Positions 1 to 64,000 of a DNA stretch of 64,000 nt are shown here, piece by piece. The translations under genes were made by a program, and so were the position numbers. How positions within the stretch are numbered: position 1 is the stretch's first letter; every line of letters starts with the position of its first letter. Source of the stretch: a bacterium (GTDB lineage Bacteria; Zhuqueibacterota; Zhuqueibacteria; Residuimicrobiales; Krinioviventaceae); the NCBI GenBank assembly GCA_963675755.2, contig CAXXMD010000002.1, positions 288,001 through 352,000 of the forward strand. Direction: 5' to 3'. The notes beneath the pieces are model-generated. The model searched no databases and was not told where the DNA came from. It saw nothing but the letters and a program-made list of their open reading frames with translations.

Positions 1-2
1 GT

Positions 3-530
3 GCGGCAAATACAATTTCTATCCGAAACAAGAATACACGTAAAGATATTAATCAACTTCGACCTTTGCTTTTCAATCAATTCCCCGAAGTTGTCATTGA
101 AGATATTATGAAATTGGGTAAAATTTCACAACTGGGTCTTAAAGAGATGCAAGTGATTAATTTTACAGAAGATATTGCAATTGTTCTTGAAGGATCGTGT
201 AGATGTTTATTTGCGAACCGTGATTTGGGTGTTTTAAAAGCCTTTGAATCTATTGGTCATGAATTTATTGCTGAAGGTTTTGATCCTGATTCTACTTTAA
301 ATCTACAGGCATTAACTCCAACTGAGTTGTTCGTAATTCGCAGTGTTGACCTGGTAAAATTTCTTCACAGTCAGCAAAGTGATCTTTTGAATAAATTAAA
401 AAATAATATTAGGTTCATGCATACCAAAAGTTTGTTTACACTGGCACTCAAGAGTAATGCAAGTGCTTCACCAAATGGAGCTGATGCCGCTGGTGTTAAT
501 TTTGATGATACAAGCCTGTTAGGATTATAA
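3..530 (+). CDS. Cyclic-nucleotide-binding (Crp-like) domain protein, 5' partial
   Basis: Frame is open to the window edge (gcg gca aat...). IVLEGSC...LKAFESIGHE...LQALTPTELFVI resembles a degenerate cNMP-binding beta-roll. Confidence 0.5.
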   Translation, partial: AANTISIRNKNTRKDINQLRPLLFNQFPEVVIEDIMKLGKISQLGLKEMQVINFTEDIAIVLEGSCRCLFANRDLGVLKAFESIGHEFIAEGFDPDSTLNLQALTPTELFVIRSVDLVKFLHSQQSDLLNKLKNNIRFMHTKSLFTLALKSNASASPNGADAAGVNFDDTSLLGL

Positions 531-543
531 TTCAGGAATTTGA

Positions 544-1161
544 GTGATTCAATACTTTTATTTATCTTTTCTTTGGATTATTTGGTGCTTTTTGCACAGT
601 TTTTTTATTGCTTTATCTTTTGTTCAAAAGATTGAGCATAAACTGGGGGATTCTTTTCGTTACTACCGATTGCTATATAACCTTTTTGCATTCATTTCAT
701 TAATTCCAGTCTATCTGTACACCCGTTCTTTATATACCGAACCTTTTTGGATTTGGACTGGTAAACTTTTGATTGTTAAATATTTTCTAGTTTTTACAGG
801 ATTTGTTTTATTATGGTTAGGATCAAAAAGTTTTAGCATGAAGCAGTTTACCGGTATTTCTCAGGCTTTGAAAAGTAATTCCTTTCGCACTTTGAATAAA
901 AAAGGTGATATTAGTTCCAACGGAGTATTAAAATTTATCAGACACCCCTGGTATACCAGTGGAATTGTTTTAATTTGGTCCCAGAATTTTGATATAACCA
1001 GGTTGATCGTTGCAATTATTTTAACGATTTACATTGTAATAGGCGCTTTTTTGGAAGAACAAAAGCTTTTGAGGGAATTTGGTGATTCTTATAAAAATTA
1101 CCGGGAAAGTGTATCCATGTTTTTCCCGGTAAAATGGTTTAGAAAAAAGTTTAATTTTTAA
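544..1161 (+). CDS. Isoprenylcysteine carboxylmethyltransferase / NnrU / MddA-like membrane methyltransferase
   Basis: Multiple TM segments; motifs LHS, YRLLYN, IRHPWY, EEQKL..FG..Y..Y of the ICMT/PEMT family. Confidence 0.75.
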   Translation: MIQYFYLSFLWIIWCFLHSFFIALSFVQKIEHKLGDSFRYYRLLYNLFAFISLIPVYLYTRSLYTEPFWIWTGKLLIVKYFLVFTGFVLLWLGSKSFSMKQFTGISQALKSNSFRTLNKKGDISSNGVLKFIRHPWYTSGIVLIWSQNFDITRLIVAIILTIYIVIGAFLEEQKLLREFGDSYKNYRESVSMFFPVKWFRKKFNF

Positions 1162-1168
1162 TATCAGG

Positions 1169-1402
1169 TTATTTTGATAACCATTCAAGAATTTGCTTTT
1201 CTTCAGGTAGTTTTCCGGAACACATAACCGTACCATCAATAACCAATGCTGGCGTCATCATGATTCCATAAGAGAGAATGTCATTAATTTCAGACACCTT
1301 TTCAAGTTCTATGTTTATGTTGTTTGTTGAGGCAACCTGTTTAACACGATCTTCCAGCATATTACATTTTGGGCAGCCAGTACCCAGCACTTTAACATTC
1401 AT
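1169..1402 (-). CDS. Small redox-active disulfide protein (MTH895/thioredoxin_3 family)
   Basis: 77 aa; VLGTGCPKC and MMTPALVIDG motifs; lies next to an ars-type permease. Confidence 0.9.
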   Translation of the reverse strand: MNVKVLGTGCPKCNMLEDRVKQVASTNNINIELEKVSEINDILSYGIMMTPALVIDGTVMCSGKLPEEKQILEWLSK

Positions 1403-1413
1403 TTGAATTCCTT

Positions 1414-2193
1414 TTATATTGTTTTAATTTTATTAAATAATTCAGGCAATTTTGTATTATAAAATTCCATTATTTTTTCTTGTGTTTCACCCAGTGGTTT
1501 TACTGGAACGAGATCTTGAACTTGATCATATTCCAGTCCTGAATCAAACAAAGTTTTCAAAGAGGTGTCTGTCATGATTTTTACCGCAGAAACTGCTTCA
1601 TCCGCATCCATACCAAATTCTTTTGCCAGTTGGTGCATTGTGTGCCATTGAAACCACAAATAAGTGGGGCCCATTGCCACTATCATTGCATATGCTTCCA
1701 GTTTTGCTTCAGCTATAACGGGTGCTTGTCCTAAATATTTGAATGCTGTAAATACTTTTTCCTGTTCCTGGGGAGATACAAATGATGAAAAACAAATTGG
1801 ATTTAATCCTTCATTAATAATTGAAGCTGCACTTGGAATTGTACGAACAATATTCTTATGATTATCCAAACCAGCAGATATAGCCTGGATTGTGAACTTG
1901 GGAGCCAGGGAAATGATCAAGGTATTTTCTTCAATATGTCCTTTAATTGAATCCAGAACTGATTTTATTACAGGAGGGTGTACAGCAATTACAATTGTCT
2001 TAAAATCTTTAACATTTGAACCTATTGATTCCACTGTCTTGATGCTAAATTTATTCTCGAGTTTTTCAACAACGGTTGAATCAGGATCAAATACTGTTAT
2101 ATTGTTGAGAGGTATGTTGCTGTTAGCCCATCCCTGCAGCATAAAATTTACAACTCTTCCGCCACCAATAAACAAAATTTTTGAATTTAACAT
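1414..2193 (-). CDS. Divergent pyrroline-5-carboxylate reductase-like NAD(P)-binding protein
   Basis: Rossmann FIGGGRV, IAVHP, IISLA, VRTIP, GPTY motifs match the ProC fold, but the C-terminal SPGGTT motif is absent (VPVKPL instead). Confidence 0.7.
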   Translation of the reverse strand: MLNSKILFIGGGRVVNFMLQGWANSNIPLNNITVFDPDSTVVEKLENKFSIKTVESIGSNVKDFKTIVIAVHPPVIKSVLDSIKGHIEENTLIISLAPKFTIQAISAGLDNHKNIVRTIPSAASIINEGLNPICFSSFVSPQEQEKVFTAFKYLGQAPVIAEAKLEAYAMIVAMGPTYLWFQWHTMHQLAKEFGMDADEAVSAVKIMTDTSLKTLFDSGLEYDQVQDLVPVKPLGETQEKIMEFYNTKLPELFNKIKTI

Positions 2194-2344
2194 GGTCCCT
2201 CCAGATAAATTTTTTTAAAAAATTGGTTATTCTGGTTACAGATTAACAATTCCATTCTTCTACTAAAATATTTGAATACATTATCTTAAATATTTTTAAT
2301 TATAAATCTCAAACTTATCATTCAATAATACTAGATGTAGATAA

Positions 2345-3640
2345 TTAAAAAAATATGCCAAAAACCAAACCAGTTAATGTAGACATGAGAATAACAAGTG
2401 TTATAAATACAGATGTCTTTTTAATTCCCATTACACTATTGATAACAAGCATATTGGGAAGTGACAATGCAGGACCCGCCAGCAACAAGGCAAGTGCAGG
2501 CCCCTTTGCCATACCACCGGCAATTAATCCCTGAAGTATTGGGATTTCTGTCAAAGTGGCAAAATACATGAATGCGCCAATAAACGATGCGAAAAAGTTT
2601 GAAAAAAATGTGTTTTTGCCAACAAACATGATAATCCATTTACTGTTGATAATACCTTCACTTCCCGGGGAGCCCAGCAAAAATCCTGCTGCAAGTACTC
2701 CTATTGCCAGCAAAGGCATAATTTGTTTTGCGAATACCCAGGTTGAAGTCATCCATTCACCAGCTTCGCCATTATCAAAGGACAGAATTATGGAAAGCCC
2801 AATAACTGCAAATATAAAGGGTACAAGCGGATTATTGGTAAGGATGGATATTAATACAGTCATTATTGTAATAGCAATAACCAGAATTTTTTTAATTTTT
2901 AAAACATATACAAGCGATACAGCGAAAAGAATTCCAAAAATCCCTGTAATCATCCATTTGTGACTGTATATCTGGAACCATGCTCCCACGGATTCTGTTG
3001 GTTTACCCCAGTTAACAAAAATAAGGATCGCAATCAGAGTAAACATGTGAAAAACAGTTTTCCATATATTTTGATCATTTTCTGAATTGATAACAACTGC
3101 CTGTAGTTTTTCTTTTTCTCGTTCTTCTTTAATAAATATTATATGCATTAACAAGCCAATAACAATGCTAAAAACAACCGCTCCTACAATTCTAGCAATA
3201 CCCAGTTCAAAACCTAAAATTCTTGCCGTAAGAATGATGGCCAGTATATTTATTGCCGGACCTGAATATAAAAACGCAACCGCGGGGCCTAAACCTGCAC
3301 CGCGCTGATAAATACTTGCAAAAAGAGGGAGGATGGTGCAGGAACAAACGGCTAGTATAGACCCGGAAAGCGATGCTACTAAATAAGCCGTTACTTTTTT
3401 AGCTTGTGCTCCCAGGTATTTAATCACGGCATTCTGACTGATAAATACACTGATTACACCTGCAATGAAAAAAGCTGGGACCAGGCATAATAAAACATGT
3501 TCACGCGCATACCATTTTAAAAGAATTAATGATTCTTTAACAGCATTAATTAACTCTGGTTTTTCAACAGGTAAAAAATATGCTGTAATAAATAATATTA
3601 CTATTATTAAAAGGGGTTTTCTTTCATTTTTCCAGTTCAA
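2345..3640 (-). CDS. Permease, ArsP/DUF318 family
   Basis: AVCSCTILP, FLYSGPAIN, YFATLTEIP, GPALSLP motifs; many TM helices; TTG start with GGAG RBS overlapping the arsR end. Confidence 0.9.
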   Translation of the reverse strand: MNWKNERKPLLIIVILFITAYFLPVEKPELINAVKESLILLKWYAREHVLLCLVPAFFIAGVISVFISQNAVIKYLGAQAKKVTAYLVASLSGSILAVCSCTILPLFASIYQRGAGLGPAVAFLYSGPAINILAIILTARILGFELGIARIVGAVVFSIVIGLLMHIIFIKEEREKEKLQAVVINSENDQNIWKTVFHMFTLIAILIFVNWGKPTESVGAWFQIYSHKWMITGIFGILFAVSLVYVLKIKKILVIAITIMTVLISILTNNPLVPFIFAVIGLSIILSFDNGEAGEWMTSTWVFAKQIMPLLAIGVLAAGFLLGSPGSEGIINSKWIIMFVGKNTFFSNFFASFIGAFMYFATLTEIPILQGLIAGGMAKGPALALLLAGPALSLPNMLVINSVMGIKKTSVFITLVILMSTLTGLVFGIFF

Positions 3641-3998
3641 TTTTATCTCCTAAACTACACAATTGGTTTCGATCCACAGTTTCTACAAGTTTTAAATCTG
3701 TTGCAACTGTATTGGGGTCCGATATTTTCTCATGAACAATTGCCAAGAGGGAGGTAATGATGGGGTCATTGGTTTTTTCATTTATATAATAATTCACCCA
3801 TTTTTGTTCTTTAATATCATAAATAAAGCCCGCATTCCTTAATATTTGCAAATGTTTAGATACGGTTGATGTTGCAAGTTTTAATACCGCCTGAATTTCA
3901 CAAACACACATGGAGCGTTGTTGCAGCATTTTGATAATGCGAATACGGTTAGGATCGGAAAGTGCTTTGAATTTTTCTGTGATTTCTCTCATGATCAT
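3624..3998 (-). CDS. arsR: ArsR/SmtB family metalloregulator
   Basis: FKALSDPNRIRI, MCVCE metal-binding box, STVSKHLQIL helix-turn-helix. Confidence 0.9.
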   Translation of the reverse strand: MIMREITEKFKALSDPNRIRIIKMLQQRSMCVCEIQAVLKLATSTVSKHLQILRNAGFIYDIKEQKWVNYYINEKTNDPIITSLLAIVHEKISDPNTVATDLKLVETVDRNQLCSLGDKIELEK

Positions 3999-4001
3999 CT
4001 C

Positions 4002-4021
4002 ATTTCGTTATTTGACGAAAT
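4002..4021. promoter_or_regulatory. Putative ArsR operator (inverted repeat)
   Basis: ATTTCGT-tatttg-ACGAAAT perfect 7-bp inverted repeat immediately upstream of the arsR start. Confidence 0.65.
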
Positions 4022-4089
4022 ATAATAATATGATATCTAAAAATCAATAAAAAAATTATGCAAGTGAATATAAGAGGGGGAAAATAAAA

Positions 4090-4118
4090 ATAAACTGCCC
4101 CAGGATGGGGCAGTTTAT
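4090..4118 (-). terminator. Rho-independent terminator of the PmoA-like gene
   Basis: ATAAACTGCCCC-aggat-GGGGCAGTTTAT hairpin with a T-tract on the minus strand. Confidence 0.8.
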
Positions 4119-4130
4119 AAGAATAACTAA

Positions 4131-5099
4131 TTATTGTACATATTTTTCGTACATTGCTTCCAGTTCTTCCTGAGTTTTTGTGCCTTCGTATACAATCACT
4201 TTAAAGTGAAAAGTAGCACTCTGACCAGGTTCAAGTGTCAGGTTGTAGGGAACTGGTTCCTGTTCACGACCTTTTTGGAAAACTGACTGGCCAAGTGGAT
4301 TGGCAGCAAACAGACCGTAATCACGTGCATGCCAATAGGTTGGGTAATTGTTGCTTTCAGGATGGTTAAAAATAGCAATGCCATAAACTTTATCGTCTTT
4401 TTTACCTTCAAGAGTAACCCATTTTGCGCGAGTTGCCCAGATGTTCTTGGCAGTACGATCACCATTTGAGCTCAGGTATTCACTATTGCCACTTCTTTCT
4501 TTTAACCAGTGAGCAACACGAATTGCAAACATACCTTCTTTGGTATCGTTGAAAACAACTTTATCATCAAGAGCCGTCAGGGTCATTTTCATATCAACAC
4601 AATTTGCAGTACCATTGCTGCTGAAAACCATAGTGCGGTCTTCTTTTAAAATTGGTTTTTCATTTTTGTCAACCCATTGCATTACCGTACCCAATGTACC
4701 GGTTTTTGCATCCATTTTGGTGGTTTCCAGGTGTTGAATTTGAGGGGGAAAAGTAGTATTGTTCCAGAAACCATTTTCATTTACTTCATCATAGGTGAAA
4801 AAGATACCGGTATGATGAGGATGGTCATGGCTTTCACCTTCAACTTCTTCAAATGGATACATACGAGTAACAACAGTACCTGAAACAGATTCTACCGGAA
4901 AAAGAACCGGTTTAGTCAAGGTTGTTTTATCATATTTGTAGGAAGTAAAAAAGTTACCATCTACCAATACGTCAATCTGATTTTCGCCCTCTACAAAAGA
5001 AATAGAGCGACCTGTTTTTTCTTGTGCCTCTTGCGTACTGCAGGCAACAAACATCACAGATACTGAAAACAATATCATGACTAGCAGTGCTTTTCTCAT
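4131..5099 (-). CDS. PmoA-like family (DUF6807) lipoprotein, probably carbohydrate-associated
   Basis: Lipobox FVAC; KPVLFP, DHPHHTG, DTKEG, WHARDYGLFAANP motifs. This is not true particulate methane monooxygenase. Confidence 0.8.
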   Translation of the reverse strand: MRKALLVMILFSVSVMFVACSTQEAQEKTGRSISFVEGENQIDVLVDGNFFTSYKYDKTTLTKPVLFPVESVSGTVVTRMYPFEEVEGESHDHPHHTGIFFTYDEVNENGFWNNTTFPPQIQHLETTKMDAKTGTLGTVMQWVDKNEKPILKEDRTMVFSSNGTANCVDMKMTLTALDDKVVFNDTKEGMFAIRVAHWLKERSGNSEYLSSNGDRTAKNIWATRAKWVTLEGKKDDKVYGIAIFNHPESNNYPTYWHARDYGLFAANPLGQSVFQKGREQEPVPYNLTLEPGQSATFHFKVIVYEGTKTQEELEAMYEKYVQ

Positions 5100-5100
5100 T

Positions 5101-5625
5101 TTAACTCCTCCTTAGGATTGTATAGGTATTTTGAAAAATAGTAAATGAATTATTGTCAAATAAACTAAAGATTACATTATTTAAACTACTTTTTTTTTCT
5201 GAATAATCCAATACTGTTTTTAACATTATTTGGGCACATTTTTCAATTGGGTAGCCAAATATACCCGTACTGATTGCAGGGAATGCAATAGATAATAGCT
5301 TGTATTTATTTCCAAGTTCCAGAGCTGAAAGGGTGGCATTTTTAAGCTTGTTGTCTTCATCCCCAGAGCCCATTATGGGACCTACGGTGTGAATAACATA
5401 TTTTGCTTTTAATGATCCGCCTGATGTTATTGCAGCGGTACCGGTTTTGACAATACCATGGGTTTTAACCCATTCATTACTCTGTACCTGTATTATAGGG
5501 CCACCTTTACGAGAGATAGCGCCGGCAACACCACCACCATGAGAAAGATGTTCATTAGCTGCATTCACGATGGCATCAACATTCAGATCAGTTATATCTG
5601 CTTGAATTATATCTATTTTAATCAT
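5101..5625 (-). CDS. Macro domain protein (O-acetyl-ADP-ribose deacetylase, YmdB-like)
   Basis: DIT..VDAIVNAAN, GGGVAGAI, VIHTVGP, FPAISTGIFGYP. Confidence 0.93.
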   Translation of the reverse strand: MIKIDIIQADITDLNVDAIVNAANEHLSHGGGVAGAISRKGGPIIQVQSNEWVKTHGIVKTGTAAITSGGSLKAKYVIHTVGPIMGSGDEDNKLKNATLSALELGNKYKLLSIAFPAISTGIFGYPIEKCAQIMLKTVLDYSEKKSSLNNVIFSLFDNNSFTIFQNTYTILRRS

Positions 5626-6946
5626 TTACAATGTCTTGATAAATATATATATTATTTGTATACACCCAGGGGTACCATTGGTCATCAAATTCTAAATACG
5701 CTGTTATGCGGTAATTACCTGGAGAAATATCTTTTGTAAATTGGTACATGTATTCTTTATTGATTGAATCAAAAAGCTTACCGTCTTTATACAACTCGTA
5801 CCTTACCGGGTAAGGAGAGACCGCCTGAATAGTACTAACCTGTTCAAGTTTTACAGAATCGCCTACAATAGCTGAAAGATTATTCCCCGCATCAAGACTA
5901 AAGAATTCAAAGCCTGTAGCATCTGCCAAATGATCAAAAGACACAAATGAATGGCCGGCAGCTAAATTGTTTTTGATAGCTTTGGCTGTCAATGTATCGC
6001 TAAACACGTGATCGTTTACATAATGAAAAGAACATTCATACGGATCCACATCCCAGCGAAAAGCCCAGCCGGTAACGTCTGTCTTTTTAAGTAGAATTTT
6101 TTCCAAAAGACCTGGAGCTTTAACTGTTATAGTATGTGCATCCGGTCCAACCCATTCTACACTATCATCTGCAGTATATCTTGCTCTTATATTCTGATTA
6201 TTGTGAGCATCAGGGGCACCAATTCCCGTAATGCGCCGGGTTTGGTTTAATCGATCCCAGTTTTCCAGTATCTCGGTTTGTATGTCAAAGAATTCTCTAA
6301 AAGCCCAATGTCTGTATTTTTTACCTGTAATTGCTGCATTGATCAGGATTGGAACCAGGCTTTCTTCATCTTTAATATCTGTGTGGATATTGTATATTTC
6401 CATTCCCTGGTAATCCGGATTGTCCCAATCATGGGGCTCTTCTGTATGTATATAATAGACAAATCCATTATTCCTGATAACATTTTTAATCAAAGTATCG
6501 ATTGCTGTTTTCCAATCCAAGATTACCGTATCTAGAGGATTAATTCCCAGGCCGCTTTTCTCAGAGCCAGGTTCAATAAGGATACCGTCATAGTCACCAT
6601 AATAGCTGCGTGGAAAAGAGTCTTGATCGCAATGTGGATGATCAGAGAAAAAGATGAAATCGAGGTTTGCTTTCTTGGCAGCGGGAAGTATTTCATTAAT
6701 ATTGCCATGACTGTCATGTGACCAATAGGTATGTGAATGCAGAATACCATTGAATGCATGCAACGGTATGTATTGTTTGGGGGTTTTATATTCCAATTGT
6801 AGTGCCAGTTTTTGTTTTTCGAGACGGGGATATGTAACCAGACGACGCCATATTGAAGGAGCTGTAAAATAGAGGGCAATTAATATTATCAATATTACTA
6901 CGATAGATAAAATATAACCAACAGTTTTTAAGACTTTTTTTAGCAA
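5618..6946 (-). CDS. Membrane-anchored PHP-domain metallophosphoesterase-like protein
   Basis: N-terminal TM; HSH..SHDS, SDH, H, DAH metal ligands of the PHP fold. Confidence 0.7.
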   Translation of the reverse strand: MLKKVLKTVGYILSIVVILIILIALYFTAPSIWRRLVTYPRLEKQKLALQLEYKTPKQYIPLHAFNGILHSHTYWSHDSHGNINEILPAAKKANLDFIFFSDHPHCDQDSFPRSYYGDYDGILIEPGSEKSGLGINPLDTVILDWKTAIDTLIKNVIRNNGFVYYIHTEEPHDWDNPDYQGMEIYNIHTDIKDEESLVPILINAAITGKKYRHWAFREFFDIQTEILENWDRLNQTRRITGIGAPDAHNNQNIRARYTADDSVEWVGPDAHTITVKAPGLLEKILLKKTDVTGWAFRWDVDPYECSFHYVNDHVFSDTLTAKAIKNNLAAGHSFVSFDHLADATGFEFFSLDAGNNLSAIVGDSVKLEQVSTIQAVSPYPVRYELYKDGKLFDSINKEYMYQFTKDISPGNYRITAYLEFDDQWYPWVYTNNIYIYQDIVND

Positions 6947-7197
6947 GACTATCCTGAATTGTTTGGTTGCAATGCTTTAAGAAAAAGTTGGTAAAGGTGT
7001 GAGCAAAATTAACATATAACAATTTACAAAATGTATGCATATTTTAAAAGTGATTTATTTTAAAACAGATGATAGTGAATATTTTTTCAATATTCACCCA
7101 GTAACAATAACTTGATGTTTGTATTTTCTTTTATTTATCTTTCCAATTCATTATTTTGTAAAGGATTATTTATGAATTCTTAAATAAAGGATTGCAA

Positions 7198-9489
7198 ATG
7201 AAACGCATTATTGGGCTATTCATAATTTTGATGTTGATCGTTAATGGATTTTCTGCTGACCATTGTATGAATAATGATCTTACAAGTTTTGTAAACCCAT
7301 TAATTGGTACAGATTCTGAATTCAAACTGTCAAATGGCAATACATATCCTGCAATTGCGTTACCATGGGGTATGAATTTCTGGACACCCTATACTGCTGA
7401 TATGGGAAATGGGTGGCAGTATGCTTATGATGCTTACAAAATAAAAGGATTCAAACAGACTCATCAACCTTCACCGTGGATAGGGGATTATGCTGCATTT
7501 GCTTTAATGCCATTAACGGGTGAATTAAAAATAGATCAGGAAGAAAGGGCCTCGTGGTTCAGCCATAAACGGGAAACGGTTTTGCCTCATTATTATAAAG
7601 TATATTTGGGCGATTATGACATTTGGACTGAGATTGCTCCAACAGATCGCTCTGCTTGTTTTCGTTTCACTTTTCCCGAAGCAAATGAAGCTTATATATT
7701 GGTAGATGCTTTTTTTCAAGGTTCGTCGGTTACAGTACTTCCCAATGAGAAAAAGATTATGGGGTACTGCTCCAATAACCGGGGAGGTGTGCCTGATAAT
7801 TTCAAGAATTATTTTGTAATAACATTTGATAAAGAATTTGAAATGGCTTCCACTTGGGAAGATTCTACGGTTTATCCCAATACCTTGTCCCGAACAGGGG
7901 AGCATGTAGGTGCTGTTTTAAAATTCAAGACAAAACGTAATGAGCAGATCACTGCCAGGGTATCTTCTTCGTTTATTAGTCCTGAACAGGCTGAATTGAA
8001 TCTCGAACGTGAAATTGGACAAAAATCTTTTGATATAGTTAAAAATAATGCTCGAGAAATATGGAACAAAGAGCTTAATCGCATACGTGTGACAGGTGGG
8101 AGTGATGACCAAAAGATAGTATTTTATACCGCTCTGTACCGGACCATGCTTTTCCCGCGTAAATTTTGGGAACTTGATAAAGACGGTAATGTAATGCATT
8201 ACAGTCCATATAATGGCCAGGTTTTACCAGGTTATATGTATACTGATAATGGATTTTGGGATACGTTTCGAGCTGTTTTTCCATTTTTTACACTTGTGTA
8301 CCCCGAATTAAATAGCCAAATTATGCAGGGTTTGGTTAATACCTATAAAGAAAGCGGTTGGCTTCCAGAATGGGCGAGTCCGGGACATCGAAATTGTATG
8401 ATAGGCTCCAACTCTGCCTCACTCATAGCAGATTCATATTTAAAGGGGATACGGGGATATGATATAGAGACGCTATATGAGGCAATTCTCAAAAATTCAG
8501 AGAATGAAGGTCCATTGAAATCTGTTGGACGCTTTGGTGTGAAATATTATAATGAAATGGGTTATATACCTTATGATGTGAATGTAAATGAAAATGTTGC
8601 CCGTACATTGGAATACAGTTATGATGATTTTACAATCTGGAAGTTGGCCCAGGCTTTAAACAAGCCCCGAAATGAAATCGATCGTTTTGCAAAGAGAGCC
8701 CAGTTTTATCATAATGTGTTTGACAAATCTACCAATTTTATGCGGGGTAAAAATAAAGATGGTTCGTGGCAAGCACCATTTGTTCCTGAAAAATGGGGAG
8801 ATGCTTTTACAGAGGGTTGTGCCTGGCATTATACCTGGTCTGTTTTCCATGATCCTCAAGGTTTAATTGATCTTATGGGAGGTAAAGAAGCCTTTGTCAC
8901 AAAACTCGATTCGGTTTTTACATCACCTCCTGATTTTGATTTTTCCTATTATGGCATTCAAATCCATGAAATTACGGAAATGGTCATCGCAGGTATGGGG
9001 CAATATGCACATGGAAATCAACCCATACAACATGGAATATATTTGTACAATTATGCCGGAGAGCCCTGGAAAGCGCAAAAAAGAGTGCGCGAAGTAATGG
9101 ATCTGTTATATACCCCTAATCCGGATGGGCTCTGCGGAGATGAAGATAATGGACAAACATCAGCCTGGTATGTTTTTTCTGCAATGGGTTTTTATCCTGT
9201 ATGTCCTGGTACGGACCAGTATGTATTGGGTTCACCCTTGTTTAATAAAGTGGAATTAACTCTTGAGAATGGTAATGTTTTTACAATTAATGCTGAAAAT
9301 AATTGTAATTGCAATGTGTATATCCAAAAAGCAGAATTAAACGGTAAAGTGTATACCCAAAATTACCTCGCTCATAAAACCATTCAGGATGGCGGAGTTT
9401 TGAATTTGGAAATGAGTAAAGAACCCAATCTTAATCGGGGAATTGAAAAAGAGGACTTTCCATATTCCATGAGCAATGAACTAAAATAA
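7198..9489 (+). CDS. GH92 alpha-1,2-mannosidase
   Basis: Signal peptide; VNPLIGT, GNTYP..PWGMN, WDTFR, HGNQP, GDEDNGQTSAWY. Confidence 0.95.
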   Translation: MKRIIGLFIILMLIVNGFSADHCMNNDLTSFVNPLIGTDSEFKLSNGNTYPAIALPWGMNFWTPYTADMGNGWQYAYDAYKIKGFKQTHQPSPWIGDYAAFALMPLTGELKIDQEERASWFSHKRETVLPHYYKVYLGDYDIWTEIAPTDRSACFRFTFPEANEAYILVDAFFQGSSVTVLPNEKKIMGYCSNNRGGVPDNFKNYFVITFDKEFEMASTWEDSTVYPNTLSRTGEHVGAVLKFKTKRNEQITARVSSSFISPEQAELNLEREIGQKSFDIVKNNAREIWNKELNRIRVTGGSDDQKIVFYTALYRTMLFPRKFWELDKDGNVMHYSPYNGQVLPGYMYTDNGFWDTFRAVFPFFTLVYPELNSQIMQGLVNTYKESGWLPEWASPGHRNCMIGSNSASLIADSYLKGIRGYDIETLYEAILKNSENEGPLKSVGRFGVKYYNEMGYIPYDVNVNENVARTLEYSYDDFTIWKLAQALNKPRNEIDRFAKRAQFYHNVFDKSTNFMRGKNKDGSWQAPFVPEKWGDAFTEGCAWHYTWSVFHDPQGLIDLMGGKEAFVTKLDSVFTSPPDFDFSYYGIQIHEITEMVIAGMGQYAHGNQPIQHGIYLYNYAGEPWKAQKRVREVMDLLYTPNPDGLCGDEDNGQTSAWYVFSAMGFYPVCPGTDQYVLGSPLFNKVELTLENGNVFTINAENNCNCNVYIQKAELNGKVYTQNYLAHKTIQDGGVLNLEMSKEPNLNRGIEKEDFPYSMSNELK

Positions 9490-9534
9490 ACCCACTGGAT
9501 TCAAAATCCAGCGGTACCCTGTTTCATAATCAAT

Positions 9535-9577
9535 ATCAACAAAAAAAGCCTCTTTAAAAGAGGCTTTTTTTGTTGAT
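9535..9577. terminator. Bidirectional terminator between GH92 and the tRNA
   Basis: ATCAACAAAAAAAGCCTCTTT-a-AAAGAGGCTTTTTTTGTTGAT long perfect inverted repeat between convergent genes. Confidence 0.85.
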
Positions 9578-9582
9578 TGTTG

Positions 9583-9656
<74 letters not shown>

Positions 9657-9800
9657 TTGTAAAGAAATTTACTAAATTAGATGCAATTTGTAAAGGATTT
9701 AATTCTTTTTTGTTCAATTCATTTTAATAAAATTTTAGAACGTTGAGAAATAAATAAGTTATTATTTTGTTTTTACATCTATACTTGGAAAAGGAGTTAT

Positions 9801-10709
9801 ATGGAATTTCAACCCGCTTATATTAAAGCTTATACGAGTGGTGATTTGGACCAAAAAATTGAGCAAGCTTTTAATGCTTTACATAATTGCACATTATGTC
9901 CCCGTCAATGCAAAGTTGACAGATTCTCACGACAACGAGGTATATGCAAGACCGGTATTCAGGCCAAAGTTGCAAGTTATCAACCTCATTTTGGTGAAGA
10001 GGAGGTATTGGTCGGTAATGGTGGTTCCGGCACCATATTTTTTTCAAATTGTAACCTGATGTGTAATTTTTGCCAGAATTTTGATATCAGCCATTCCGGG
10101 CAGGGCGAAGAAGTGACAGATACCCAATTGGCTAATATGATGATCTGGCTTGAGAATTATGGATGTCATAATATTAATCTGGTTACTCCTTCTCATGTTG
10201 TTCCGCAAATATTATCTGCTTTAAAAATTGCAATTGAAAATGGATTGTCAATTCCCCTGGTTTATAACACCAGCTCTTATGATTCGTTTTTTACTCTTAA
10301 ATTATTGGATGGAATCATAGATATTTATATGCCTGATTTTAAATTTGTAGACCCGGTTCAATCCGAGTTAACCATGAACGCTACTGATTATCCTGAAATT
10401 GCTAAACGTGCTATTCTCGAGATGTATCGTCAGGTTGGTGATCTGGTAATAGATTCTAAAGGTATTGCGCAACGTGGATTAATAGTACGTCATCTGCTTA
10501 TGCCTGGTAATACGAAAGAAACTGGAGAAATATTTGAGTTTTTATCAAATTCAGTATCAAAGAATACGTTTACCAATATTATGAATCAATATAAACCTCA
10601 AGGTACTGCATCACAATCACCTGAAATCAACAAGCTTGTCACTGATACAGAATTTAAACATGCAATTGAATTAGCCCGTTTGTCCGGATTGCATAGACTT
10701 GTTTACTGA
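9801..10709 (+). CDS. Radical SAM protein, PflX-like (COG1313)
   Basis: CTLCPRQC, HFGEE..LVG..GSGTIFF, CNLMCNFCQN (CxxxCxxC), DIYMPDFK. Confidence 0.9.
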   Translation: MEFQPAYIKAYTSGDLDQKIEQAFNALHNCTLCPRQCKVDRFSRQRGICKTGIQAKVASYQPHFGEEEVLVGNGGSGTIFFSNCNLMCNFCQNFDISHSGQGEEVTDTQLANMMIWLENYGCHNINLVTPSHVVPQILSALKIAIENGLSIPLVYNTSSYDSFFTLKLLDGIIDIYMPDFKFVDPVQSELTMNATDYPEIAKRAILEMYRQVGDLVIDSKGIAQRGLIVRHLLMPGNTKETGEIFEFLSNSVSKNTFTNIMNQYKPQGTASQSPEINKLVTDTEFKHAIELARLSGLHRLVY

Positions 10710-10834
10710 TTATATATAGGTATTATTTTTGTTTGGAATAATTGTTGCTGTTTATAATTAAGTTTTTTAAATAATAGTTATTTTTTTTGCATAATTCCTT
10801 AATTACTATAGAATTGTACCCATAAAAAAGAGAA

Positions 10835-11209
10835 TTGAATTTTTTGAGTATTAATCATGATTTCAAAAAGTGTCCTATGTGTGAACATATTTGGGCAGAT
10901 CGCATAGAGTTGATGAGTGACCCTAATGTCATTATAACAGGATATATGGCTAATTTTGAAGTTCTGGATTTAGGAATATTTGTATTTAATCATACAACCT
11001 GTAATGGGACATTTTCTGTAAAAGGGAAATATTTCATGGATTTGTATGAAGGTGAAATTTATGATTCGTGTAAAATAGGTTCAGATGAGTGTTTAGGATA
11101 TTGTTTAGATCACAATGTTCTTAAACCATGTTCCGCAGAATGTGAATGTGCCTATGTGCGTGAGGTAATTCAAATAATCAAACAGTGGCCAAAAGCAGTC
11201 TACAAATAG
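10835..11209 (+). CDS. Hypothetical Cys-rich protein
   Basis: 124-aa ORF with CPMC, HTTC, C..C.G.C and CSAECECAYVRE clusters. Confidence 0.7.
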   Translation: MNFLSINHDFKKCPMCEHIWADRIELMSDPNVIITGYMANFEVLDLGIFVFNHTTCNGTFSVKGKYFMDLYEGEIYDSCKIGSDECLGYCLDHNVLKPCSAECECAYVREVIQIIKQWPKAVYK

Positions 11210-11239
11210 GCATAGGATATTTTAACAGGATTATGACAG

Positions 11240-11953
11240 TTGGAAGTTATAGATAAAAATGAACCCATCTTGATTCGTTATACTTTTACCATGGAAGACG
11301 GATTTAAAGAGGTATTTAACATACGTTTGGATCCAGTAACATTGGATTTGATTGCCCAGCATCCAAAAGTATTACCCGAATGGACGGAGCTAAGTTTTCA
11401 CAAGTGTCCTCATTGTCCGCTTGAAAAAGAAAAGCATTGTCCTTTGGCAACAAGTTTAGTGAATATTGTAAAGCGTTTTAACAGATTGATTTCTTATGAA
11501 AGAATACATCTTGATGTAGAAACCAAAGAACGTTTTATTTCACAACATACTACTGCCCAAAAGGGAATAAGTGCATTAATGGGATTGGTCTTTGCTTCCA
11601 GTGGGTGTCCGCATACATGGTTCTTGCGCCCAATGGCAAGGTATCACTTGCCCCTTGCAAGCAGGGAAGAAACAATATATAGAGCAACATCAATGTATTT
11701 ATTGGCTCAATATTTTATGAATAAACATAAAAAGCCAGTAGATCTGGATTTTGAAGGGCTGACCAAGCTCTATAAAAATCTTGAAGATGTAAGTCTTTCA
11801 GTTGCGGAACGTTTAAATGTTGCCAGTAAAACTGATTCCACAATAAATGCGCTAATATTGCTGGATGTTTATAATAAGACCCTTCCAATGGCAATTGATA
11901 CTTCATTAGAACAACTGGAATATCTTTTCGATTTTTATATCAACAAGAAATAA
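11240..11953 (+). CDS. DUF6901-like protein
   Basis: LPEWTELSFHKCPHCPL..CP, SGCP, RPMARYHLP, ETIYRATSMYL motifs. Confidence 0.75.
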   Translation: MEVIDKNEPILIRYTFTMEDGFKEVFNIRLDPVTLDLIAQHPKVLPEWTELSFHKCPHCPLEKEKHCPLATSLVNIVKRFNRLISYERIHLDVETKERFISQHTTAQKGISALMGLVFASSGCPHTWFLRPMARYHLPLASREETIYRATSMYLLAQYFMNKHKKPVDLDFEGLTKLYKNLEDVSLSVAERLNVASKTDSTINALILLDVYNKTLPMAIDTSLEQLEYLFDFYINKK

Positions 11954-12334
11954 TAAATGAAACAATATTTAGTTGAATTTGCATAAAAGCTTTTTCTATT
12001 TATTGTTCTTTTATGCAAAAATTATTAACAAAAAATATATTAACGGAAAAATGTACTGTTAATACGCATTAAAAAGTTTCATAGTAAAATATTCATTAAT
12101 TGGTGATAATTTTTACTTTTTGCTAAATAAGCATGATTCATTTTTTAAATAAAGCAATATTGTACTTTAAAAACTAGTTTTTTCTTGCAATTTTAACTAT
12201 TTATTCGTTTATTTTTTAATATAGCGGTAAATATTTTTACTTTAGTGACTTGTTTTGCTTTTTAATAGTTGATTTGTATGGTACAAATTTTGCTTTCTGG
12301 TAATTTGAAGAGTCCGAATTTTCCGGGAGAATTG

Positions 12335-15070
12335 ATGGCCCAAAAGTCTGAAAACCAGTTACAGTATTCAATTGATAAAGTGATTGAGGAAAATGAAAGA
12401 CTGAAAAAACGCCTTGAATTAATTGAATCAAGTTATGAAGAATTACTTTCAAATGAAATTCGTTTTCATTCATTGATAGAAAATCTGTCTGCTGGTTTTA
12501 TTATTAATGATATTTTGGGTAATTGTATTTATGTAAATGATTATTTGATAAATCTTTTTGGCTACAATTTACAAGAAATTTTGAAAAGACCTTTAAAAAG
12601 ATTAATTGATTCAAAGAGTTTTTACATTTACGAAACTGAATTGGCCAAGATTAAAAATGGTGAATCATGTAGATTTGAACTGGATATGATCCATCATAAC
12701 CGATCCACTATGTCTGTACTGGTTACTTTGAATCCACTATTGGACCAAAATGGAAATTATAATGGCAATTATGGCCTTGTTACAGATATTACTAAAAGAA
12801 AACAAGCGCAGCAGGCATTATTAGAGAATGAAGAAAAATATCGAAACCTAGTTGAAAGAGCTCACGATGGTATTGGTATCATTCAGGATGATCATTTTAA
12901 ATATGTAAATAATCAATTAGCTCTCTTGACTGAATATTCAGTCGAAGAATTGATGAAAATGCCTTTTTTGCATATTTTTTCAAGTGATGATCTGGAAAAA
13001 TTAACAAAAGAATATACCCGGCATTTAAATGGAGAAGTTTCTGATAAAATATATCAGGCAAAGTTATTAACAAAGTTTGGCAATATCCGATATGTTGAGA
13101 TAAACGGTGGTTTTATACATTATCAGGGACAAAATGCCGATTTATTAATCATTCGGGATATCTCTGATAGAAAAAAAATTAATGCTGAGCTTATTGAGAG
13201 CCGAAAAAAATATAAAGTACTTGAAGCCAATATTCCATTGGGAATTTACAGATCTACTCCTGACGGAAAACTTGTATCCGGTAATCCATCAATGTTAAAT
13301 CTGTTCGGATTCAAGAAAGAAGGTGATATTAGGGATTTTGATGTTTCAAAATTGTATCAGAATAAAGAACAACGAGATAAATTTATAACCCAACTTAACA
13401 AAGATGGAACTATTGAAGGGTATGAAATTGAATTAAGACGGCTTGATGGCAGCACATTCTGGGCATCTATTAGTACCACAACAGTCTTTGATAAGCATAT
13501 GGAACCTGTTTTTTATGATGGAATTATTCGTGATATAAGTGAAAAAAAACAGGCAGAAATATCAATTCGTGAAAGTGAAGAGAAATTTCGTACTATTTCT
13601 GAACAATCCATTATGGCTATTGCTATCTTGCAGGAAGGCATTATCAAGTACATGAATAATGCTTTTTGTGAATTATTTGAATTTTCACGAGATGAAATTC
13701 AAAAATGGGGACCGCATCGATATTTGAAAGCGGTCCATTGGGATAGTATTAGCACCGTCCTGGATCGTGGCAGGCAAATGACTAAAGATCCTGAAAATGA
13801 AGGAAATAGATTCACTTTCAAAGGTATTACAAAAACAGGCAAAGTGAAATATGTTGATAATTATTCCAAGATTATAAAGTTTCAAGGCAAACCTGCTATG
13901 TTAATGTCTTTGATAGATATTACTGATAGAAAATTGATGGAAGCGGAAATACAAAGAGCTCAAAAACTTGAATCAACCGGTTTACTTGCCGGCGGCATAG
14001 CCCATGATTTTAATAATCGTTTATCTGTTATTTTAGGTAATGCCCAACTGGCAAGATTGTATTTTAGTCAAAAAGATAAACTTGAAAAGTATTTGGAGAA
14101 TATTGAACAGAGCGCAGCACAAGCTACATCTTTGACACAGCAGTTATTGACTTTTTCTAAAGGTGGCGCTCCAATAAAAACAGTCTGCAATGTAAAAGAA
14201 ATGATTCAGGAAGCAATTAATTTATCCCTTAGCGGTTCAAATGCCTTTTGTATCACAAATTTTCAAGAGGATTTGTACAATATTGATGTTGATAAGGGCC
14301 AGATTACACAGGTTTTGAATAATATTTTAATCAATGCAGATCAGGCAATGCCAAGCGGTGGGAAGATTCATATTACTGGAGAAAACCATGAATATTCCCT
14401 CAAAGATCCCATTCAATTGCGTGGTTCAAAATATGTTCGAATTACGGTTAAAGATCAAGGTACCGGTATTCCAGCAACCATTTTGGATAAAATATTTGAT
14501 CCATATTTTACCACAAAACAAAAAGGAAGTGGTTTAGGATTAGCAGTAGCTTATTCTATTGTTGAAAAGCACAAAGGTTTTTTAATGGTAGAATCAGAGT
14601 TGGGCCAGGGTACAACTTTTCTATTGTATCTTCCGGCTACAAATGAAAAAATTTCACTGGAGAAAGTAATGGATATTAACACATCAAAAGGATCCGGCTA
14701 TATCCTTGTGATGGATGATGAAGAGCTTGTGTTGGATATGGTGGGGGATATACTTTTAGAGGCAGGATATGAAGTAGCACTGGCTAAAGATGGTCAGGAA
14801 ACTCTTGATATTTATAAGAAAGCTAAAGATAGTAACAAGCCTTTTCAGGCGGTAATTATGGATTTAACAATACCTGGAGGTATGGGGGGCAAAGAAACTA
14901 TGGTTGAATTAAAAAAAATTGATCCAAATGTTAAAGCGATTGTTTCAAGTGGATATTCAAATGATCCTATTATGTCAGATTATGAATCGTTTGGATTTGC
15001 AGGAGTAATCGCAAAACCTTACAAGATTAAAGCGCTTCAAGAAACGCTTTGTCAGGTGCTAAATCAATAA
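12335..15070 (+). CDS. Multi-PAS hybrid sensor histidine kinase/response regulator
   Basis: About four PAS/PAC repeats (DIT.RK), GGIAHDFNN H-box, FDPYFTTK..GSGLGL, C-terminal receiver (MDDE, MDL, KP). Confidence 0.95.
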   Translation: MAQKSENQLQYSIDKVIEENERLKKRLELIESSYEELLSNEIRFHSLIENLSAGFIINDILGNCIYVNDYLINLFGYNLQEILKRPLKRLIDSKSFYIYETELAKIKNGESCRFELDMIHHNRSTMSVLVTLNPLLDQNGNYNGNYGLVTDITKRKQAQQALLENEEKYRNLVERAHDGIGIIQDDHFKYVNNQLALLTEYSVEELMKMPFLHIFSSDDLEKLTKEYTRHLNGEVSDKIYQAKLLTKFGNIRYVEINGGFIHYQGQNADLLIIRDISDRKKINAELIESRKKYKVLEANIPLGIYRSTPDGKLVSGNPSMLNLFGFKKEGDIRDFDVSKLYQNKEQRDKFITQLNKDGTIEGYEIELRRLDGSTFWASISTTTVFDKHMEPVFYDGIIRDISEKKQAEISIRESEEKFRTISEQSIMAIAILQEGIIKYMNNAFCELFEFSRDEIQKWGPHRYLKAVHWDSISTVLDRGRQMTKDPENEGNRFTFKGITKTGKVKYVDNYSKIIKFQGKPAMLMSLIDITDRKLMEAEIQRAQKLESTGLLAGGIAHDFNNRLSVILGNAQLARLYFSQKDKLEKYLENIEQSAAQATSLTQQLLTFSKGGAPIKTVCNVKEMIQEAINLSLSGSNAFCITNFQEDLYNIDVDKGQITQVLNNILINADQAMPSGGKIHITGENHEYSLKDPIQLRGSKYVRITVKDQGTGIPATILDKIFDPYFTTKQKGSGLGLAVAYSIVEKHKGFLMVESELGQGTTFLLYLPATNEKISLEKVMDINTSKGSGYILVMDDEELVLDMVGDILLEAGYEVALAKDGQETLDIYKKAKDSNKPFQAVIMDLTIPGGMGGKETMVELKKIDPNVKAIVSSGYSNDPIMSDYESFGFAGVIAKPYKIKALQETLCQVLNQ

Positions 15071-15090
15071 TTAGAAAGAATGGTGTACCC

Positions 15091-15465
15091 ATGAATAACG
15101 GACATAAAGTGCTGGTTGTTGAAGATGAATCAATTATTGCACTCAGTATTCAGGAAAAATTAATGTCACAAGGGTATGAGGTTCCAGCTATAGCTTCAAC
15201 AGGTGAGATGGCTGTAGAATTATTTAACAAATACCAACCTCATGTAATTTTAATGGATGTAGTACTTGCCGGATTAATGGATGGTATTGAAGCCTCTCGT
15301 GAAATTAGAAAAAATTCAAATGTGCCTATTGTTTTTTGCACGGCATACTCTGATGAACAAACAATGGAACGCGTAATGGCTGTATCTTTATCTGATTTTA
15401 TTCTCAAACCAATATCAGAGTCTGAATTAGACACTAAACTGCAGCATGTTCTAAGTAAAAAATAA
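15091..15465 (+). CDS. Single-domain response regulator
   Basis: VLVVEDE, ILMD, DG, TA, KP receiver motifs. Confidence 0.92.
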   Translation: MNNGHKVLVVEDESIIALSIQEKLMSQGYEVPAIASTGEMAVELFNKYQPHVILMDVVLAGLMDGIEASREIRKNSNVPIVFCTAYSDEQTMERVMAVSLSDFILKPISESELDTKLQHVLSKK

Positions 15466-15556
15466 TCCCTCTTTTTTTGCTTCCGGATGAATCCTTTTTC
15501 TGCATGGCACATCTAAATTTTAGAAAGTAAATAAACTAATATTTGGGAGATAAACC

Positions 15557-15934
15557 ATGGCAACAATAAATTTGAAAATGGATGAACTGGAAAGCACACT
15601 TCAAAATAATGATATCGTATTAATAGACTTTTGGGCTTCTTGGTGTGGCCCTTGTAAAATGTTTGCACCTGTTTTTGAAAAAGCATCTGAACAGAATACT
15701 GATATTGCATTTGCTAAAGTTGATACCGAAAAAGAACAACAGCTCGCAGCTGCTTTTGGAATTCAGTCTATACCTACATTGGCTATTTTTAGAGAAAATA
15801 TTTTATTGTACAAACAACCTGGTGCTTTGCCAGAACAAGCATTAACAGATTTGATCAAACAAGTTCGTGATTTGGATATGGAAAAAATCAAAGAAGAGGT
15901 TAAAGCAGCAGAAAAAGAAAATGCGAATGCTTAA
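15557..15934 (+). CDS. trxA: Thioredoxin
   Basis: DFWASWCGPC, IQSIPT. Confidence 0.93.
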   Translation: MATINLKMDELESTLQNNDIVLIDFWASWCGPCKMFAPVFEKASEQNTDIAFAKVDTEKEQQLAAAFGIQSIPTLAIFRENILLYKQPGALPEQALTDLIKQVRDLDMEKIKEEVKAAEKENANA

Positions 15935-15955
15935 TAAGTAATATATAATTTTTTT

Positions 15956-15990
15956 AAAAGGCAGCTTTGTTTCAAGGCTGCCTTTTTTTT
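15956..15990 (+). terminator. Rho-independent terminator after trxA
   Basis: AAAAGGCAGC-tttgtttcaag-GCTGCCTTTTTTTT. Confidence 0.8.
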
Positions 15991-16067
15991 ATATATTTTT
16001 CTTTTATTCGTAATTAAAAGTTTTTATATTATTTAAATATAATTATACCATGGGACAGGAACTTTTA

Positions 16068-16469
16068 ATGAAAACTTTGATTGTTGATGATGAACCTATC
16101 AATTTAAAATTATTCATAAAATATATGCAGCTTTATGGCCAATGTGTTCCTGCAATGAATGGCCAGGAAGCAGTAGAGAAATTTAAACATGCCCTGGATG
16201 TAAATATCCCTTTTGATTTGGTGCTATTGGATATTATGATGCCTCAGGTTGACGGTCACGAAGCTTTGAGGACTATCCGTAATCTGGAAAATGAGTATAA
16301 TATACCAACCGAGAACAGAGTCAAGATTATTATGACTACTGCTTTATCTGATTTCAAGAATGTTCAAACTGCTTTTAATGAATTGGCTGATGGGTATTTA
16401 GTAAAACCTATTGATAAACCCAAGCTTATTCAGGAAATTAATAAACTTTGCGGTACACAACTTGCCTGA
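16068..16469 (+). CDS. CheY-like response regulator
   Basis: LIVDDE, LLDIMMP..DG, TTA, YLVKP. Confidence 0.92.
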   Translation: MKTLIVDDEPINLKLFIKYMQLYGQCVPAMNGQEAVEKFKHALDVNIPFDLVLLDIMMPQVDGHEALRTIRNLENEYNIPTENRVKIIMTTALSDFKNVQTAFNELADGYLVKPIDKPKLIQEINKLCGTQLA

Positions 16470-16575
16470 CTTGTTTTGTGTTTTTTCTATCTAACTTTCC
16501 CACTTTTTTTTATTCTTTGAATATAATTTAATTTTGAATTATCATATGGTTTTTATATAAATAAGAGAAATATTT

Positions 16576-17541
16576 ATGAATGAATCTTATATTTCTATAG
16601 AATTTTTGAAATCTGTATGTTCAAAATGGGATATTGAACTCTCAACCTTGCCTAACAATCTTCCTATTGCGGGTAGTCCGGATCGAACAGAATACAGAGT
16701 TGTTGTTCAGGATGTACATGAGCGTTTATATATGCTGGAAAAAATAAATCAGGATAATCGCAAAGTAAAAGAAAATATAACCAAAGCTTTATCATTTCTT
16801 TACAAGAAAAATCTATCTTTTGTTCAGCCTTATATAAAGACAGTTACAGGTGATTCCTTGATATCTTGTAATGGGGAATATTGGCAGTTGATCCCGTTTA
16901 TTAAGGGGATGGAACTTGACAGACCCCAATACCTTAAAGATGCCTGGCGAGGAAAAGCCATTGCAGAGTTTTTGATTGAGCTTGAAGAAAAATCCATTGG
17001 TATTGAAGAGGTTGTAGATTTGGATTATTTTTCTATTATAGAGTTTATAAATGATTTTAAAATTAAACTTGAAGAAAATAATCCTAAAATATTTAATCAT
17101 TTAAAAGAATTGTTCGAGTATTTGGATTCGGAGTTTGTATATCAACATCAAGAACTGGCAGATGGATTCTGCCATGGAGATATACATCCATTAAACATCA
17201 TCTGGGGTAATGATGAAATTCGATCGGTGATTGATTGGGAATTTCATGGCAGAAAACCCAAGCTTTATGATCTTGCCAATTTAATTGGTTGTTTGGGAAT
17301 GGAAGCACCAGATGGTTTGTTATCAAGCATGATTTTACAATTGTTCAGTGAGCTAAAAGATAGAGATTATATTGAGCCATTAGGCAATAAAGTTTTATTA
17401 GATTTTGTTTTGGCAATACGCTTTGCCTGGTTGTCTGATTGGCTTAGAAGAAAAGATAATGAAATGATCAATTTAGAAATTGCATACATGTTTCTTTTGT
17501 TTGATAATCGTAACATTATTACCTCCAAATGGAATTTATAA
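16576..17541 (+). CDS. APH/homoserine kinase type II-like phosphotransferase
   Basis: HGDIHPLN (Brenner motif), IDWE, YDLA. Confidence 0.8.
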   Translation: MNESYISIEFLKSVCSKWDIELSTLPNNLPIAGSPDRTEYRVVVQDVHERLYMLEKINQDNRKVKENITKALSFLYKKNLSFVQPYIKTVTGDSLISCNGEYWQLIPFIKGMELDRPQYLKDAWRGKAIAEFLIELEEKSIGIEEVVDLDYFSIIEFINDFKIKLEENNPKIFNHLKELFEYLDSEFVYQHQELADGFCHGDIHPLNIIWGNDEIRSVIDWEFHGRKPKLYDLANLIGCLGMEAPDGLLSSMILQLFSELKDRDYIEPLGNKVLLDFVLAIRFAWLSDWLRRKDNEMINLEIAYMFLLFDNRNIITSKWNL

Positions 17542-17662
17542 TTCAGCATGTTGTTGATTTTTGATAAAATAATTGTTCCGAATTATCCGTTATTTTTGTA
17601 TATTATTGTCTTGTTCTTTGAAATGAAATGGATTCACTACACATATAGAATAGAAAGATGTT

Positions 17663-18499
17663 ATGAACTGGTGGCAGAACCTTCCTTCTCATATTGATCC
17701 TGTTTTCTTCTCTTTGGGATCATTCCAAATCCGATATTATGGATTAATGTACGTTGCAGCATTTACTACAGTTTACCTGTTGATAAAATATCGTCTGAAA
17801 CATGAAGCCTATTCCTATACTTTGGAAACAATTCAATCTTTTATGGTTTGGGCAATTCTGGGCGTATTAATAGGTGGAAGGTTGGGTTACATTTTATTTT
17901 ATGACCTTTCATATTTTATAGCTAATCCATTGAAAATGATCATGCCTGTCGAGTTTTCTAATGGTTTTCGTTTTACAGGTATCAGCGGCATGTCTTTTCA
18001 TGGTGGTGTATTGGGAGTCTTTTTCGCTTCATTATGGTTCTGTTATCGGGAAAAAATCAATTTTTTCCATTTAGCAAGTTTAATTTTACCAGCAATACCA
18101 TTGGGATATACGTTTGGTCGTATTGGTAATTTCCTCAATGGTGAATTGTATGGCAGAACGACAACAGCACCTTGGGGAATGTATTTCCCTTTGGATGTTA
18201 CTCATCAATTGCGACATCCGTCACAGTTGTATGAAGCTCTTTTTGAAGGTATTGTACTGTTTATTGTTCTTTGGAGTTTGAGAAAAAATTTGTATATTCA
18301 TAAATATTTATTGGCTCTGTATTTGATTGGTTATGGAGTTTTTAGATTTTTTATAGAATATGTCAGAGAACCGGACGCGCATTTGGGATTAATTGTCCTG
18401 AATTTATCAATGGGACAGTTGCTGTGTCTGGGAATGATTATCAGTGGTGCAATTCTGATAATTTTGCAGAAATATATTATAAAAAATAATAATAGTTGA
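17663..18499 (+). CDS. lgt: Prolipoprotein diacylglyceryl transferase
   Basis: YYGLMY, GGRLGY, GMSFHGG, GRIGNFLNGEL.GR, HPSQLYE, RFFIEY.REPD. Confidence 0.97.
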   Translation: MNWWQNLPSHIDPVFFSLGSFQIRYYGLMYVAAFTTVYLLIKYRLKHEAYSYTLETIQSFMVWAILGVLIGGRLGYILFYDLSYFIANPLKMIMPVEFSNGFRFTGISGMSFHGGVLGVFFASLWFCYREKINFFHLASLILPAIPLGYTFGRIGNFLNGELYGRTTTAPWGMYFPLDVTHQLRHPSQLYEALFEGIVLFIVLWSLRKNLYIHKYLLALYLIGYGVFRFFIEYVREPDAHLGLIVLNLSMGQLLCLGMIISGAILIILQKYIIKNNNS

Positions 18500-18520
18500 A
18501 CCAGGAAAAGGAGAAGGGGA

Positions 18521-18946
18521 ATGGCCGAGGGAAAAAACGCTGCTTCTACGGATAAAAGTCAGAATGAGCGCATAACCCCGTTTAGCGATGAAGAGTTGGA
18601 ACGCTTTCGCGAATTGATTGAGCAAAAGCGTGTAGAAGCACTTGAAGAAATTGATCGCTGGAGGAGTTTTTTGTCGACCGATAACCGTGAGGAACTTGAT
18701 AGTGATTCCGGTTATAGTTTCCACCTTGCGGATTCTGCTTCAGTGGGCACTGACCGTGAACAAGCTTATATGATGATTGACCGTCAGCAAAAACTAATCG
18801 GTTATCTTGACAGAGCGCTTGAAAGGATTAATAATAAAACCTATGGTATTTGTCGTGTAACCGGCAAACCTATTAATCCTGAACGGTTAGAAGCAATTCC
18901 ACACACAGAAATTTCTGTGGAAGCGAAATTAAAAAGCAAACGTTAA
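18521..18946 (+). CDS. DksA/TraR family protein
   Basis: Coiled coil with HLAD tip; ALERI..TYGICRVTGKPI.PERLEAIP. Confidence 0.9.
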   Translation: MAEGKNAASTDKSQNERITPFSDEELERFRELIEQKRVEALEEIDRWRSFLSTDNREELDSDSGYSFHLADSASVGTDREQAYMMIDRQQKLIGYLDRALERINNKTYGICRVTGKPINPERLEAIPHTEISVEAKLKSKR

Positions 18947-19006
18947 TTTAAAAATAGAATATCAAAATTTTTTGATTCTAAGGGGTATATTGTGCCCCTT
19001 TACTTC

Positions 19007-19033
19007 AAGCCCCTTTTTAGGGGCTTTTTTTTT
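19007..19033 (+). terminator. Rho-independent terminator after the dksA-like gene
   Basis: AAGCCCCT-ttt-AGGGGCTT followed by a T-tract. Confidence 0.8.
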
Positions 19034-19092
19034 ACTTGAAATGAATTCAATTTTTATTTATCCTTAGATATACTAACTTTGAGAATTGAAAT

Positions 19093-19602
19093 ATGAATGT
19101 TAGAAAAATTATTCAACAAATGACTACTAATGCACTTGTTCTAGAAAAATTAACAAGCACAATTTCTTACGAACAAGCTGTTTGGAAGCCGACTCCCCAG
19201 AAATGGTCGGTGCTTGAAGTGGTTCATCATCTTTTGGATGAAGAAAAACTGGATTTTAGAACAAGGTTGAAATTGACGCTTGAAGGAAAAGGTGAGGCGT
19301 GGCCACCTTTTGATCCCCAGGGATTGATGACTGAGCATAAATATAATGATCAGGATTTTGAAAAAATTCTATCTCTATTTCTGGATGAACGAGCCGAATC
19401 ATTGGTGTGGCTGCAAAAACTGGAAAATCCCCAATGGGAATTTTATTATGATCATCCCAAAATAGGTATTATTCGAGCAGGGGATTTACTCGTATCCTGG
19501 TTGGAGCATGATCTGTTGCATTTGCGCCAGCTTTTAAATTTGCAAATTGAATATCAAAAGAGTCAATATCCACCTTTTAATAGTAAATACGCATCACCAT
19601 AA
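19093..19602 (+). CDS. DinB/YfiT family protein
   Basis: KWSVLEVVHHL and HDLLH His-triad motifs. Confidence 0.85.
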   Translation: MNVRKIIQQMTTNALVLEKLTSTISYEQAVWKPTPQKWSVLEVVHHLLDEEKLDFRTRLKLTLEGKGEAWPPFDPQGLMTEHKYNDQDFEKILSLFLDERAESLVWLQKLENPQWEFYYDHPKIGIIRAGDLLVSWLEHDLLHLRQLLNLQIEYQKSQYPPFNSKYASP

Positions 19603-19826
19603 TATTTTTAGGCCAAGCAATGAAAAGCATGTTGGATAAATTTTTTTACAGTTGGTTTGGTTTTTTTATGTGATTACAAAACCTATTATTTTAATTCTAT
19701 CCCGAAGACAAGAGCGATCATTTCAATTTTGCCAGAATATGTAATTTAAATTTTATTGAATTCATGATTGACATTCACATTTCATTTCATTAATATTCCC
19801 CATTATAATAATTAGAGTGGTCCATA

Positions 19827-20780
19827 TTGCTGTCAATATCTTTTCAACAAATTAAAGAATCATACAAACGAATTCGTTCTTATATACATCAAACACCGGT
19901 AATGAGATCATCCCAACTTGATTCAGAAACGGGTTGTTTTCTATTTTTTAAATGTGAAAACCTGCAAAGAACCGGTGCGTTCAAAATACGTGGTGCCATG
20001 AATGCAGTGCTCCAGTTGAATGATATAGAACGTAAATGTGGTGTTGCAACACATTCATCCGGTAACCATGCTGCTGCTTTGGCACTGGCAGCAAAAACAT
20101 TTAATATACCTGCATATATGGTTATGCCTGATAATGCACCAACTGTGAAACGACAAGCCGTAAAAGGGTATGGTGCAGAAATAATTACATGTAAACCTAC
20201 AATGGATGATCGTGAACGTGTGTTGAATCAGGTTGTAGTGCAGACAAAAGCTGCTGTAATTCCTTCTTATAATGATCATCGCATCATTACCGGACAAGGA
20301 ACTGCGGCTCTGGAACTCCTTGAAGAATACCCGGAATTGGATATGCTGCTTGCCCCGGTTGGTGGAGGAGGCTTAATCAGTGGTACAGCAATTGTCGGTA
20401 AAGCTATGAATCCGGATTTAAAAGTGATCGGTGTTGAGCCTTTATTAGCTGACGATGCAAAGCGTTCGTTAAAAGCTGGTAAAATCATTCCTTCAATATA
20501 TCCCAATACAATTGCTGATGGTCTTCGCACATCATTGGGAGATATAACGTTTCCCATAATTCAAAATTATGTGGATGAAATAATAACGGTTACCGAGCAA
20601 GAAATTGTTGACGCCATGTTTCTGATATGGGAGCGAATGAAGATAATCATTGAACCTTCATCTGCTGTTCCTGTTGCAGCATTATTATTTCATGACATAA
20701 AACAAGCACGAAAAAAAGTTGGGATTATCCTTAGTGGTGGTAATGTTGATCTGAATTCTCTTCCCTGGATAAAATCATAA
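19827..20780 (+). CDS. PLP-dependent threonine/serine dehydratase (serine racemase-like)
   Basis: KCENLQRTGAFKIRGA, SSGNH, PVGGGGL, EPSSA, SGGN. Confidence 0.92.
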   Translation: MLSISFQQIKESYKRIRSYIHQTPVMRSSQLDSETGCFLFFKCENLQRTGAFKIRGAMNAVLQLNDIERKCGVATHSSGNHAAALALAAKTFNIPAYMVMPDNAPTVKRQAVKGYGAEIITCKPTMDDRERVLNQVVVQTKAAVIPSYNDHRIITGQGTAALELLEEYPELDMLLAPVGGGGLISGTAIVGKAMNPDLKVIGVEPLLADDAKRSLKAGKIIPSIYPNTIADGLRTSLGDITFPIIQNYVDEIITVTEQEIVDAMFLIWERMKIIIEPSSAVPVAALLFHDIKQARKKVGIILSGGNVDLNSLPWIKS

Positions 20781-20822
20781 ATTCTGTATAACTTGAATAT
20801 TTTTTTTAAATTTCAAATATAT

Positions 20823-20850
20823 TGTAACCAGATCTGTATTTTTGCGTCTA
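20823..20850 (+). promoter_or_regulatory. Possible ECF-sigma promoter
   Basis: TGTAACC-N15-CGTCTA, about 35 nt upstream of the DUF116 gene start. Confidence 0.35.
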
Positions 20851-20884
20851 TATGCATGTACAATAAATTGTTTTAGGTGAGATC

Positions 20885-22090
20885 ATGGTTGCAGATACAG
20901 AAAAAATTATTACATATTCATTGAAAAATAGTAATGATTCTTCTGATACTTTTTATAAAGAGCTTTCTAGTTTTACTACCAGGTTTGAAATCTATTTTGA
21001 TGAAAAACTGGGTCCTGTGCTTGATAATTATACAAGTTTTATCAATTTCAATCATATCGAGTTATTACGTGATCGTCGTGAATACATGTTTGACTGGCTT
21101 GCTTTTGGTGTATTGTGGCGTCTATATATATCAACTGCGGTGGGAGTAAGTCCAGTTTCAACCCGTTTATTGACGGAGCTTTATTTCCTCAGAAGAAATT
21201 ACCGGAAATTTAAACCTGCTATTGATCGGGTACGTGGTATTTTATCAACCTTGTTGTTGGAAACCAATAATAACAGACATTTTTCCAACATTCCTTTAAA
21301 GATTGCAACTGTTACCAAGTTTTTAAATTATTTAGACGCTACCGGCGAGTTTCGTGAAGAAGTAAAGCGGTTCAAGATTATCTTACAATTTTTTAAACAT
21401 ATTGGTCCTGATAAAACGGAATCCATTATTGAAAAGACGATTGAATTTTCAGGCTGGTTCAAAGATGTTGCCAAACAGGAATTCAAAGACTATACACCTT
21501 TTGTTGAATCTTTTATAGCAAATCAGGCCAAATCACATCGTTGGAAAGAAGATTATTTGTTTTGTAATCGCGGTGAAACAGAATATTATTTGAATATGGT
21601 GGGAAGCGAATTGATGAACCGTGCATTTGTTTCAAATTTTCACCAGACTCAAAGAAAAGCTGTTCTTTTACCTGCATGTATGCGAAAACATGCAAATGAT
21701 GGTCAATGCAAAGCAAAACGAATCAGTTTGGATTTTGTATGTACCGGCTGTGATAAGTCTTGCAAAATTAATCAATATACACAATTGGGAAAAGAACACG
21801 ATTTTGATGTACATATAATCCCGCATTCATCTGATTTTACGGCCTGGCTTGAGAACTTTGCAAAAGACCGGCAGGTAGGTGTTGTTGGTGTAGCATGTTT
21901 GTTAAATTTAATTACCGGTGGTTTGGAACTGAAATCCTTGAACATTCCCGCTCAATGCGTTTTCCTTGATAATTGCGGCTGTACAAATCATTGGCATGAG
22001 ACCGGTGTGGCTACGGATATCAATCCTCTGCAATTGTTAAAAGTTCTTGATGCTCCAAGCAGTATTCGGAAGCATGCGGCAGTTGCGTAA
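20885..22090 (+). CDS. DUF116 domain protein with long N-terminal helical extension
   Basis: LLPACMR, C..CTGC..SC, VGVACL and C..L..CGC motifs in the C-terminal half. Confidence 0.75.
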   Translation: MVADTEKIITYSLKNSNDSSDTFYKELSSFTTRFEIYFDEKLGPVLDNYTSFINFNHIELLRDRREYMFDWLAFGVLWRLYISTAVGVSPVSTRLLTELYFLRRNYRKFKPAIDRVRGILSTLLLETNNNRHFSNIPLKIATVTKFLNYLDATGEFREEVKRFKIILQFFKHIGPDKTESIIEKTIEFSGWFKDVAKQEFKDYTPFVESFIANQAKSHRWKEDYLFCNRGETEYYLNMVGSELMNRAFVSNFHQTQRKAVLLPACMRKHANDGQCKAKRISLDFVCTGCDKSCKINQYTQLGKEHDFDVHIIPHSSDFTAWLENFAKDRQVGVVGVACLLNLITGGLELKSLNIPAQCVFLDNCGCTNHWHETGVATDINPLQLLKVLDAPSSIRKHAAVA

Positions 22091-22263
22091 ACGTATTTAT
22101 TACCTGAATAATTATCTTCTCTAATTATCATTCCATTAAAAATTTCTATTTCCTTTTAGAATCTTTCCAAATCTAGTTTTTTATTTGCTTTATTGCTATT
22201 AATTTGCTTTATTCGAATACATTGTATTAAACTTTTTCAATATTTATGATTATGGAGCATTGT

Positions 22264-23286
22264 ATGCGAAATTTTGTCAAAGTAAATGTTCTTATCTTGA
22301 TTTTTGTATCTTTATTGTTTGCACAAACTGATTTCAATATTTCCAACGTTGAAGCCGTGCATTTGACAGAATATCAACTCAAACGGATTGATAAAAAAAT
22401 AGATTTGTTCGCAACAGATGTCAGTCGTGGTTCATTTGATCAGGATCCCGCGCTTGTTGTTATAGGGTATGATGGCGCAGATGGATTTCGAGCAGTTATT
22501 AACGCCCGGACAGCCAGAGTCATGGAAATTTATAAAAACGGAACTGCTATCTATACCTGGCCCGGAATCAAAGTTGTTGGGCATCGGGGCAATGTCAAGC
22601 ACACACCTGAAAACACAATTCCTGCTTTTGAAAAAGCTATCGAGTTGGGGGTAGATTTAATTGAAATGGATGTTCGCCAGACAAAGGATGGAGAGTTGGT
22701 AATTCTTCATGATATTACTGTAAACCGCACCACTGATGGACATGGAAATGTGTTTGATATGACCTTGTCTGAAATCAAGAAACTGGATGCCGGATCCTGG
22801 TTTGGTGATGAATTTAAAGGTACACGTATACCTACACTCAAAGAAGCTTTGGATGCTTTAAGAGGCAAGGCTCTTCCGGATATTGATTTTAAAGGCGGTG
22901 ATCCAAAAAAGCTGGTTGATGTATTACGTAAAGAAGGTTTGTTAGGCAAAATAACCATGTATTGCGGCAACTGGAATTTGATGCAGGAAACATTACAAAT
23001 TGATAGTGGTTTTATGGTGCGTCCTTCTGTACCCGTGGGTTTTGCTGGTTTGCCAATTGTGTTGGACAAAGTAAATCCTCCTATTGTCAATATTGACTGG
23101 ATGCAGTTCTCGGAACGATTGGTAAGAGATGTTCATTTGAGTGGAAGAGCTTCTTTTGTCAATTCCATGTCTCATGATAATGCGTTTGGTATTCGTGAAA
23201 TGGTAAACACCATGCCAGATTATATTCAAACAGATGAAATGGAAATATTAATGCCCTTGTTGCGGGCCAAAGGATATCATAAATAA
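22264..23286 (+). CDS. Secreted glycerophosphodiester phosphodiesterase family protein
   Basis: Signal peptide; GHRG..PENT, EMDV..TKDG..VILHD, IPTL.E, IQTD. Confidence 0.9.
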   Translation: MRNFVKVNVLILIFVSLLFAQTDFNISNVEAVHLTEYQLKRIDKKIDLFATDVSRGSFDQDPALVVIGYDGADGFRAVINARTARVMEIYKNGTAIYTWPGIKVVGHRGNVKHTPENTIPAFEKAIELGVDLIEMDVRQTKDGELVILHDITVNRTTDGHGNVFDMTLSEIKKLDAGSWFGDEFKGTRIPTLKEALDALRGKALPDIDFKGGDPKKLVDVLRKEGLLGKITMYCGNWNLMQETLQIDSGFMVRPSVPVGFAGLPIVLDKVNPPIVNIDWMQFSERLVRDVHLSGRASFVNSMSHDNAFGIREMVNTMPDYIQTDEMEILMPLLRAKGYHK

Positions 23287-23307
23287 ATGGAAGAGTGGAG
23301 CAACGTT

Positions 23308-25110
23308 ATGAAAAAGATTTCTATGATGATCATTTTTTTATTAGCAGGATTAACTGTTATGGGTTTTTCTCAAATAGAGTTTCATGGTGAATTTGCAAAA
23401 CGTATTAAACTTGTTGAAAAACGCCTGAATAATGATTCTCCATATGATCTCGATCTGGTAGTGCAGGATGTTGCACGAATTCCTGAAAACAAGCGCAGAT
23501 TTGAAGAATACGAGGGGGATGTTTCTGGACGAATTTTAGGTGCCTGGAGCAGCATGGCACGTATATCAGGTGAACGTCCGGCAAAGCTGGATTCTATTGC
23601 AGAACGTGTTTTAAAATACCAACATCCTGAAGGCTATTTTGGTACCAATCAAAAGACGATTGGTTGGGACTATTGGGGAAGGCAGCTTTTTGGACATGGT
23701 CGTTTATTACTTGGACTTGTTGAATATTACAAGCTTTCTGGTGATGAACGGTTTTTAGAATCTGCTAAAAAATTGGGCGCCTATCTTGTAGAATCTGTAC
23801 CGGAACTGACAACTACACACGAAGGTAATCCGTGGACCGATACCCGGCGCACAGTTGATTGGAAAAACTCTGATTCAAATCGTCGACACTTTGTCAAGAC
23901 TCACCAAACCAGTATTCTTGAAGGACTGGTTTCGTTATACAAAATTGCCCCTGATCCTGATCTGTTAAAAACAGCTGAATATATTGTATCATTGTTCCCC
24001 GAGTTTGGTACCTATCATTCCCATTCATATATGAATACCATGGTGGGTATGGTAATGCTTTATCAGGTAAATCAGGACCAGGCATTACTACATAATATAT
24101 TGGAAATCTATTGGCAAAAGATACTGCCAAAGGGAATACGGATGGATGGTGCGGTATGCGAGTTTTTTCCTGATGATGAACGTACCGAAGGTTGTTCTTT
24201 GACAGACTGGGTACGGTTGAATTTATACTTATGGGATGTTACTCATGAAGCGGTATATCTGGACCAGGTGGAACAATGCTGGCTGAATTCACTATACTAT
24301 CATCAAACGGCTAATGGCGCGTTTGGTCATGCTTTTCTTACTCATGAAGGCTATGGCGATCGATACTCGGAATCCTGGTGGTGTTGTTTGATGCATGGCT
24401 TATATGCGTTTGCTGATATAGCAGAACGATGTGTTGTGCAAGATGATGAGACGCTGTTTATTAATTTCTATACATCGTTAGATTTCAAACCTTCTGATAA
24501 AGAAAAGGGTACAATAAAAATAGAAACTGACTATCCAGAAAAAGGAAAGGTCAAGATTGTATTACCGTCAATAGCGAAAAACCTGTCTGTTTGTAAAGTT
24601 CGTATTCCTGACTGGGTTGAAGATTATACTATTTCAGTGAATGGCAAAGTTGTTGAAGCTAATAGAGATAACGGTTACCTGATTTTGAATAATGCATGGA
24701 ACGATAGTGATATCGTTGAATTGTCATTTGAAAATGGACTGCGTTTTGTTGATGGTGCCGGGAATAACATCCAGGACCGGCGGTCGATTGATGAGATAAC
24801 AGATCCTGTTTACTTTTTTCATGGCCCCATGTTATTAATGGTTGATAATAGCCAAAACAATCAATTCCCCAATACTATCAATTTGGATATAAAGAAAGCA
24901 TATACTGAACATAAAAACCACGAGTCACAGTACACATTCCCTGCAGTGAACAAGAGTGGGAAATTTAATGTTGTAATGGTACCCTTGAAAGATGAAACCT
25001 GGAACGACGAATGGACCGAAAAGTGGAAGAATTTCATTCGGAATGGTGAAACCCCTATTGAAAGACATGATATTAAAATTAAACAAAAGATTAGAGCTGT
25101 CAAGGAGTAA
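23308..25110 (+). CDS. GH127/GH146-like beta-L-arabinofuranosidase domain protein
   Basis: Signal peptide; HSH, EGC, WWCC motifs (Zn/Cys nucleophile site); TDYP..G, RIPDW beta-sandwich. Confidence 0.8.
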   Translation: MKKISMMIIFLLAGLTVMGFSQIEFHGEFAKRIKLVEKRLNNDSPYDLDLVVQDVARIPENKRRFEEYEGDVSGRILGAWSSMARISGERPAKLDSIAERVLKYQHPEGYFGTNQKTIGWDYWGRQLFGHGRLLLGLVEYYKLSGDERFLESAKKLGAYLVESVPELTTTHEGNPWTDTRRTVDWKNSDSNRRHFVKTHQTSILEGLVSLYKIAPDPDLLKTAEYIVSLFPEFGTYHSHSYMNTMVGMVMLYQVNQDQALLHNILEIYWQKILPKGIRMDGAVCEFFPDDERTEGCSLTDWVRLNLYLWDVTHEAVYLDQVEQCWLNSLYYHQTANGAFGHAFLTHEGYGDRYSESWWCCLMHGLYAFADIAERCVVQDDETLFINFYTSLDFKPSDKEKGTIKIETDYPEKGKVKIVLPSIAKNLSVCKVRIPDWVEDYTISVNGKVVEANRDNGYLILNNAWNDSDIVELSFENGLRFVDGAGNNIQDRRSIDEITDPVYFFHGPMLLMVDNSQNNQFPNTINLDIKKAYTEHKNHESQYTFPAVNKSGKFNVVMVPLKDETWNDEWTEKWKNFIRNGETPIERHDIKIKQKIRAVKE

Positions 25111-25114
25111 TAAA

Positions 25115-25501
25115 ATGACCAAGTCAGAAATTGGTAAAATTGGCTGGATAGATCTTACAGTTAAAAATGCAGATAAAATAAAGGATTTTTACCATGCTGT
25201 TACGGGATGGGAAGCCACTGGCTACCCTATGGATGGGTATGAAGATTTTGTAATGAAAATGCCAGAAACTGGTGATGCAGTTGCAGGAATTTGCCATCCC
25301 ATGGGTTCCAATTCCGGGCTACCCCCTGTGTGGATTATTTATATTCATGTTGAAAATTTAGAAAAAAGCATTGAAACCTGCCGCGAAATGGGAGGGGCGA
25401 CATTATCTGATATTAAAAAGATGGGTGACGAGGGACGCTATTGCTTTATTAAAGATCCTGCCGGTACCGTATCCGCATTATACCAGTCAAATAACAAATA
25501 G
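25115..25501 (+). CDS. VOC/glyoxalase family protein
   Basis: IGWIDL, FY..VTGW, W..YI.V, IKDPAG. Confidence 0.9.
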   Translation: MTKSEIGKIGWIDLTVKNADKIKDFYHAVTGWEATGYPMDGYEDFVMKMPETGDAVAGICHPMGSNSGLPPVWIIYIHVENLEKSIETCREMGGATLSDIKKMGDEGRYCFIKDPAGTVSALYQSNNK

Positions 25502-25638
25502 GATGCTTGCTGTATTTTACGGCATTTAACTGTTTTCTTATTTCATGTTGAAACAACATAACTTTTAAAACATACAATTTTAAGAAATGTTTTGGTTGTG
25601 GAAACTGTTATTTTTCCCTTATACAGGAGGATACAGTT

Positions 25639-26586
25639 ATGAAAACAAAAAATATCTTGAAATTCGTTGTTTTAGCAATTTGGATTGGAATTGTGGGCTT
25701 GAATGTGCATTTTTCAAATGCAAAGGAAGATAACATGAAATATAACAAACTTACACCGGAAGAAGAACGTGTTATAATTAATAAAGGAACTGAAAGGCCC
25801 TATACAGGACAGTATTACAAGTTTGAAGAAAATGGTACCTATACATGTAAGCGTTGTGACGCACCTTTGTACAAATCTTCAGACAAGTTTGACGCCCATT
25901 GCGGTTGGCCCAGTTTTGATGATGAAATTGAAGGTGCCGTTAAACGCCAAACAGATGCTGACGGACATCGGACTGAAATATTGTGTGCCAATTGTGGAGC
26001 GCATTTGGGGCATGTTTTTACCGGTGAACAGTTTACAATAAAAAATACTCGCCATTGCGTGAATTCCATATCATTGAATTTTGTACCCGCAGGAGAAATG
26101 ATGCAAACACAAAATGCCTATTTTGCAGGTGGATGTTTTTGGGGAACGGAATACTATTTCCAGCAAGCCAAAGGAGTAAAGAGTACGACTGTAGGTTATA
26201 TGGGCGGCGATAAAGATGATCCCACTTATAAACAAGTATGCAGTGGTACTACCGGTCATGCTGAAGTTGTCAAGGTAGAGTTTGATCCGAAACAAACTGA
26301 TTTTGAAACCCTGGCAAAATTGTTTTTCGAGATCCATGATCCTACTCAGGTAGACCGTCAAGGTCCCGATATTGGTGAACAGTATCGTTCTGCTATTTTT
26401 TATACCAGCGAGGATCAGAAAAAGACTTCAGAAAAGTTGATTGATGTTTTAAAGGATAAGGGTTACAAAGTGGCTACAGAGCTGGTAAAAGCTGATGATT
26501 TTTGGGATGCTGAGGACTATCATCAGGATTATTACCAGCACAATGGTAAAGAACCTTATTGTCATTTTTATACCAAGCGGTTTTAA
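25639..26586 (+). CDS. msrAB: Bifunctional methionine sulfoxide reductase MsrB-MsrA with N-terminal signal sequence
   Basis: GTERP, CGWPSF, HLGHVF, RHCVNS (MsrB); AGGCFWG, GHAE, HDPT, AEDYHQDY (MsrA). Confidence 0.95.
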   Translation: MKTKNILKFVVLAIWIGIVGLNVHFSNAKEDNMKYNKLTPEEERVIINKGTERPYTGQYYKFEENGTYTCKRCDAPLYKSSDKFDAHCGWPSFDDEIEGAVKRQTDADGHRTEILCANCGAHLGHVFTGEQFTIKNTRHCVNSISLNFVPAGEMMQTQNAYFAGGCFWGTEYYFQQAKGVKSTTVGYMGGDKDDPTYKQVCSGTTGHAEVVKVEFDPKQTDFETLAKLFFEIHDPTQVDRQGPDIGEQYRSAIFYTSEDQKKTSEKLIDVLKDKGYKVATELVKADDFWDAEDYHQDYYQHNGKEPYCHFYTKRF

Positions 26587-26617
26587 AAAAAGCGGGATTC
26601 ATTCCCGCTTTTTTTTT
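26585..26617 (+). terminator. Terminator after msrAB
   Basis: AAAAAAAGCGGGA-ttcat-TCCCGCTTTTTTT. Confidence 0.8.
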
Positions 26618-26710
26618 GCAACTAATTATATCTGGTAATCTATTAAATTTATGATTCTGTTTAAGAGGCACCGGGATGACTAGGGCATCCCGGTGTTTGA
26701 TGGGGGGCAT

Positions 26711-27754
26711 TTATTTCAAGAGAGACAGTTTGTTTACAATCTTTTGACTACCTGTATTGATTTCATAAAAGTACATTCCGCTTGACATATGTTGACCATA
26801 CCGATTGGTTCCATTCCAATTTTGACTGTGGATGCCTTCACCAAGGTATCCCATGTCATAATCCATTACCAATTGTCCACGAATGTTATATATTTTCAAA
26901 GTTACATTTGCTGGTTCTTCAAGAGAAAACTGTATTGTTGTTCCTGGATTAGCAGGATTAGGATAATTTGAAGCTTTGAATGTTGAATTACTGGTTTCAA
27001 TGCTACCCTGCTGATTTGCCGGATTAGTACAATTTATATTTTTTTTTCCTAAACCTTTTCCGCGTCCTTGTCCATTGCCGCCACGTTCAATAGCAGATTC
27101 AATAATTTCAGTAAATTCTTCTACTGAAATATATTGTGGTTCATATGTTAAATCCTGTGCAGAATAAAGATTATTAAAGGCACGCATATGGTTTCTTGAA
27201 CCTTTTAAGAGATTGGTATAAACCAGGGTAATATCCTGATTGTCTGTACGTTCCAGTGTTTCATGCAGATCATAGATATCCAGATCTTCAATGGTCAAGC
27301 CAACATACAATGCTTCAATCAGAGATTGACTTCCTGATTCTACTAAGCTGTTATAGATTGCCTGAAGATCTGCATTGCTGAATTTCCCTGTTTCTTCCTG
27401 AAAAGGATCTTCAAGTTCGTATTTATCGATTAAAAGTTTCACCATATCAGTATGCTGCTGCTCACTTTTAGCGATGTTTGTGAAAACAGCAGTTTGCCAT
27501 TTTTCATATAAAACCTGGTAAACGTCATGTGCAAGTTTTTCTTCTTCACGCATATGAAGTAAATCGTTAATTTCGGCTTCTGATAAATCTTCGAAAGGAA
27601 GGTCTGCTAAAATAGCAGAAGCATTAATACCACCGGTATTCCCTTTGTTACCGCGATTACCAAAATTTCCTCTTCCCTGAGCAAAGAGTGTTTGACTTGT
27701 AACGAATGTGACAATCAGCATTGCTGCAATTAATAATGTTTTAGAGTTTTTCAT
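26711..27754 (-). CDS. Secreted DUF2202 ferritin-like protein with C-terminal FlgD-Ig/T9SS-type sorting domain
   Basis: Signal peptide; MREEEKLAHDVY, SEQQH, IEDLDI.DL, GSRNHMRAF; C-terminal NYPNPANP...IYNIRGQLV...WNG...SGMYFY. Confidence 0.85.
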   Translation of the reverse strand: MKNSKTLLIAAMLIVTFVTSQTLFAQGRGNFGNRGNKGNTGGINASAILADLPFEDLSEAEINDLLHMREEEKLAHDVYQVLYEKWQTAVFTNIAKSEQQHTDMVKLLIDKYELEDPFQEETGKFSNADLQAIYNSLVESGSQSLIEALYVGLTIEDLDIYDLHETLERTDNQDITLVYTNLLKGSRNHMRAFNNLYSAQDLTYEPQYISVEEFTEIIESAIERGGNGQGRGKGLGKKNINCTNPANQQGSIETSNSTFKASNYPNPANPGTTIQFSLEEPANVTLKIYNIRGQLVMDYDMGYLGEGIHSQNWNGTNRYGQHMSSGMYFYEINTGSQKIVNKLSLLK

Positions 27755-27791
27755 GATGTTTCTCCTTTTTGTTAGATTTTACCCCTGCTTA

Positions 27792-27807
27792 TGCAAGGGG
27801 TGTGCCA
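27792..27807 (-). promoter_or_regulatory. Sigma54 (-24/-12) promoter for the DUF2202 gene
   Basis: Minus strand TGGCACACCCCTTGCA, exact GG-N10-GC, 38 nt upstream of the ATG. Confidence 0.85.
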
Positions 27808-27874
27808 TTTTATTTTATCTGTTCTAATCTCTTGTTTTTGGATAAGTTACGTAAATAGTCATGTTTTGTAAGAT

Positions 27875-27931
27875 TGAATGATTTCGACGACTCGGGCGAG
27901 AAATCTCGACAATTTGGTCGAAATCTCAAAC
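27875..27931. promoter_or_regulatory. Putative enhancer (bEBP) binding sites shared by divergent sigma54 promoters
   Basis: GATTTCGAC (27880) and GTCGAAATC (27917) are reverse complements, with the palindrome CGAGA-aa-TCTCG between them. GC-rich island in an AT-rich spacer. Confidence 0.55.
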
Positions 27932-27998
27932 TTGAGTATTTTGCTAAACTTACCATAACTATCTAATAAATAGTTACTTACTTCATTGGGTAATGTTT

Positions 27999-28014
27999 TG
28001 GCATAACAATTGAA
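27999..28014 (+). promoter_or_regulatory. Sigma54-like promoter for the Fe-S operon
   Basis: TGGCATAACAATTGAA (GG-N10-GA variant), about 63 nt upstream of the GTG start at 28077. Confidence 0.6.
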
Positions 28015-28076
28015 TAAGCAAAAGAAATTTCTATCAAGAGAGAATTAAAATTATAAAATTTTTTTTAGGAGGGACC

Positions 28077-28460
28077 GTGAAGACAAAATTCATGTTTTCT
28101 GCAATATTTGTTGCTATTGCTCTTTATTTTTCTACTGCGTCTGCGTGTGAAATTGAAGTTTCTGTAAAAGGAGAAAATGCAGCAATTTATAATCCCGGAC
28201 AAGTTGTTGTTTTGCAGGTCAAAGTTTTTCTAACTCACAAGGATTGTCCTGAAGGTATAAAATCAACAAAAATGAATCCATCTGGTATGACCTTGTTGGG
28301 TGCAACCAAATGGAAACAAATCTCAGATCTGGAATACATTCGTTTGGTTCAGGCAAAAATTGATTCTTCTGTAACCGAGGCAATTTTAAATGTTGGCCGC
28401 TCATGTGATAAAGAGGGTGGTATTGGTAAAATATTATTAAAAGTTGGGCAGGGTTCATAA
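28077..28460 (+). CDS. Small exported hypothetical protein with Cys/His motifs
   Basis: AGGAGG RBS; signal peptide ending ASA/C; THKDC and RSCDKEGG motifs; its stop codon overlaps the next ATG. Confidence 0.8.
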   Translation: MKTKFMFSAIFVAIALYFSTASACEIEVSVKGENAAIYNPGQVVVLQVKVFLTHKDCPEGIKSTKMNPSGMTLLGATKWKQISDLEYIRLVQAKIDSSVTEAILNVGRSCDKEGGIGKILLKVGQGS

Positions 28461-29485
28461 TGAGGAATATCATAATTATTGCTTTATTGTTCATTATTGG
28501 AATTTCCTTTTCCCAGGAAACAGATTCTACTGAATTGTCATTTGATGATTTTGGAGCTGAATTTGAATCCATTTCCGATTCTGAATTAGAAGACATTTCA
28601 ACATCTACTCATAGCTGTTCTACCATAGCAGGAATGCCAAAAGGATTGTACTATTCACTTATAGCATTATCAATGACTTTAATAGCTGGTATTTTTGTTA
28701 AATTTAAAGCTCTACGTAAATTCCGTTATCTTTTCCTTCTTTCATCATTGATTGTGTTTGGATTTTGGAATGGTGGCTGCCCTTGCTCAATTTCAAGTTT
28801 TCAAAATGTATTTTTAAAGATTTTTGGTGCCACCGTAAACTGGCACAGTCTTGTATGGTTTTTAGGTTTGATTCCCATTACCTATATATTCGGCAAAGTC
28901 TGGTGTGGTTGGGTTTGCCATTTGGGAGCCTTTCAGGAATTTTTATACAGAATAACAGATGTGAAAATTGTGAAATCTAAAGGTTTCCAAAAATCACTTA
29001 AAATTTTACAATATAGTGTTTTCGTAATTCTTGTGATTCAGTTATTTGTAACCAAAACCAATATTTTTATCCATTATGATCCATTCAAAGTTGCCTTTAA
29101 TATGATTTCTTTTCATACATCCGGCTGGGTATTACTGGGTATTTTACTTGTCAGTTCTTTATTTATCTATCGCCCTTTTTGTAAAGGATTTTGTCCTGTT
29201 GGTTTGGCATTGGGGTGGGTAGGCAAGATACCGGGTGCCCATAAACTCCAGATAGCCGGCAGTTGTACTAGCTGCAAATCCTGCATACGTCATTGTGATA
29301 TGCAGGCAATTTCGGATGATTATAAAGCTGACAGTCATAGCTGTATTTTATGCGGTGATTGTCTTGATTATTGTAAAAAAGAATCTATCAAAGTTACGCA
29401 TAAAGGATTACAGAATGAAAAAAATATTGATCTTGTTGTTCCTGATTTCAAGCTTGAAACCATCGATAGCGAGAGACTGTCATAG
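28460..29485 (+). CDS. NapH/MauN-like membrane 4Fe-4S binding protein
   Basis: Several TMs; GCPC, WCGWVCHLGAFQE, FCKGFCPVG, and two CxxCxxCxxxC motifs at the C-terminus. Confidence 0.88.
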   Translation: MRNIIIIALLFIIGISFSQETDSTELSFDDFGAEFESISDSELEDISTSTHSCSTIAGMPKGLYYSLIALSMTLIAGIFVKFKALRKFRYLFLLSSLIVFGFWNGGCPCSISSFQNVFLKIFGATVNWHSLVWFLGLIPITYIFGKVWCGWVCHLGAFQEFLYRITDVKIVKSKGFQKSLKILQYSVFVILVIQLFVTKTNIFIHYDPFKVAFNMISFHTSGWVLLGILLVSSLFIYRPFCKGFCPVGLALGWVGKIPGAHKLQIAGSCTSCKSCIRHCDMQAISDDYKADSHSCILCGDCLDYCKKESIKVTHKGLQNEKNIDLVVPDFKLETIDSERLS

Positions 29486-30716
29486 CGATATTGGGGTTCA
29501 TTTAAAACCCATACTACCCAATTTACAATGGGCTGTTGAAACATCTGCATCAATTGGACAGATGTCTGGCAGTGGTATTGATAGAAGACTAAATACTGAA
29601 TCTTTATTTTGGGCATTGGATTATAATCTAAAAAAGTTTGAGATTTATCTTGAAGGTGGCGCAAAATACTGGCAAAAATCTGATGATGGCCCCGGTTTAG
29701 GTGCAATAGTAAGTGGCTGGGAAAGTTTACCCAAACCTGAACAACGTAATTTTGGTATGCGCGAAGCTTATACAAGATTGACATTATTTAATAACAGAAT
29801 GACCATGGGGTTGCAGTCAATGACCCTGGGTACAACCATGCTTCTTGATGAACGTGTATTGGGTATATCAAATAGCTATGAAAAAGGACATTACAAGTTT
29901 GAGCTCAAAGGTGGTACTGTATCTACTGACTTTGCACGTATGAATGATTTTTGTGGAACGCGTCATGTTTACAGGTTGTTACGTGGTGGCCGGTTTGATA
30001 TGGTAGCCACAGAACCCTGGAAGACCAATTTTTACGCTGCATCGATAACCTGGAATGCCGAAGAGCCTGTAGAAGTCGTTTCAGGAGATCAGAGTGAATT
30101 TGAAATGGAATCTTTTTCGGATTTTTCATTTGAATCGTTCGACGAAGAAGAGACCCATATCGTTCAAAATGCCGGATTGTTATTTTATCAAGAATTTGGT
30201 TCAGGTTTTTTTGATTACAAATATTATGGTGGTGCTTTTTCTGACATCCTTTTACCATTTGATGTTGATCTGCATTTAGAAATGATATATCAATATATCT
30301 GGCATGAACAAGCTGCTGCTTTTAAAGGACAATTTAGTAAAAATTTCAATATTTTTCCTGCATACCCATTTTCAACAAGTCTATCATATTACGGAGTTTA
30401 TGAGGTGAGTCAGGATGCACGGTTTTTTCCGGCATTCAGTAACCTTTATCTGGGTGAAGTCAGCCGGTTGGATGCATTGCACATGCCATTATTGGTTGTT
30501 GATGTTAAACAATACTTGCCTGGGAAGCTGGAACCTGCACTCCGTTTACAATATGTAAACCAGATTCAATTTGATCATAATACCGAGTTGGATTTTCAAT
30601 TATCAGCCAAATTGTTTAAAGGATTAAGAACAATCATCATGTTGAGTAAAATCGATTCTGATTTACTTTCAGAATCTGTAATGCTCAATAAACTTGAATG
30701 TCGTTGGTCATTCTAA
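29415..30716 (+). CDS. Predicted outer-membrane beta-barrel protein of unknown function
   Basis: Signal peptide; alternating aromatic/hydrophobic strands; MREAY..L, MGLQ..TLG..LLDER (alginate-export-like); C-terminal Phe (CRWSF). Confidence 0.65.
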   Translation: MKKILILLFLISSLKPSIARDCHSDIGVHLKPILPNLQWAVETSASIGQMSGSGIDRRLNTESLFWALDYNLKKFEIYLEGGAKYWQKSDDGPGLGAIVSGWESLPKPEQRNFGMREAYTRLTLFNNRMTMGLQSMTLGTTMLLDERVLGISNSYEKGHYKFELKGGTVSTDFARMNDFCGTRHVYRLLRGGRFDMVATEPWKTNFYAASITWNAEEPVEVVSGDQSEFEMESFSDFSFESFDEEETHIVQNAGLLFYQEFGSGFFDYKYYGGAFSDILLPFDVDLHLEMIYQYIWHEQAAAFKGQFSKNFNIFPAYPFSTSLSYYGVYEVSQDARFFPAFSNLYLGEVSRLDALHMPLLVVDVKQYLPGKLEPALRLQYVNQIQFDHNTELDFQLSAKLFKGLRTIIMLSKIDSDLLSESVMLNKLECRWSF

Positions 30717-30729
30717 TCAGGAGAACAGA

Positions 30730-31551
30730 ATGAATTCGGATCGAAGAATTTTTATAAAGAATTTAGGTGTACTTGCTGCAGGCTCAGCGGCAGGAATACT
30801 AACTGCTTGTACCAAACATGGCACGAATCCCTTAGAATTTGTCGATATATGTCAAAATACGTGTACCGGTTGTGGTGATTGTGTTGATTCCTGTCAGGAT
30901 AATGCAATTTTACTTGAGCAAAAATCAACATATGTCATAGATATAGATGATTGTACTGAATGTGGACAGTGTGTTCCTCACTGCAAGCTTGAAGCTATCC
31001 ATATCTCTTCAAGTCAATATATCCTGGATTCTGAAGAATGTATTGGATGTGGTTTGTGTATTGATGTGTGTGATCAGGAAGCACAGGCTATTGTTTGGGA
31101 GAGAGAAGAGTACCTGGTACGTGGTAAATGCAGAAACACTCATTGTAATTTTGAATGTGCTGCTGCTTGTCCTGAAAATGCAATAACCATTGTTAATAAT
31201 ACTGCCGTAATTGATATGGAAAAATGTACGCGTTGTGGTTTGTGTATCGCTCCATGTCCAGCAGAAGCAATTAATCCTGCGCATGTTGAAATGGTGGTTG
31301 ATCAATGTACCCGCTGTGGTAAATGTTTTGATGTCTGTGAATTTGATGCAATTACCAAAGTTGAACCTGAAGGCTATTCAGATCCCCATATTGATGCTGA
31401 GGTTTGTAATGCCTGCTCAGAATGTAAGGACTATTGTCCCGAAAATGCTATCTATGGTAAATTGTTTAAAGCACAAATTGATAACGAAAATTGTACTGCT
31501 TGTGGTGAATGTTTTGAAAAATGTACGTATGATGCAATACGGCATGTTTAA
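30730..31551 (+). CDS. Tat-exported lipoprotein polyferredoxin (up to 8 [4Fe-4S])
   Basis: DRRIFIK Tat motif, LTAC lipobox, seven CxxCxxCxxxC motifs plus one CxxxxCxxxCxxxCP variant. Confidence 0.85.
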   Translation: MNSDRRIFIKNLGVLAAGSAAGILTACTKHGTNPLEFVDICQNTCTGCGDCVDSCQDNAILLEQKSTYVIDIDDCTECGQCVPHCKLEAIHISSSQYILDSEECIGCGLCIDVCDQEAQAIVWEREEYLVRGKCRNTHCNFECAAACPENAITIVNNTAVIDMEKCTRCGLCIAPCPAEAINPAHVEMVVDQCTRCGKCFDVCEFDAITKVEPEGYSDPHIDAEVCNACSECKDYCPENAIYGKLFKAQIDNENCTACGECFEKCTYDAIRHV

Positions 31552-31552
31552 A

Positions 31553-32491
31553 CTAAACATCTCTGACGCAGCGGAATCCCATATTGCCTGATGAACTGTC
31601 AGGAGTATTTGAACTTCGTGCTGCAACACGATAGCGATTGCAATATGATTTATGACACAGATATGATCCACCGCGCATAACCCTGTTGGTACCCTCTGTT
31701 GGGCCAACAGGATTTACTCTGGTATTATTTATATGAAAAGTAGGGTGGAACCAATCCGCGCACCATTCCCATACATTCCCGCAAACATTATATAATCCAA
31801 AATCATTCAGAGTAAATGATTTTGCCGGAGCTGTACCTATAAATCCATCATCGGCTGTGTTTTGTGTGGGAAATATACCCTGCCATACATTACACATGTG
31901 TCTGCCATTGGGCTCAAGTTCATTGCCCCAGGGAAAAATGGTTTGTTCTCTGCCTCCACGTGCGGCATATTCCCATTCGGCTTCAGTTGGTAAACGTTTA
32001 CCAGCCCACTTGCAATAGGCATTTGCATCATTCCATGATACATGTACTACCGGATGGTCCATTCTGTTACTTATGGTAGAAAGCGGACCTTCAGGCCTTC
32101 TCCAGTTGGCTCCTTTAACTGCAAACCACCAGGGAGTTTGTGCTGCCTGTTGACTGTTTTTTGCAATTACGGGAGGAAGAAACAAGTGAAAAACATATGT
32201 CCAACCAAATGATTCTGCTTCGGTTTTGTAACTTGTTTCTTTAACAAATTCAGCAAATTGTTGATTGGTTACGGTTGTTTTATCGATCAAAAAGGGAGAT
32301 ACCGTAACTTGTCGTACCGGCCCTTCACCATCTGCGGGAAATCCTTCCTTGTCATCAGTTCCCATGAGAAACGTACCACCTGGCAGCTCTATCATATCAT
32401 CATATTTAGGAATATGTGTTGAAACATCAATGTTTATTATTTTCCTGGTTGATTCACTATTCCTGGACGGGCCGCAACATTGCTTGCTCAT
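31553..32491 (-). CDS. Formylglycine-generating enzyme (sulfatase-modifying factor)
   Basis: HPVVHVSWNDA, RLPTEAEWEYAARG, GNVWEW, and RGGSYLCHKSYCNRYRVAAR with both catalytic Cys. Confidence 0.92.
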   Translation of the reverse strand: MSKQCCGPSRNSESTRKIINIDVSTHIPKYDDMIELPGGTFLMGTDDKEGFPADGEGPVRQVTVSPFLIDKTTVTNQQFAEFVKETSYKTEAESFGWTYVFHLFLPPVIAKNSQQAAQTPWWFAVKGANWRRPEGPLSTISNRMDHPVVHVSWNDANAYCKWAGKRLPTEAEWEYAARGGREQTIFPWGNELEPNGRHMCNVWQGIFPTQNTADDGFIGTAPAKSFTLNDFGLYNVCGNVWEWCADWFHPTFHINNTRVNPVGPTEGTNRVMRGGSYLCHKSYCNRYRVAARSSNTPDSSSGNMGFRCVRDV

Positions 32492-32721
32492 TGTAACCTC
32501 TTTATTTTATTAACTTATATGGTGACAGGAGATTTTTAACGTTTAGCTGTATTCATATATTCCTGCCTTTATTGTTAATAATTTCATTGTATCTAATAGT
32601 GGCATACAATGTTTTACAATTGTTATCCGCAATTGGATGTTAATCACAGAACTTGAAAGTGATTGATACGTTATGGTTAAGAGCAGAACGGAACACGTGT
32701 AAACAACAGAGAGGAAAGCTC

Positions 32722-35163
32722 ATGAATAAACGGTTAATATACTTTATATTATTGTTATCCATATCAACAGTTTTTGCTCAGCCCGGCCAAAGGTCAGGAG
32801 CTGCACGGGGTACAATAATCAAGGGGCTGGTTCAAGACAACCAGTTAAAGACACCTATTGAATATGCCAATGTTATTCTTTATAAACAAAAAGGTACCGA
32901 TCAGGTTACAGGTACGGTTTCAAATAAAGAAGGTCTTTTCACATTGACAGGTATACAGCCCGGGCTTTACAAAATTAAAGTAAAGTTTATGGGATATTAT
33001 GAGAATACAGTGGATAGTGTGCGTATTAGTGCAAATCAACCTGCAATTGATGTTGGTAAGGTGGGTTTGAATCAGACTGTATTGATGCTTGAAGGCGTGC
33101 AGGTAGAAGCGGAAAAAGCGCCGGTAGAATATAAAATTGATAGAAAAGTAATAAACGTTGATCATCAAATTACTGCAAGTGCAGGATCTGCTGTTGATGT
33201 TCTTGAAAATGTACCTTCTATTACAGTTGATATTGAGGGTAATGTACAATTAAGAGGTAGCGGCAGTTTTACAGTGTTAATTGATAACCGTCCGACTGTT
33301 ATGGAAGCTAGCGATTTGTTGCAGCAGATACCTGCCAGTACGATTGAAAATATTGAAATCATAACCAATCCCTCTGCCAAATATGAGCCTGATGGTATGA
33401 CCGGTATCGTGAACATTATTACTAAAAAGAATTCTTTACGTGGATTTAATGGTATTGTTAATTTGAATTCCGGTGTTGATGACAAGTACGGCGGTGATTT
33501 TTTGTTTAATTATCGTATGAACAATATTAATACCTATTTTGGTATGAACTATAACCATAGATTTTTACCAGGAGATCGTATTGGCGAAAATTGGACTGCT
33601 CAAAATGATACCATACACTATTTAAATACTGACGGTAGTAATTCAATGGATTTTACTTCTTATGGTGTTCAGGCAGGTGTTGACATTGCTCTGTCAAAAC
33701 AGGATAATTTTAAAGTTGGTTTGAATTATCGTGGAAGAGGAATGGACCATGAGAATAAATCAAATTATGAGGAATGGATCAGTACGCTGACAGACCGTGA
33801 TTATTATTCCAGCACAGGTAGTTCCGAAAGAAGTGGTCCTTCTTATGATATGAATTTGGATTATTTGCACCGATTTGAAACCAAAGGGCACGAGTTATCT
33901 GCTTTGTTAAATCTTTCTTCCAGAAGTGGTGATGAGGAATCGCTTAATGAAAATTATGATACCAACGGGGCTATCACAAATGGACAACGTTCTGTTGAAA
34001 AAGGTCCCTCTATGCGTGCTGATTTTAAATTGGATTATACCCGCCCATTTGGTGAAAAGAATAAACTTGAAGCCGGTTATCAGGGGCGCTTTAGCCGTTC
34101 TGAAGATGAAAATGAGCTCTATGAATATGATTTAGGTATTAGTGATTATGTGTTTTTACCCCAGTATAGCTATTTAACAAATTATAATAGAGATATTCAT
34201 GCTGTTTACTCTATGTACGCAGGTGAAAGCGGTCCTATTGGTTATCAGGCAGGACTTCGCGGTGAGTATACGAATAGAAATATTTCTTTGGATGAAGAAA
34301 ATCAGGAATTTGCTATTGACAGATGGGATCTTTTCCCAACAGCTCACTTGTCTTATACAGGTCCTTCAGGTCATCAAATGATGGCCAGTTATACCCGACG
34401 CATTGACAGACCTCGTGGTTATTATTTTGAACCCTTTCTGACATGGATGGATGCTTATAATGTGCGTACGGGTAATCCTGCAATTAAACCTGAATATATT
34501 GATTCATATGAAATGGGTTATCAAAAACAAGTTGGTCAAAATCTGTTTTCCGTAGAAACTTATTACCGTATTACTCATGATCGTGTTGAACGTGTACAAT
34601 CTGTTTATGATGAAAATGTCTTGTTACATTCAGTTGCTAATGTTGGTCAAGATTATGCGTTGGGTGCCGAGTTTATGATCAACTGGGACCTGTTGTCTAA
34701 CTGGAATGTGAACTTGATGGGTAATATGTATGATTATCGTATTGAAGGTGAATTGTTGGGTGAAGATTTTTCACGCAGTAGTTTTAACTGGAATACGCGA
34801 ATGAATAATACATTTAAATTAACTAAAAATTCCAGAGTTCAGTTTAATCTAAGATACAACAGTCCTTCTGTATCTGCACAGGGAAGACGTGAAGGCTTTT
34901 TCTCTTCGAGTATTGCCTACAGACACGATTTCCTGGATAAACGTATTTCAATGACTTTGCAGGCACGAGATGTTTTTGGAACAGAAGTTCATGAGAGAAT
35001 TTCAGAAGGTGATGGATTTTATTCCTATTCAAGATTTGACAGAAATACACCTATAATCACTATGACGATGAGTTATAAAATAAACAATTTCAAAGCTAAC
35101 CGTGGAAGAGATAGTGACGGTGGTAGCGGTGGTGATGATTTTGGTGGTGAAACTGGATTTTAA
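32722..35163 (+). CDS. TonB-dependent receptor with N-terminal carboxypeptidase-regulatory-like domain
   Basis: Signal peptide; PIEYANV, plug NVPSITVD..IEIITNPSAKY, barrel GLRGEY, RRIDRP, GNP..KPE. Confidence 0.92.
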   Translation: MNKRLIYFILLLSISTVFAQPGQRSGAARGTIIKGLVQDNQLKTPIEYANVILYKQKGTDQVTGTVSNKEGLFTLTGIQPGLYKIKVKFMGYYENTVDSVRISANQPAIDVGKVGLNQTVLMLEGVQVEAEKAPVEYKIDRKVINVDHQITASAGSAVDVLENVPSITVDIEGNVQLRGSGSFTVLIDNRPTVMEASDLLQQIPASTIENIEIITNPSAKYEPDGMTGIVNIITKKNSLRGFNGIVNLNSGVDDKYGGDFLFNYRMNNINTYFGMNYNHRFLPGDRIGENWTAQNDTIHYLNTDGSNSMDFTSYGVQAGVDIALSKQDNFKVGLNYRGRGMDHENKSNYEEWISTLTDRDYYSSTGSSERSGPSYDMNLDYLHRFETKGHELSALLNLSSRSGDEESLNENYDTNGAITNGQRSVEKGPSMRADFKLDYTRPFGEKNKLEAGYQGRFSRSEDENELYEYDLGISDYVFLPQYSYLTNYNRDIHAVYSMYAGESGPIGYQAGLRGEYTNRNISLDEENQEFAIDRWDLFPTAHLSYTGPSGHQMMASYTRRIDRPRGYYFEPFLTWMDAYNVRTGNPAIKPEYIDSYEMGYQKQVGQNLFSVETYYRITHDRVERVQSVYDENVLLHSVANVGQDYALGAEFMINWDLLSNWNVNLMGNMYDYRIEGELLGEDFSRSSFNWNTRMNNTFKLTKNSRVQFNLRYNSPSVSAQGRREGFFSSSIAYRHDFLDKRISMTLQARDVFGTEVHERISEGDGFYSYSRFDRNTPIITMTMSYKINNFKANRGRDSDGGSGGDDFGGETGF

Positions 35164-35180
35164 TAAATATAATTATTTAC

Positions 35181-35209
35181 AAGCCCGGTCAATTGACCGG
35201 GCTTTTTTT
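35181..35209 (+). terminator. Terminator after the TonB receptor
   Basis: AAGCCCGGTC-aatt-GACCGGGCTTTTTTT. Confidence 0.85.
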
Positions 35210-35324
35210 ATGCTGTAAAACCCTGCATTTTAATATTTCGTGACATATTCCCGTTGTAAATATTGTTTATTATCAGTAAATGAAACAAATTGTTTCTTTA
35301 TTGTGCACATATTTGGAGATGTTT

Positions 35325-36644
35325 ATGGATTTACCCAATTGTATTTCCAGTGAGATATTGGATTCTATTGGTGAAGGTATATATACAATTGATAAAAAGT
35401 TCAAAATCAGCTTTATGAACAAAGCAGCTGAAGAGATTCTTGGTGTTAAACGGGAAAAAGTCATTGGTAAATTTTGCAAACATGTTTTCAGTTCAGAAGA
35501 GTGTTTAGACAAATGTCCCATTAGCAAGGTGCTCGATTCAGGTAAGAATGTATATGATCATATAACTAAATTTTATCATCAGAATGGCATTTCAAAAAAT
35601 GTCAGGGTAAATGCTTCATTGCTCCATAATTCTGATAATGAAATAATTGGCGGGGTCGTTTCTTTTCGTGATCTTTCAAATGATGAAAGTTCAGTTTTGA
35701 AATCCAAAACCATGCAGGATTTTTACGGAATTGTGGGTCAATCAAAACCCATGCTGGAATTGTATGACCTGGTTACCGAGATTGGCGGTACTTGTGCTTC
35801 CGTATTAATACAAGGAGAGTCCGGCACAGGTAAAGAAATGTTTGCTAATGCAATACAGGCTTCCAGTCAGCGTAACAAAATGCCTTTTATCAAGGTGAAT
35901 TGTTCGGTTTTTCCTCCTCAATTGCTTGCCAGTGAATTATTTGGCCATGTTAAGGGTGCGTTTACAGATGCAATTCAGAATCGTAAAGGCCGTTTCGAGA
36001 TAGCAGACAAGGGCACATTGTTTTTAGATGAAGTCGCTGAAATGCCGTTGTCAATGCAATTGCAGCTATTACGTGTTCTACATGAAGGGACTTTTGAAAG
36101 AGTTGGTGAATCTTTGACACGCTCAGTGGATGTACGAGTTATTGCCGCTACAAATAAAGAGTTGGACACTGCGATTAATGACGGATCCTTTAGAGAAGAT
36201 TTGTTTTACCGTTTAAATGTGATTCCAATGCACATTCCTGCACTTCGCGAAAGAAGGGCAGATATACCGCATCTGGTCAATTATTTTGTTGAAAAGTTTT
36301 CATCAAACTATCACAAAGAAATTCAAGAAGTAGATGATGAAGCTATGGATTATTTAACTGCCTATAACTGGCCGGGAAATGTTCGCGAACTGGAAAATGC
36401 TATTGAATATTCATTTATACGAACACATAATGATGATGTAATAACAGCTAAAAAGCTACCTGCGAATATCAGACAAAAAAATGGCAAGTTTTTTACAACA
36501 GGGGATAACAAGTTTTCTGAACGTGACGAGATCTTGGAAACATTAAAAAAACATCATTGGAATAAAAGTAAAGCCGCAGATGAATTACGTATGGGACGCA
36601 CAACGTTGTGGCGCAAAATGAAATCCATGGGAATTGAAACATAA
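35325..36644 (+). CDS. PAS-domain sigma54 enhancer-binding transcriptional activator
   Basis: PAS domain with C-x8-C-x3-CP; GESGTGKE, SELFGHVKGAFTDA (GAFTGA variant), LFLDE, WPGNVREL; Fis-type HTH. Confidence 0.95.
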   Translation: MDLPNCISSEILDSIGEGIYTIDKKFKISFMNKAAEEILGVKREKVIGKFCKHVFSSEECLDKCPISKVLDSGKNVYDHITKFYHQNGISKNVRVNASLLHNSDNEIIGGVVSFRDLSNDESSVLKSKTMQDFYGIVGQSKPMLELYDLVTEIGGTCASVLIQGESGTGKEMFANAIQASSQRNKMPFIKVNCSVFPPQLLASELFGHVKGAFTDAIQNRKGRFEIADKGTLFLDEVAEMPLSMQLQLLRVLHEGTFERVGESLTRSVDVRVIAATNKELDTAINDGSFREDLFYRLNVIPMHIPALRERRADIPHLVNYFVEKFSSNYHKEIQEVDDEAMDYLTAYNWPGNVRELENAIEYSFIRTHNDDVITAKKLPANIRQKNGKFFTTGDNKFSERDEILETLKKHHWNKSKAADELRMGRTTLWRKMKSMGIET

Positions 36645-36730
36645 GATGAAACATTGAAACAATTTGTTCTGCTATGTAAATAAACTATTAATAATATTTT
36701 AAGTTTGTTTTTTCTGTTTTTATTTTTATA

Positions 36731-36749
36731 TTGAAACACACTGTTTCAA
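36731..36749. promoter_or_regulatory. Putative upstream activator site
   Basis: Perfect inverted repeat TTGAAACA-cac-TGTTTCAA; further TGAAACA half-sites at about 36647-36661. Confidence 0.55.
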
Positions 36750-36790
36750 GTGTCATTGCTGTAACCTCTTGTTTTTTATAGCCTTGTTTT

Positions 36791-36805
36791 TGGCAGGATC
36801 TTTGC
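36791..36805 (+). promoter_or_regulatory. Sigma54 promoter for the TPR gene
   Basis: TGGCAGGATCTTTGC (GG-N10-GC), 30 nt upstream of the ATG at 36835 and directly downstream of a bEBP gene. Confidence 0.75.
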
Positions 36806-36834
36806 CTGATTTACCCCAAAAAGATGGAATAATC

Positions 36835-37287
36835 ATGTACGAAATGCTTGGTAATCAGTATTTTATGTCCCGTCAGTATAGCCGTGCTACCATGGCTTTA
36901 GAGCGGGCATTGCAGACTGATCCTAAAAATTTAGGGATTCAGCGCAAGCTGATTATTTGTTATTGTCAAATTGGTAAAGTTGAAGACGCTTTGCACATGT
37001 TTTTGTCGCTAATAAAAGCTGATATTGACTTTATTATGTCTGCTGATCCGATATTGGATGATTGCCCTTGTCCTGATTTGATTTACAATATGGAGGCACA
37101 AATATCAGATGAGCGCCAGTCTTTGGATTTTAATTTGATTATTGGCATGTTGTGGTTGTTTTGTGATCTTGAACGGTCTTTCGAGTATTTTCACAAGGCA
37201 CAAGTTATGGATCCCAATAATACCAATATTAAATCGATCATGCTTTTTCTCTCAAATCGTCTGGAAAAAGAGAAAACCCGTCATTAA
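36835..37287 (+). CDS. Tetratricopeptide-repeat protein with DDCPCP motif
   Basis: LGNQYF..QY..A..LERAL..DP TPR pattern and a second TPR at the C-terminus. Confidence 0.75.
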   Translation: MYEMLGNQYFMSRQYSRATMALERALQTDPKNLGIQRKLIICYCQIGKVEDALHMFLSLIKADIDFIMSADPILDDCPCPDLIYNMEAQISDERQSLDFNLIIGMLWLFCDLERSFEYFHKAQVMDPNNTNIKSIMLFLSNRLEKEKTRH

Positions 37288-37402
37288 TCTCTATTTATTT
37301 GCAATTTTCCCTCATTACTTGATAACTGCTTGTTTGTAGTAAAATACAAATGTAACCCCTTTTTTTATTGGCCTTGTCATTATTTATATGTATTTTATTT
37401 AC

Positions 37403-37765
37403 ATGAAAAAAATGATGACATACATCTTGATATCTATTTATTTTAGTTTTTTCCCAATTTACCCCTATATTCATTTTCATTTAAATTGCGATGTTGATAA
37501 AGTATGTCATCAAGTTGATTTCAGCGAATGTGAACATTTTCATCATTCTGAACATCAACCGCACAAACATTTCAAGGGTGACTGGCAGCATACCATAACC
37601 AAAGATGATCCTGGTAAAATCCAGTCGATAAATCATGTCCATGAATACAGTTTTTACTATTCTGTAATTTCCGGATCAAGATTACCCGAGTTTTCAAATC
37701 ATTTCAAAGATTCCATTCTTTACAGTCCCGATATTTCGCGGGCACCCCCAGTATTACTCGTATAA
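37403..37765 (+). CDS. His-rich exported leader protein ending in RAPP (DUF2946/CzcI-like, putative arrest peptide)
   Basis: Hydrophobic N-terminus, 13 His and 3 Cys, C-terminal SRAPPVLLV; lies directly upstream of the efflux operon. Confidence 0.7.
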   Translation: MKKMMTYILISIYFSFFPIYPYIHFHLNCDVDKVCHQVDFSECEHFHHSEHQPHKHFKGDWQHTITKDDPGKIQSINHVHEYSFYYSVISGSRLPEFSNHFKDSILYSPDISRAPPVLLV

Positions 37766-37832
37766 TTTACACCAGAAATTTTCAAAATTATTTAAATGAA
37801 TTTCAATCTCTTTCATTAATGGAGAATTGTAT

Positions 37833-39053
37833 ATGAACCGCATTGCGAGTATTCTACTCGTCGCAAGTGCATTGGTTATGGCAAGAGATAATACTATTCA
37901 ACTCTCGTTCACCGAGTTGGATTCTTTATTATCAAACAGTCCTGTGTACCATTCACTTGACTATGAGTTTAGTGCCAAAATGTATGATGTTAAACATCAT
38001 TTAAACTGGCAAAATCCCGAATTTGAATTTGAACGAGAAGCGTTAAGCGATAATGGTGATAAAGAAAATGAAACTGTCTTCCTGCTTGGTAAAGATTTTA
38101 TGCTTCCCTGGGCAGGGTATTATCATCGTTCAGCCCAAAATGCAGAACTTGAAGCAATTGGATTCTCATTAAAAGATAATTATCTATTCCAGTTGAATAC
38201 ATTCAAAAGCCAATATATAGCTCTTTCTTTGTTGCAGCAAAAATCCAGACGATATATTGAACTGGATAGTTTAATGAACAAGGCTTTGAATATTGCTCAG
38301 GAACGTTTTAACCAAGGAACTTTATCCGGTGTTGAAAATCGTCTAGTGCAACTGAGCAAGTACAATGTACAGCGGGACCGTTTTGTATTGCAACAGGAAT
38401 ACAAAGAGCTGCTTGCTCAATTTAAAACGGGTCTTGGGTTTGGTGTTGATGATTCCCTGGAGTTTAGTACGGATATTGCTTTTTTGCCTTTTGGAATTAA
38501 ACCGCTTACAGTCTATACACAGGAACTGGAAAAGCATCCTATCTTGACATCATTTGCAGTTGCTGAAAATGCTAAAAAACAGCAAGTCCGTTTTGAGAAA
38601 TTGGCACCAGTTTCTTCTGTACATCTATCAGGCGGCTATAAACAACTGAATGATACTATGGATGGATACGTCGCCGGGATTTCCATTCCTCTTCCCATAT
38701 TAAACCGTAATAAAACAGGTATTCAGAAAACAATAGCCGAGTTGAATCAATTACAAATTGAAAATCAAATGACAACCAGAAAGTTGAATTTACGCCTGGA
38801 GCAGCTTGTTGCTGCTTTAAAAATTCAGCAAAAACAAATGAAAACGTTTTCTGAATCTTTTCAATCAGCAGCACAAATTATTGATGATATTGTGTATACA
38901 TTTTATGAAGGCTCTGCTGATTTTGGAGATATTTTGGACACATACCAGGTCTATACTGAAAGCATGAGTACCTATTATGATCAACTCTTGTTGTATTATA
39001 ATTACCTGTTGGAATTGGAATACCTGACTCAAGAGAAAATTATTGAATTTTAG
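37833..39053 (+). CDS. TolC/CzcC family outer-membrane efflux protein
   Basis: Signal peptide; NPEF, GISIPLPILNRN motif; helical coiled regions; operon context. Confidence 0.85.
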   Translation: MNRIASILLVASALVMARDNTIQLSFTELDSLLSNSPVYHSLDYEFSAKMYDVKHHLNWQNPEFEFEREALSDNGDKENETVFLLGKDFMLPWAGYYHRSAQNAELEAIGFSLKDNYLFQLNTFKSQYIALSLLQQKSRRYIELDSLMNKALNIAQERFNQGTLSGVENRLVQLSKYNVQRDRFVLQQEYKELLAQFKTGLGFGVDDSLEFSTDIAFLPFGIKPLTVYTQELEKHPILTSFAVAENAKKQQVRFEKLAPVSSVHLSGGYKQLNDTMDGYVAGISIPLPILNRNKTGIQKTIAELNQLQIENQMTTRKLNLRLEQLVAALKIQQKQMKTFSESFQSAAQIIDDIVYTFYEGSADFGDILDTYQVYTESMSTYYDQLLLYYNYLLELEYLTQEKIIEF

Positions 39054-39062
39054 AGGGATATT

Positions 39063-40622
39063 ATGAAATATATAAAATTATCGAGTTTATTATTGGTTGC
39101 TTTAATCGCATGTAGTAAACCGGTTATAGATGAACATGCAGGACATGATCATGGTGAAGAAGCTGTTTCTGTCACAACCTGGACGGATGCTTTCGAGTTT
39201 TTTGCCGAGTTTTCACCCAATGAGGACCATTCTCAGAATGCATTGGTACACATAACTCAATTAAAAGATTTTAAACCCCTTGTTGATGATCATGTATCTA
39301 TCATTATTAAATCCGAGAGTGATCAGGTGCTTTTAAATAAAGAACTTGAGCTGGTCCGTCCCGGTATATATAGTAATGCAATTGAATTACCTGAATCTGA
39401 TGTACATTTTCTTATTGATCTGGGTATAGGCAATGAAACGTTTGATTTAGGTCACGTCGAGTTTGTTGATCATGAGCATAAAGAACATGTAGAAACTGAT
39501 AACGACGAACATGATCATGAACATGAAGCAGAAGAGAGTGAACATGATCATGATTCACCTATAACAGGAGAAATGGTACCATTTTTAAAAGAACAACAAT
39601 GGGTTGCTGATTTTAATGTTCAGAAAAGTAAAATGGGGGATGTTCGATCTGTTGTATATGCAATCGGTCAGGTCATACCACATCAACAGGGTTTGTCAGA
39701 AATTGTCTCACCCGTTGAAGGATACTTGAATGTGAATCATAATCAAAATATGGTTGTGGTGGGAGCACGTGTCAAGAAAGGACAGATACTGGCAACACTT
39801 TGTCCGCCAATTGGTCGTTCAAATACCTGGACGGAACGTTACCTTTCTTATCAACGAGCTGAAAAGAATTATGAACGCGCTCAGGAATTGAAAAAACGGC
39901 AGGCTATTTCAAATACAGAATTTGAACAGATTGAACAGGATTATCTTGTAGAAAAAGCCGGATTTGAAACCCTTTTAAATGCATACAATATTACTCCGGA
40001 TATGAGTAACAAGGAATGTATGCATTTTTATGTCAAAGCACCTATTGATGGAATTGTTTCGGAATTGGATATTAAACCCGGACAAAATATAAGCGCTGGC
40101 GATCAAATGATGACCCTTGTCGATCCGGATGTGGTTTGGTTACATGCGGATTTGTATGAAAAAGAATATTACAGATTAGGCAAACCTGATGGAGCCACTC
40201 TTGAACTACCCGGACGAAATGAAAAACTCCATCTCAACAAGTCTGAATTCAAAATGATCAATAAAGGTGAAATTGTTGAGCAGGAAACACGAACAATTCC
40301 GGTTCTGTTTCAACTTGACAATAAAGAAGGTTTGTTGAAAATTGGTCAAACACTTCAAATGAACATCTATTCTACCAGCGATGATAAAGCAGTGATTGTA
40401 CCTGTATCTGCAATTCTTGATGAAGATGTACAGAAATTTATTTTTGTTCAACACACTGGAGAATCTTTTGAAAAACGTCCTGTGAAAACCGGACCCGTCT
40501 ATAAAGATGATATTGCCATCCTTGACGGCTTGAATCCCGATGAACGTATTGTGACGCAAGGAACCTATTTGTTAAAACTGGCAACAGTTACAACAGCTGT
40601 AGGTCACGCACACAGTCATTGA
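39063..40622 (+). CDS. RND efflux periplasmic adaptor (CzcB/CusB-like), His-rich lipoprotein
   Basis: Lipobox IAC; HAGHDH and HDHEHE tracts; SPVEG, VKKGQ.L, APIDG, TRT, GL..ERIV; C-terminal HAHSH. Confidence 0.9.
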   Translation: MKYIKLSSLLLVALIACSKPVIDEHAGHDHGEEAVSVTTWTDAFEFFAEFSPNEDHSQNALVHITQLKDFKPLVDDHVSIIIKSESDQVLLNKELELVRPGIYSNAIELPESDVHFLIDLGIGNETFDLGHVEFVDHEHKEHVETDNDEHDHEHEAEESEHDHDSPITGEMVPFLKEQQWVADFNVQKSKMGDVRSVVYAIGQVIPHQQGLSEIVSPVEGYLNVNHNQNMVVVGARVKKGQILATLCPPIGRSNTWTERYLSYQRAEKNYERAQELKKRQAISNTEFEQIEQDYLVEKAGFETLLNAYNITPDMSNKECMHFYVKAPIDGIVSELDIKPGQNISAGDQMMTLVDPDVVWLHADLYEKEYYRLGKPDGATLELPGRNEKLHLNKSEFKMINKGEIVEQETRTIPVLFQLDNKEGLLKIGQTLQMNIYSTSDDKAVIVPVSAILDEDVQKFIFVQHTGESFEKRPVKTGPVYKDDIAILDGLNPDERIVTQGTYLLKLATVTTAVGHAHSH

Positions 40623-40644
40623 TCATTCATTGAGGAGAATAGAT

Positions 40645-43600
40645 ATGTTAGATTTTATAATGCAAAATAGTCTGCGAAACCGGTTGATTGTTGTTCTGGC
40701 TGGTATTGCAGTATTGGTAATGGGAGTACTAATATCCGGCAAACTGCCGGTTGATGTTTTTCCGGATTTAACCGCCCCTACAGTAACCGTATTGACCGAG
40801 GCCCATGGTATGGCGCCTGAAGAAGTAGAGATGCTGGTTACATTTCCCATCGAAACCGCTGTGAATGGAGCGACCGGGGTAAGGCGGGTAAGGTCCACTT
40901 CAATACAGGGCTTTTCCACTGTCTGGGTTGAATTCGAGTGGGGCATGGATATTTATCGTGCCCGTCAAATCGTAAATGAAAAGATGCAGAATCTACAGGG
41001 TGCCTTGCCCGATGGTGTAGATTCACCCGTACTTGCGCCTATAACTTCGCTCATGGGCGAGATTATGACTGTTGGTTTAACCAGCGATTCATTGTCTCTG
41101 ATGGAGTTGCGGTCATTGTCTGATTTTCAAATCCGCCGTAGATTGCTTGCCGTGCCCGGAGTTGCACAGGTCAAGGTCTATGGAGGAGAAGTCAAGCAGT
41201 ATCAGATTCTTGTGAATCCCAACATGTTACGTAAATATGATCTTACTTTGCATCAGGTGCATGAAGCTGCTCAAAGCGCCAACCTGAATGCTGCGGGTGG
41301 ATTTTACGTACAGTCCGGTCAGGAATATCTCATTCGGGGTATGGGACGAATCCATGACATTCAGGAACTGGAGAGGGCAGTGATCAGCACGCATAACAAT
41401 ATTCCGGTGTTAATGCGTGATATCGGAAGGATTGTAATTGGTCCGGCAACCAAGATTGGAGAATCTTCTGTCAATGGAGATCATGGAGTTTTGATTGTGA
41501 TCAGTAAGCAGCCGGACGCAAATACATTGAAACTGAATGAGCGTTTAAATACGGTTATTGCCAATATTGCGGATACCCTGCCAAAAGGAACAAAATTGCA
41601 TCCCAACCTGTTCACACAGGCGGGATTCATTACCCGAGCTGTGGAAAATGTTATAGATGCCCTACGTGATGGTGCTTTACTGGTTATCATCATTCTGGCT
41701 TTATTTTTGGCAAATGTGAGAACAACAATCATTTCAACATTGGCAATCCCTTTGTCACTCATGTTTTCTGTTTTGATCTTGTATTTAGCCAATCTTTCCA
41801 TAAATACCATGACATTGGGAGGTATGGCAATTGCCATTGGTGTATTGGTAGATGATGCTATCATATATGTTGAAAATGTGTTCCGACGATTGCGGCAAAA
41901 TCGGGATAAACCATCTAATGAGCAGCAAGACGAAGATGAGGTGATATTAAAAGCATCATCAGAAGTTCGGGCACCTATTTCAATAGCAACATTTATTGTG
42001 ATAATTGTGTTTTTACCCCTGTTCTTTCTGAGTGGCATTGAGGGAAGAATGCTCATCCCACTGGGTATTGCCTACATTGTTTCTATTTTTGCATCGTTGA
42101 TTGTTGCAATAACTGTAACTCCCGCACTCAGTTCATATCTGTTAAAACGGAACAAGAGCTCAAAAAATAGAGAGAGCTGGATCGTTCTATTTTTGCAGTC
42201 TTTGTATCGACCGGTTTTAAACTGGTGTTTAGCGCATAAACGGTGGGTGGTAAGTCTGGCAACTATAATTTTGGTTGTATCATTGGCGATATTGCCTTTT
42301 ATTGGTCGCTCTTTTTTACCTGAATTTAACGAGGGCACACTTAATATCAGTCTGGCAACTTTGCCGGGCACATCTCTGGATGAATCAGACAAGATTGGTC
42401 AGATTGCAGAGAATTTGTTATTGGAGCATCCTGCAGTTGTTACGGTTAGCAGACGTACCGGACGAACAGAAATGGATGAGCACTCGTTAGGCTCACACGC
42501 GCATGAACTGGAAGTTGAGATTGATTTTAGCCATATCACACAAGACCAGTTGTTAAAAGACGTGAGAGAAAAGTTGAGCTTGTTACCGGGATGTGTATTT
42601 GTGATAGGGCAACCTATTGGCCACAGAATTGATCATATGTTATCCGGTACACGCGCGAATATTGCAATCAAGATATTTGGATCAGATCTTTACAACCTTC
42701 GACAAATCGGTCTCAAAGTTCAACAAGAGATTGCGGACATACCGGGAGTAACAGATCTGTCAATGGACCAGCAAATCGACATCCCGCAGTTACGTATTCG
42801 GGCCAATCGTGAGCGTATGGCATTGTACGGCGTTACCATGGGTGATGTGGATGAGATGATAGATACAGCATTTCTGGGAACTGCTGTTTCCCAGGTATAT
42901 GAAGGCCAAAATCAGTATGATCTTGTTGTGCGCTATGACGAGTCATTTCGCAACAATATTGATGCAATTCGTAACAGCCTGATCGATACACCTATTGGCG
43001 CCAAAATTCCACTGGATATGATAATGGATATTCAGGTCGACCGTGGACCCAATTACATCAGTCGCGAAAATGCCCAGCGCAAGATCGTTGTGCAAGCCAA
43101 TGTGGCTGAAAGAGATATTGGCAGTGTGATCAGTGACATCCAATCCCGAATTGCAGGATCAGTTGATCTGCCCGTTGGCTATTATGTAGAGTATGGCGGC
43201 CAGTTTGAGAGTGAACAACAAGCCACACGTGTTATTTCTTTACTGAGCTTGTTATCACTGTTGCTTATCTTTTTGGCATTGTATCTGGAATTTAAAAACC
43301 TGAGAATACCATTTCTCATCATGTCTACATTACCTTTTGCTCTCATTGGCGGAATTATTGCCATTCGGGTTACGGGTGGAGTAATGACCATTGCATCTAT
43401 TGTGGGATTTATCACACTGTTTGGTATTGCCATTCGTAACGGCATTATCATGGTTTCTCATTATATACATTTGCGTGAAGAGGGTGTAGAGATATCTCAG
43501 GCTGTAATTCAGGGATCTCTTGATCGCCTGAGTCCCGTTCTTATGACCGCACTTACTACAGGATTAGCATTGACTCCGCTTGCCTTTGCCGGTAACAAAC

Positions 43601-43719
43601 CCGGTAATGAGATACAGGCTCCATTGTCTATTGTGATTTTGGGCGGATTGATTACTTCTACTTTGTTGACACTGTTGGTGCTGCCCATAGTTTACAGTTG
43701 GATTAATAAAGAGAAATAG
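40645..43719 (+). CDS. Heavy-metal efflux RND permease, CzcA/CusA family
   Basis: PVDVFPD, GMAPEEVE, LVDDAIIYVEN (CzcA-type DDA..E), FLPEFNEG, PVLMTA. Confidence 0.95.
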   Translation: MLDFIMQNSLRNRLIVVLAGIAVLVMGVLISGKLPVDVFPDLTAPTVTVLTEAHGMAPEEVEMLVTFPIETAVNGATGVRRVRSTSIQGFSTVWVEFEWGMDIYRARQIVNEKMQNLQGALPDGVDSPVLAPITSLMGEIMTVGLTSDSLSLMELRSLSDFQIRRRLLAVPGVAQVKVYGGEVKQYQILVNPNMLRKYDLTLHQVHEAAQSANLNAAGGFYVQSGQEYLIRGMGRIHDIQELERAVISTHNNIPVLMRDIGRIVIGPATKIGESSVNGDHGVLIVISKQPDANTLKLNERLNTVIANIADTLPKGTKLHPNLFTQAGFITRAVENVIDALRDGALLVIIILALFLANVRTTIISTLAIPLSLMFSVLILYLANLSINTMTLGGMAIAIGVLVDDAIIYVENVFRRLRQNRDKPSNEQQDEDEVILKASSEVRAPISIATFIVIIVFLPLFFLSGIEGRMLIPLGIAYIVSIFASLIVAITVTPALSSYLLKRNKSSKNRESWIVLFLQSLYRPVLNWCLAHKRWVVSLATIILVVSLAILPFIGRSFLPEFNEGTLNISLATLPGTSLDESDKIGQIAENLLLEHPAVVTVSRRTGRTEMDEHSLGSHAHELEVEIDFSHITQDQLLKDVREKLSLLPGCVFVIGQPIGHRIDHMLSGTRANIAIKIFGSDLYNLRQIGLKVQQEIADIPGVTDLSMDQQIDIPQLRIRANRERMALYGVTMGDVDEMIDTAFLGTAVSQVYEGQNQYDLVVRYDESFRNNIDAIRNSLIDTPIGAKIPLDMIMDIQVDRGPNYISRENAQRKIVVQANVAERDIGSVISDIQSRIAGSVDLPVGYYVEYGGQFESEQQATRVISLLSLLSLLLIFLALYLEFKNLRIPFLIMSTLPFALIGGIIAIRVTGGVMTIASIVGFITLFGIAIRNGIIMVSHYIHLREEGVEISQAVIQGSLDRLSPVLMTALTTGLALTPLAFAGNKPGNEIQAPLSIVILGGLITSTLLTLLVLPIVYSWINKEK

Positions 43720-43727
43720 ATTCATTG

Positions 43728-43755
43728 TAAAGGCCGGATATCATTCCGGCCTTTT
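43728..43755. terminator. Bidirectional terminator between convergent genes
   Basis: AAAGGCCGGA-tatcat-TCCGGCCTTT. Confidence 0.75.
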
Positions 43756-43756
43756 A

Positions 43757-45328
43757 CTATCTCATCAATATCATCTTTTTATTTTTTTTAATGCCACCAT
43801 AATTCATGTTATAAAAATAAACTCCTGATGGCACCTGATTACCCAAATAATCTGTACTGTCCCATGTGATCGTATACTGTCCCGCTTGATAATGGCGATT
43901 TACCAGTGTCTTAACCATTCTACCCTTTATATCAAATACATTGATCATGATTTGTTCTGAATTTGCAACTCTAAATTTGATTTGTGTTGTTGGATTAAAC
44001 GGATTGGGGTAATTCTGCATCAGTTCGAATTGTTCCGGTGTTTCATTGTGTTTTCCAATACCGGTTTCTGGTGTGGTGAGCTCAAATACGTGTATAATGC
44101 TCTTGTCCTCATCTGCTCGTCGTTCATTGATGTATAGTAATCCACGTGAACGGTCGTAACAGCAGGCGCCCAGTGTTGTCATTTTGTAATTACCGTAATC
44201 GTACCCCGGACTAAACATGTATTCATTGATGTTCAGCATGGCATAGGGTTGAGGCTCCCACGGGGATTTGTTGCCGTTTGCTACATCTGCCAAGTCGTTA
44301 GGATCAAAAAACAGAATTACAGCATTGATACTGTCTGCCCACCATCCGCGTTCATCATGCGGCCATTCGGGAACATCTGGAAACGGTGGTTCCTGCGGCC
44401 AAACCGTACCGTCCGAAAATCCATACCAGGAATCTCCCATGGCCTTGGTACCCACCAGAACGACTGCCGATCTGTCTCCACCTGTTAACCAGGCGCCCCC
44501 TGACCATTCATCCGGTTCTTTATAGTCGTTCATTTTCTTGTCCTGTGATACAACCAGATACGGATTACCCGGTTCATGCTCTCCATACATGAGAAGGGGA
44601 GTGATGTTCCACAGCGTATCCCCTGCGGTTGGCAATGTGGAATGAACAACAGGTGTATACGCGTACAAGGCTGGGCCGTAACCGCCCCATTCACCGTCCC
44701 TGAATCGTCCGCTGGCAATGTATTGGCCCGGAGTGTTTGCATCTGCCCATTCCTGAGGTATAGCAAATAAATAATCGTTTGTTGTATAGTGACTGTAATT
44801 GCCAAAATACCAGGGTCCTGCAGGTGTCGGGTTGCCCAGATCCAGATTGCAATATCCATGTGATGGTACAAGTACATCCTGAAAATGTTCACCGCGACAG
44901 TAATAGAGTCCTTCGGGCAGATCACCCATTGCAGGCAAGTACTCTATGCCCATCCGTGGGATTTCCTGTTCACCAAATACACCCCCGGTTATATCTCCAA
45001 AGGGTTGCAGTGTTTCTGCAACGTTGAGATCGGCAGGATCTTTGGTTCCGGAAATTACAGGATTTGGAATGGATATCTCTGAAACCAGTTGGTGATGATC
45101 ATGCCCCAATGCAAAAATGGATCCCGGAAAATCATCTGAATTTGAGGGATCTCCATCCGGATAAAAAGTCATGGCATATCCACTGTAAATCCATTCAGAA
45201 ACATCAGAAACATCCGGTAGTCTAAACGCCCCAAGATAATTCAGGTCCTGTGGTTGTATTAATTCTCCCGCAGACAAGAAAGTTGCTGTGCAAAACAATA
45301 AACTGATAATTGATTTTAAATTTTTCAT
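43757..45328 (-). CDS. Secreted hypothetical protein with C-terminal FlgD-Ig/T9SS-type sorting domain
   Basis: Signal peptide; YLGAFRLP beta-rich core of unknown function; QNYPNPFNPTT...SGVYFY C-terminus. Confidence 0.8.
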   Translation of the reverse strand: MKNLKSIISLLFCTATFLSAGELIQPQDLNYLGAFRLPDVSDVSEWIYSGYAMTFYPDGDPSNSDDFPGSIFALGHDHHQLVSEISIPNPVISGTKDPADLNVAETLQPFGDITGGVFGEQEIPRMGIEYLPAMGDLPEGLYYCRGEHFQDVLVPSHGYCNLDLGNPTPAGPWYFGNYSHYTTNDYLFAIPQEWADANTPGQYIASGRFRDGEWGGYGPALYAYTPVVHSTLPTAGDTLWNITPLLMYGEHEPGNPYLVVSQDKKMNDYKEPDEWSGGAWLTGGDRSAVVLVGTKAMGDSWYGFSDGTVWPQEPPFPDVPEWPHDERGWWADSINAVILFFDPNDLADVANGNKSPWEPQPYAMLNINEYMFSPGYDYGNYKMTTLGACCYDRSRGLLYINERRADEDKSIIHVFELTTPETGIGKHNETPEQFELMQNYPNPFNPTTQIKFRVANSEQIMINVFDIKGRMVKTLVNRHYQAGQYTITWDSTDYLGNQVPSGVYFYNMNYGGIKKNKKMILMR

Positions 45329-45479
45329 GTTAATCCCCTGATTATACATTGTGATTATGAAATATATTACAATATCAATGAACAATGCCAGTCTTTTTTC
45401 TTGATATTCTTGAAATCAATCACTATAGTTCAATATCCTGTTGTTGAACAATTCAATCATATATACTGGGAGGGTAAAC

Positions 45480-46622
45480 ATGAGATTCATCGTTCCAATC
45501 GTACTGGTTCTGAGCGTATTGTTATCCTGTACATCTACACCACCAGGATTAAATGTTAAACATGTAGTGGTTTATCAGGAAAAAGGACATTTTGGCGGCT
45601 GGCCGGCCAATCATGGCATTTGGAGCTGGGGAGATGAAATTCTGGTAGGATTTTCTGAAGGTCAATACAAAGATCTGGGTCCGGACCGGCATCACATTGA
45701 CCGGGAAAAACCAGAGCGTCATTTCCTCGCCCGCAGTTTGGACGGTGGAGAAACCTGGGAGATTATTGATCCTGCTTTACAGGGAGATTTGATACCGGAA
45801 GGCGGTTTCCTGCATGGTGTACCTCGTGAGGATGTTGAGATTCCACCTTTAATGGATTGTCCCGGTGGTATTCCTTTTACTAATCCTGATTTTGCCATGA
45901 CTTGCCGTACCAATAATATTGATGCCGGTGTGTCTCGTTTTTGGTATTCTATTGATCGGGGACATGACTGGCTTGGTCCCTATCGATTACCTGATTTTGG
46001 CTTTACCGGCACTGCAGCGCGTACCGATTATCAGGTAGAAGGCCCCTCTACCTGTACACTCTTTTTAACTGCCGCAAAAGCTGACAGCAATGAAGGACGG
46101 CCCTTTTGTGCACGTACTCATGATGGCGGAGAATCCTGGGAGCTGGTTTCTACAATCGGACCTGAACCAGATGGATTTAGTATCATGCCGGCTTCGGTTA
46201 AACTGGATGATGACTCTTATTACGTAGCCGTCCGTAGAAGGGAGGGCGACAAGCGCTGGATAGGTGCCTGGCGTACGGATGATGATTGTAAAACCTGGCA
46301 AAGTATGCCTGATCCCGTTGAAGATTGCGGAGAAGGGAATCCCCCCAGTCTTATCCGTTTACAGGATGGCAGACTGTGTTTGAATTATGGCTATCGTGCC
46401 GAACCGTTCAGTATTCTTGCAAAACTGAGCGATGACGAAGGCCGGACATGGAGTGATCCCATTGTATTACGACAAGATGGTGCGGGTCGTGATATTGGCT
46501 ATTGCCGTGCTGTCCAACGCCCGGACGGCAAGGTAGTGACGCTTTATTACTTTACTGATCCTGTAACCGGGCCCGAGCGTTCTATTGTTGCAACCATCTG
46601 GCAACCACCGACCAAAGATTGA
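45480..46622 (+). CDS. BNR/Asp-box sialidase-like beta-propeller lipoprotein
   Basis: Lipobox LLSC; Asp-boxes SLDGGETW, SIDRGHDW, THDGGESW, TDDDCKTW, SDDEGRTW; DIGY. Confidence 0.85.
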   Translation: MRFIVPIVLVLSVLLSCTSTPPGLNVKHVVVYQEKGHFGGWPANHGIWSWGDEILVGFSEGQYKDLGPDRHHIDREKPERHFLARSLDGGETWEIIDPALQGDLIPEGGFLHGVPREDVEIPPLMDCPGGIPFTNPDFAMTCRTNNIDAGVSRFWYSIDRGHDWLGPYRLPDFGFTGTAARTDYQVEGPSTCTLFLTAAKADSNEGRPFCARTHDGGESWELVSTIGPEPDGFSIMPASVKLDDDSYYVAVRRREGDKRWIGAWRTDDDCKTWQSMPDPVEDCGEGNPPSLIRLQDGRLCLNYGYRAEPFSILAKLSDDEGRTWSDPIVLRQDGAGRDIGYCRAVQRPDGKVVTLYYFTDPVTGPERSIVATIWQPPTKD

Positions 46623-46640
46623 TAAAAATATAAAATTTAA

Positions 46641-46678
46641 TGCCCGATTTATTTTTTTAATGAATCGGGCTTTTTTTT
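46641..46678 (+). terminator. Terminator after the sialidase-like gene
   Basis: GCCCGATT...AATCGGGC followed by a T-tract. Confidence 0.7.
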
Positions 46679-46844
46679 GCATAATTATTTTCTTTTGTTG
46701 ATAAATATATATAATATTACTATAGTACTATTCATCTCCCAATTTCTTTAGGGGGGAGATAAAGCTGTGTTATTGAAAGTAAATTCAATATTAATAATTC
46801 AAAACGAATTACCAGAGATGAACATTTTAACGAAAGGGGTTGTT

Positions 46845-47447
46845 ATGACTTTATCCCAAACCGAAAACAAAGTATTAATGGCACAGGCACGAGAATCTTT
46901 AACCGGGAATTGGAAACTTGCAATTGGAACATGTCTTGTTTATTTATTATTAGCAATTGGTATTTCTTACATTCCTGGAATTGGTTTTATTGCACAACTA
47001 ATAATCGCAGGGCCACTTGGGGTAGGTATATCTATATTCAGCCTATCTATTGCTAGAAATCAGGAACCAAAGTTTGATCAATTGTTTGAAGGATTTCAGA
47101 ATTTTGATGTTGCTTTGGGTACGTATTTGTTGATGATTTTATTTATTTTGCTCTGGATGCTGCTGCTCATCATTCCCGGGATTATCGCATCACTTGCATA
47201 TTCTCAAATATTTTATATTCTTGCAGAAGATAAAAACATTGGTCCTATGGATGCATTAGCAAAAAGTAAACAAATGATGCAGGGGAACAAGTGGAAATAT
47301 TTTTGTTTGGGTTTAAGATTTATAGGCTGGGCATTACTTTGTGTATTAACATTAGGAATTGGATTCTTATGGTTATCGCCTTATGCTTATGTAAGTTATG
47401 CCAAGTTTTATGATGATTTAAAGGTTGCAGGGCCTGAATTATCATAA
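46845..47447 (+). CDS. DUF975 family membrane protein
   Basis: ARESL.GNW, LLIIPGII..LAYS, SKQMM.G.KW, LGIG.LWL.PY, FYDDL. Confidence 0.9.
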   Translation: MTLSQTENKVLMAQARESLTGNWKLAIGTCLVYLLLAIGISYIPGIGFIAQLIIAGPLGVGISIFSLSIARNQEPKFDQLFEGFQNFDVALGTYLLMILFILLWMLLLIIPGIIASLAYSQIFYILAEDKNIGPMDALAKSKQMMQGNKWKYFCLGLRFIGWALLCVLTLGIGFLWLSPYAYVSYAKFYDDLKVAGPELS

Positions 47448-47518
47448 AGTTTTACTGCATTTCCGCGTTAATTAATTTGTTATACTTTTTGGGTTCGGAA
47501 AACAGGTTTGGAGAAGGA

Positions 47519-48685
47519 ATGAAATTTTGTTCAATATTTTTGATTTCAATTCTCATTTCAGGAATTTTACTTGCACAGGATTTTGGTGTACCTGATCCTG
47601 AACCAATAACGGATTTACCAGTATTCTGGAAAAGTACACTGGATGATATTAATAGCGAGATTAATGATGTCACAAAAGGAAAGACGTCAATTGTGTCCCA
47701 ATCTCCAGGCGGATTTCCCGTTTATTTGGTAACCTATGGTACAAAACAGGATTTTAAACATCAAGCCAATTACAACTCGGCAGTAGCTGCAAGAAATCCT
47801 GCATATTATGCCCAAAAAGACAGTACAAAACAACCGGTATTGTTTTTCCTCGGTCCGGTTCATGGTCAAGAGATGGAGAATATTGTAGGGTTATTAAATT
47901 TTATCCATGTTTTAGAAACAGGTAAAGACTATCGCGGAAAAGCCTGGCCTGAGCTGGTAGATAAAGCAGAACAATGTCGTATTTTGATCATTCCCTGTGC
48001 AAATCCGGATGGGCGTCGGCGTTGTCAATACGATACATTTCTGGGGCTGCCAACTAAAACCATGACCAAGTATGGGCAGGGTACCCGTAAAGATGGATCT
48101 TTGTACGGTTGGCCTGGTGCCAAAGCTGTACATCCCATGCGGGGTGATGTTGGAATTTTGGGTGCTTATTTTAATGACAATGGCATCAACATCATGCACG
48201 ACGAGTTTTTCAATCCCATGACTCAGGAAACCCGGGCTATCATGAATATTGCCCGTATGGAAGCTCCTGATATAATTGTTTCTCTACATTCCCATGAAAA
48301 CAAACCCATGGTGCTGCAGCCCAATTATGAACCCGTTTATATCAAAAAAAGGATTACTGCTTTTTCGGAACAATTGAGGCACCGCTTTGAAGAAAAAGGA
48401 CTGCCTTTTTCTGAATGGGGAGCAATGCAGAAAGAATCTATTGAACGACCTGAAGATGCAGAATTTCCACCCCGAAACAGTTTTAATCTCACCAGCGCTT
48501 TACATCACACATGTGGAGCCATGGTATTTACCTTTGAATGTCCCCATGGATGTGTGGGAAAACCGGAAACCAAACCCATTGTTAGCTGGGAAGACATTCT
48601 GGATATCCAATTGAATCTGTATGCTGAAATGATTGACTATGTTTTGCAAAATAAACCGCTTTGGGAGATTCCGGAAAACAACTAG
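47519..48685 (+). CDS. M14 family zinc carboxypeptidase/deacylase-like secreted protein
   Basis: HGQE, NPDG, SLH, FTFECP zinc/catalytic motifs; signal peptide. Confidence 0.8.
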   Translation: MKFCSIFLISILISGILLAQDFGVPDPEPITDLPVFWKSTLDDINSEINDVTKGKTSIVSQSPGGFPVYLVTYGTKQDFKHQANYNSAVAARNPAYYAQKDSTKQPVLFFLGPVHGQEMENIVGLLNFIHVLETGKDYRGKAWPELVDKAEQCRILIIPCANPDGRRRCQYDTFLGLPTKTMTKYGQGTRKDGSLYGWPGAKAVHPMRGDVGILGAYFNDNGINIMHDEFFNPMTQETRAIMNIARMEAPDIIVSLHSHENKPMVLQPNYEPVYIKKRITAFSEQLRHRFEEKGLPFSEWGAMQKESIERPEDAEFPPRNSFNLTSALHHTCGAMVFTFECPHGCVGKPETKPIVSWEDILDIQLNLYAEMIDYVLQNKPLWEIPENN

Positions 48686-48688
48686 TAT

Positions 48689-48727
48689 AAAAAAAGCCCG
48701 GTGTTAATGATGACCGGGCTTTTTTTA
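48689..48727. terminator. Bidirectional terminator
   Basis: AAAAAAAGCCCGGT...ACCGGGCTTTTTTT between convergent genes. Confidence 0.8.
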
Positions 48728-48728
48728 A

Positions 48729-49700
48729 TTATGATTTGAATTTGCGTGTTACAGGATCAATTTTTAATATCTCTGCTATTGTATGTCCCCACATTTTCTT
48801 ACGGTCATTGTCCGGTACATTATTCGCATCCAGCATCATCTGAAATCGTTCTATATTGCTTTTTAATCCGGTTGGTTTTTCATCCGTACCGAACAGAATA
48901 TGTTCCCATGCTCCGGGACCGCCTTTGAGTGTGTGAGGATTGTTTTCAGATTCATCATCACTCCACCAAAGAATTTCACTCATACGTTCCAGTTTGCCTA
49001 GTTTGATGAACTTTAATAGTGTTGAACCGGTTACATCAAAGTATAATGTAGGGTTCCATCTTGCAGCTTCCGCGGCTTCATCATACCAAGGATTGCCCAA
49101 ATGTGCACCTTGAACAGTTAACCTTGGGAACTGACGACAAATGGTATCCAGATATATGGGACGCATTCTCGCGGTAGATCCCCATTGGGGTTCATCTGTG
49201 ATACGATGTGAGGAAATACCAGTGTGGAACAATAGATGGAATCCCAGTTCCTCGCACAATCGATAAATGTGAAAATAGGAGGGATCGTCATAATTTTTTT
49301 GCGGACTGTGAAATTTCATGCCCACAAAACCATTCTTTTTAAAATCCTCAATTTCACGTACCGCATTTACATCATCAAGGTTTACCCGGCCATACCCAAT
49401 GAAAATTTCGGGGTGCGATTTCATGGCATCTATCATTAACTGCATATCTTTATGCCAGGTCAGCACACATGCCATGGCTTTATAGGGCTTATAGTTGGTC
49501 ACCATATCTCTGACCCACTGATCATTGCTGCCACAATGGATATGAGAATCAATAATGAAATCCGGGATCTTGAAATCCTTTTTTTCTTCTGCAGCCTGAG
49601 ATTCACCTGGCTGGGTTATTATGCCCGCGGCTGCGGCTACTGCTGTATATTTGGCGGTTCTGGAGAAAAAATCACGTCTTGCTAATTTTTCATCATTCAT
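48729..49700 (-). CDS. Tat-exported amidohydrolase_2 family protein
   Basis: ARRDFF Tat motif; DSHIH, GMKFH, FHTG, AHLG, FGTD. Confidence 0.88.
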   Translation of the reverse strand: MNDEKLARRDFFSRTAKYTAVAAAAGIITQPGESQAAEEKKDFKIPDFIIDSHIHCGSNDQWVRDMVTNYKPYKAMACVLTWHKDMQLMIDAMKSHPEIFIGYGRVNLDDVNAVREIEDFKKNGFVGMKFHSPQKNYDDPSYFHIYRLCEELGFHLLFHTGISSHRITDEPQWGSTARMRPIYLDTICRQFPRLTVQGAHLGNPWYDEAAEAARWNPTLYFDVTGSTLLKFIKLGKLERMSEILWWSDDESENNPHTLKGGPGAWEHILFGTDEKPTGLKSNIERFQMMLDANNVPDNDRKKMWGHTIAEILKIDPVTRKFKS

Positions 49701-49720
49701 GTTGTCACCTCTGTTTTATA

Positions 49721-51079
49721 CTACAAACTTGCCGGAGGTATATCTGTAATTTCTTCGTTTTGCCGGTCCCAATATAATTTTTTACCAGTACGGTATGCCT
49801 GTGTTGCCATTGCAGCGCCAACCGAATGCCAGAATCCCGTATGGATGTGTCCATTGGTCATAAAGTTTCTACTACGCATGCAATCAATCCAATTATCCAG
49901 ATGCGGTTTGCTGTCATCACTTTGGGAAGGTGGTGGTACATTATTGTTTCCTTCTATGGTAACCAATTCTGCACGACCATTTTGTACTGCCTCTTTAAAG
50001 CCTTCATAAAAACGATATCGACCAGATTTGTTTCCGCCTTCAGGAATCAAGAACCAACGCGGACTTCCTTCACCACCATCCGAAAAGAGCGTTGCTTCTT
50101 TTCCGCGAATTACCGAGTAATCGCCAAACAAGTTGCCATAAGTCGAGTTGTATGAATAGAGAAAATTCTGATCTTCATATGTTGCCAGAGCCTGAAAAGT
50201 ATCCGGATTTTGCCGGATGTCCGGCCATGAGAAAATGCCGCCACTTGCTACCATGGTATCCGGAATTGCGGTATCCATAAAAAAGTGGACCAAACCAATA
50301 CCGTGGCTCATCCATTGACTGGTAATGCCGCCTGAATAGTCCCTAAAAATTCTGAATTCAAAATACGCCCATGGATTAAAGGGTTGATAGGGTTTGTTCA
50401 GTAACCATCTGTTCCAATCCGTATCCTCTTCCCGAATTGCAGCAACGTCCGGATCACCGGGTTCATGCCAGCGATGGTTGTTGTCATTCCAGCATTGTTC
50501 CACTTTGGATATTTCTCCCAATCTTCCTGAACGGATAATCTCTCTGACCTTGAGATGATAGGGATCAGAAACCCATTGAGAACCCATTTGTACAACTTGA
50601 TTTGAATTTAATACCGCTTTTCGAGCATACTTTGCTTCTTCAATATCCAACGCCATGGGCTTTTCACAATAACAGTCTTTGCCAGCCTGAACGACCTCTG
50701 CCAGGATGTAGCCATGTTGAAAATCACCGGTGGCGATCATGACGCCATCCAAATCTTTCATAGCAAGCATATCTTCAGAATATTGAAATTGTTTTACATC
50801 CGTATCAAATCTTTTTTTACAATCTGCCGCTGCTTTTTCCCTGTTGTTTTTCCAGATATCGCATACGGCAACAACGCCAAGGTTTTTATCTTTTGTTGAT
50901 GTTTCAACCATACTGCGGTGACCTCTGCTGCGTGCACCACAACCGAGAAAACCAATATTGATCCTGTCGTTTGCGCCTTTAACTTTAGCGTATGATTTTG
51001 CGCTCATGGCAGTAACCGCTCCCGCAACACCCAAAGCGGATTTGTTGATGAAACCGCGTCGACTCAATTCTTTAGTCAT
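49721..51079 (-). CDS. Tat-exported Gfo/Idh/MocA oxidoreductase
   Basis: SRRGF Tat motif; GFLGCGAR, CEKP, QMGSQ, W..FR.F.DYSGG..W..H. Confidence 0.92.
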   Translation of the reverse strand: MTKELSRRGFINKSALGVAGAVTAMSAKSYAKVKGANDRINIGFLGCGARSRGHRSMVETSTKDKNLGVVAVCDIWKNNREKAAADCKKRFDTDVKQFQYSEDMLAMKDLDGVMIATGDFQHGYILAEVVQAGKDCYCEKPMALDIEEAKYARKAVLNSNQVVQMGSQWVSDPYHLKVREIIRSGRLGEISKVEQCWNDNNHRWHEPGDPDVAAIREEDTDWNRWLLNKPYQPFNPWAYFEFRIFRDYSGGITSQWMSHGIGLVHFFMDTAIPDTMVASGGIFSWPDIRQNPDTFQALATYEDQNFLYSYNSTYGNLFGDYSVIRGKEATLFSDGGEGSPRWFLIPEGGNKSGRYRFYEGFKEAVQNGRAELVTIEGNNNVPPPSQSDDSKPHLDNWIDCMRSRNFMTNGHIHTGFWHSVGAAMATQAYRTGKKLYWDRQNEEITDIPPASL

Positions 51080-51117
51080 TTTCCAACCTCGTATATATAC
51101 AATTGTATTAGTATCAA

Positions 51118-52470
51118 TTACCATTTCCATTTCAATGGGATGTTTACCAGATCAGCTATTTTGATGCGTTCACCCGTTTGAATGGATTTTCTTGCTGCAA
51201 TTCCAATCAGGCTAGACATAACTCCAGCCCGGCTGCCTGCCAGTTTGGATAGGGGATCGGTTTCACCCGGTACAAATAATAATCGTTTCAATTTTGCATC
51301 AGCGCCACCGTGTTCACCTTCTCCTTCTTGCAGAGTCCATTTACGGGATTTACCAAAACTTTCAGAATAGCGCAATTCTGTATCATATTCAACATCCCAG
51401 GCTTGTCTCTGGAAATTGCGTATATCCAATCTGCCGTTTTCACCATTAAAATGAATAGATTGCCCTTCATAAGGAGCATAAGCATTCAAAGTATACGCTA
51501 ATATGACTCCGCTGTTATATTTGACTTCAACTGTCATTGAATCATAGGTATCTATATCATTGTCCCAAACACAACCATCCCGCAGGTAACCGTCAGCATC
51601 TTCATTGTTTACATACAAGTCAACCATGCGTTTACTTTTAGTAATGTCCCAGTAGAATTTACATTTGCTTGTAAAAGGACAGTTTCTGCAATTGCGTCCA
51701 CGGAACGCATTGTTCTTGCCGTAAAAATCGACTTTACCAAAGGCATGAACTTCGACAGGTTCAGCATCCAGCCACCAGTTCATTTGATCAAAATGGTGTG
51801 ATGCCTTGTGAACGAGCAAAGAACCGGAATATCTTGCCTTGCCATGCCATCTTCTGAAATAACTTGCGCCATGATCTATATCCAGATATTCATGATATTC
51901 TGCAGAAATTATTCTGCCCATTTCTCCGGAAAGTATGAATTTCTTAATTTCTTCGGCATATGCTGAATGGCGTGCGTTAAAGGTTGTTGTAACGGTTTTA
52001 CCTGTTCTAATTTCTGCATCCAGTAATTTTTGGCCTTGTTCCGCTTCTGTCGCTAGTGGTTTTTCAGACATGGCGTTGCAACCCAGTTCCAAAGTTTTTA
52101 CAACATATTGTGCGTGAAAACAATCGGGTGTTGTTATAATAACCGTATCCGGTTTGGTTTCCTTTACCATTTTTTCAAAGTCTTTGGCCTGGTAAAGCGG
52201 CGCATTGGTATCAATGTATTTTTGTGCATATTTTACCCGTTTGGGATTTATATCGCACAAACCAACCATTTCAATATGATCGGGTAATTGTTGTAGCAAT
52301 CTGCGTCCCCAGGTTTCGCTTCCGCGTGAACCGGTTCCAATCAATGCAATTCGGGTTTTTTCTGTGGATGCTTGAGCGTTTTTTATAGACCCCATTGCTG
52401 CTGCAGCAGCAACCAGCTTTGTTCCTTGCCCCAAAAATTCTCTGCGTGCCATATTTGATTTTTCAGACAT
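51118..52470 (-). CDS. Tat-exported Gfo/Idh/MocA oxidoreductase (YteT-like)
   Basis: ARREF Tat motif; IGTGSRG, EKP, HGASYFRRWH, HKASHHFD, HGGAD. Confidence 0.92.
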   Translation of the reverse strand: MSEKSNMARREFLGQGTKLVAAAAAMGSIKNAQASTEKTRIALIGTGSRGSETWGRRLLQQLPDHIEMVGLCDINPKRVKYAQKYIDTNAPLYQAKDFEKMVKETKPDTVIITTPDCFHAQYVVKTLELGCNAMSEKPLATEAEQGQKLLDAEIRTGKTVTTTFNARHSAYAEEIKKFILSGEMGRIISAEYHEYLDIDHGASYFRRWHGKARYSGSLLVHKASHHFDQMNWWLDAEPVEVHAFGKVDFYGKNNAFRGRNCRNCPFTSKCKFYWDITKSKRMVDLYVNNEDADGYLRDGCVWDNDIDTYDSMTVEVKYNSGVILAYTLNAYAPYEGQSIHFNGENGRLDIRNFQRQAWDVEYDTELRYSESFGKSRKWTLQEGEGEHGGADAKLKRLLFVPGETDPLSKLAGSRAGVMSSLIGIAARKSIQTGERIKIADLVNIPLKWKW

Positions 52471-52780
52471 TATAGACTCCCTGTAATATGGTTTAATGCC
52501 AATGATTTGTCTAAAAGAAAACAAGAACCAGATATTTATTTATAAAATAAAAATTTAAATTTCTTGTATAAGAACATCTTGATTGCACACAGATATATGT
52601 ATTTAAAATAGCCAATTTGTTATCATGAGTCAAGTATAAATATTGGCACATATTTGAGAAAATTATTTACAATCTGGATTCCATCAGAAATGTGATTTAT
52701 TGATTCATTTATTGCATTCATACAATTAAATGATTATTTTTATTTAATTCATTTATGAAAACACTTCAGTTGGAGGGATT

Positions 52781-53794
52781 TTGAAAAAGTTAACTTTCCT
52801 GCTAATTATCTTTATGATTTCTATTTTATCTTGTAAAAATGAACCTGTTAACAAGGGTAAACCTGCGCCAAAACCATTGTATCGTGATCCCATTTTTGAT
52901 GGTGCTGCTGATCCGGTTATATTGTGGAACCAGCAGGAACAAAAATGGTTCATGTTTTATACCAATCGTAGAGCAAAAGCCGAAGGGGAAACCGGAGTAA
53001 CCTGGGTACATGGTACACGTATTGGTCTTGCCGAATCTTTTGATAATGGAGCCACCTGGAGATACAGGGGTACATGTAAAATCCCTTTACGTACGGATGA
53101 AGATACCCACTGGGCACCGGAAGTTATTGAGCATGAGGGTATATACCACATGTACCTTACTTATGTACCCGGTATTTTTAAAAATTGGGACCATCCCCGT
53201 TATATTGAACATCTTACCAGTACAAACATGATCGACTGGAAATTAGAGTCCCGATTGAATCTGGTTAACGAAAAGGTTATAGATGCATGTGTTTTTCAAT
53301 TACCTGATGGAACCTGGCGTATGTGGTACAATAACGAGATTGACGGTAAATCCATTTATTATGCAGACAGCAAAGATCTTGATACCTGGGAAGATAAAGG
53401 CAAGGCTGTTGGTGACCAGAGTGGGGAAGGCCCCAAGGTTTTTTCATGGCATGATTCCTATTGGATGGTTACAGATGTATGGGATGGTCTTGCACTTTAT
53501 AAATCTGATGATCTGCTTGACTGGAAACGCATGCCCGGAAATTTACTCCAGGGACAGGGTACAGGAAAAGATGATGGTGCAAATGGCCAGCATCCGGATG
53601 TCGTTGTAAATAATGGTAGAGCCTATTTGTTCTATTTTACCCATCCGGGACGAGTTGATTCTATACCCCGTAGTGACTGGTATCAAAAACGACGCAGCTC
53701 CATTCAGGTTGTAGAGCTTTTATACAAAAATGGCGAGATCACATGTGATCGTGATCAAACCACTTTTATTGATCTTTTACCACCAACAAAATAG
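52781..53794 (+). CDS. GH43-like five-bladed beta-propeller glycoside hydrolase lipoprotein
   Basis: TTG start with GGAGG RBS; lipobox LSC; DGAADP, WAPEV, IDAC, EGP, HPDV. Confidence 0.82.
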   Translation: MKKLTFLLIIFMISILSCKNEPVNKGKPAPKPLYRDPIFDGAADPVILWNQQEQKWFMFYTNRRAKAEGETGVTWVHGTRIGLAESFDNGATWRYRGTCKIPLRTDEDTHWAPEVIEHEGIYHMYLTYVPGIFKNWDHPRYIEHLTSTNMIDWKLESRLNLVNEKVIDACVFQLPDGTWRMWYNNEIDGKSIYYADSKDLDTWEDKGKAVGDQSGEGPKVFSWHDSYWMVTDVWDGLALYKSDDLLDWKRMPGNLLQGQGTGKDDGANGQHPDVVVNNGRAYLFYFTHPGRVDSIPRSDWYQKRRSSIQVVELLYKNGEITCDRDQTTFIDLLPPTK

Positions 53795-53825
53795 ATTTAT
53801 TAGAGTTGATATTTTGGAGTTTGAG

Positions 53826-54797
53826 ATGAGAAAAGTATTTGTATTGAGTTTAATCCTGTATTCTATCCTTTTAGCACAACCCAAGGCAGAGAATATAAAT
53901 CTTGATGATATAAAAATGAGAGATGTCTGTATTTTAGCAGACGATGCAACGCAAACTTATTATATGATTGGGCCCGCATGGCGCAATGGTGTTAGAGTAT
54001 ACACCAGTAAGGATTTAAAAAACTGGTATGGACCTACTGTAATTTTTCAGGCTCCTGATGATATTTGGGGGGATATTGAAATTCGTGGTATCTGGGCACC
54101 CGAGTTGCATAAATACAAAGGGAAATATTACCTTTTTCTCACTTTTAATACCAATAACGAGTTCCCAGAACAATGGCGTGACTGGCTACCAAGAGTTACC
54201 CGCGGATCTCAGATACTTGTGGCTGATTCTCCCATGGGGCCTTATAAGCCCTTTCAAAATCGTTCTACACTTCCACCAGATATGATGACTCTGGATGGCA
54301 CTCTTTGGGAAGAGGATGGCACTCCTTTTATGGTATTTTGTCATGAATGGGTACAAATCAAAGATGGTACTGTGGAATATGTACAGCTGAAAGAAGATCT
54401 GTCAGAAATTATAGGTGAGCCTAAACGTCTATTTGATGGTAGTGATGCTGTCTGGAGTAAAAAATCCCAGCAATATGGATGTCATGTGACTGATGGTCCT
54501 TACCTCTATACAGGCAAGACAGGTAAACTTTATATGATCTGGACTAGCGGTGGATATACCAGATATACGTGTGGTATTGCTATTTCACCATCAGGCAAGC
54601 TGGAAGGTCCCTGGGAGCAACAGGAAGAACCTTTGTATGGTGAGGATGGCGGTCATGGTATGCTGTTTACTACATTTGACGGCAAACTGATGATGGTATT
54701 ACATTCACCCAATAACCGGGATGCGCAACCCAGACTTTTTGAACTGGAAGATACAGGTGAAACCTTAAAGGTTGTTACACCTTTTACTGGTCGTTAA
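53826..54797 (+). CDS. GH43 family glycoside hydrolase
   Basis: Signal peptide; RD, WAPELH..KGKYYLF, LDGTL, TDGP, GGHGM. Confidence 0.9.
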   Translation: MRKVFVLSLILYSILLAQPKAENINLDDIKMRDVCILADDATQTYYMIGPAWRNGVRVYTSKDLKNWYGPTVIFQAPDDIWGDIEIRGIWAPELHKYKGKYYLFLTFNTNNEFPEQWRDWLPRVTRGSQILVADSPMGPYKPFQNRSTLPPDMMTLDGTLWEEDGTPFMVFCHEWVQIKDGTVEYVQLKEDLSEIIGEPKRLFDGSDAVWSKKSQQYGCHVTDGPYLYTGKTGKLYMIWTSGGYTRYTCGIAISPSGKLEGPWEQQEEPLYGEDGGHGMLFTTFDGKLMMVLHSPNNRDAQPRLFELEDTGETLKVVTPFTGR

Positions 54798-54946
54798 TTA
54801 TTTTTCCCCTTTTTTGGGGTTCTGAACTTGCTATATACGTATTGAACTAAAAAATAAAAGTTTATACTTGTGTTGTATTGTATAATTTGTATTTTAATTT
54901 TATAGAGTGTATATGGGTAGTTGAATATCGGTTCCAGGGAGTGGAT

Positions 54947-57340
54947 ATGAAACCGGGTTTCAAGATCGTTTTATCAAGCTTTTGTTTTGGCATAGTTTTC
55001 TGGATAGCAGACAGTTTTATTGATTATTACTTTTTTTACAAGCAACCCTTTCTGGATTTGTTTATTTTATCTATTCCTCCTATTGAAATCTTTAAACGAA
55101 CAATGGTTTTTTTATTGTTTACCCTCTTTGGCTTTTTTATTTCACTGGTTTTAAAAAAACGATCGATTGTTGAAAAAGAAGTTTTAAAATTTAAAACCAT
55201 TTCCGATAATGCAATGCATGGCAATGCTATCAGTGATATGGATGGCAATCTGGTTTATGTTAATGAATACTTTGCTAAAATACATGGTTACAATGCTGAT
55301 GAATTGTTGGGGAAAAACCTGTCTGTTTTACATAATCAAGATCAATTAAATCCGGTTTATTATACAATTGAATCAATAAAAAATAAAGGGTATTTTGATA
55401 TTACCGAAATTTGGCATACCCATAAAGATGGTCATACATTTCCCATGCTAATGAATGGTATGGTTATTAACAATATAATGGGTGAACCTGAATTTATGGC
55501 TGCAACTGCCATTGATATTTCTGATCGAGTTCATGTTCAAGAGGAGTTGAAAAAGAATCAACGTAAGCATTCAGCAATGCTTGAAAATATTTCTGATGTC
55601 ATTGTAATTATTGATAAAGATGCTATTATACGATATAGCAGCCCTAATGTTGAAAAGTGGTTTGGCTGGAATGCTCATGAGGCGATTGGTAGACATGCTT
55701 TAGATTATATCTATCCGGATGATCATGATAAAACAATTGAATTTATCAAAAAAATACAATCGAAAAAAGGTGCAATTGAAGAATATATTTGTCGGTATAA
55801 TTTAAAAGATGGAACTTTTAAATGGGTCAAATTCATTGCGAACAACTTGTTACATGATCCAAACATCGACGGGATATTGGTCAGTTATCATGATATTACA
55901 GATCGATTTAATGAAGAAATTAAGCAAAAAATTTCAAAAATCAGGTGGATACAAGCCCAAAGAATAGCTAAAATTGGTCATTGGGAGTATGATATAATTA
56001 ATGACTGTATTTGGGGTTCTGTCGAAGCTTTTAAAATTTATGGAATACCTCTGGATCTTGAAACAAATCCGGATCAGATATTATCTTTAAAAGCTGTTGA
56101 AGATTGTATTCCGGATACGGAACGGGTTCATCAAGCACTGGTTGATTTAATTACAACTAATAAACATTATGAACTCGAATACAAAGTAGTAAGAGCTGAT
56201 AATGGTAAAGAAATAATTATCTATTCACGTGCTGATTTGTTTTTTGATTCAGATAATAACCCTACCAAAGTTATTGGTACCATACAAGACATAAGTGCTC
56301 GAAAGAAAATTGAAGAATATTTGCGAGAAAATAACCAAAAAATGGAAGGTATTTTCCGTGCAGCTCCCATTGGGATTGGTGTTACCGTAAATCGAGAAAT
56401 CTTGCAAGTAAACGACTTTTTTTGTGAAATGCTTGGTTATTCAACTGAAGAACTTGTCGGCCAAAATGCAAGTATTATTTATAAATCAAAAGAAGATTAT
56501 GAATATGTTGGCAGAGAAAAATATAAGCAAATTCAGGAAAAAGGTACCGGGAGTGTTGAAACACAAATGAAATGCAAAAATGAAAAAATAATTGATGTTT
56601 TTCTAAGTTCAACCCCCATTGAAATATCAGATATATCACACGGTGTTGTGTTTACTGCAATGGATATTACAAAACGAAAAAAAGATGCAGAGCAAATTCA
56701 ACAGGATTTACAAGAAAAACAGGTTTTATTAAAGGAAATTCATCACCGAGTGAAAAACAATCTTCAGGTTATCAGCAGTCTTTTGAATTTACAATCGGAC
56801 AAAATTGATGATAGTGAAATCGCCGTAGTTTTTAATGAAAGCAAGAACCGTATATACTCAATGGCATTGGTACATGAACAACTTTATAAATCAGATGATT
56901 TGGCTTGTATTGATATGAAATATTATATCGAAAGATTAACAAGAGATCTTAAAAATTCATTTGCTCCCTTGAAGGATATTGAATATAAAATTAATGTAGA
57001 AAATGTATTTTTTGATATAAATCAAGCCATTCCCTGTGGATTATTGTTAAATGAATTGATCAGTAACGCGTTCAAACATGCTTTTCCTAATGGCGATAAA
57101 GGTGCAATAAATATTTCTCTGGTTTTGCATAATGAAACAGATTGCAAGTTAACAGTACAGGATGATGGTGTTGGCATTCCAAATGATTTTGATATTGAGA
57201 AATCTGATTCATTAGGCATGAGTTTAATTTATATGTTGACGAAACAACTTGGTGGAAACTTGACAGTAGAGAATGATAGTGGAACGAAATTTTTAATAAA
57301 TATAAATAAAGAAAATCCCTCCAAAGCGATTTTATTTTAA
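54947..57340 (+). CDS. Membrane multi-PAS sensor histidine kinase (HisKA_2/HWE type)
   Basis: Two N-terminal TMs, about four PAS domains, EIHHRVKNNLQ, NELISNAFKHAF, DDGVG, SLG. Confidence 0.93.
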   Translation: MKPGFKIVLSSFCFGIVFWIADSFIDYYFFYKQPFLDLFILSIPPIEIFKRTMVFLLFTLFGFFISLVLKKRSIVEKEVLKFKTISDNAMHGNAISDMDGNLVYVNEYFAKIHGYNADELLGKNLSVLHNQDQLNPVYYTIESIKNKGYFDITEIWHTHKDGHTFPMLMNGMVINNIMGEPEFMAATAIDISDRVHVQEELKKNQRKHSAMLENISDVIVIIDKDAIIRYSSPNVEKWFGWNAHEAIGRHALDYIYPDDHDKTIEFIKKIQSKKGAIEEYICRYNLKDGTFKWVKFIANNLLHDPNIDGILVSYHDITDRFNEEIKQKISKIRWIQAQRIAKIGHWEYDIINDCIWGSVEAFKIYGIPLDLETNPDQILSLKAVEDCIPDTERVHQALVDLITTNKHYELEYKVVRADNGKEIIIYSRADLFFDSDNNPTKVIGTIQDISARKKIEEYLRENNQKMEGIFRAAPIGIGVTVNREILQVNDFFCEMLGYSTEELVGQNASIIYKSKEDYEYVGREKYKQIQEKGTGSVETQMKCKNEKIIDVFLSSTPIEISDISHGVVFTAMDITKRKKDAEQIQQDLQEKQVLLKEIHHRVKNNLQVISSLLNLQSDKIDDSEIAVVFNESKNRIYSMALVHEQLYKSDDLACIDMKYYIERLTRDLKNSFAPLKDIEYKINVENVFFDINQAIPCGLLLNELISNAFKHAFPNGDKGAINISLVLHNETDCKLTVQDDGVGIPNDFDIEKSDSLGMSLIYMLTKQLGGNLTVENDSGTKFLININKENPSKAILF

Positions 57341-57479
57341 CTTTATAAAAAAGCTTTTAATTGTATTTTTTATATTTCATCTACTTGTTCCCATTAATCA
57401 AAAATTTCTCGTAATCGTTAGTATATTGTTAAATAATTACTATATTTTGTAATCAATCAAAATTATTTTTTTCAGGGAT

Positions 57480-58706
57480 ATGAAAATGAAAAGAATCAAG
57501 GCAGTTGTACAATCCATCGGTCCGGGATTCATCACTGCTTCAGTCGTTCTGGGACCCGGTAGTATAGCAGTTGCTTCGCGAATTGGTTCAGTTTATGGAT
57601 ACGCTTTATTGTGGATCATATTAATAGCTGCGATTAGCATGGGTGCATTTACTGCCATGAGTACAAGATTTGCAATTGCAACTGATCGTTCTATTTTAGA
57701 AACAATTAAAAGTGAATACGGAAAAGGATTTACTATACTCATTGGTATTTCAGCTTTTATGGCAGCTGCCAGTTTTCAATTTGGCAATAATCTGGGCATA
57801 GCCACAGCCATGCAGGGATTAACAGGTATTGGAACATTTATCTGGCCTCTTGTTTTTACGCCATTGGGTTTGGTCCTTTTATTTTGGGCTAAAAATGTAT
57901 ATTCAATTATTGAAAAATTAATGATGGTTCTAGTAATGATCATGATCCTGGCTTTTATAACCAATTTGTTTTTTGTAAAACCCCACCTCTTTCATGTCTT
58001 GAAAGGATTTAATCCTTTCTCATTTCAAACCCGTCAGTTAGATGAAATCGCCGCACTGGTTGCAACAACATTTAGCTTGAATGCTTGTATATACCAGTCA
58101 TATCTGGTAAGCAATAAAGGATGGAAATTCAAAGATCTCAAAGCCAGTATGCGTGATACAATCGCAGGCATAACTGTATTAGGTTTAATATCAAGCTTTA
58201 TTATCATAACTTCAGCAACTGCGTTAAAACCCCAGGGAATTACCGTTGCAACGGCAGGGGATATGGCTATTCAACTTGAATCCTTGTTTGGAAGTTCTGC
58301 TAAATATATTTTCAGTTTGGGATTGTGTGCCGCAGCGTTTTCTTCACTGTTAGTAAATGCTGTTATTGGTGGCGGTCTTTTGTCAGACAGTCTGGGATAT
58401 GGGCGATCCATGCAGGATAAAGTACCTAAAATATTGTCAGCTGTCATTATGCTAATTGGTATGACAATAGCTGTTTTTTTTAGAGGAAACATTGTCTATG
58501 CTCTGGTTATGGCCCAGGCATCTTCCTTGCTGGCAATACCCTCTGTGGGACTGGGATTGTTTTTAATTGCCAATAATAAAAAGGTAATGGGCAATTTAAG
58601 AAATACTACAACACAAAATGTTTTTGCTTTGTTTGGATTTGTGTTAATAATCATTATGGTGATATATATGTTTTTCAAATTGTTCAAAATGATCCAGGGA
58701 TTATAA
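57480..58706 (+). CDS. NRAMP-superfamily transporter (non-canonical, GPGS in place of DPGN)
   Basis: About 11 TMs; IGPGFITASVVLGPGSI, FQFGN, AAFSS. Confidence 0.85.
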   Translation: MKMKRIKAVVQSIGPGFITASVVLGPGSIAVASRIGSVYGYALLWIILIAAISMGAFTAMSTRFAIATDRSILETIKSEYGKGFTILIGISAFMAAASFQFGNNLGIATAMQGLTGIGTFIWPLVFTPLGLVLLFWAKNVYSIIEKLMMVLVMIMILAFITNLFFVKPHLFHVLKGFNPFSFQTRQLDEIAALVATTFSLNACIYQSYLVSNKGWKFKDLKASMRDTIAGITVLGLISSFIIITSATALKPQGITVATAGDMAIQLESLFGSSAKYIFSLGLCAAAFSSLLVNAVIGGGLLSDSLGYGRSMQDKVPKILSAVIMLIGMTIAVFFRGNIVYALVMAQASSLLAIPSVGLGLFLIANNKKVMGNLRNTTTQNVFALFGFVLIIIMVIYMFFKLFKMIQGL

Positions 58707-58753
58707 GTGAAATTTTGTAAATCTAATTGATTTAATTATCTAGTATTCTAGAG

Positions 58754-60805
58754 ATGGCTTTTATGAAAAAAATTTTAATGCTTGTTTTGCCCATATATCT
58801 ATTCAATTGTGCCCCAAAAGATTTGTCAAACACAGTTCAATATAGTGATGAATTGTGTAAATTAGAGTATAATAATCCGGGATTACTGGTTGATCTGGAT
58901 GCTGGTTTTAAAGCCTTACCCATGCCAATGGATTTTGATGGTGATGGAGATACGGATTTATTGATTTCAGAATCGGGTAGTTATGCAGAATCCGGAATAT
59001 TTTATTTTGAGAATATTAGTGGAAATGTGGAAATGCCGGTTTTCAGGCGGGCAATGAAAGTTTCCTATGAAAGAAGACGCTTGGGCTCTGATGGAAGTGT
59101 GTTCCAGGTATCAACCTTGAACGGTGGAACGCATGTAATCACCCCGGATAATGTACGCGAAAAACTTTTGATATATCGTAATGTACCACAGAATGTTTTC
59201 TGGGATGTGAATGAGATTATGCTACCCGATAAGGGATATGATTATTTGCACAGTTTTAAATTAACCCAATGGCTATTGATAGATTTTGATGGAGATGGTA
59301 TCAAGGATCTGTTGTGTGCTGCTACCAGTCCGCATATAACAACCCTGCGTGGTGTAGGTTCTTTGCAGAGACAACAAGCTTTTGAAAAATTCCCCAAACA
59401 TTCCCAGTTGTTATATTTCAAAAATAAAACCAATAACATTAATCCGGATTTTGCGGATCCAATAGAAATTTTGAAACAGAACGGAGAGTCTCTGGCAGCG
59501 AAACTCTCTATTAAACCTACCTTTGCTGATTATGATAATGATGGAGATGTGGACTATATTGCAATTGGTCAGGTTGACAAACAGTTTAAATTTTTTGATA
59601 ATATAGGAACACCACAAAAATATCGCTTTGCCGAAGGTGTTATAATTACCTTTAATGGGAATCCTGTTTGTATGGAATCTCGTGCTACGATTCATTCAAC
59701 TGCCATAGATTGGAATAAAGACGGTCTTGTTGACCTCATTGCCGGAGATGAAGATGGTAAAATCTCTTATTTGAAAAATTTGGGCAAGTCAGGGGATGGT
59801 GCTTTGCAATTTGAACCACCCCGTTTTTTTCAACAGGAGGCCAGGTATGTTGATTTTGGTGCATTGACTGCCCCACGTGTTTTTGATTGGGATGGCGATG
59901 GATTAACTGATATCATAAGTGGAAATGGTGTTGGACACATTGGTTTTATCAAAAATCTGGGTGGCAAGGTTCCGGTTTGGGATGCTCCCAAATTGCTGAC
60001 TGTAAATGATGAACCTATTCGAATTATTCCTGATGAAGCGTTATGGGGATACACTACGGTCGATGTTGCAGACTGGGACCATGATGCTCTGCCTGATATT
60101 TTGGTGAATCATCACCATGGGAATCTCTTGTGGTTTAAAAATATCGGTACACGCACATCCCCCAATCTGGCAGAACCGCAACCTGTTACTGTACAATGGG
60201 GAGAAAAAGGTCCTTCAAGGCCGGCATGGGTACCCGGAACGGCACAGGACAATGAATTGCTTGCACAATGGAGAACATCACCACTGGTATGTGATTTTAA
60301 TGAGGATGGTCTCAATGATCTTGTAATGTTGGACCATGAGGGATATCTTGCAGTTTATATGCGGTATCGTGATGAGGACGGTACATTGCAGCTTAATCCT
60401 CCTGAACGGCGATTTGTTTATCCTTCTGGCGAACCCATTTTGCTGAATCAGCGTACAGGTTCCAGTAGCGGTCGTTTAAAAATAACATTTGCTGACTGGG
60501 ATGGTGATGGCCTGGATGATTTGATTGTTTCATCCAAACCTGCGGTTGACTGGATGAAAAACATGGGGAATCAGGATGGTAATATGGTCCTGCAATATAT
60601 GGGAAGGGTATTATCCCGAACCCTTATGGGGCATACTGATGGTCCTGTTGTTTCTGACTGGAATCAGGATGGGATTCCTGATCTTTTGGTTGGCACAGAG
60701 ACAGGTACATTTTATTACTGGCAGCGCAGCAGTTATGATATTACAACAACAATGACTACCGATGGAAAACAGGTACCTGCCAATTATCCATATTTTAAAA
60801 GGTAG
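58754..60805 (+). CDS. FG-GAP/VCBS repeat lipoprotein
   Basis: Lipobox LFNC; about nine D(F/W/Y)(D/N)xDGxxD-type Ca-binding repeats. Confidence 0.88.
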   Translation: MAFMKKILMLVLPIYLFNCAPKDLSNTVQYSDELCKLEYNNPGLLVDLDAGFKALPMPMDFDGDGDTDLLISESGSYAESGIFYFENISGNVEMPVFRRAMKVSYERRRLGSDGSVFQVSTLNGGTHVITPDNVREKLLIYRNVPQNVFWDVNEIMLPDKGYDYLHSFKLTQWLLIDFDGDGIKDLLCAATSPHITTLRGVGSLQRQQAFEKFPKHSQLLYFKNKTNNINPDFADPIEILKQNGESLAAKLSIKPTFADYDNDGDVDYIAIGQVDKQFKFFDNIGTPQKYRFAEGVIITFNGNPVCMESRATIHSTAIDWNKDGLVDLIAGDEDGKISYLKNLGKSGDGALQFEPPRFFQQEARYVDFGALTAPRVFDWDGDGLTDIISGNGVGHIGFIKNLGGKVPVWDAPKLLTVNDEPIRIIPDEALWGYTTVDVADWDHDALPDILVNHHHGNLLWFKNIGTRTSPNLAEPQPVTVQWGEKGPSRPAWVPGTAQDNELLAQWRTSPLVCDFNEDGLNDLVMLDHEGYLAVYMRYRDEDGTLQLNPPERRFVYPSGEPILLNQRTGSSSGRLKITFADWDGDGLDDLIVSSKPAVDWMKNMGNQDGNMVLQYMGRVLSRTLMGHTDGPVVSDWNQDGIPDLLVGTETGTFYYWQRSSYDITTTMTTDGKQVPANYPYFKR

Positions 60806-60812
60806 GAGCGTA

Positions 60813-61178
60813 TTGATCTTTTCTGTTCAATTTGTCGGATGTTGTGGTGCTTTTTGCAAAACCTGCCCAGAGTATATCAATTCGAAATGTAATGGATGCA
60901 AATTGGGTTATGCTGATGGCAATCGGGATATAAATAAAGCCAGATGTGAAATGAAACTCTGCTGTTTTAGAGATAAACAATTAGCTACGTGTGCAGATTG
61001 TTCTGAATTGTATACTTGTGAATTAATTCAATCCTGGTTCAGCAAAAAAGGCTACAAATACAGGAAATACCAGGAATCTATAAAATTCATTCGTCAAAAC
61101 GGATATGATCAATTTTTGGTCATTGCAAACAGTTGGAAGCGGCAATACGGAATGCTGGATTGGGACCCAAAACCGTAA
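60813..61178 (+). CDS. DUF3795 Cys-rich protein
   Basis: AGGAG RBS with TTG start; GCCGAFCKTCP, CNGC, C..K.CC, CADC. Confidence 0.8.
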   Translation: MIFSVQFVGCCGAFCKTCPEYINSKCNGCKLGYADGNRDINKARCEMKLCCFRDKQLATCADCSELYTCELIQSWFSKKGYKYRKYQESIKFIRQNGYDQFLVIANSWKRQYGMLDWDPKP

Positions 61179-61345
61179 AGACTTTTCTACATTTATTGTA
61201 AAAGAACAAGGATTATACTGAAAAAATAATCATTGTTCTTTAGACATGATTCTCTTATTTTATAATTTAAATAGCATTTCAAAATTTACAAATCCCTAAA
61301 CGATAGTTTTGCATTTTTGTTGTGAAATCCAAAATGAGGCTCCCT

Positions 61346-64000
61346 ATGAAATTCCTTTGTCGCGATTCCAGAAATTGTCCCCGATTATTGATTTTTACTT
61401 TATTCTTGTTTTTTATCAGTGCTAATTTCTCATTGTTTGCTGCTGAATGGCAGGAAAAGTATAATTATGTTCAGACCCGTCAGCAATTTGAACAACCACC
61501 GTTATGGTATGCTCCGCATGCATTCTGGTTCTGGGATGATACTCTGGATGTTTCAGTAGCTGAATCAATGGCTGAAGAAATGACAACGCAGCATTTAAAT
61601 CCGGGTTATGCGCATCCACGTCATAGCGATGCTCCTGATAAACCTTATCCATCCTTACCCAAAGCAGAATGGCTATCTCCAAAATGGTTCGATTGTTTTT
61701 CCGCTGCGTTGACCAATGCTGAAAAGGCGGATATGACACTGGGTTATTGTGACGAGTACTGGTGGCCTAGTGGTCAGGCAGCTGGGCGGGTTTTGGAAAA
61801 ACATCCCGAGTTAGCTTCCCAATCCTTATCCTGGAAACGTCAGGTTTTTCAAGGCCCCAAAGATGTCAATTTGCCTGATAACAAGTTTACAGTTGCTGCT
61901 CAATTAAATGATAAAGATACAATTATTGCCAACACACTCCGGGTTATTGGAGAGGATGGTTCTTTTAACTGGAATGTTCCGACAGGTAAATGGGTAGTTT
62001 ATTCTTATTCAGTATTTCACCATCCTGGTGTAGACAATGGTCAGGTAAATTATTTGGATCCCAAATTGATGGATATGTTTATTCCCATTGCTCACGAGTC
62101 CTATGAAAAATATTTAAAAGATAAAATGGGTAATTCAATTCCCGGTGTGTTTGTTGATAATGAGGGCGATTATGGTTGGCAAATGGCATGGTCTGACTAT
62201 TTGCCTGTACGCTACATGGAAATGAAAAACCGAGATATTTGTTTGTGGATGCCTTTGCTTACAGAGGAGGATGAAAACGGTATTTGGGCAAAAGCAAGAT
62301 ATGACTGGTTTGATGTTGTGTCAGATATCTATTCCACACAATTTCTTGGCAGACTCAGCAATTGGTTAAATGATCGTGATATGTATTATATCTCTAATTT
62401 GTGGGAAGAAGATTTAATGCTTCAAACCCGTGCAGTTGGCGATTTTATGCGTTCACAGCGTGCGGTATCACTTCCTGGTAACGATTGTTTACAAATGAAA
62501 TCGCAACAGGTTCATGATTTCAAGGAAACCCAATCCGTTTGTGAGTTTGAAGATCGTCCTTTTATGAGCGAGTTGATGGGAGTAGCCGGTTGGGAGCAAA
62601 CACCGGTTCAAATGAAAAAGACTCTAAACGCAGTAACCGCTTGGGGTATAACCCATACGGTGCCTCATGGTATCAATTTGAATCGCAAAGTTGAAACCAT
62701 TCCTTATCCTGCTGACTGGTATACTGAAAATCCATATTGGCGTTATCTGCATCTTTGGACTGATTTTGCACGTCGTGCTTCATTTGTTAACCGGCAAGGA
62801 CAATTGGTTGCGGATATTTTGCTAGTAAATCCACTCGAAAGTGCTTGGGCATTATCTGAAGGATATTTTACCAGTCATGATGGTAAAGAATGGCCGGATA
62901 AAGTAATTGAAATAAATGATACCTATTCGGATGCGATGCAAGTCCTTTCAGATTCCCGTCTGGACTATTTGATTGCCGATAAATATTATTTAGAAAAGGC
63001 AACCATTACACAATCTGCGCAAAAAAGTGTTTCCCCGTTATTGAGTATTGCTGATCATGATTTTTCTGTTATTGTTTTACCGCCAATGTTTATTCTGTCT
63101 CAAACGTCAGCTCAAAAAATACTCGATTTTGCCAATAGTGGAGGAACGGTTGTTTTATTGGGTGATTTACCACAAGGATCTCCTGAGGTTGGTGCAAATG
63201 ATCCTGTTATTGTTTCCCAATTTGAGAAACTGGTTTCTTTGTCTTCTGTAATTGATTTGGCAAATGAACCGGAAAATATTAACCTGCTCCCCGCAAAAAT
63301 CAAGAATGTAATCACACCACAGGTTGAAATACAATCCGGTGATTTCCCATTATTGGTTTCTCATCGTAAAATAGGTGGTAAAGATTTTTATTGGATGGTG
63401 AACAGTACTGAACAGAAACAAAACTGTTCACTGTTATTAAGAGATGGTTCCGGTAAAGCAGAGATTTGGGATTGTGAAACGGGTGCTATACGTAATGTAT
63501 CTTCAAATATAATTAATAACCGGGTCAACGTTGATCTGATATTGCAACCGTATGAAGCATATTGGGTAGTTCTAGACCCTGCTGAAAAATTTGCCCAATT
63601 TGCTGAAAAAGAAATTGAGAAGAAAGAAATTAATCTTGGCAGCAATTGGTCAGTTTCGTTCCCTGAAACAGATTCGGTACTGGTAACATCCGCCAAGTCT
63701 TTTATTTCTCTAGATGTAAATAATTTACCGAATGTGCTGGAACCGGATTTTGATGATTCAAACTGGCGTAATCTTAATATCCTGGGTGAAACACGGTTTA
63801 TCGATACCTGGCGTGCAAAAATGTTATATATTCCATTTGCTGACACTAGACGTTATTATCGATATAACCTTGATTTAAAAGATGATGTGGAAAAATCACT
63901 CATCAATATAAATGCTGATAATAGTGTGCGTTTCTGGGTAAATGGAACTGCTATAGAACCCGGTATTCTTTCAAGCAGTATGAGGGATGCAGATATTCAT
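61346..64000 (+). CDS. Large secreted GH106-like (alpha-L-rhamnosidase-type) glycoside hydrolase, 3' partial
   Basis: Manual translation of the 5' part: MKFLCRDSRNCPRLLIFTLFLFFISANFSLFAAEW...FEQPPLWYAPHAFWFW...YCDEYWWPSGQAAGRV...GVFVDNEGDY...NPYWRY. It appears open to the window end, which would explain its absence from the ORF track. Confidence 0.8.
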   Translation, partial: MKFLCRDSRNCPRLLIFTLFLFFISANFSLFAAEWQEKYNYVQTRQQFEQPPLWYAPHAFWFWDDTLDVSVAESMAEEMTTQHLNPGYAHPRHSDAPDKPYPSLPKAEWLSPKWFDCFSAALTNAEKADMTLGYCDEYWWPSGQAAGRVLEKHPELASQSLSWKRQVFQGPKDVNLPDNKFTVAAQLNDKDTIIANTLRVIGEDGSFNWNVPTGKWVVYSYSVFHHPGVDNGQVNYLDPKLMDMFIPIAHESYEKYLKDKMGNSIPGVFVDNEGDYGWQMAWSDYLPVRYMEMKNRDICLWMPLLTEEDENGIWAKARYDWFDVVSDIYSTQFLGRLSNWLNDRDMYYISNLWEEDLMLQTRAVGDFMRSQRAVSLPGNDCLQMKSQQVHDFKETQSVCEFEDRPFMSELMGVAGWEQTPVQMKKTLNAVTAWGITHTVPHGINLNRKVETIPYPADWYTENPYWRYLHLWTDFARRASFVNRQGQLVADILLVNPLESAWALSEGYFTSHDGKEWPDKVIEINDTYSDAMQVLSDSRLDYLIADKYYLEKATITQSAQKSVSPLLSIADHDFSVIVLPPMFILSQTSAQKILDFANSGGTVVLLGDLPQGSPEVGANDPVIVSQFEKLVSLSSVIDLANEPENINLLPAKIKNVITPQVEIQSGDFPLLVSHRKIGGKDFYWMVNSTEQKQNCSLLLRDGSGKAEIWDCETGAIRNVSSNIINNRVNVDLILQPYEAYWVVLDPAEKFAQFAEKEIEKKEINLGSNWSVSFPETDSVLVTSAKSFISLDVNNLPNVLEPDFDDSNWRNLNILGETRFIDTWRAKMLYIPFADTRRYYRYNLDLKDDVEKSLININADNSVRFWVNGTAIEPGILSSSMRDADIH

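What the first reader, a model, noticed from the sequence alone, without database searches (positions are those of the whole stretch)
26711..31551. Candidate heme-free trans-envelope Fe-S electron conduit or metal-acquisition system under divergent sigma54 control
Seen in sequence: a tightly coupled 4-gene operon (1-nt overlap, 71-nt overlap, 13-nt gap). It encodes a small exported Cys/His protein, a NapH/MauN-like inner-membrane Fe-S protein, a predicted outer-membrane barrel and a Tat lipoprotein with 8 ferredoxin-type Cys motifs. It is divergent from a ferritin-like DUF2202 protein carrying a secretion sorting domain. No CxxCH-type multiheme cytochrome and no catalytic molybdo- or flavo-enzyme is present. 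Established knowledge: NapH/MauN-type proteins exchange electrons with quinones, Tat exports folded cofactor-loaded proteins, porin-cytochrome conduits (MtrCAB) span the outer membrane, and FtrABCD iron uptake uses a membrane polyferredoxin. Inference: the parts cover the inner membrane, periplasm, outer membrane and cell surface, and could form an Fe-S wire analogous to Mtr, or a reductive metal-uptake module. I do not recognise this gene set as a named system.
Basis: partly seen in the sequence, partly recalled or inferred. Interest (0 to 1): 0.85.

Follow-up and report, generated by a model that had tools for sequence, protein, structure and literature searches.

The report
Conserved envelope iron-sulfur redox gene cassette
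A four-gene set found in a few bacterial phyla pairs a membrane iron-sulfur protein with a new cysteine-rich periplasmic protein, a new outer-membrane pore and an exported ferredoxin, and probably reduces or handles a metal-like solute in the cell envelope.

Summary
The operon has four parts:
- a Sec-exported 127-aa Ig-like protein with a Cys3His tetrad
- a NapH-like Fer4_5 membrane Fe-S protein
- a 433-aa protein modelled as an 18-strand barrel
- a Tat lipoprotein with 8 [4Fe-4S] motifs

It lies divergent from a DUF2202-T9SS gene. Both directions carry sigma54-type promoters.

The cassette is real and conserved. All four genes sit together in 12 of 21 other loci examined (10 distinct), in candidate division KSB1 and in Bacteroidota-type contigs, once in shuffled order. 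The small protein plus the NapH-like protein is the core: two loci have only this pair, and two database proteins fuse them. The small protein and the barrel match no Pfam family and no solved relative by sequence. No catalytic reductase travels with the cassette.

An Mtr-like Fe-S wire is unlikely. The barrel is porin-sized (AlgE/OprD-like), and the ferredoxin shrinks to 2 clusters in some variants.

My best reading (about 0.45) is a NapH-type transmembrane electron module that acts on a small thiophilic metal or metalloid solute in the periplasm. Support: periplasm-facing CPC motif, Cys3His partner, dedicated pore, metal-homeostasis neighbours. The substrate is unknown. I rate it a new variant of a known kind, interest 0.62.

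The parts
26711..27754 (-). Secreted ferritin-like DUF2202 protein with a T9SS C-terminal sorting domain. It is a divergent neighbour and not part of the conserved core.
   Evidence: PF09968 193.6 bits. PF18962 40.7 bits and TIGR04183 51 bits. It neighbours the cassette only in the window and in the same-genus genome G001. A DUF2202 gene also lies about 1 kb (one TetR-type ORF) from a degraded small-protein fragment in L039.
27793..27807 (-). Sigma54-type -24/-12 promoter for the DUF2202 gene
   Evidence: TGGCACACCCCTTGC is the only 0-mismatch match to TGGCAC-N5-TTGC in the 64-kb window. It lies 38 nt upstream of the ATG at 27754.
27880..27925 (.). Inverted repeat between the two promoters; candidate activator-binding site (inferred)
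   Evidence: Arms 27880-27901 and 27904-27925 are 73% complementary, with perfect 9-nt ends GATTTCGAC / GTCGAAATC. These two exact copies are the only exact ones in the window.
27999..28013 (+). Sigma54-type promoter variant for the four-gene operon
   Evidence: TGGCATAACAATTGA has 2 mismatches. The same TGGCA[CT]-N5-TTG[AC/T] type starts 48-89 nt upstream of the first cassette gene in 7 of 16 loci scanned.
28077..28460 (+). Small exported Ig-like protein with a Cys3His tetrad (C24, H54, C57, C110). The mature N-terminus is Cys.
   Evidence: No Pfam, NCBIfam or PDB sequence match. AF2 model pLDDT 82.6, all-beta, with generic Ig-like fold matches. The tetrad is intact in 118 of 145 aligned family representatives. 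The signal is Sec-type with a small-x-Ala site before the Cys. Two database proteins fuse it to the NapH-like protein.
28460..29485 (+). NapH-like Fer4_5 membrane Fe-S protein of a CPC-motif subfamily. It has an acidic periplasmic N-terminal tail and a C-terminal 2x[4Fe-4S] domain.
   Evidence: PF12801 53.7 bits. NapH models score below their cut-offs. CPC is present in 118 of 120 best homologues. CX3CH, CX3CP and eight cluster Cys are conserved in 117-120 of 120, and the N-terminal tail has a median of 24% D/E.
29415..30716 (+). 18-strand porin-like outer-membrane barrel of an undescribed family. It has two invariant Cys and an acidic Phe-rich loop.
   Evidence: AF2 model. Foldseek matches to AlgE/OprD/MOMP. 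No Pfam match even at E<=10. Only 14 clusters found in the 5.8-billion-sequence collection. C22 and C180 are invariant down to 20% identity.
30730..31551 (+). Tat-exported lipoprotein polyferredoxin with 8 [4Fe-4S] motifs
   Evidence: The RR motif, the lipobox Cys27 and 32 cluster Cys are invariant in 8 of 8 orthologues. Fer4 132.8 bits. A Shine-Dalgarno sequence precedes the ATG at 30730.
35280..36644 (+). PAS / sigma54-interaction / HTH enhancer-binding protein. It is the candidate regulator, by proximity only.
   Evidence: PF00158 223.4 bits, plus PAS and HTH_8. It is kept near the cassette in G001, and an EBP homologue lies upstream in L030. No EBP hit appeared in the other loci searched with it.

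Best explanation
This is a self-contained, sigma54-regulated envelope redox module.

**Core.** A NapH-like membrane Fe-S protein moves electrons between the membrane or cytoplasmic pool and the periplasmic face. It has cytoplasmic 2x[4Fe-4S], CX3CH and CX3CP motifs, and a Cys-Pro-Cys pair at the periplasmic end of a transmembrane helix. Its obligate periplasmic partner is a Sec-exported Ig-like protein whose Cys3His site binds the substrate or a metal cofactor.

**Accessory pair in the four-gene form.**
- A Tat-exported ferredoxin lipoprotein adds periplasmic electron storage or transfer, in the way NapG does for NapH.
- A dedicated 18-strand porin lets a small solute cross the outer membrane.

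**Substrate.** It is most likely a thiophilic metal, metalloid or chalcogen species, or iron, that is reduced or handed over in the periplasm.

**Shown here.**
- the gene set and its conservation
- the fusions of the small protein to the NapH-like protein
- the motifs
- the barrel fold
- the export signals
- the promoter motifs
- the metal-related neighbours

**Inferred.**
- membrane topology
- direction of electron flow
- that the Cys3His site binds metal or substrate
- the substrate class
For: **Conservation**
- All four genes are together in 12 of 21 other loci (10 distinct). They appear as small, NapH-like, barrel, ferredoxin in 11 of these. In G080 the order is small, ferredoxin, barrel, NapH-like.
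- The loci come from candidate division KSB1 and from Bacteroidota-type contigs (source names).

**Core pair**
- G026 and G030 carry only the small protein plus the NapH-like protein.
- Three further genomes keep that pair intact while the barrel and ferredoxin genes are fragmentary.
- P0277 (458 aa) and P0279 (394 aa) carry the small domain in front of the Fer4_5 membrane domain. Passages read in PMC8238504 say most NapH-like proteins carry an extracytosolic FMN-binding domain at that position.

**Redox and ligand motifs**
- CPC is present in 118 of 120 best NapH-like homologues.
- It is absent from 3 of the 4 other Fer4_5 proteins of this genome; the fourth has CVC.
- The Cys3His tetrad is intact in 118 of 145 small-family representatives. 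Nine rows lose C24, H54 and C110 together while keeping C57.
- The Sec-type signal (RR-like motif in 8 of 145) implies that any cofactor is acquired outside the cytoplasm.

**Barrel**
- 18 strands, AlgE/OprD-like.

**Docking hint**
- An acidic Phe-rich segment occurs both in the periplasmic tail of the NapH-like protein and in a barrel loop that strand parity places on the periplasmic side.
- The mature small protein is basic, pI 8.5.
- Complex prediction, barrel plus small protein: weak support, score 0.41, best of 3 controls 0.01.
- The tool's mark was reached by 58 of 80 solved complexes and 2 of 110 mismatched pairs. At 0.60 or under it was reached by only 7 of those 80 and by both mismatches that passed.
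- Runs agree in at least 73% of contacts and partner pLDDT is at least 75. My own alignments were used, so these counts hold only roughly.

**Metal context**
- In the window, three sigma54-type promoters flank one EBP gene. The third (36791-36805) precedes a TPR protein, a His-rich protein, an outer-membrane factor, a His-rich adaptor and a CusA/CzcA RND pump (TIGR00914 843.8 bits, cut-off 701.45).
- In G080 an ArsR-family regulator is divergent from the cassette.
- Four Bacteroidota-type loci add a paralogue of the small protein plus an ArsP_1 permease. The L035 permease has a Cys-Ser-Cys pair.
- Secreted DUF2202 (window) and DUF2271 (L035) are linked with iron systems in the passages I read.
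Against: - No substrate, cofactor or activity has been measured, and no RNA data were available.
- Neighbours outside the four genes differ from locus to locus, so the metal link rests on a few contexts. Two of these, the window and G001, are the same genus.
- The Cys3His site could be a structural disulfide plus something else. I could not read coordinates from the model to check geometry.
- The two invariant barrel Cys may simply form a disulfide.
- A conserved Arg/His-rich barrel loop and the invariant Arg108 and Lys112 of the small protein would suit an anion rather than a metal cation.
- The complex prediction is only weak support.
- Topology and the periplasmic side of the acidic barrel loop are inferred from hydropathy and strand parity, not measured.
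- The 97-aa ferredoxin of three Bacteroidota-type loci has a lipoprotein-type signal without twin arginines. This does not fit simple Tat export of a folded Fe-S protein.
Confidence: 0.45

Rival explanations
1. Heme-free trans-envelope electron conduit. Electrons would pass from quinol through the NapH-like protein and the 8-cluster lipoprotein to the outer-membrane barrel. From there they would reach the cell surface or extracellular acceptors, as in MtrCAB.
For: - The 8-cluster Tat lipoprotein is co-inherited with the barrel.
- Barrel and ferredoxin are present together or fragmentary together, with one exception: L014 keeps a barrel fragment but no ferredoxin hit.
- Possible redox proteins with T9SS sorting domains are adjacent in two phyla. 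These are DUF2202 in the window and, in L035, a DUF2271 with a TGAS motif of the flavinylation type described in PMC8238504.
- The barrel has two invariant Cys, and a His that is invariant in the 14-sequence alignment, in a conserved loop.
- Docking of the small protein on the barrel has weak support: score 0.41, best control 0.01, with the calibration caveats given under the best explanation.
Against: - The barrel has 18 strands and matches porins. That is too narrow to enclose a ferredoxin domain. The comparison with the roughly 26-strand MtrB is recalled, not tested.
- The ferredoxin has only 2 clusters in L035, L037 and L038.
- Two genomes keep only the small and NapH-like pair.
- No cofactor-bearing surface protein is conserved with the cassette.
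Confidence: 0.12
2. Periplasmic thiol-disulfide or protein-repair relay. The CPC pair and the Cys-rich small protein would pass reducing equivalents to envelope proteins, as DsbD/CcdA systems do.
For: - The CPC pair sits at the periplasmic end of a helix.
- The partner protein has three Cys.
- An exported MsrA-MsrB fusion lies 125 nt from the DUF2202 gene in the window and in G001.
- A DsbD homologue lies directly upstream of the cassette in L035; the corresponding upstream ORF in L037 and L038 looks similar but was not scanned.
Against: - Such a relay needs neither a dedicated porin nor a polyferredoxin.
- The MsrAB link is seen in one genus and the DsbD link in one set of closely related contigs (74-86% identity between them).
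- No thioredoxin fold is present in the cassette.
Confidence: 0.1
3. Ordinary NapGH-type quinol dehydrogenase that serves a known terminal reductase encoded elsewhere in the genome.
For: - The membrane Fer4_5 protein plus Tat polyferredoxin is the NapH/NapG layout.
- TIGR02163 (NapH/MauN) is the best NCBIfam match of the membrane protein.
- Passages read in PMC8238504 describe NapH-like proteins as modular partners of many oxidoreductases.
Against: - TIGR02163 scores 66.9 bits against a cut-off of 213.05, and NF007013 scores 57.3 against 234.
- No reductase is adjacent in any locus whose neighbours I scanned.
- The two conserved partners are a novel Cys3His protein, sometimes fused, and a novel porin. 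Neither belongs to Nap systems.
Confidence: 0.08
4. Cofactor maturation outside the cytoplasm. The Cys3His protein and the CPC pair would act as a scaffold or insertase for a metal or Fe-S centre of the exported ferredoxin or of another envelope protein.
For: - Three Cys plus one His is a ligand set used by cluster scaffolds (recalled).
- The 97-aa ferredoxin in three loci has a signal without twin arginines.
- The small protein is Sec-exported.
Against: - This is entirely inferential.
- The KSB1 polyferredoxins have canonical twin-arginine signals in 8 of 8 orthologues, so they need no such help.
- The two-gene form has no ferredoxin client.
Confidence: 0.05

Closest known systems
NapGH quinol dehydrogenase module of periplasmic nitrate reductase
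   Same: A Fer4_5 membrane protein with membrane-proximal Cys motifs and two C-terminal [4Fe-4S] motifs, paired with a Tat-exported polyferredoxin.
   Different: - It scores far below the NapH cut-offs.
- The first motif is CX3CH.
- It has an extra periplasm-facing CPC pair and an acidic N-terminal tail.
- The ferredoxin is a lipoprotein with 8 clusters.
- No nap genes are adjacent.
- It has two novel conserved partners.
NapH-like transmembrane electron-transfer systems (NosR, PceC and relatives) as surveyed in PMC8238504
   Same: Both use modular PF12801 proteins to feed extracytosolic redox partners. An extracytosolic domain sits at the N-terminus (passages read).
   Different: - The N-terminal FMN-binding domain is replaced by a separate, or sometimes fused, Cys3His Ig-like protein.
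- No ApbE or FMN_bind gene is in the cassette.
- That survey started from flavinylation genes, so it would not have collected this set.
FtrABCD / P19 iron uptake
   Same: A periplasmic beta-sandwich metal-binding protein plus a membrane polyferredoxin of the Fer4_5 type (the system's layout is recalled).
   Different: - No FTR1 permease, cupredoxin or P19 match was found in the cassette or in the neighbours scanned.
- This cassette has a dedicated porin and a periplasmic ferredoxin instead.
MtrCAB / porin-cytochrome conduits
   Same: An inner-membrane quinol-linked protein, a periplasmic multi-centre electron carrier and an outer-membrane barrel are encoded together.
   Different: - No heme motifs (0 CxxCH).
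- The barrel has 18 strands and is porin-like.
- No MtrB_PioB match.
- The carrier's length is not conserved.
CcoG/FixG cupric reductase with FixH
   Same: A Fer4_5 polyferredoxin acting on a metal ion, associated with an Ig-like periplasmic element (function recalled).
   Different: TIGR02745 scores 28 bits against a cut-off of 316.7. There is no cbb3 oxidase or P-type ATPase context.

Membership tests
Pfam Fer4_5 (PF12801) membrane Fe-S proteins | Profile score over the gathering cut-off | tested here: met
   53.7 bits against a cut-off of 22, in two stretches.
NapH/MauN (TIGR02163; NF007013) | Score over the curated cut-off | tested here: not met
   66.9 against 213.05, and 57.3 against 234.
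NapH/MauN | Two membrane-proximal CX3CP motifs (definition recalled) | tested here: inconclusive
   The second motif is CX3CP in 120 of 120 homologues. The first is CX3CH in 118 of 120.
NapH/MauN | Two C-terminal [4Fe-4S] motifs | tested here: met
   Two CxxCxxCxxxC motifs, with 117-120 of 120 conserved at each Cys.
NapH/MauN | Encoded with nap or mau catalytic genes | tested here: not met
   No such family was found among the window neighbours or the neighbours scanned in other loci.
NosR | Curated score and N-terminal FMN-binding domain | tested here: not met
   NF046105 scores 53.7 against 1000. There is no FMN_bind match.
CcoG/FixG | Curated score | tested here: not met
   TIGR02745 scores 28 against 316.7.
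MtrCAB porin-cytochrome conduit | Multiheme c-type cytochromes (CxxCH) | tested here: not met
   0 CxxCH in all 9 proteins checked.
MtrCAB porin-cytochrome conduit | Large MtrB/PioB-type barrel | tested here: not met
   18 long strands in the model. The best fold matches are 18-strand porins. No Pfam match in 14 of 14 family members at E<=10, apart from three unrelated single hits.
FtrABCD / P19 | FTR1 permease and P19 protein in the cluster | tested here: not met
   Neither family appears in the Pfam scans of the cassette or its neighbours. The small protein matches no Pfam family.
AlgE/OprD-like 18-strand outer-membrane channels | Fold likeness | tested here: met
   Foldseek E 1.2e-10 to 1e-8, TM 0.45-0.57, to AlgE, Occ/OprD, MOMP and chitoporin.
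AlgE/OprD-like 18-strand outer-membrane channels | Sequence-family membership | tested here: not met
   No Pfam or NCBIfam match.
Tat-exported lipoprotein | Twin-arginine motif followed by a lipobox Cys | tested here: met
   R5, R6 and C27 are invariant in 8 of 8 orthologues. Read by eye; no signal-peptide predictor was available.
DUF2202 with T9SS type A sorting domain | Both profiles over their cut-offs | tested here: met
   PF09968 193.6 against 22; PF18962 40.7 against 27; TIGR04183 51 against 23.
Sigma54-dependent operon | -24 GG / -12 GC promoter at a suitable distance, plus an enhancer-binding protein | tested here: inconclusive
   Promoter motifs are present and the operon-side variant is conserved in 7 of 16 loci. 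An EBP gene lies 3.7 kb away. Dependence on sigma54 or on this EBP cannot be tested with these tools.

The most novel reading that the evidence does not exclude
The cassette is a heme-free and flavin-free electron path across the cell envelope. Quinol-derived electrons would cross the inner membrane through the CPC-type NapH-like protein and travel along the 8-cluster lipoprotein. They would then be delivered by a new Cys3His Ig-like redox protein that docks on a dedicated outer-membrane barrel. The final acceptors would be surface proteins secreted by T9SS (diiron DUF2202, flavinylatable DUF2271) or minerals outside the cell.
Probability: 0.12. Interest if true: 0.9.

Novelty: new variant of a known kind. 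Interest (0 to 1): 0.62.

Why it matters
NapH-like proteins are a widespread but poorly understood way of moving electrons out of the cytoplasm. How electrons cross the membrane in them is still open.

This cassette adds a subfamily with a periplasm-facing Cys-Pro-Cys pair and two protein families with no description:
- a Cys3His Ig-like partner, about 280 representatives among 1.84 billion
- a dedicated porin, 14 clusters among 5.8 billion sequences

The genes are tightly coupled and occur across at least two phyla, in the KSB1 loci with sigma54-type promoter motifs upstream.

If the substrate is a metal, metalloid or chalcogen, this is a new envelope detoxification or acquisition route in sediment bacteria. 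If it reaches the surface, it would be the first Fe-S-based counterpart of porin-cytochrome conduits.

NapH-like homologues at 47-52% identity are named from cultured Bacteroidota (Draconibacterium, Mangrovibacterium). The question should therefore be testable at the bench, provided those strains are confirmed to carry the full cassette.

Tried and rejected
**Closed or failed tools**
Organism names come only from source names printed.

**Searches that added little**
- The genome-contig scan with the barrel found only the same-genus record.
- tblastn of the small protein against plasmids gave no match.
- The ESM Atlas returned only unnamed Bacteroidota clusters.

**Fold and family of the small protein**
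- Foldseek and VIA-align gave only generic Ig-like, pilin and cohesin matches.
- The PmoB/AmoB cupredoxin-domain matches (TM 0.52-0.53, E 2e-3 to 6e-3) are too weak to use.
- Pfam at E<=10 and a PDB profile search gave nothing for it. Pfam gave nothing for the barrel.

**Expression**
- No RNA holder was listed.

**Regulation**
- The 9-nt repeat GTCGAAATC is not shared with the other sigma54-type promoter regions of the window. I therefore do not claim one regulon.
- The EBP is near the cassette only in the window, G001 and L030.

**Literature**
- Six full-text searches found no description of this cassette.
- I read passages only of PMC8238504, PMC10732223 and bioRxiv 10.1101/2020.01.10.902569.
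- Supplementary tables were closed and not requested. Supplementary file 1 of PMC8238504 might list related clusters.

**Ideas considered and dropped**
- An ordinary Nap module: scores are below the cut-offs and no nap genes are nearby.
- An Mtr-type sheath: the barrel is too small.
- Lipoprotein status for the small protein: position -2 before the Cys is variable (K, N, Y, W, F) and the pattern is small-x-Ala.

**Limits**
- I could not read model coordinates. The geometry of the Cys3His site and of the two barrel Cys is untested.

Full report
**1. What is there**

- 28077-28460 encodes a 127-aa protein.
- 28460-29485 encodes a 341-aa protein. Its ATG shares one base with the preceding TAA.
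- 29415-30716 encodes a 433-aa protein and overlaps the previous gene by 71 nt.
- 30730-31551 encodes a 273-aa protein. It follows a 13-nt gap and has an AGGAG 7 nt before the ATG.

On the other strand, 26711-27754 encodes a 347-aa protein.

Family scans:
- The divergent gene is DUF2202 (193.6 bits) plus a T9SS sorting domain.
- The 341-aa protein is a Fer4_5 protein (53.7 bits, cut-off 22). Its best NCBIfam match is NapH/MauN, but far below the cut-off (66.9 against 213.05).
- The last protein matches Fer4 at 132.8 bits.
- The 127-aa and 433-aa proteins match nothing.
- None of the 9 proteins checked has a CxxCH motif. The last protein has 8 four-Cys cluster motifs.

**2. Promoters**

- TGGCACACCCCTTGC at 27793-27807 on the - strand is the only perfect match to TGGCAC-N5-TTGC in the window. 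It ends 38 nt before the DUF2202 start.
- At up to 2 mismatches the window as a whole holds 50 matches against 51 expected. Only the perfect site and conserved sites carry weight.
- The + strand site TGGCATAACAATTGA (27999-28013) starts 78 nt before the operon.
- I scanned 400 nt upstream of the first cassette gene in 16 loci:
  - 7 have a match of at least 8 of 10 specified bases starting 48-89 nt upstream (window, L009, L011, L014, L025, L027, L030).
  - 3 have one 311-393 nt upstream (L010, L012, L013).
  - 6 have none (L026, L028 and the Bacteroidota-type L033, L035, L037, L038).
- Most of the nearby sites share the TTGA/TTGT form of the -12 element. Window and L009 are the same genus and are not independent.
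- An imperfect inverted repeat with perfect 9-nt ends lies between the two promoters.

**3. The cassette is conserved**

Distribution:
- The barrel protein matched 7 of 41 related genomes and only 14 protein clusters in the 5.8-billion-sequence collection.
- A profile of the small protein matched 10 of 167 genomes of the phylum, or 8 of 105 among those at least 90% complete.
- It matched 12 metagenome loci from 108 pattern hits.
- It matched 280 of 1.84 billion cluster representatives at E<=0.001.

I compared all four proteins with 21 loci other than the window:
- All four genes are together in 12: L009, L010, L011, L027, L029, L030, L031, L032, L033, L035, L037, L038. L030-L032 give identical figures, so there are 10 distinct loci.
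- Barrel and ferredoxin are fragmentary next to an intact small and NapH-like pair in 3 (L012, L013, L014; L014 has only a barrel fragment and no ferredoxin hit).
- Only the small and NapH-like pair is present, with DNA on both sides, in 2 (L025, L026).
- The contig ends too early in 3 (L028, L034, L036).
- Only a small-protein fragment remains in 1 (L039).

In G080 (L027) the order is small, ferredoxin, barrel, NapH-like, which argues for selection on the set rather than on one arrangement.

The same table lists close NapH-like homologues from Draconibacterium, Mangrovibacterium, Prolixibacteraceae, Gemmatimonadota, Kapabacteria and Deltaproteobacteria.

**4. The core pair**

Small protein:
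- It has a Sec-type signal with a small-x-Ala site directly before an almost invariant Cys, so the mature protein starts with Cys.
- In 145 aligned representatives, C24, H54, C57 and C110 are all present in 118.
- Nine rows lose C24, H54 and C110 together but keep C57. R108 (139 of 145) and W79 (141 of 145) are also kept.
- The AF2 model (pLDDT 82.6) is an Ig-like sandwich with no specific relative.

Fusions:
- P0277 and P0279 carry this domain in front of a Fer4_5 membrane domain.
[quoted passage not shown] Here the small protein takes that place.

NapH-like protein:
- It belongs to a distinct subfamily. Of its 120 best homologues, 118 have a G-[GA]-C-P-C motif.
- Hydropathy and charge place this motif at the periplasmic end of a helix (inferred).
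- CX3CH is conserved in 118 of 120. CX3CP and the eight cluster Cys are conserved in 117-120 of 120.
- The segment after the N-terminal signal has a median length of 67 aa, with 24% D/E and 5% K/R.
- Of the four other Fer4_5 proteins in this genome, three lack a CxC pair and one has CVC.

**5. The accessory pair**

Barrel:
- The model (pLDDT 75.6, pTM 0.74) has 18 long strands and ends in an aromatic residue.
- Its best matches are AlgE, OprD/Occ channels, MOMP and chitoporin.
- C22, just after the signal, and C180, in a conserved Arg/His-rich loop that is modelled with low confidence, are invariant even at 20-28% identity.
- A loop at residues 215-249 has 13 acidic and no basic residues and is rich in Phe.
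- Counting strands back from the C-terminus puts that loop on the periplasmic side (inferred).
- It resembles the acidic tail of the NapH-like protein in composition. It is even more repetitive in L033.

Complex prediction, barrel plus mature small protein (pI 8.5):
- The verdict was weak support: score 0.41 (runs 0.33, 0.50, 0.41), best of 3 controls 0.01.
- The tool's mark was reached by 58 of 80 solved complexes and 2 of 110 mismatched pairs. At 0.60 or under it was reached by only 7 of those 80 and by both mismatches that passed.
- Runs agree in at least 73% of contacts and partner pLDDT is at least 75. My own alignments were used, so the counts hold only roughly.

Ferredoxin:
- In 8 of 8 orthologues it keeps the twin arginines, the lipobox Cys and 32 cluster Cys.
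- In L035, L037 and L038 it is replaced by a 97-99-aa two-cluster ferredoxin. That protein's N-terminus looks like a lipoprotein signal without twin arginines.

**6. Context**

No catalytic reductase is next to the cassette in the window or in the loci whose neighbours I scanned (L010, L025, L026, L027, L033, L035, L039). Neighbours vary, but several point to metals.

In the window, reading past the operon:
- a convergent FGE-sulfatase-domain gene
- a TonB-dependent receptor
- the PAS/sigma54 activator
- a third sigma54-type promoter (TGGCAGGATCTTTGC, 36791-36805, 1 mismatch)
- a TPR protein
- a His-rich 125-aa protein
- an outer-membrane factor
- a His-rich adaptor
- a CusA/CzcA-family pump (843.8 bits, cut-off 701.45)

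In other loci:
- G080 has a divergent ArsR-family/DUF2087 gene.
- L033, L035, L037 and L038 add a paralogue of the small protein next to an ArsP_1 permease. The L035 permease has a Cys-Ser-Cys pair.
- L035 also has a DUF2271 protein with a T9SS tail and a TGAS motif. L037 and L038 carry a similar-looking ORF at the same position, which was not scanned.

From the literature passages I read:
- PMC8238504 reports that DUF2271 is flavinylated at an [S/T]GA[S/T] motif and ties DUF2271 clusters to iron reduction and assimilation.
- The bioRxiv ferrosome paper lists a DUF2202 ferritin-like protein among genes conserved in ferrosome clusters.

**7. Reading**

The evidence fits a NapH-type transmembrane electron module whose periplasmic end is a Cys-Pro-Cys pair plus a Cys3His protein. 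Where needed, a periplasmic ferredoxin and a dedicated porin extend it.

- Cys and His ligands, the CxC pairs in both membrane partners and the metal-homeostasis neighbours suggest a thiophilic metal, metalloid or chalcogen, or iron.
- The conserved Arg/Lys in the small protein and the Arg/His loop in the barrel leave an anionic species open.
- I give this general reading 0.45.

Rival readings:
- The Mtr-like wire is disfavoured by the barrel size, the variable ferredoxin length and the two-gene form. It is not excluded (0.12).
- A thiol relay (0.10), an ordinary NapGH role for a distant reductase (0.08) and cofactor maturation (0.05) remain possible.

**8. Novelty**

- Six full-text searches found no description of the set.
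- The nearest published frame is the modular NapH-like system of PMC8238504. That survey was anchored on flavinylation genes, which this cassette lacks.
- I rate it a new variant of a known kind, with two undescribed protein families.

Noticed in passing
window 36791-43719: A sigma54-type promoter (TGGCAGGATCTTTGC, 1 mismatch) precedes five genes: a TPR protein, a His-rich 125-aa protein with no Pfam match, an outer-membrane factor, a His-rich membrane-fusion protein and a CusA/CzcA heavy-metal RND pump. A palindrome TTGAAACA-CAC-TGTTTCAA lies at about 36729-36747.
   Followed up: partly
window 25639-26586: An MsrB-MsrA fusion (SelR plus PMSR domains) with an N-terminal signal-like segment, so it is probably exported. 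It lies next to the DUF2202 gene, and the arrangement is conserved in G001.
   Followed up: partly
window 31553-32491 (-): An FGE-sulfatase-domain protein (304.7 bits) with no obvious signal peptide. It is convergent with the operon and ends 1 nt from the polyferredoxin stop. Its NCBIfam matches (GldK, SenA, EgtB) are all below their cut-offs.
   Followed up: no
L035 11023-11316, L037 11116-11412, L038 11110-11409: 97-99-aa two-cluster ferredoxins whose N-terminus looks like a Sec/lipoprotein signal without twin arginines. This is odd for an exported Fe-S protein.
   Followed up: partly
L035 12735-13541: A DUF2271 protein that carries both a TGAS motif of the flavinylation type and a T9SS sorting domain. 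It may be a surface-attached flavoprotein.
   Followed up: partly
L012 (G032), L013 (G024), L014 (G010): Cassettes in which the barrel and ferredoxin genes are truncated or fragmentary (L014: barrel fragment only, no ferredoxin hit) while the small and NapH-like genes stay intact. G010 has an internal stop in the barrel remnant.
   Followed up: partly
protein P0156: A 3555-aa database protein with 43 stretches matching a 35-residue part (profile positions 24-58) of the small-protein profile. It may be a repeat adhesin built from a related strand pair.
   Followed up: no
window 20885-22090: A 401-aa protein with a C-terminal DUF116 domain (82.6 bits) and a long unmatched N-terminal half.
   Followed up: no
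window 40001-52000: G+C is higher here (0.39-0.45) than in the rest of the window (0.31-0.39). GC skew turns negative around 48-52 kb.
   Followed up: no
L039 6345-8246: A DUF2202 lipoprotein, a TetR-type regulator and an 80-aa remnant of the small protein lie together. This is a second, independent DUF2202 association.
   Followed up: partly
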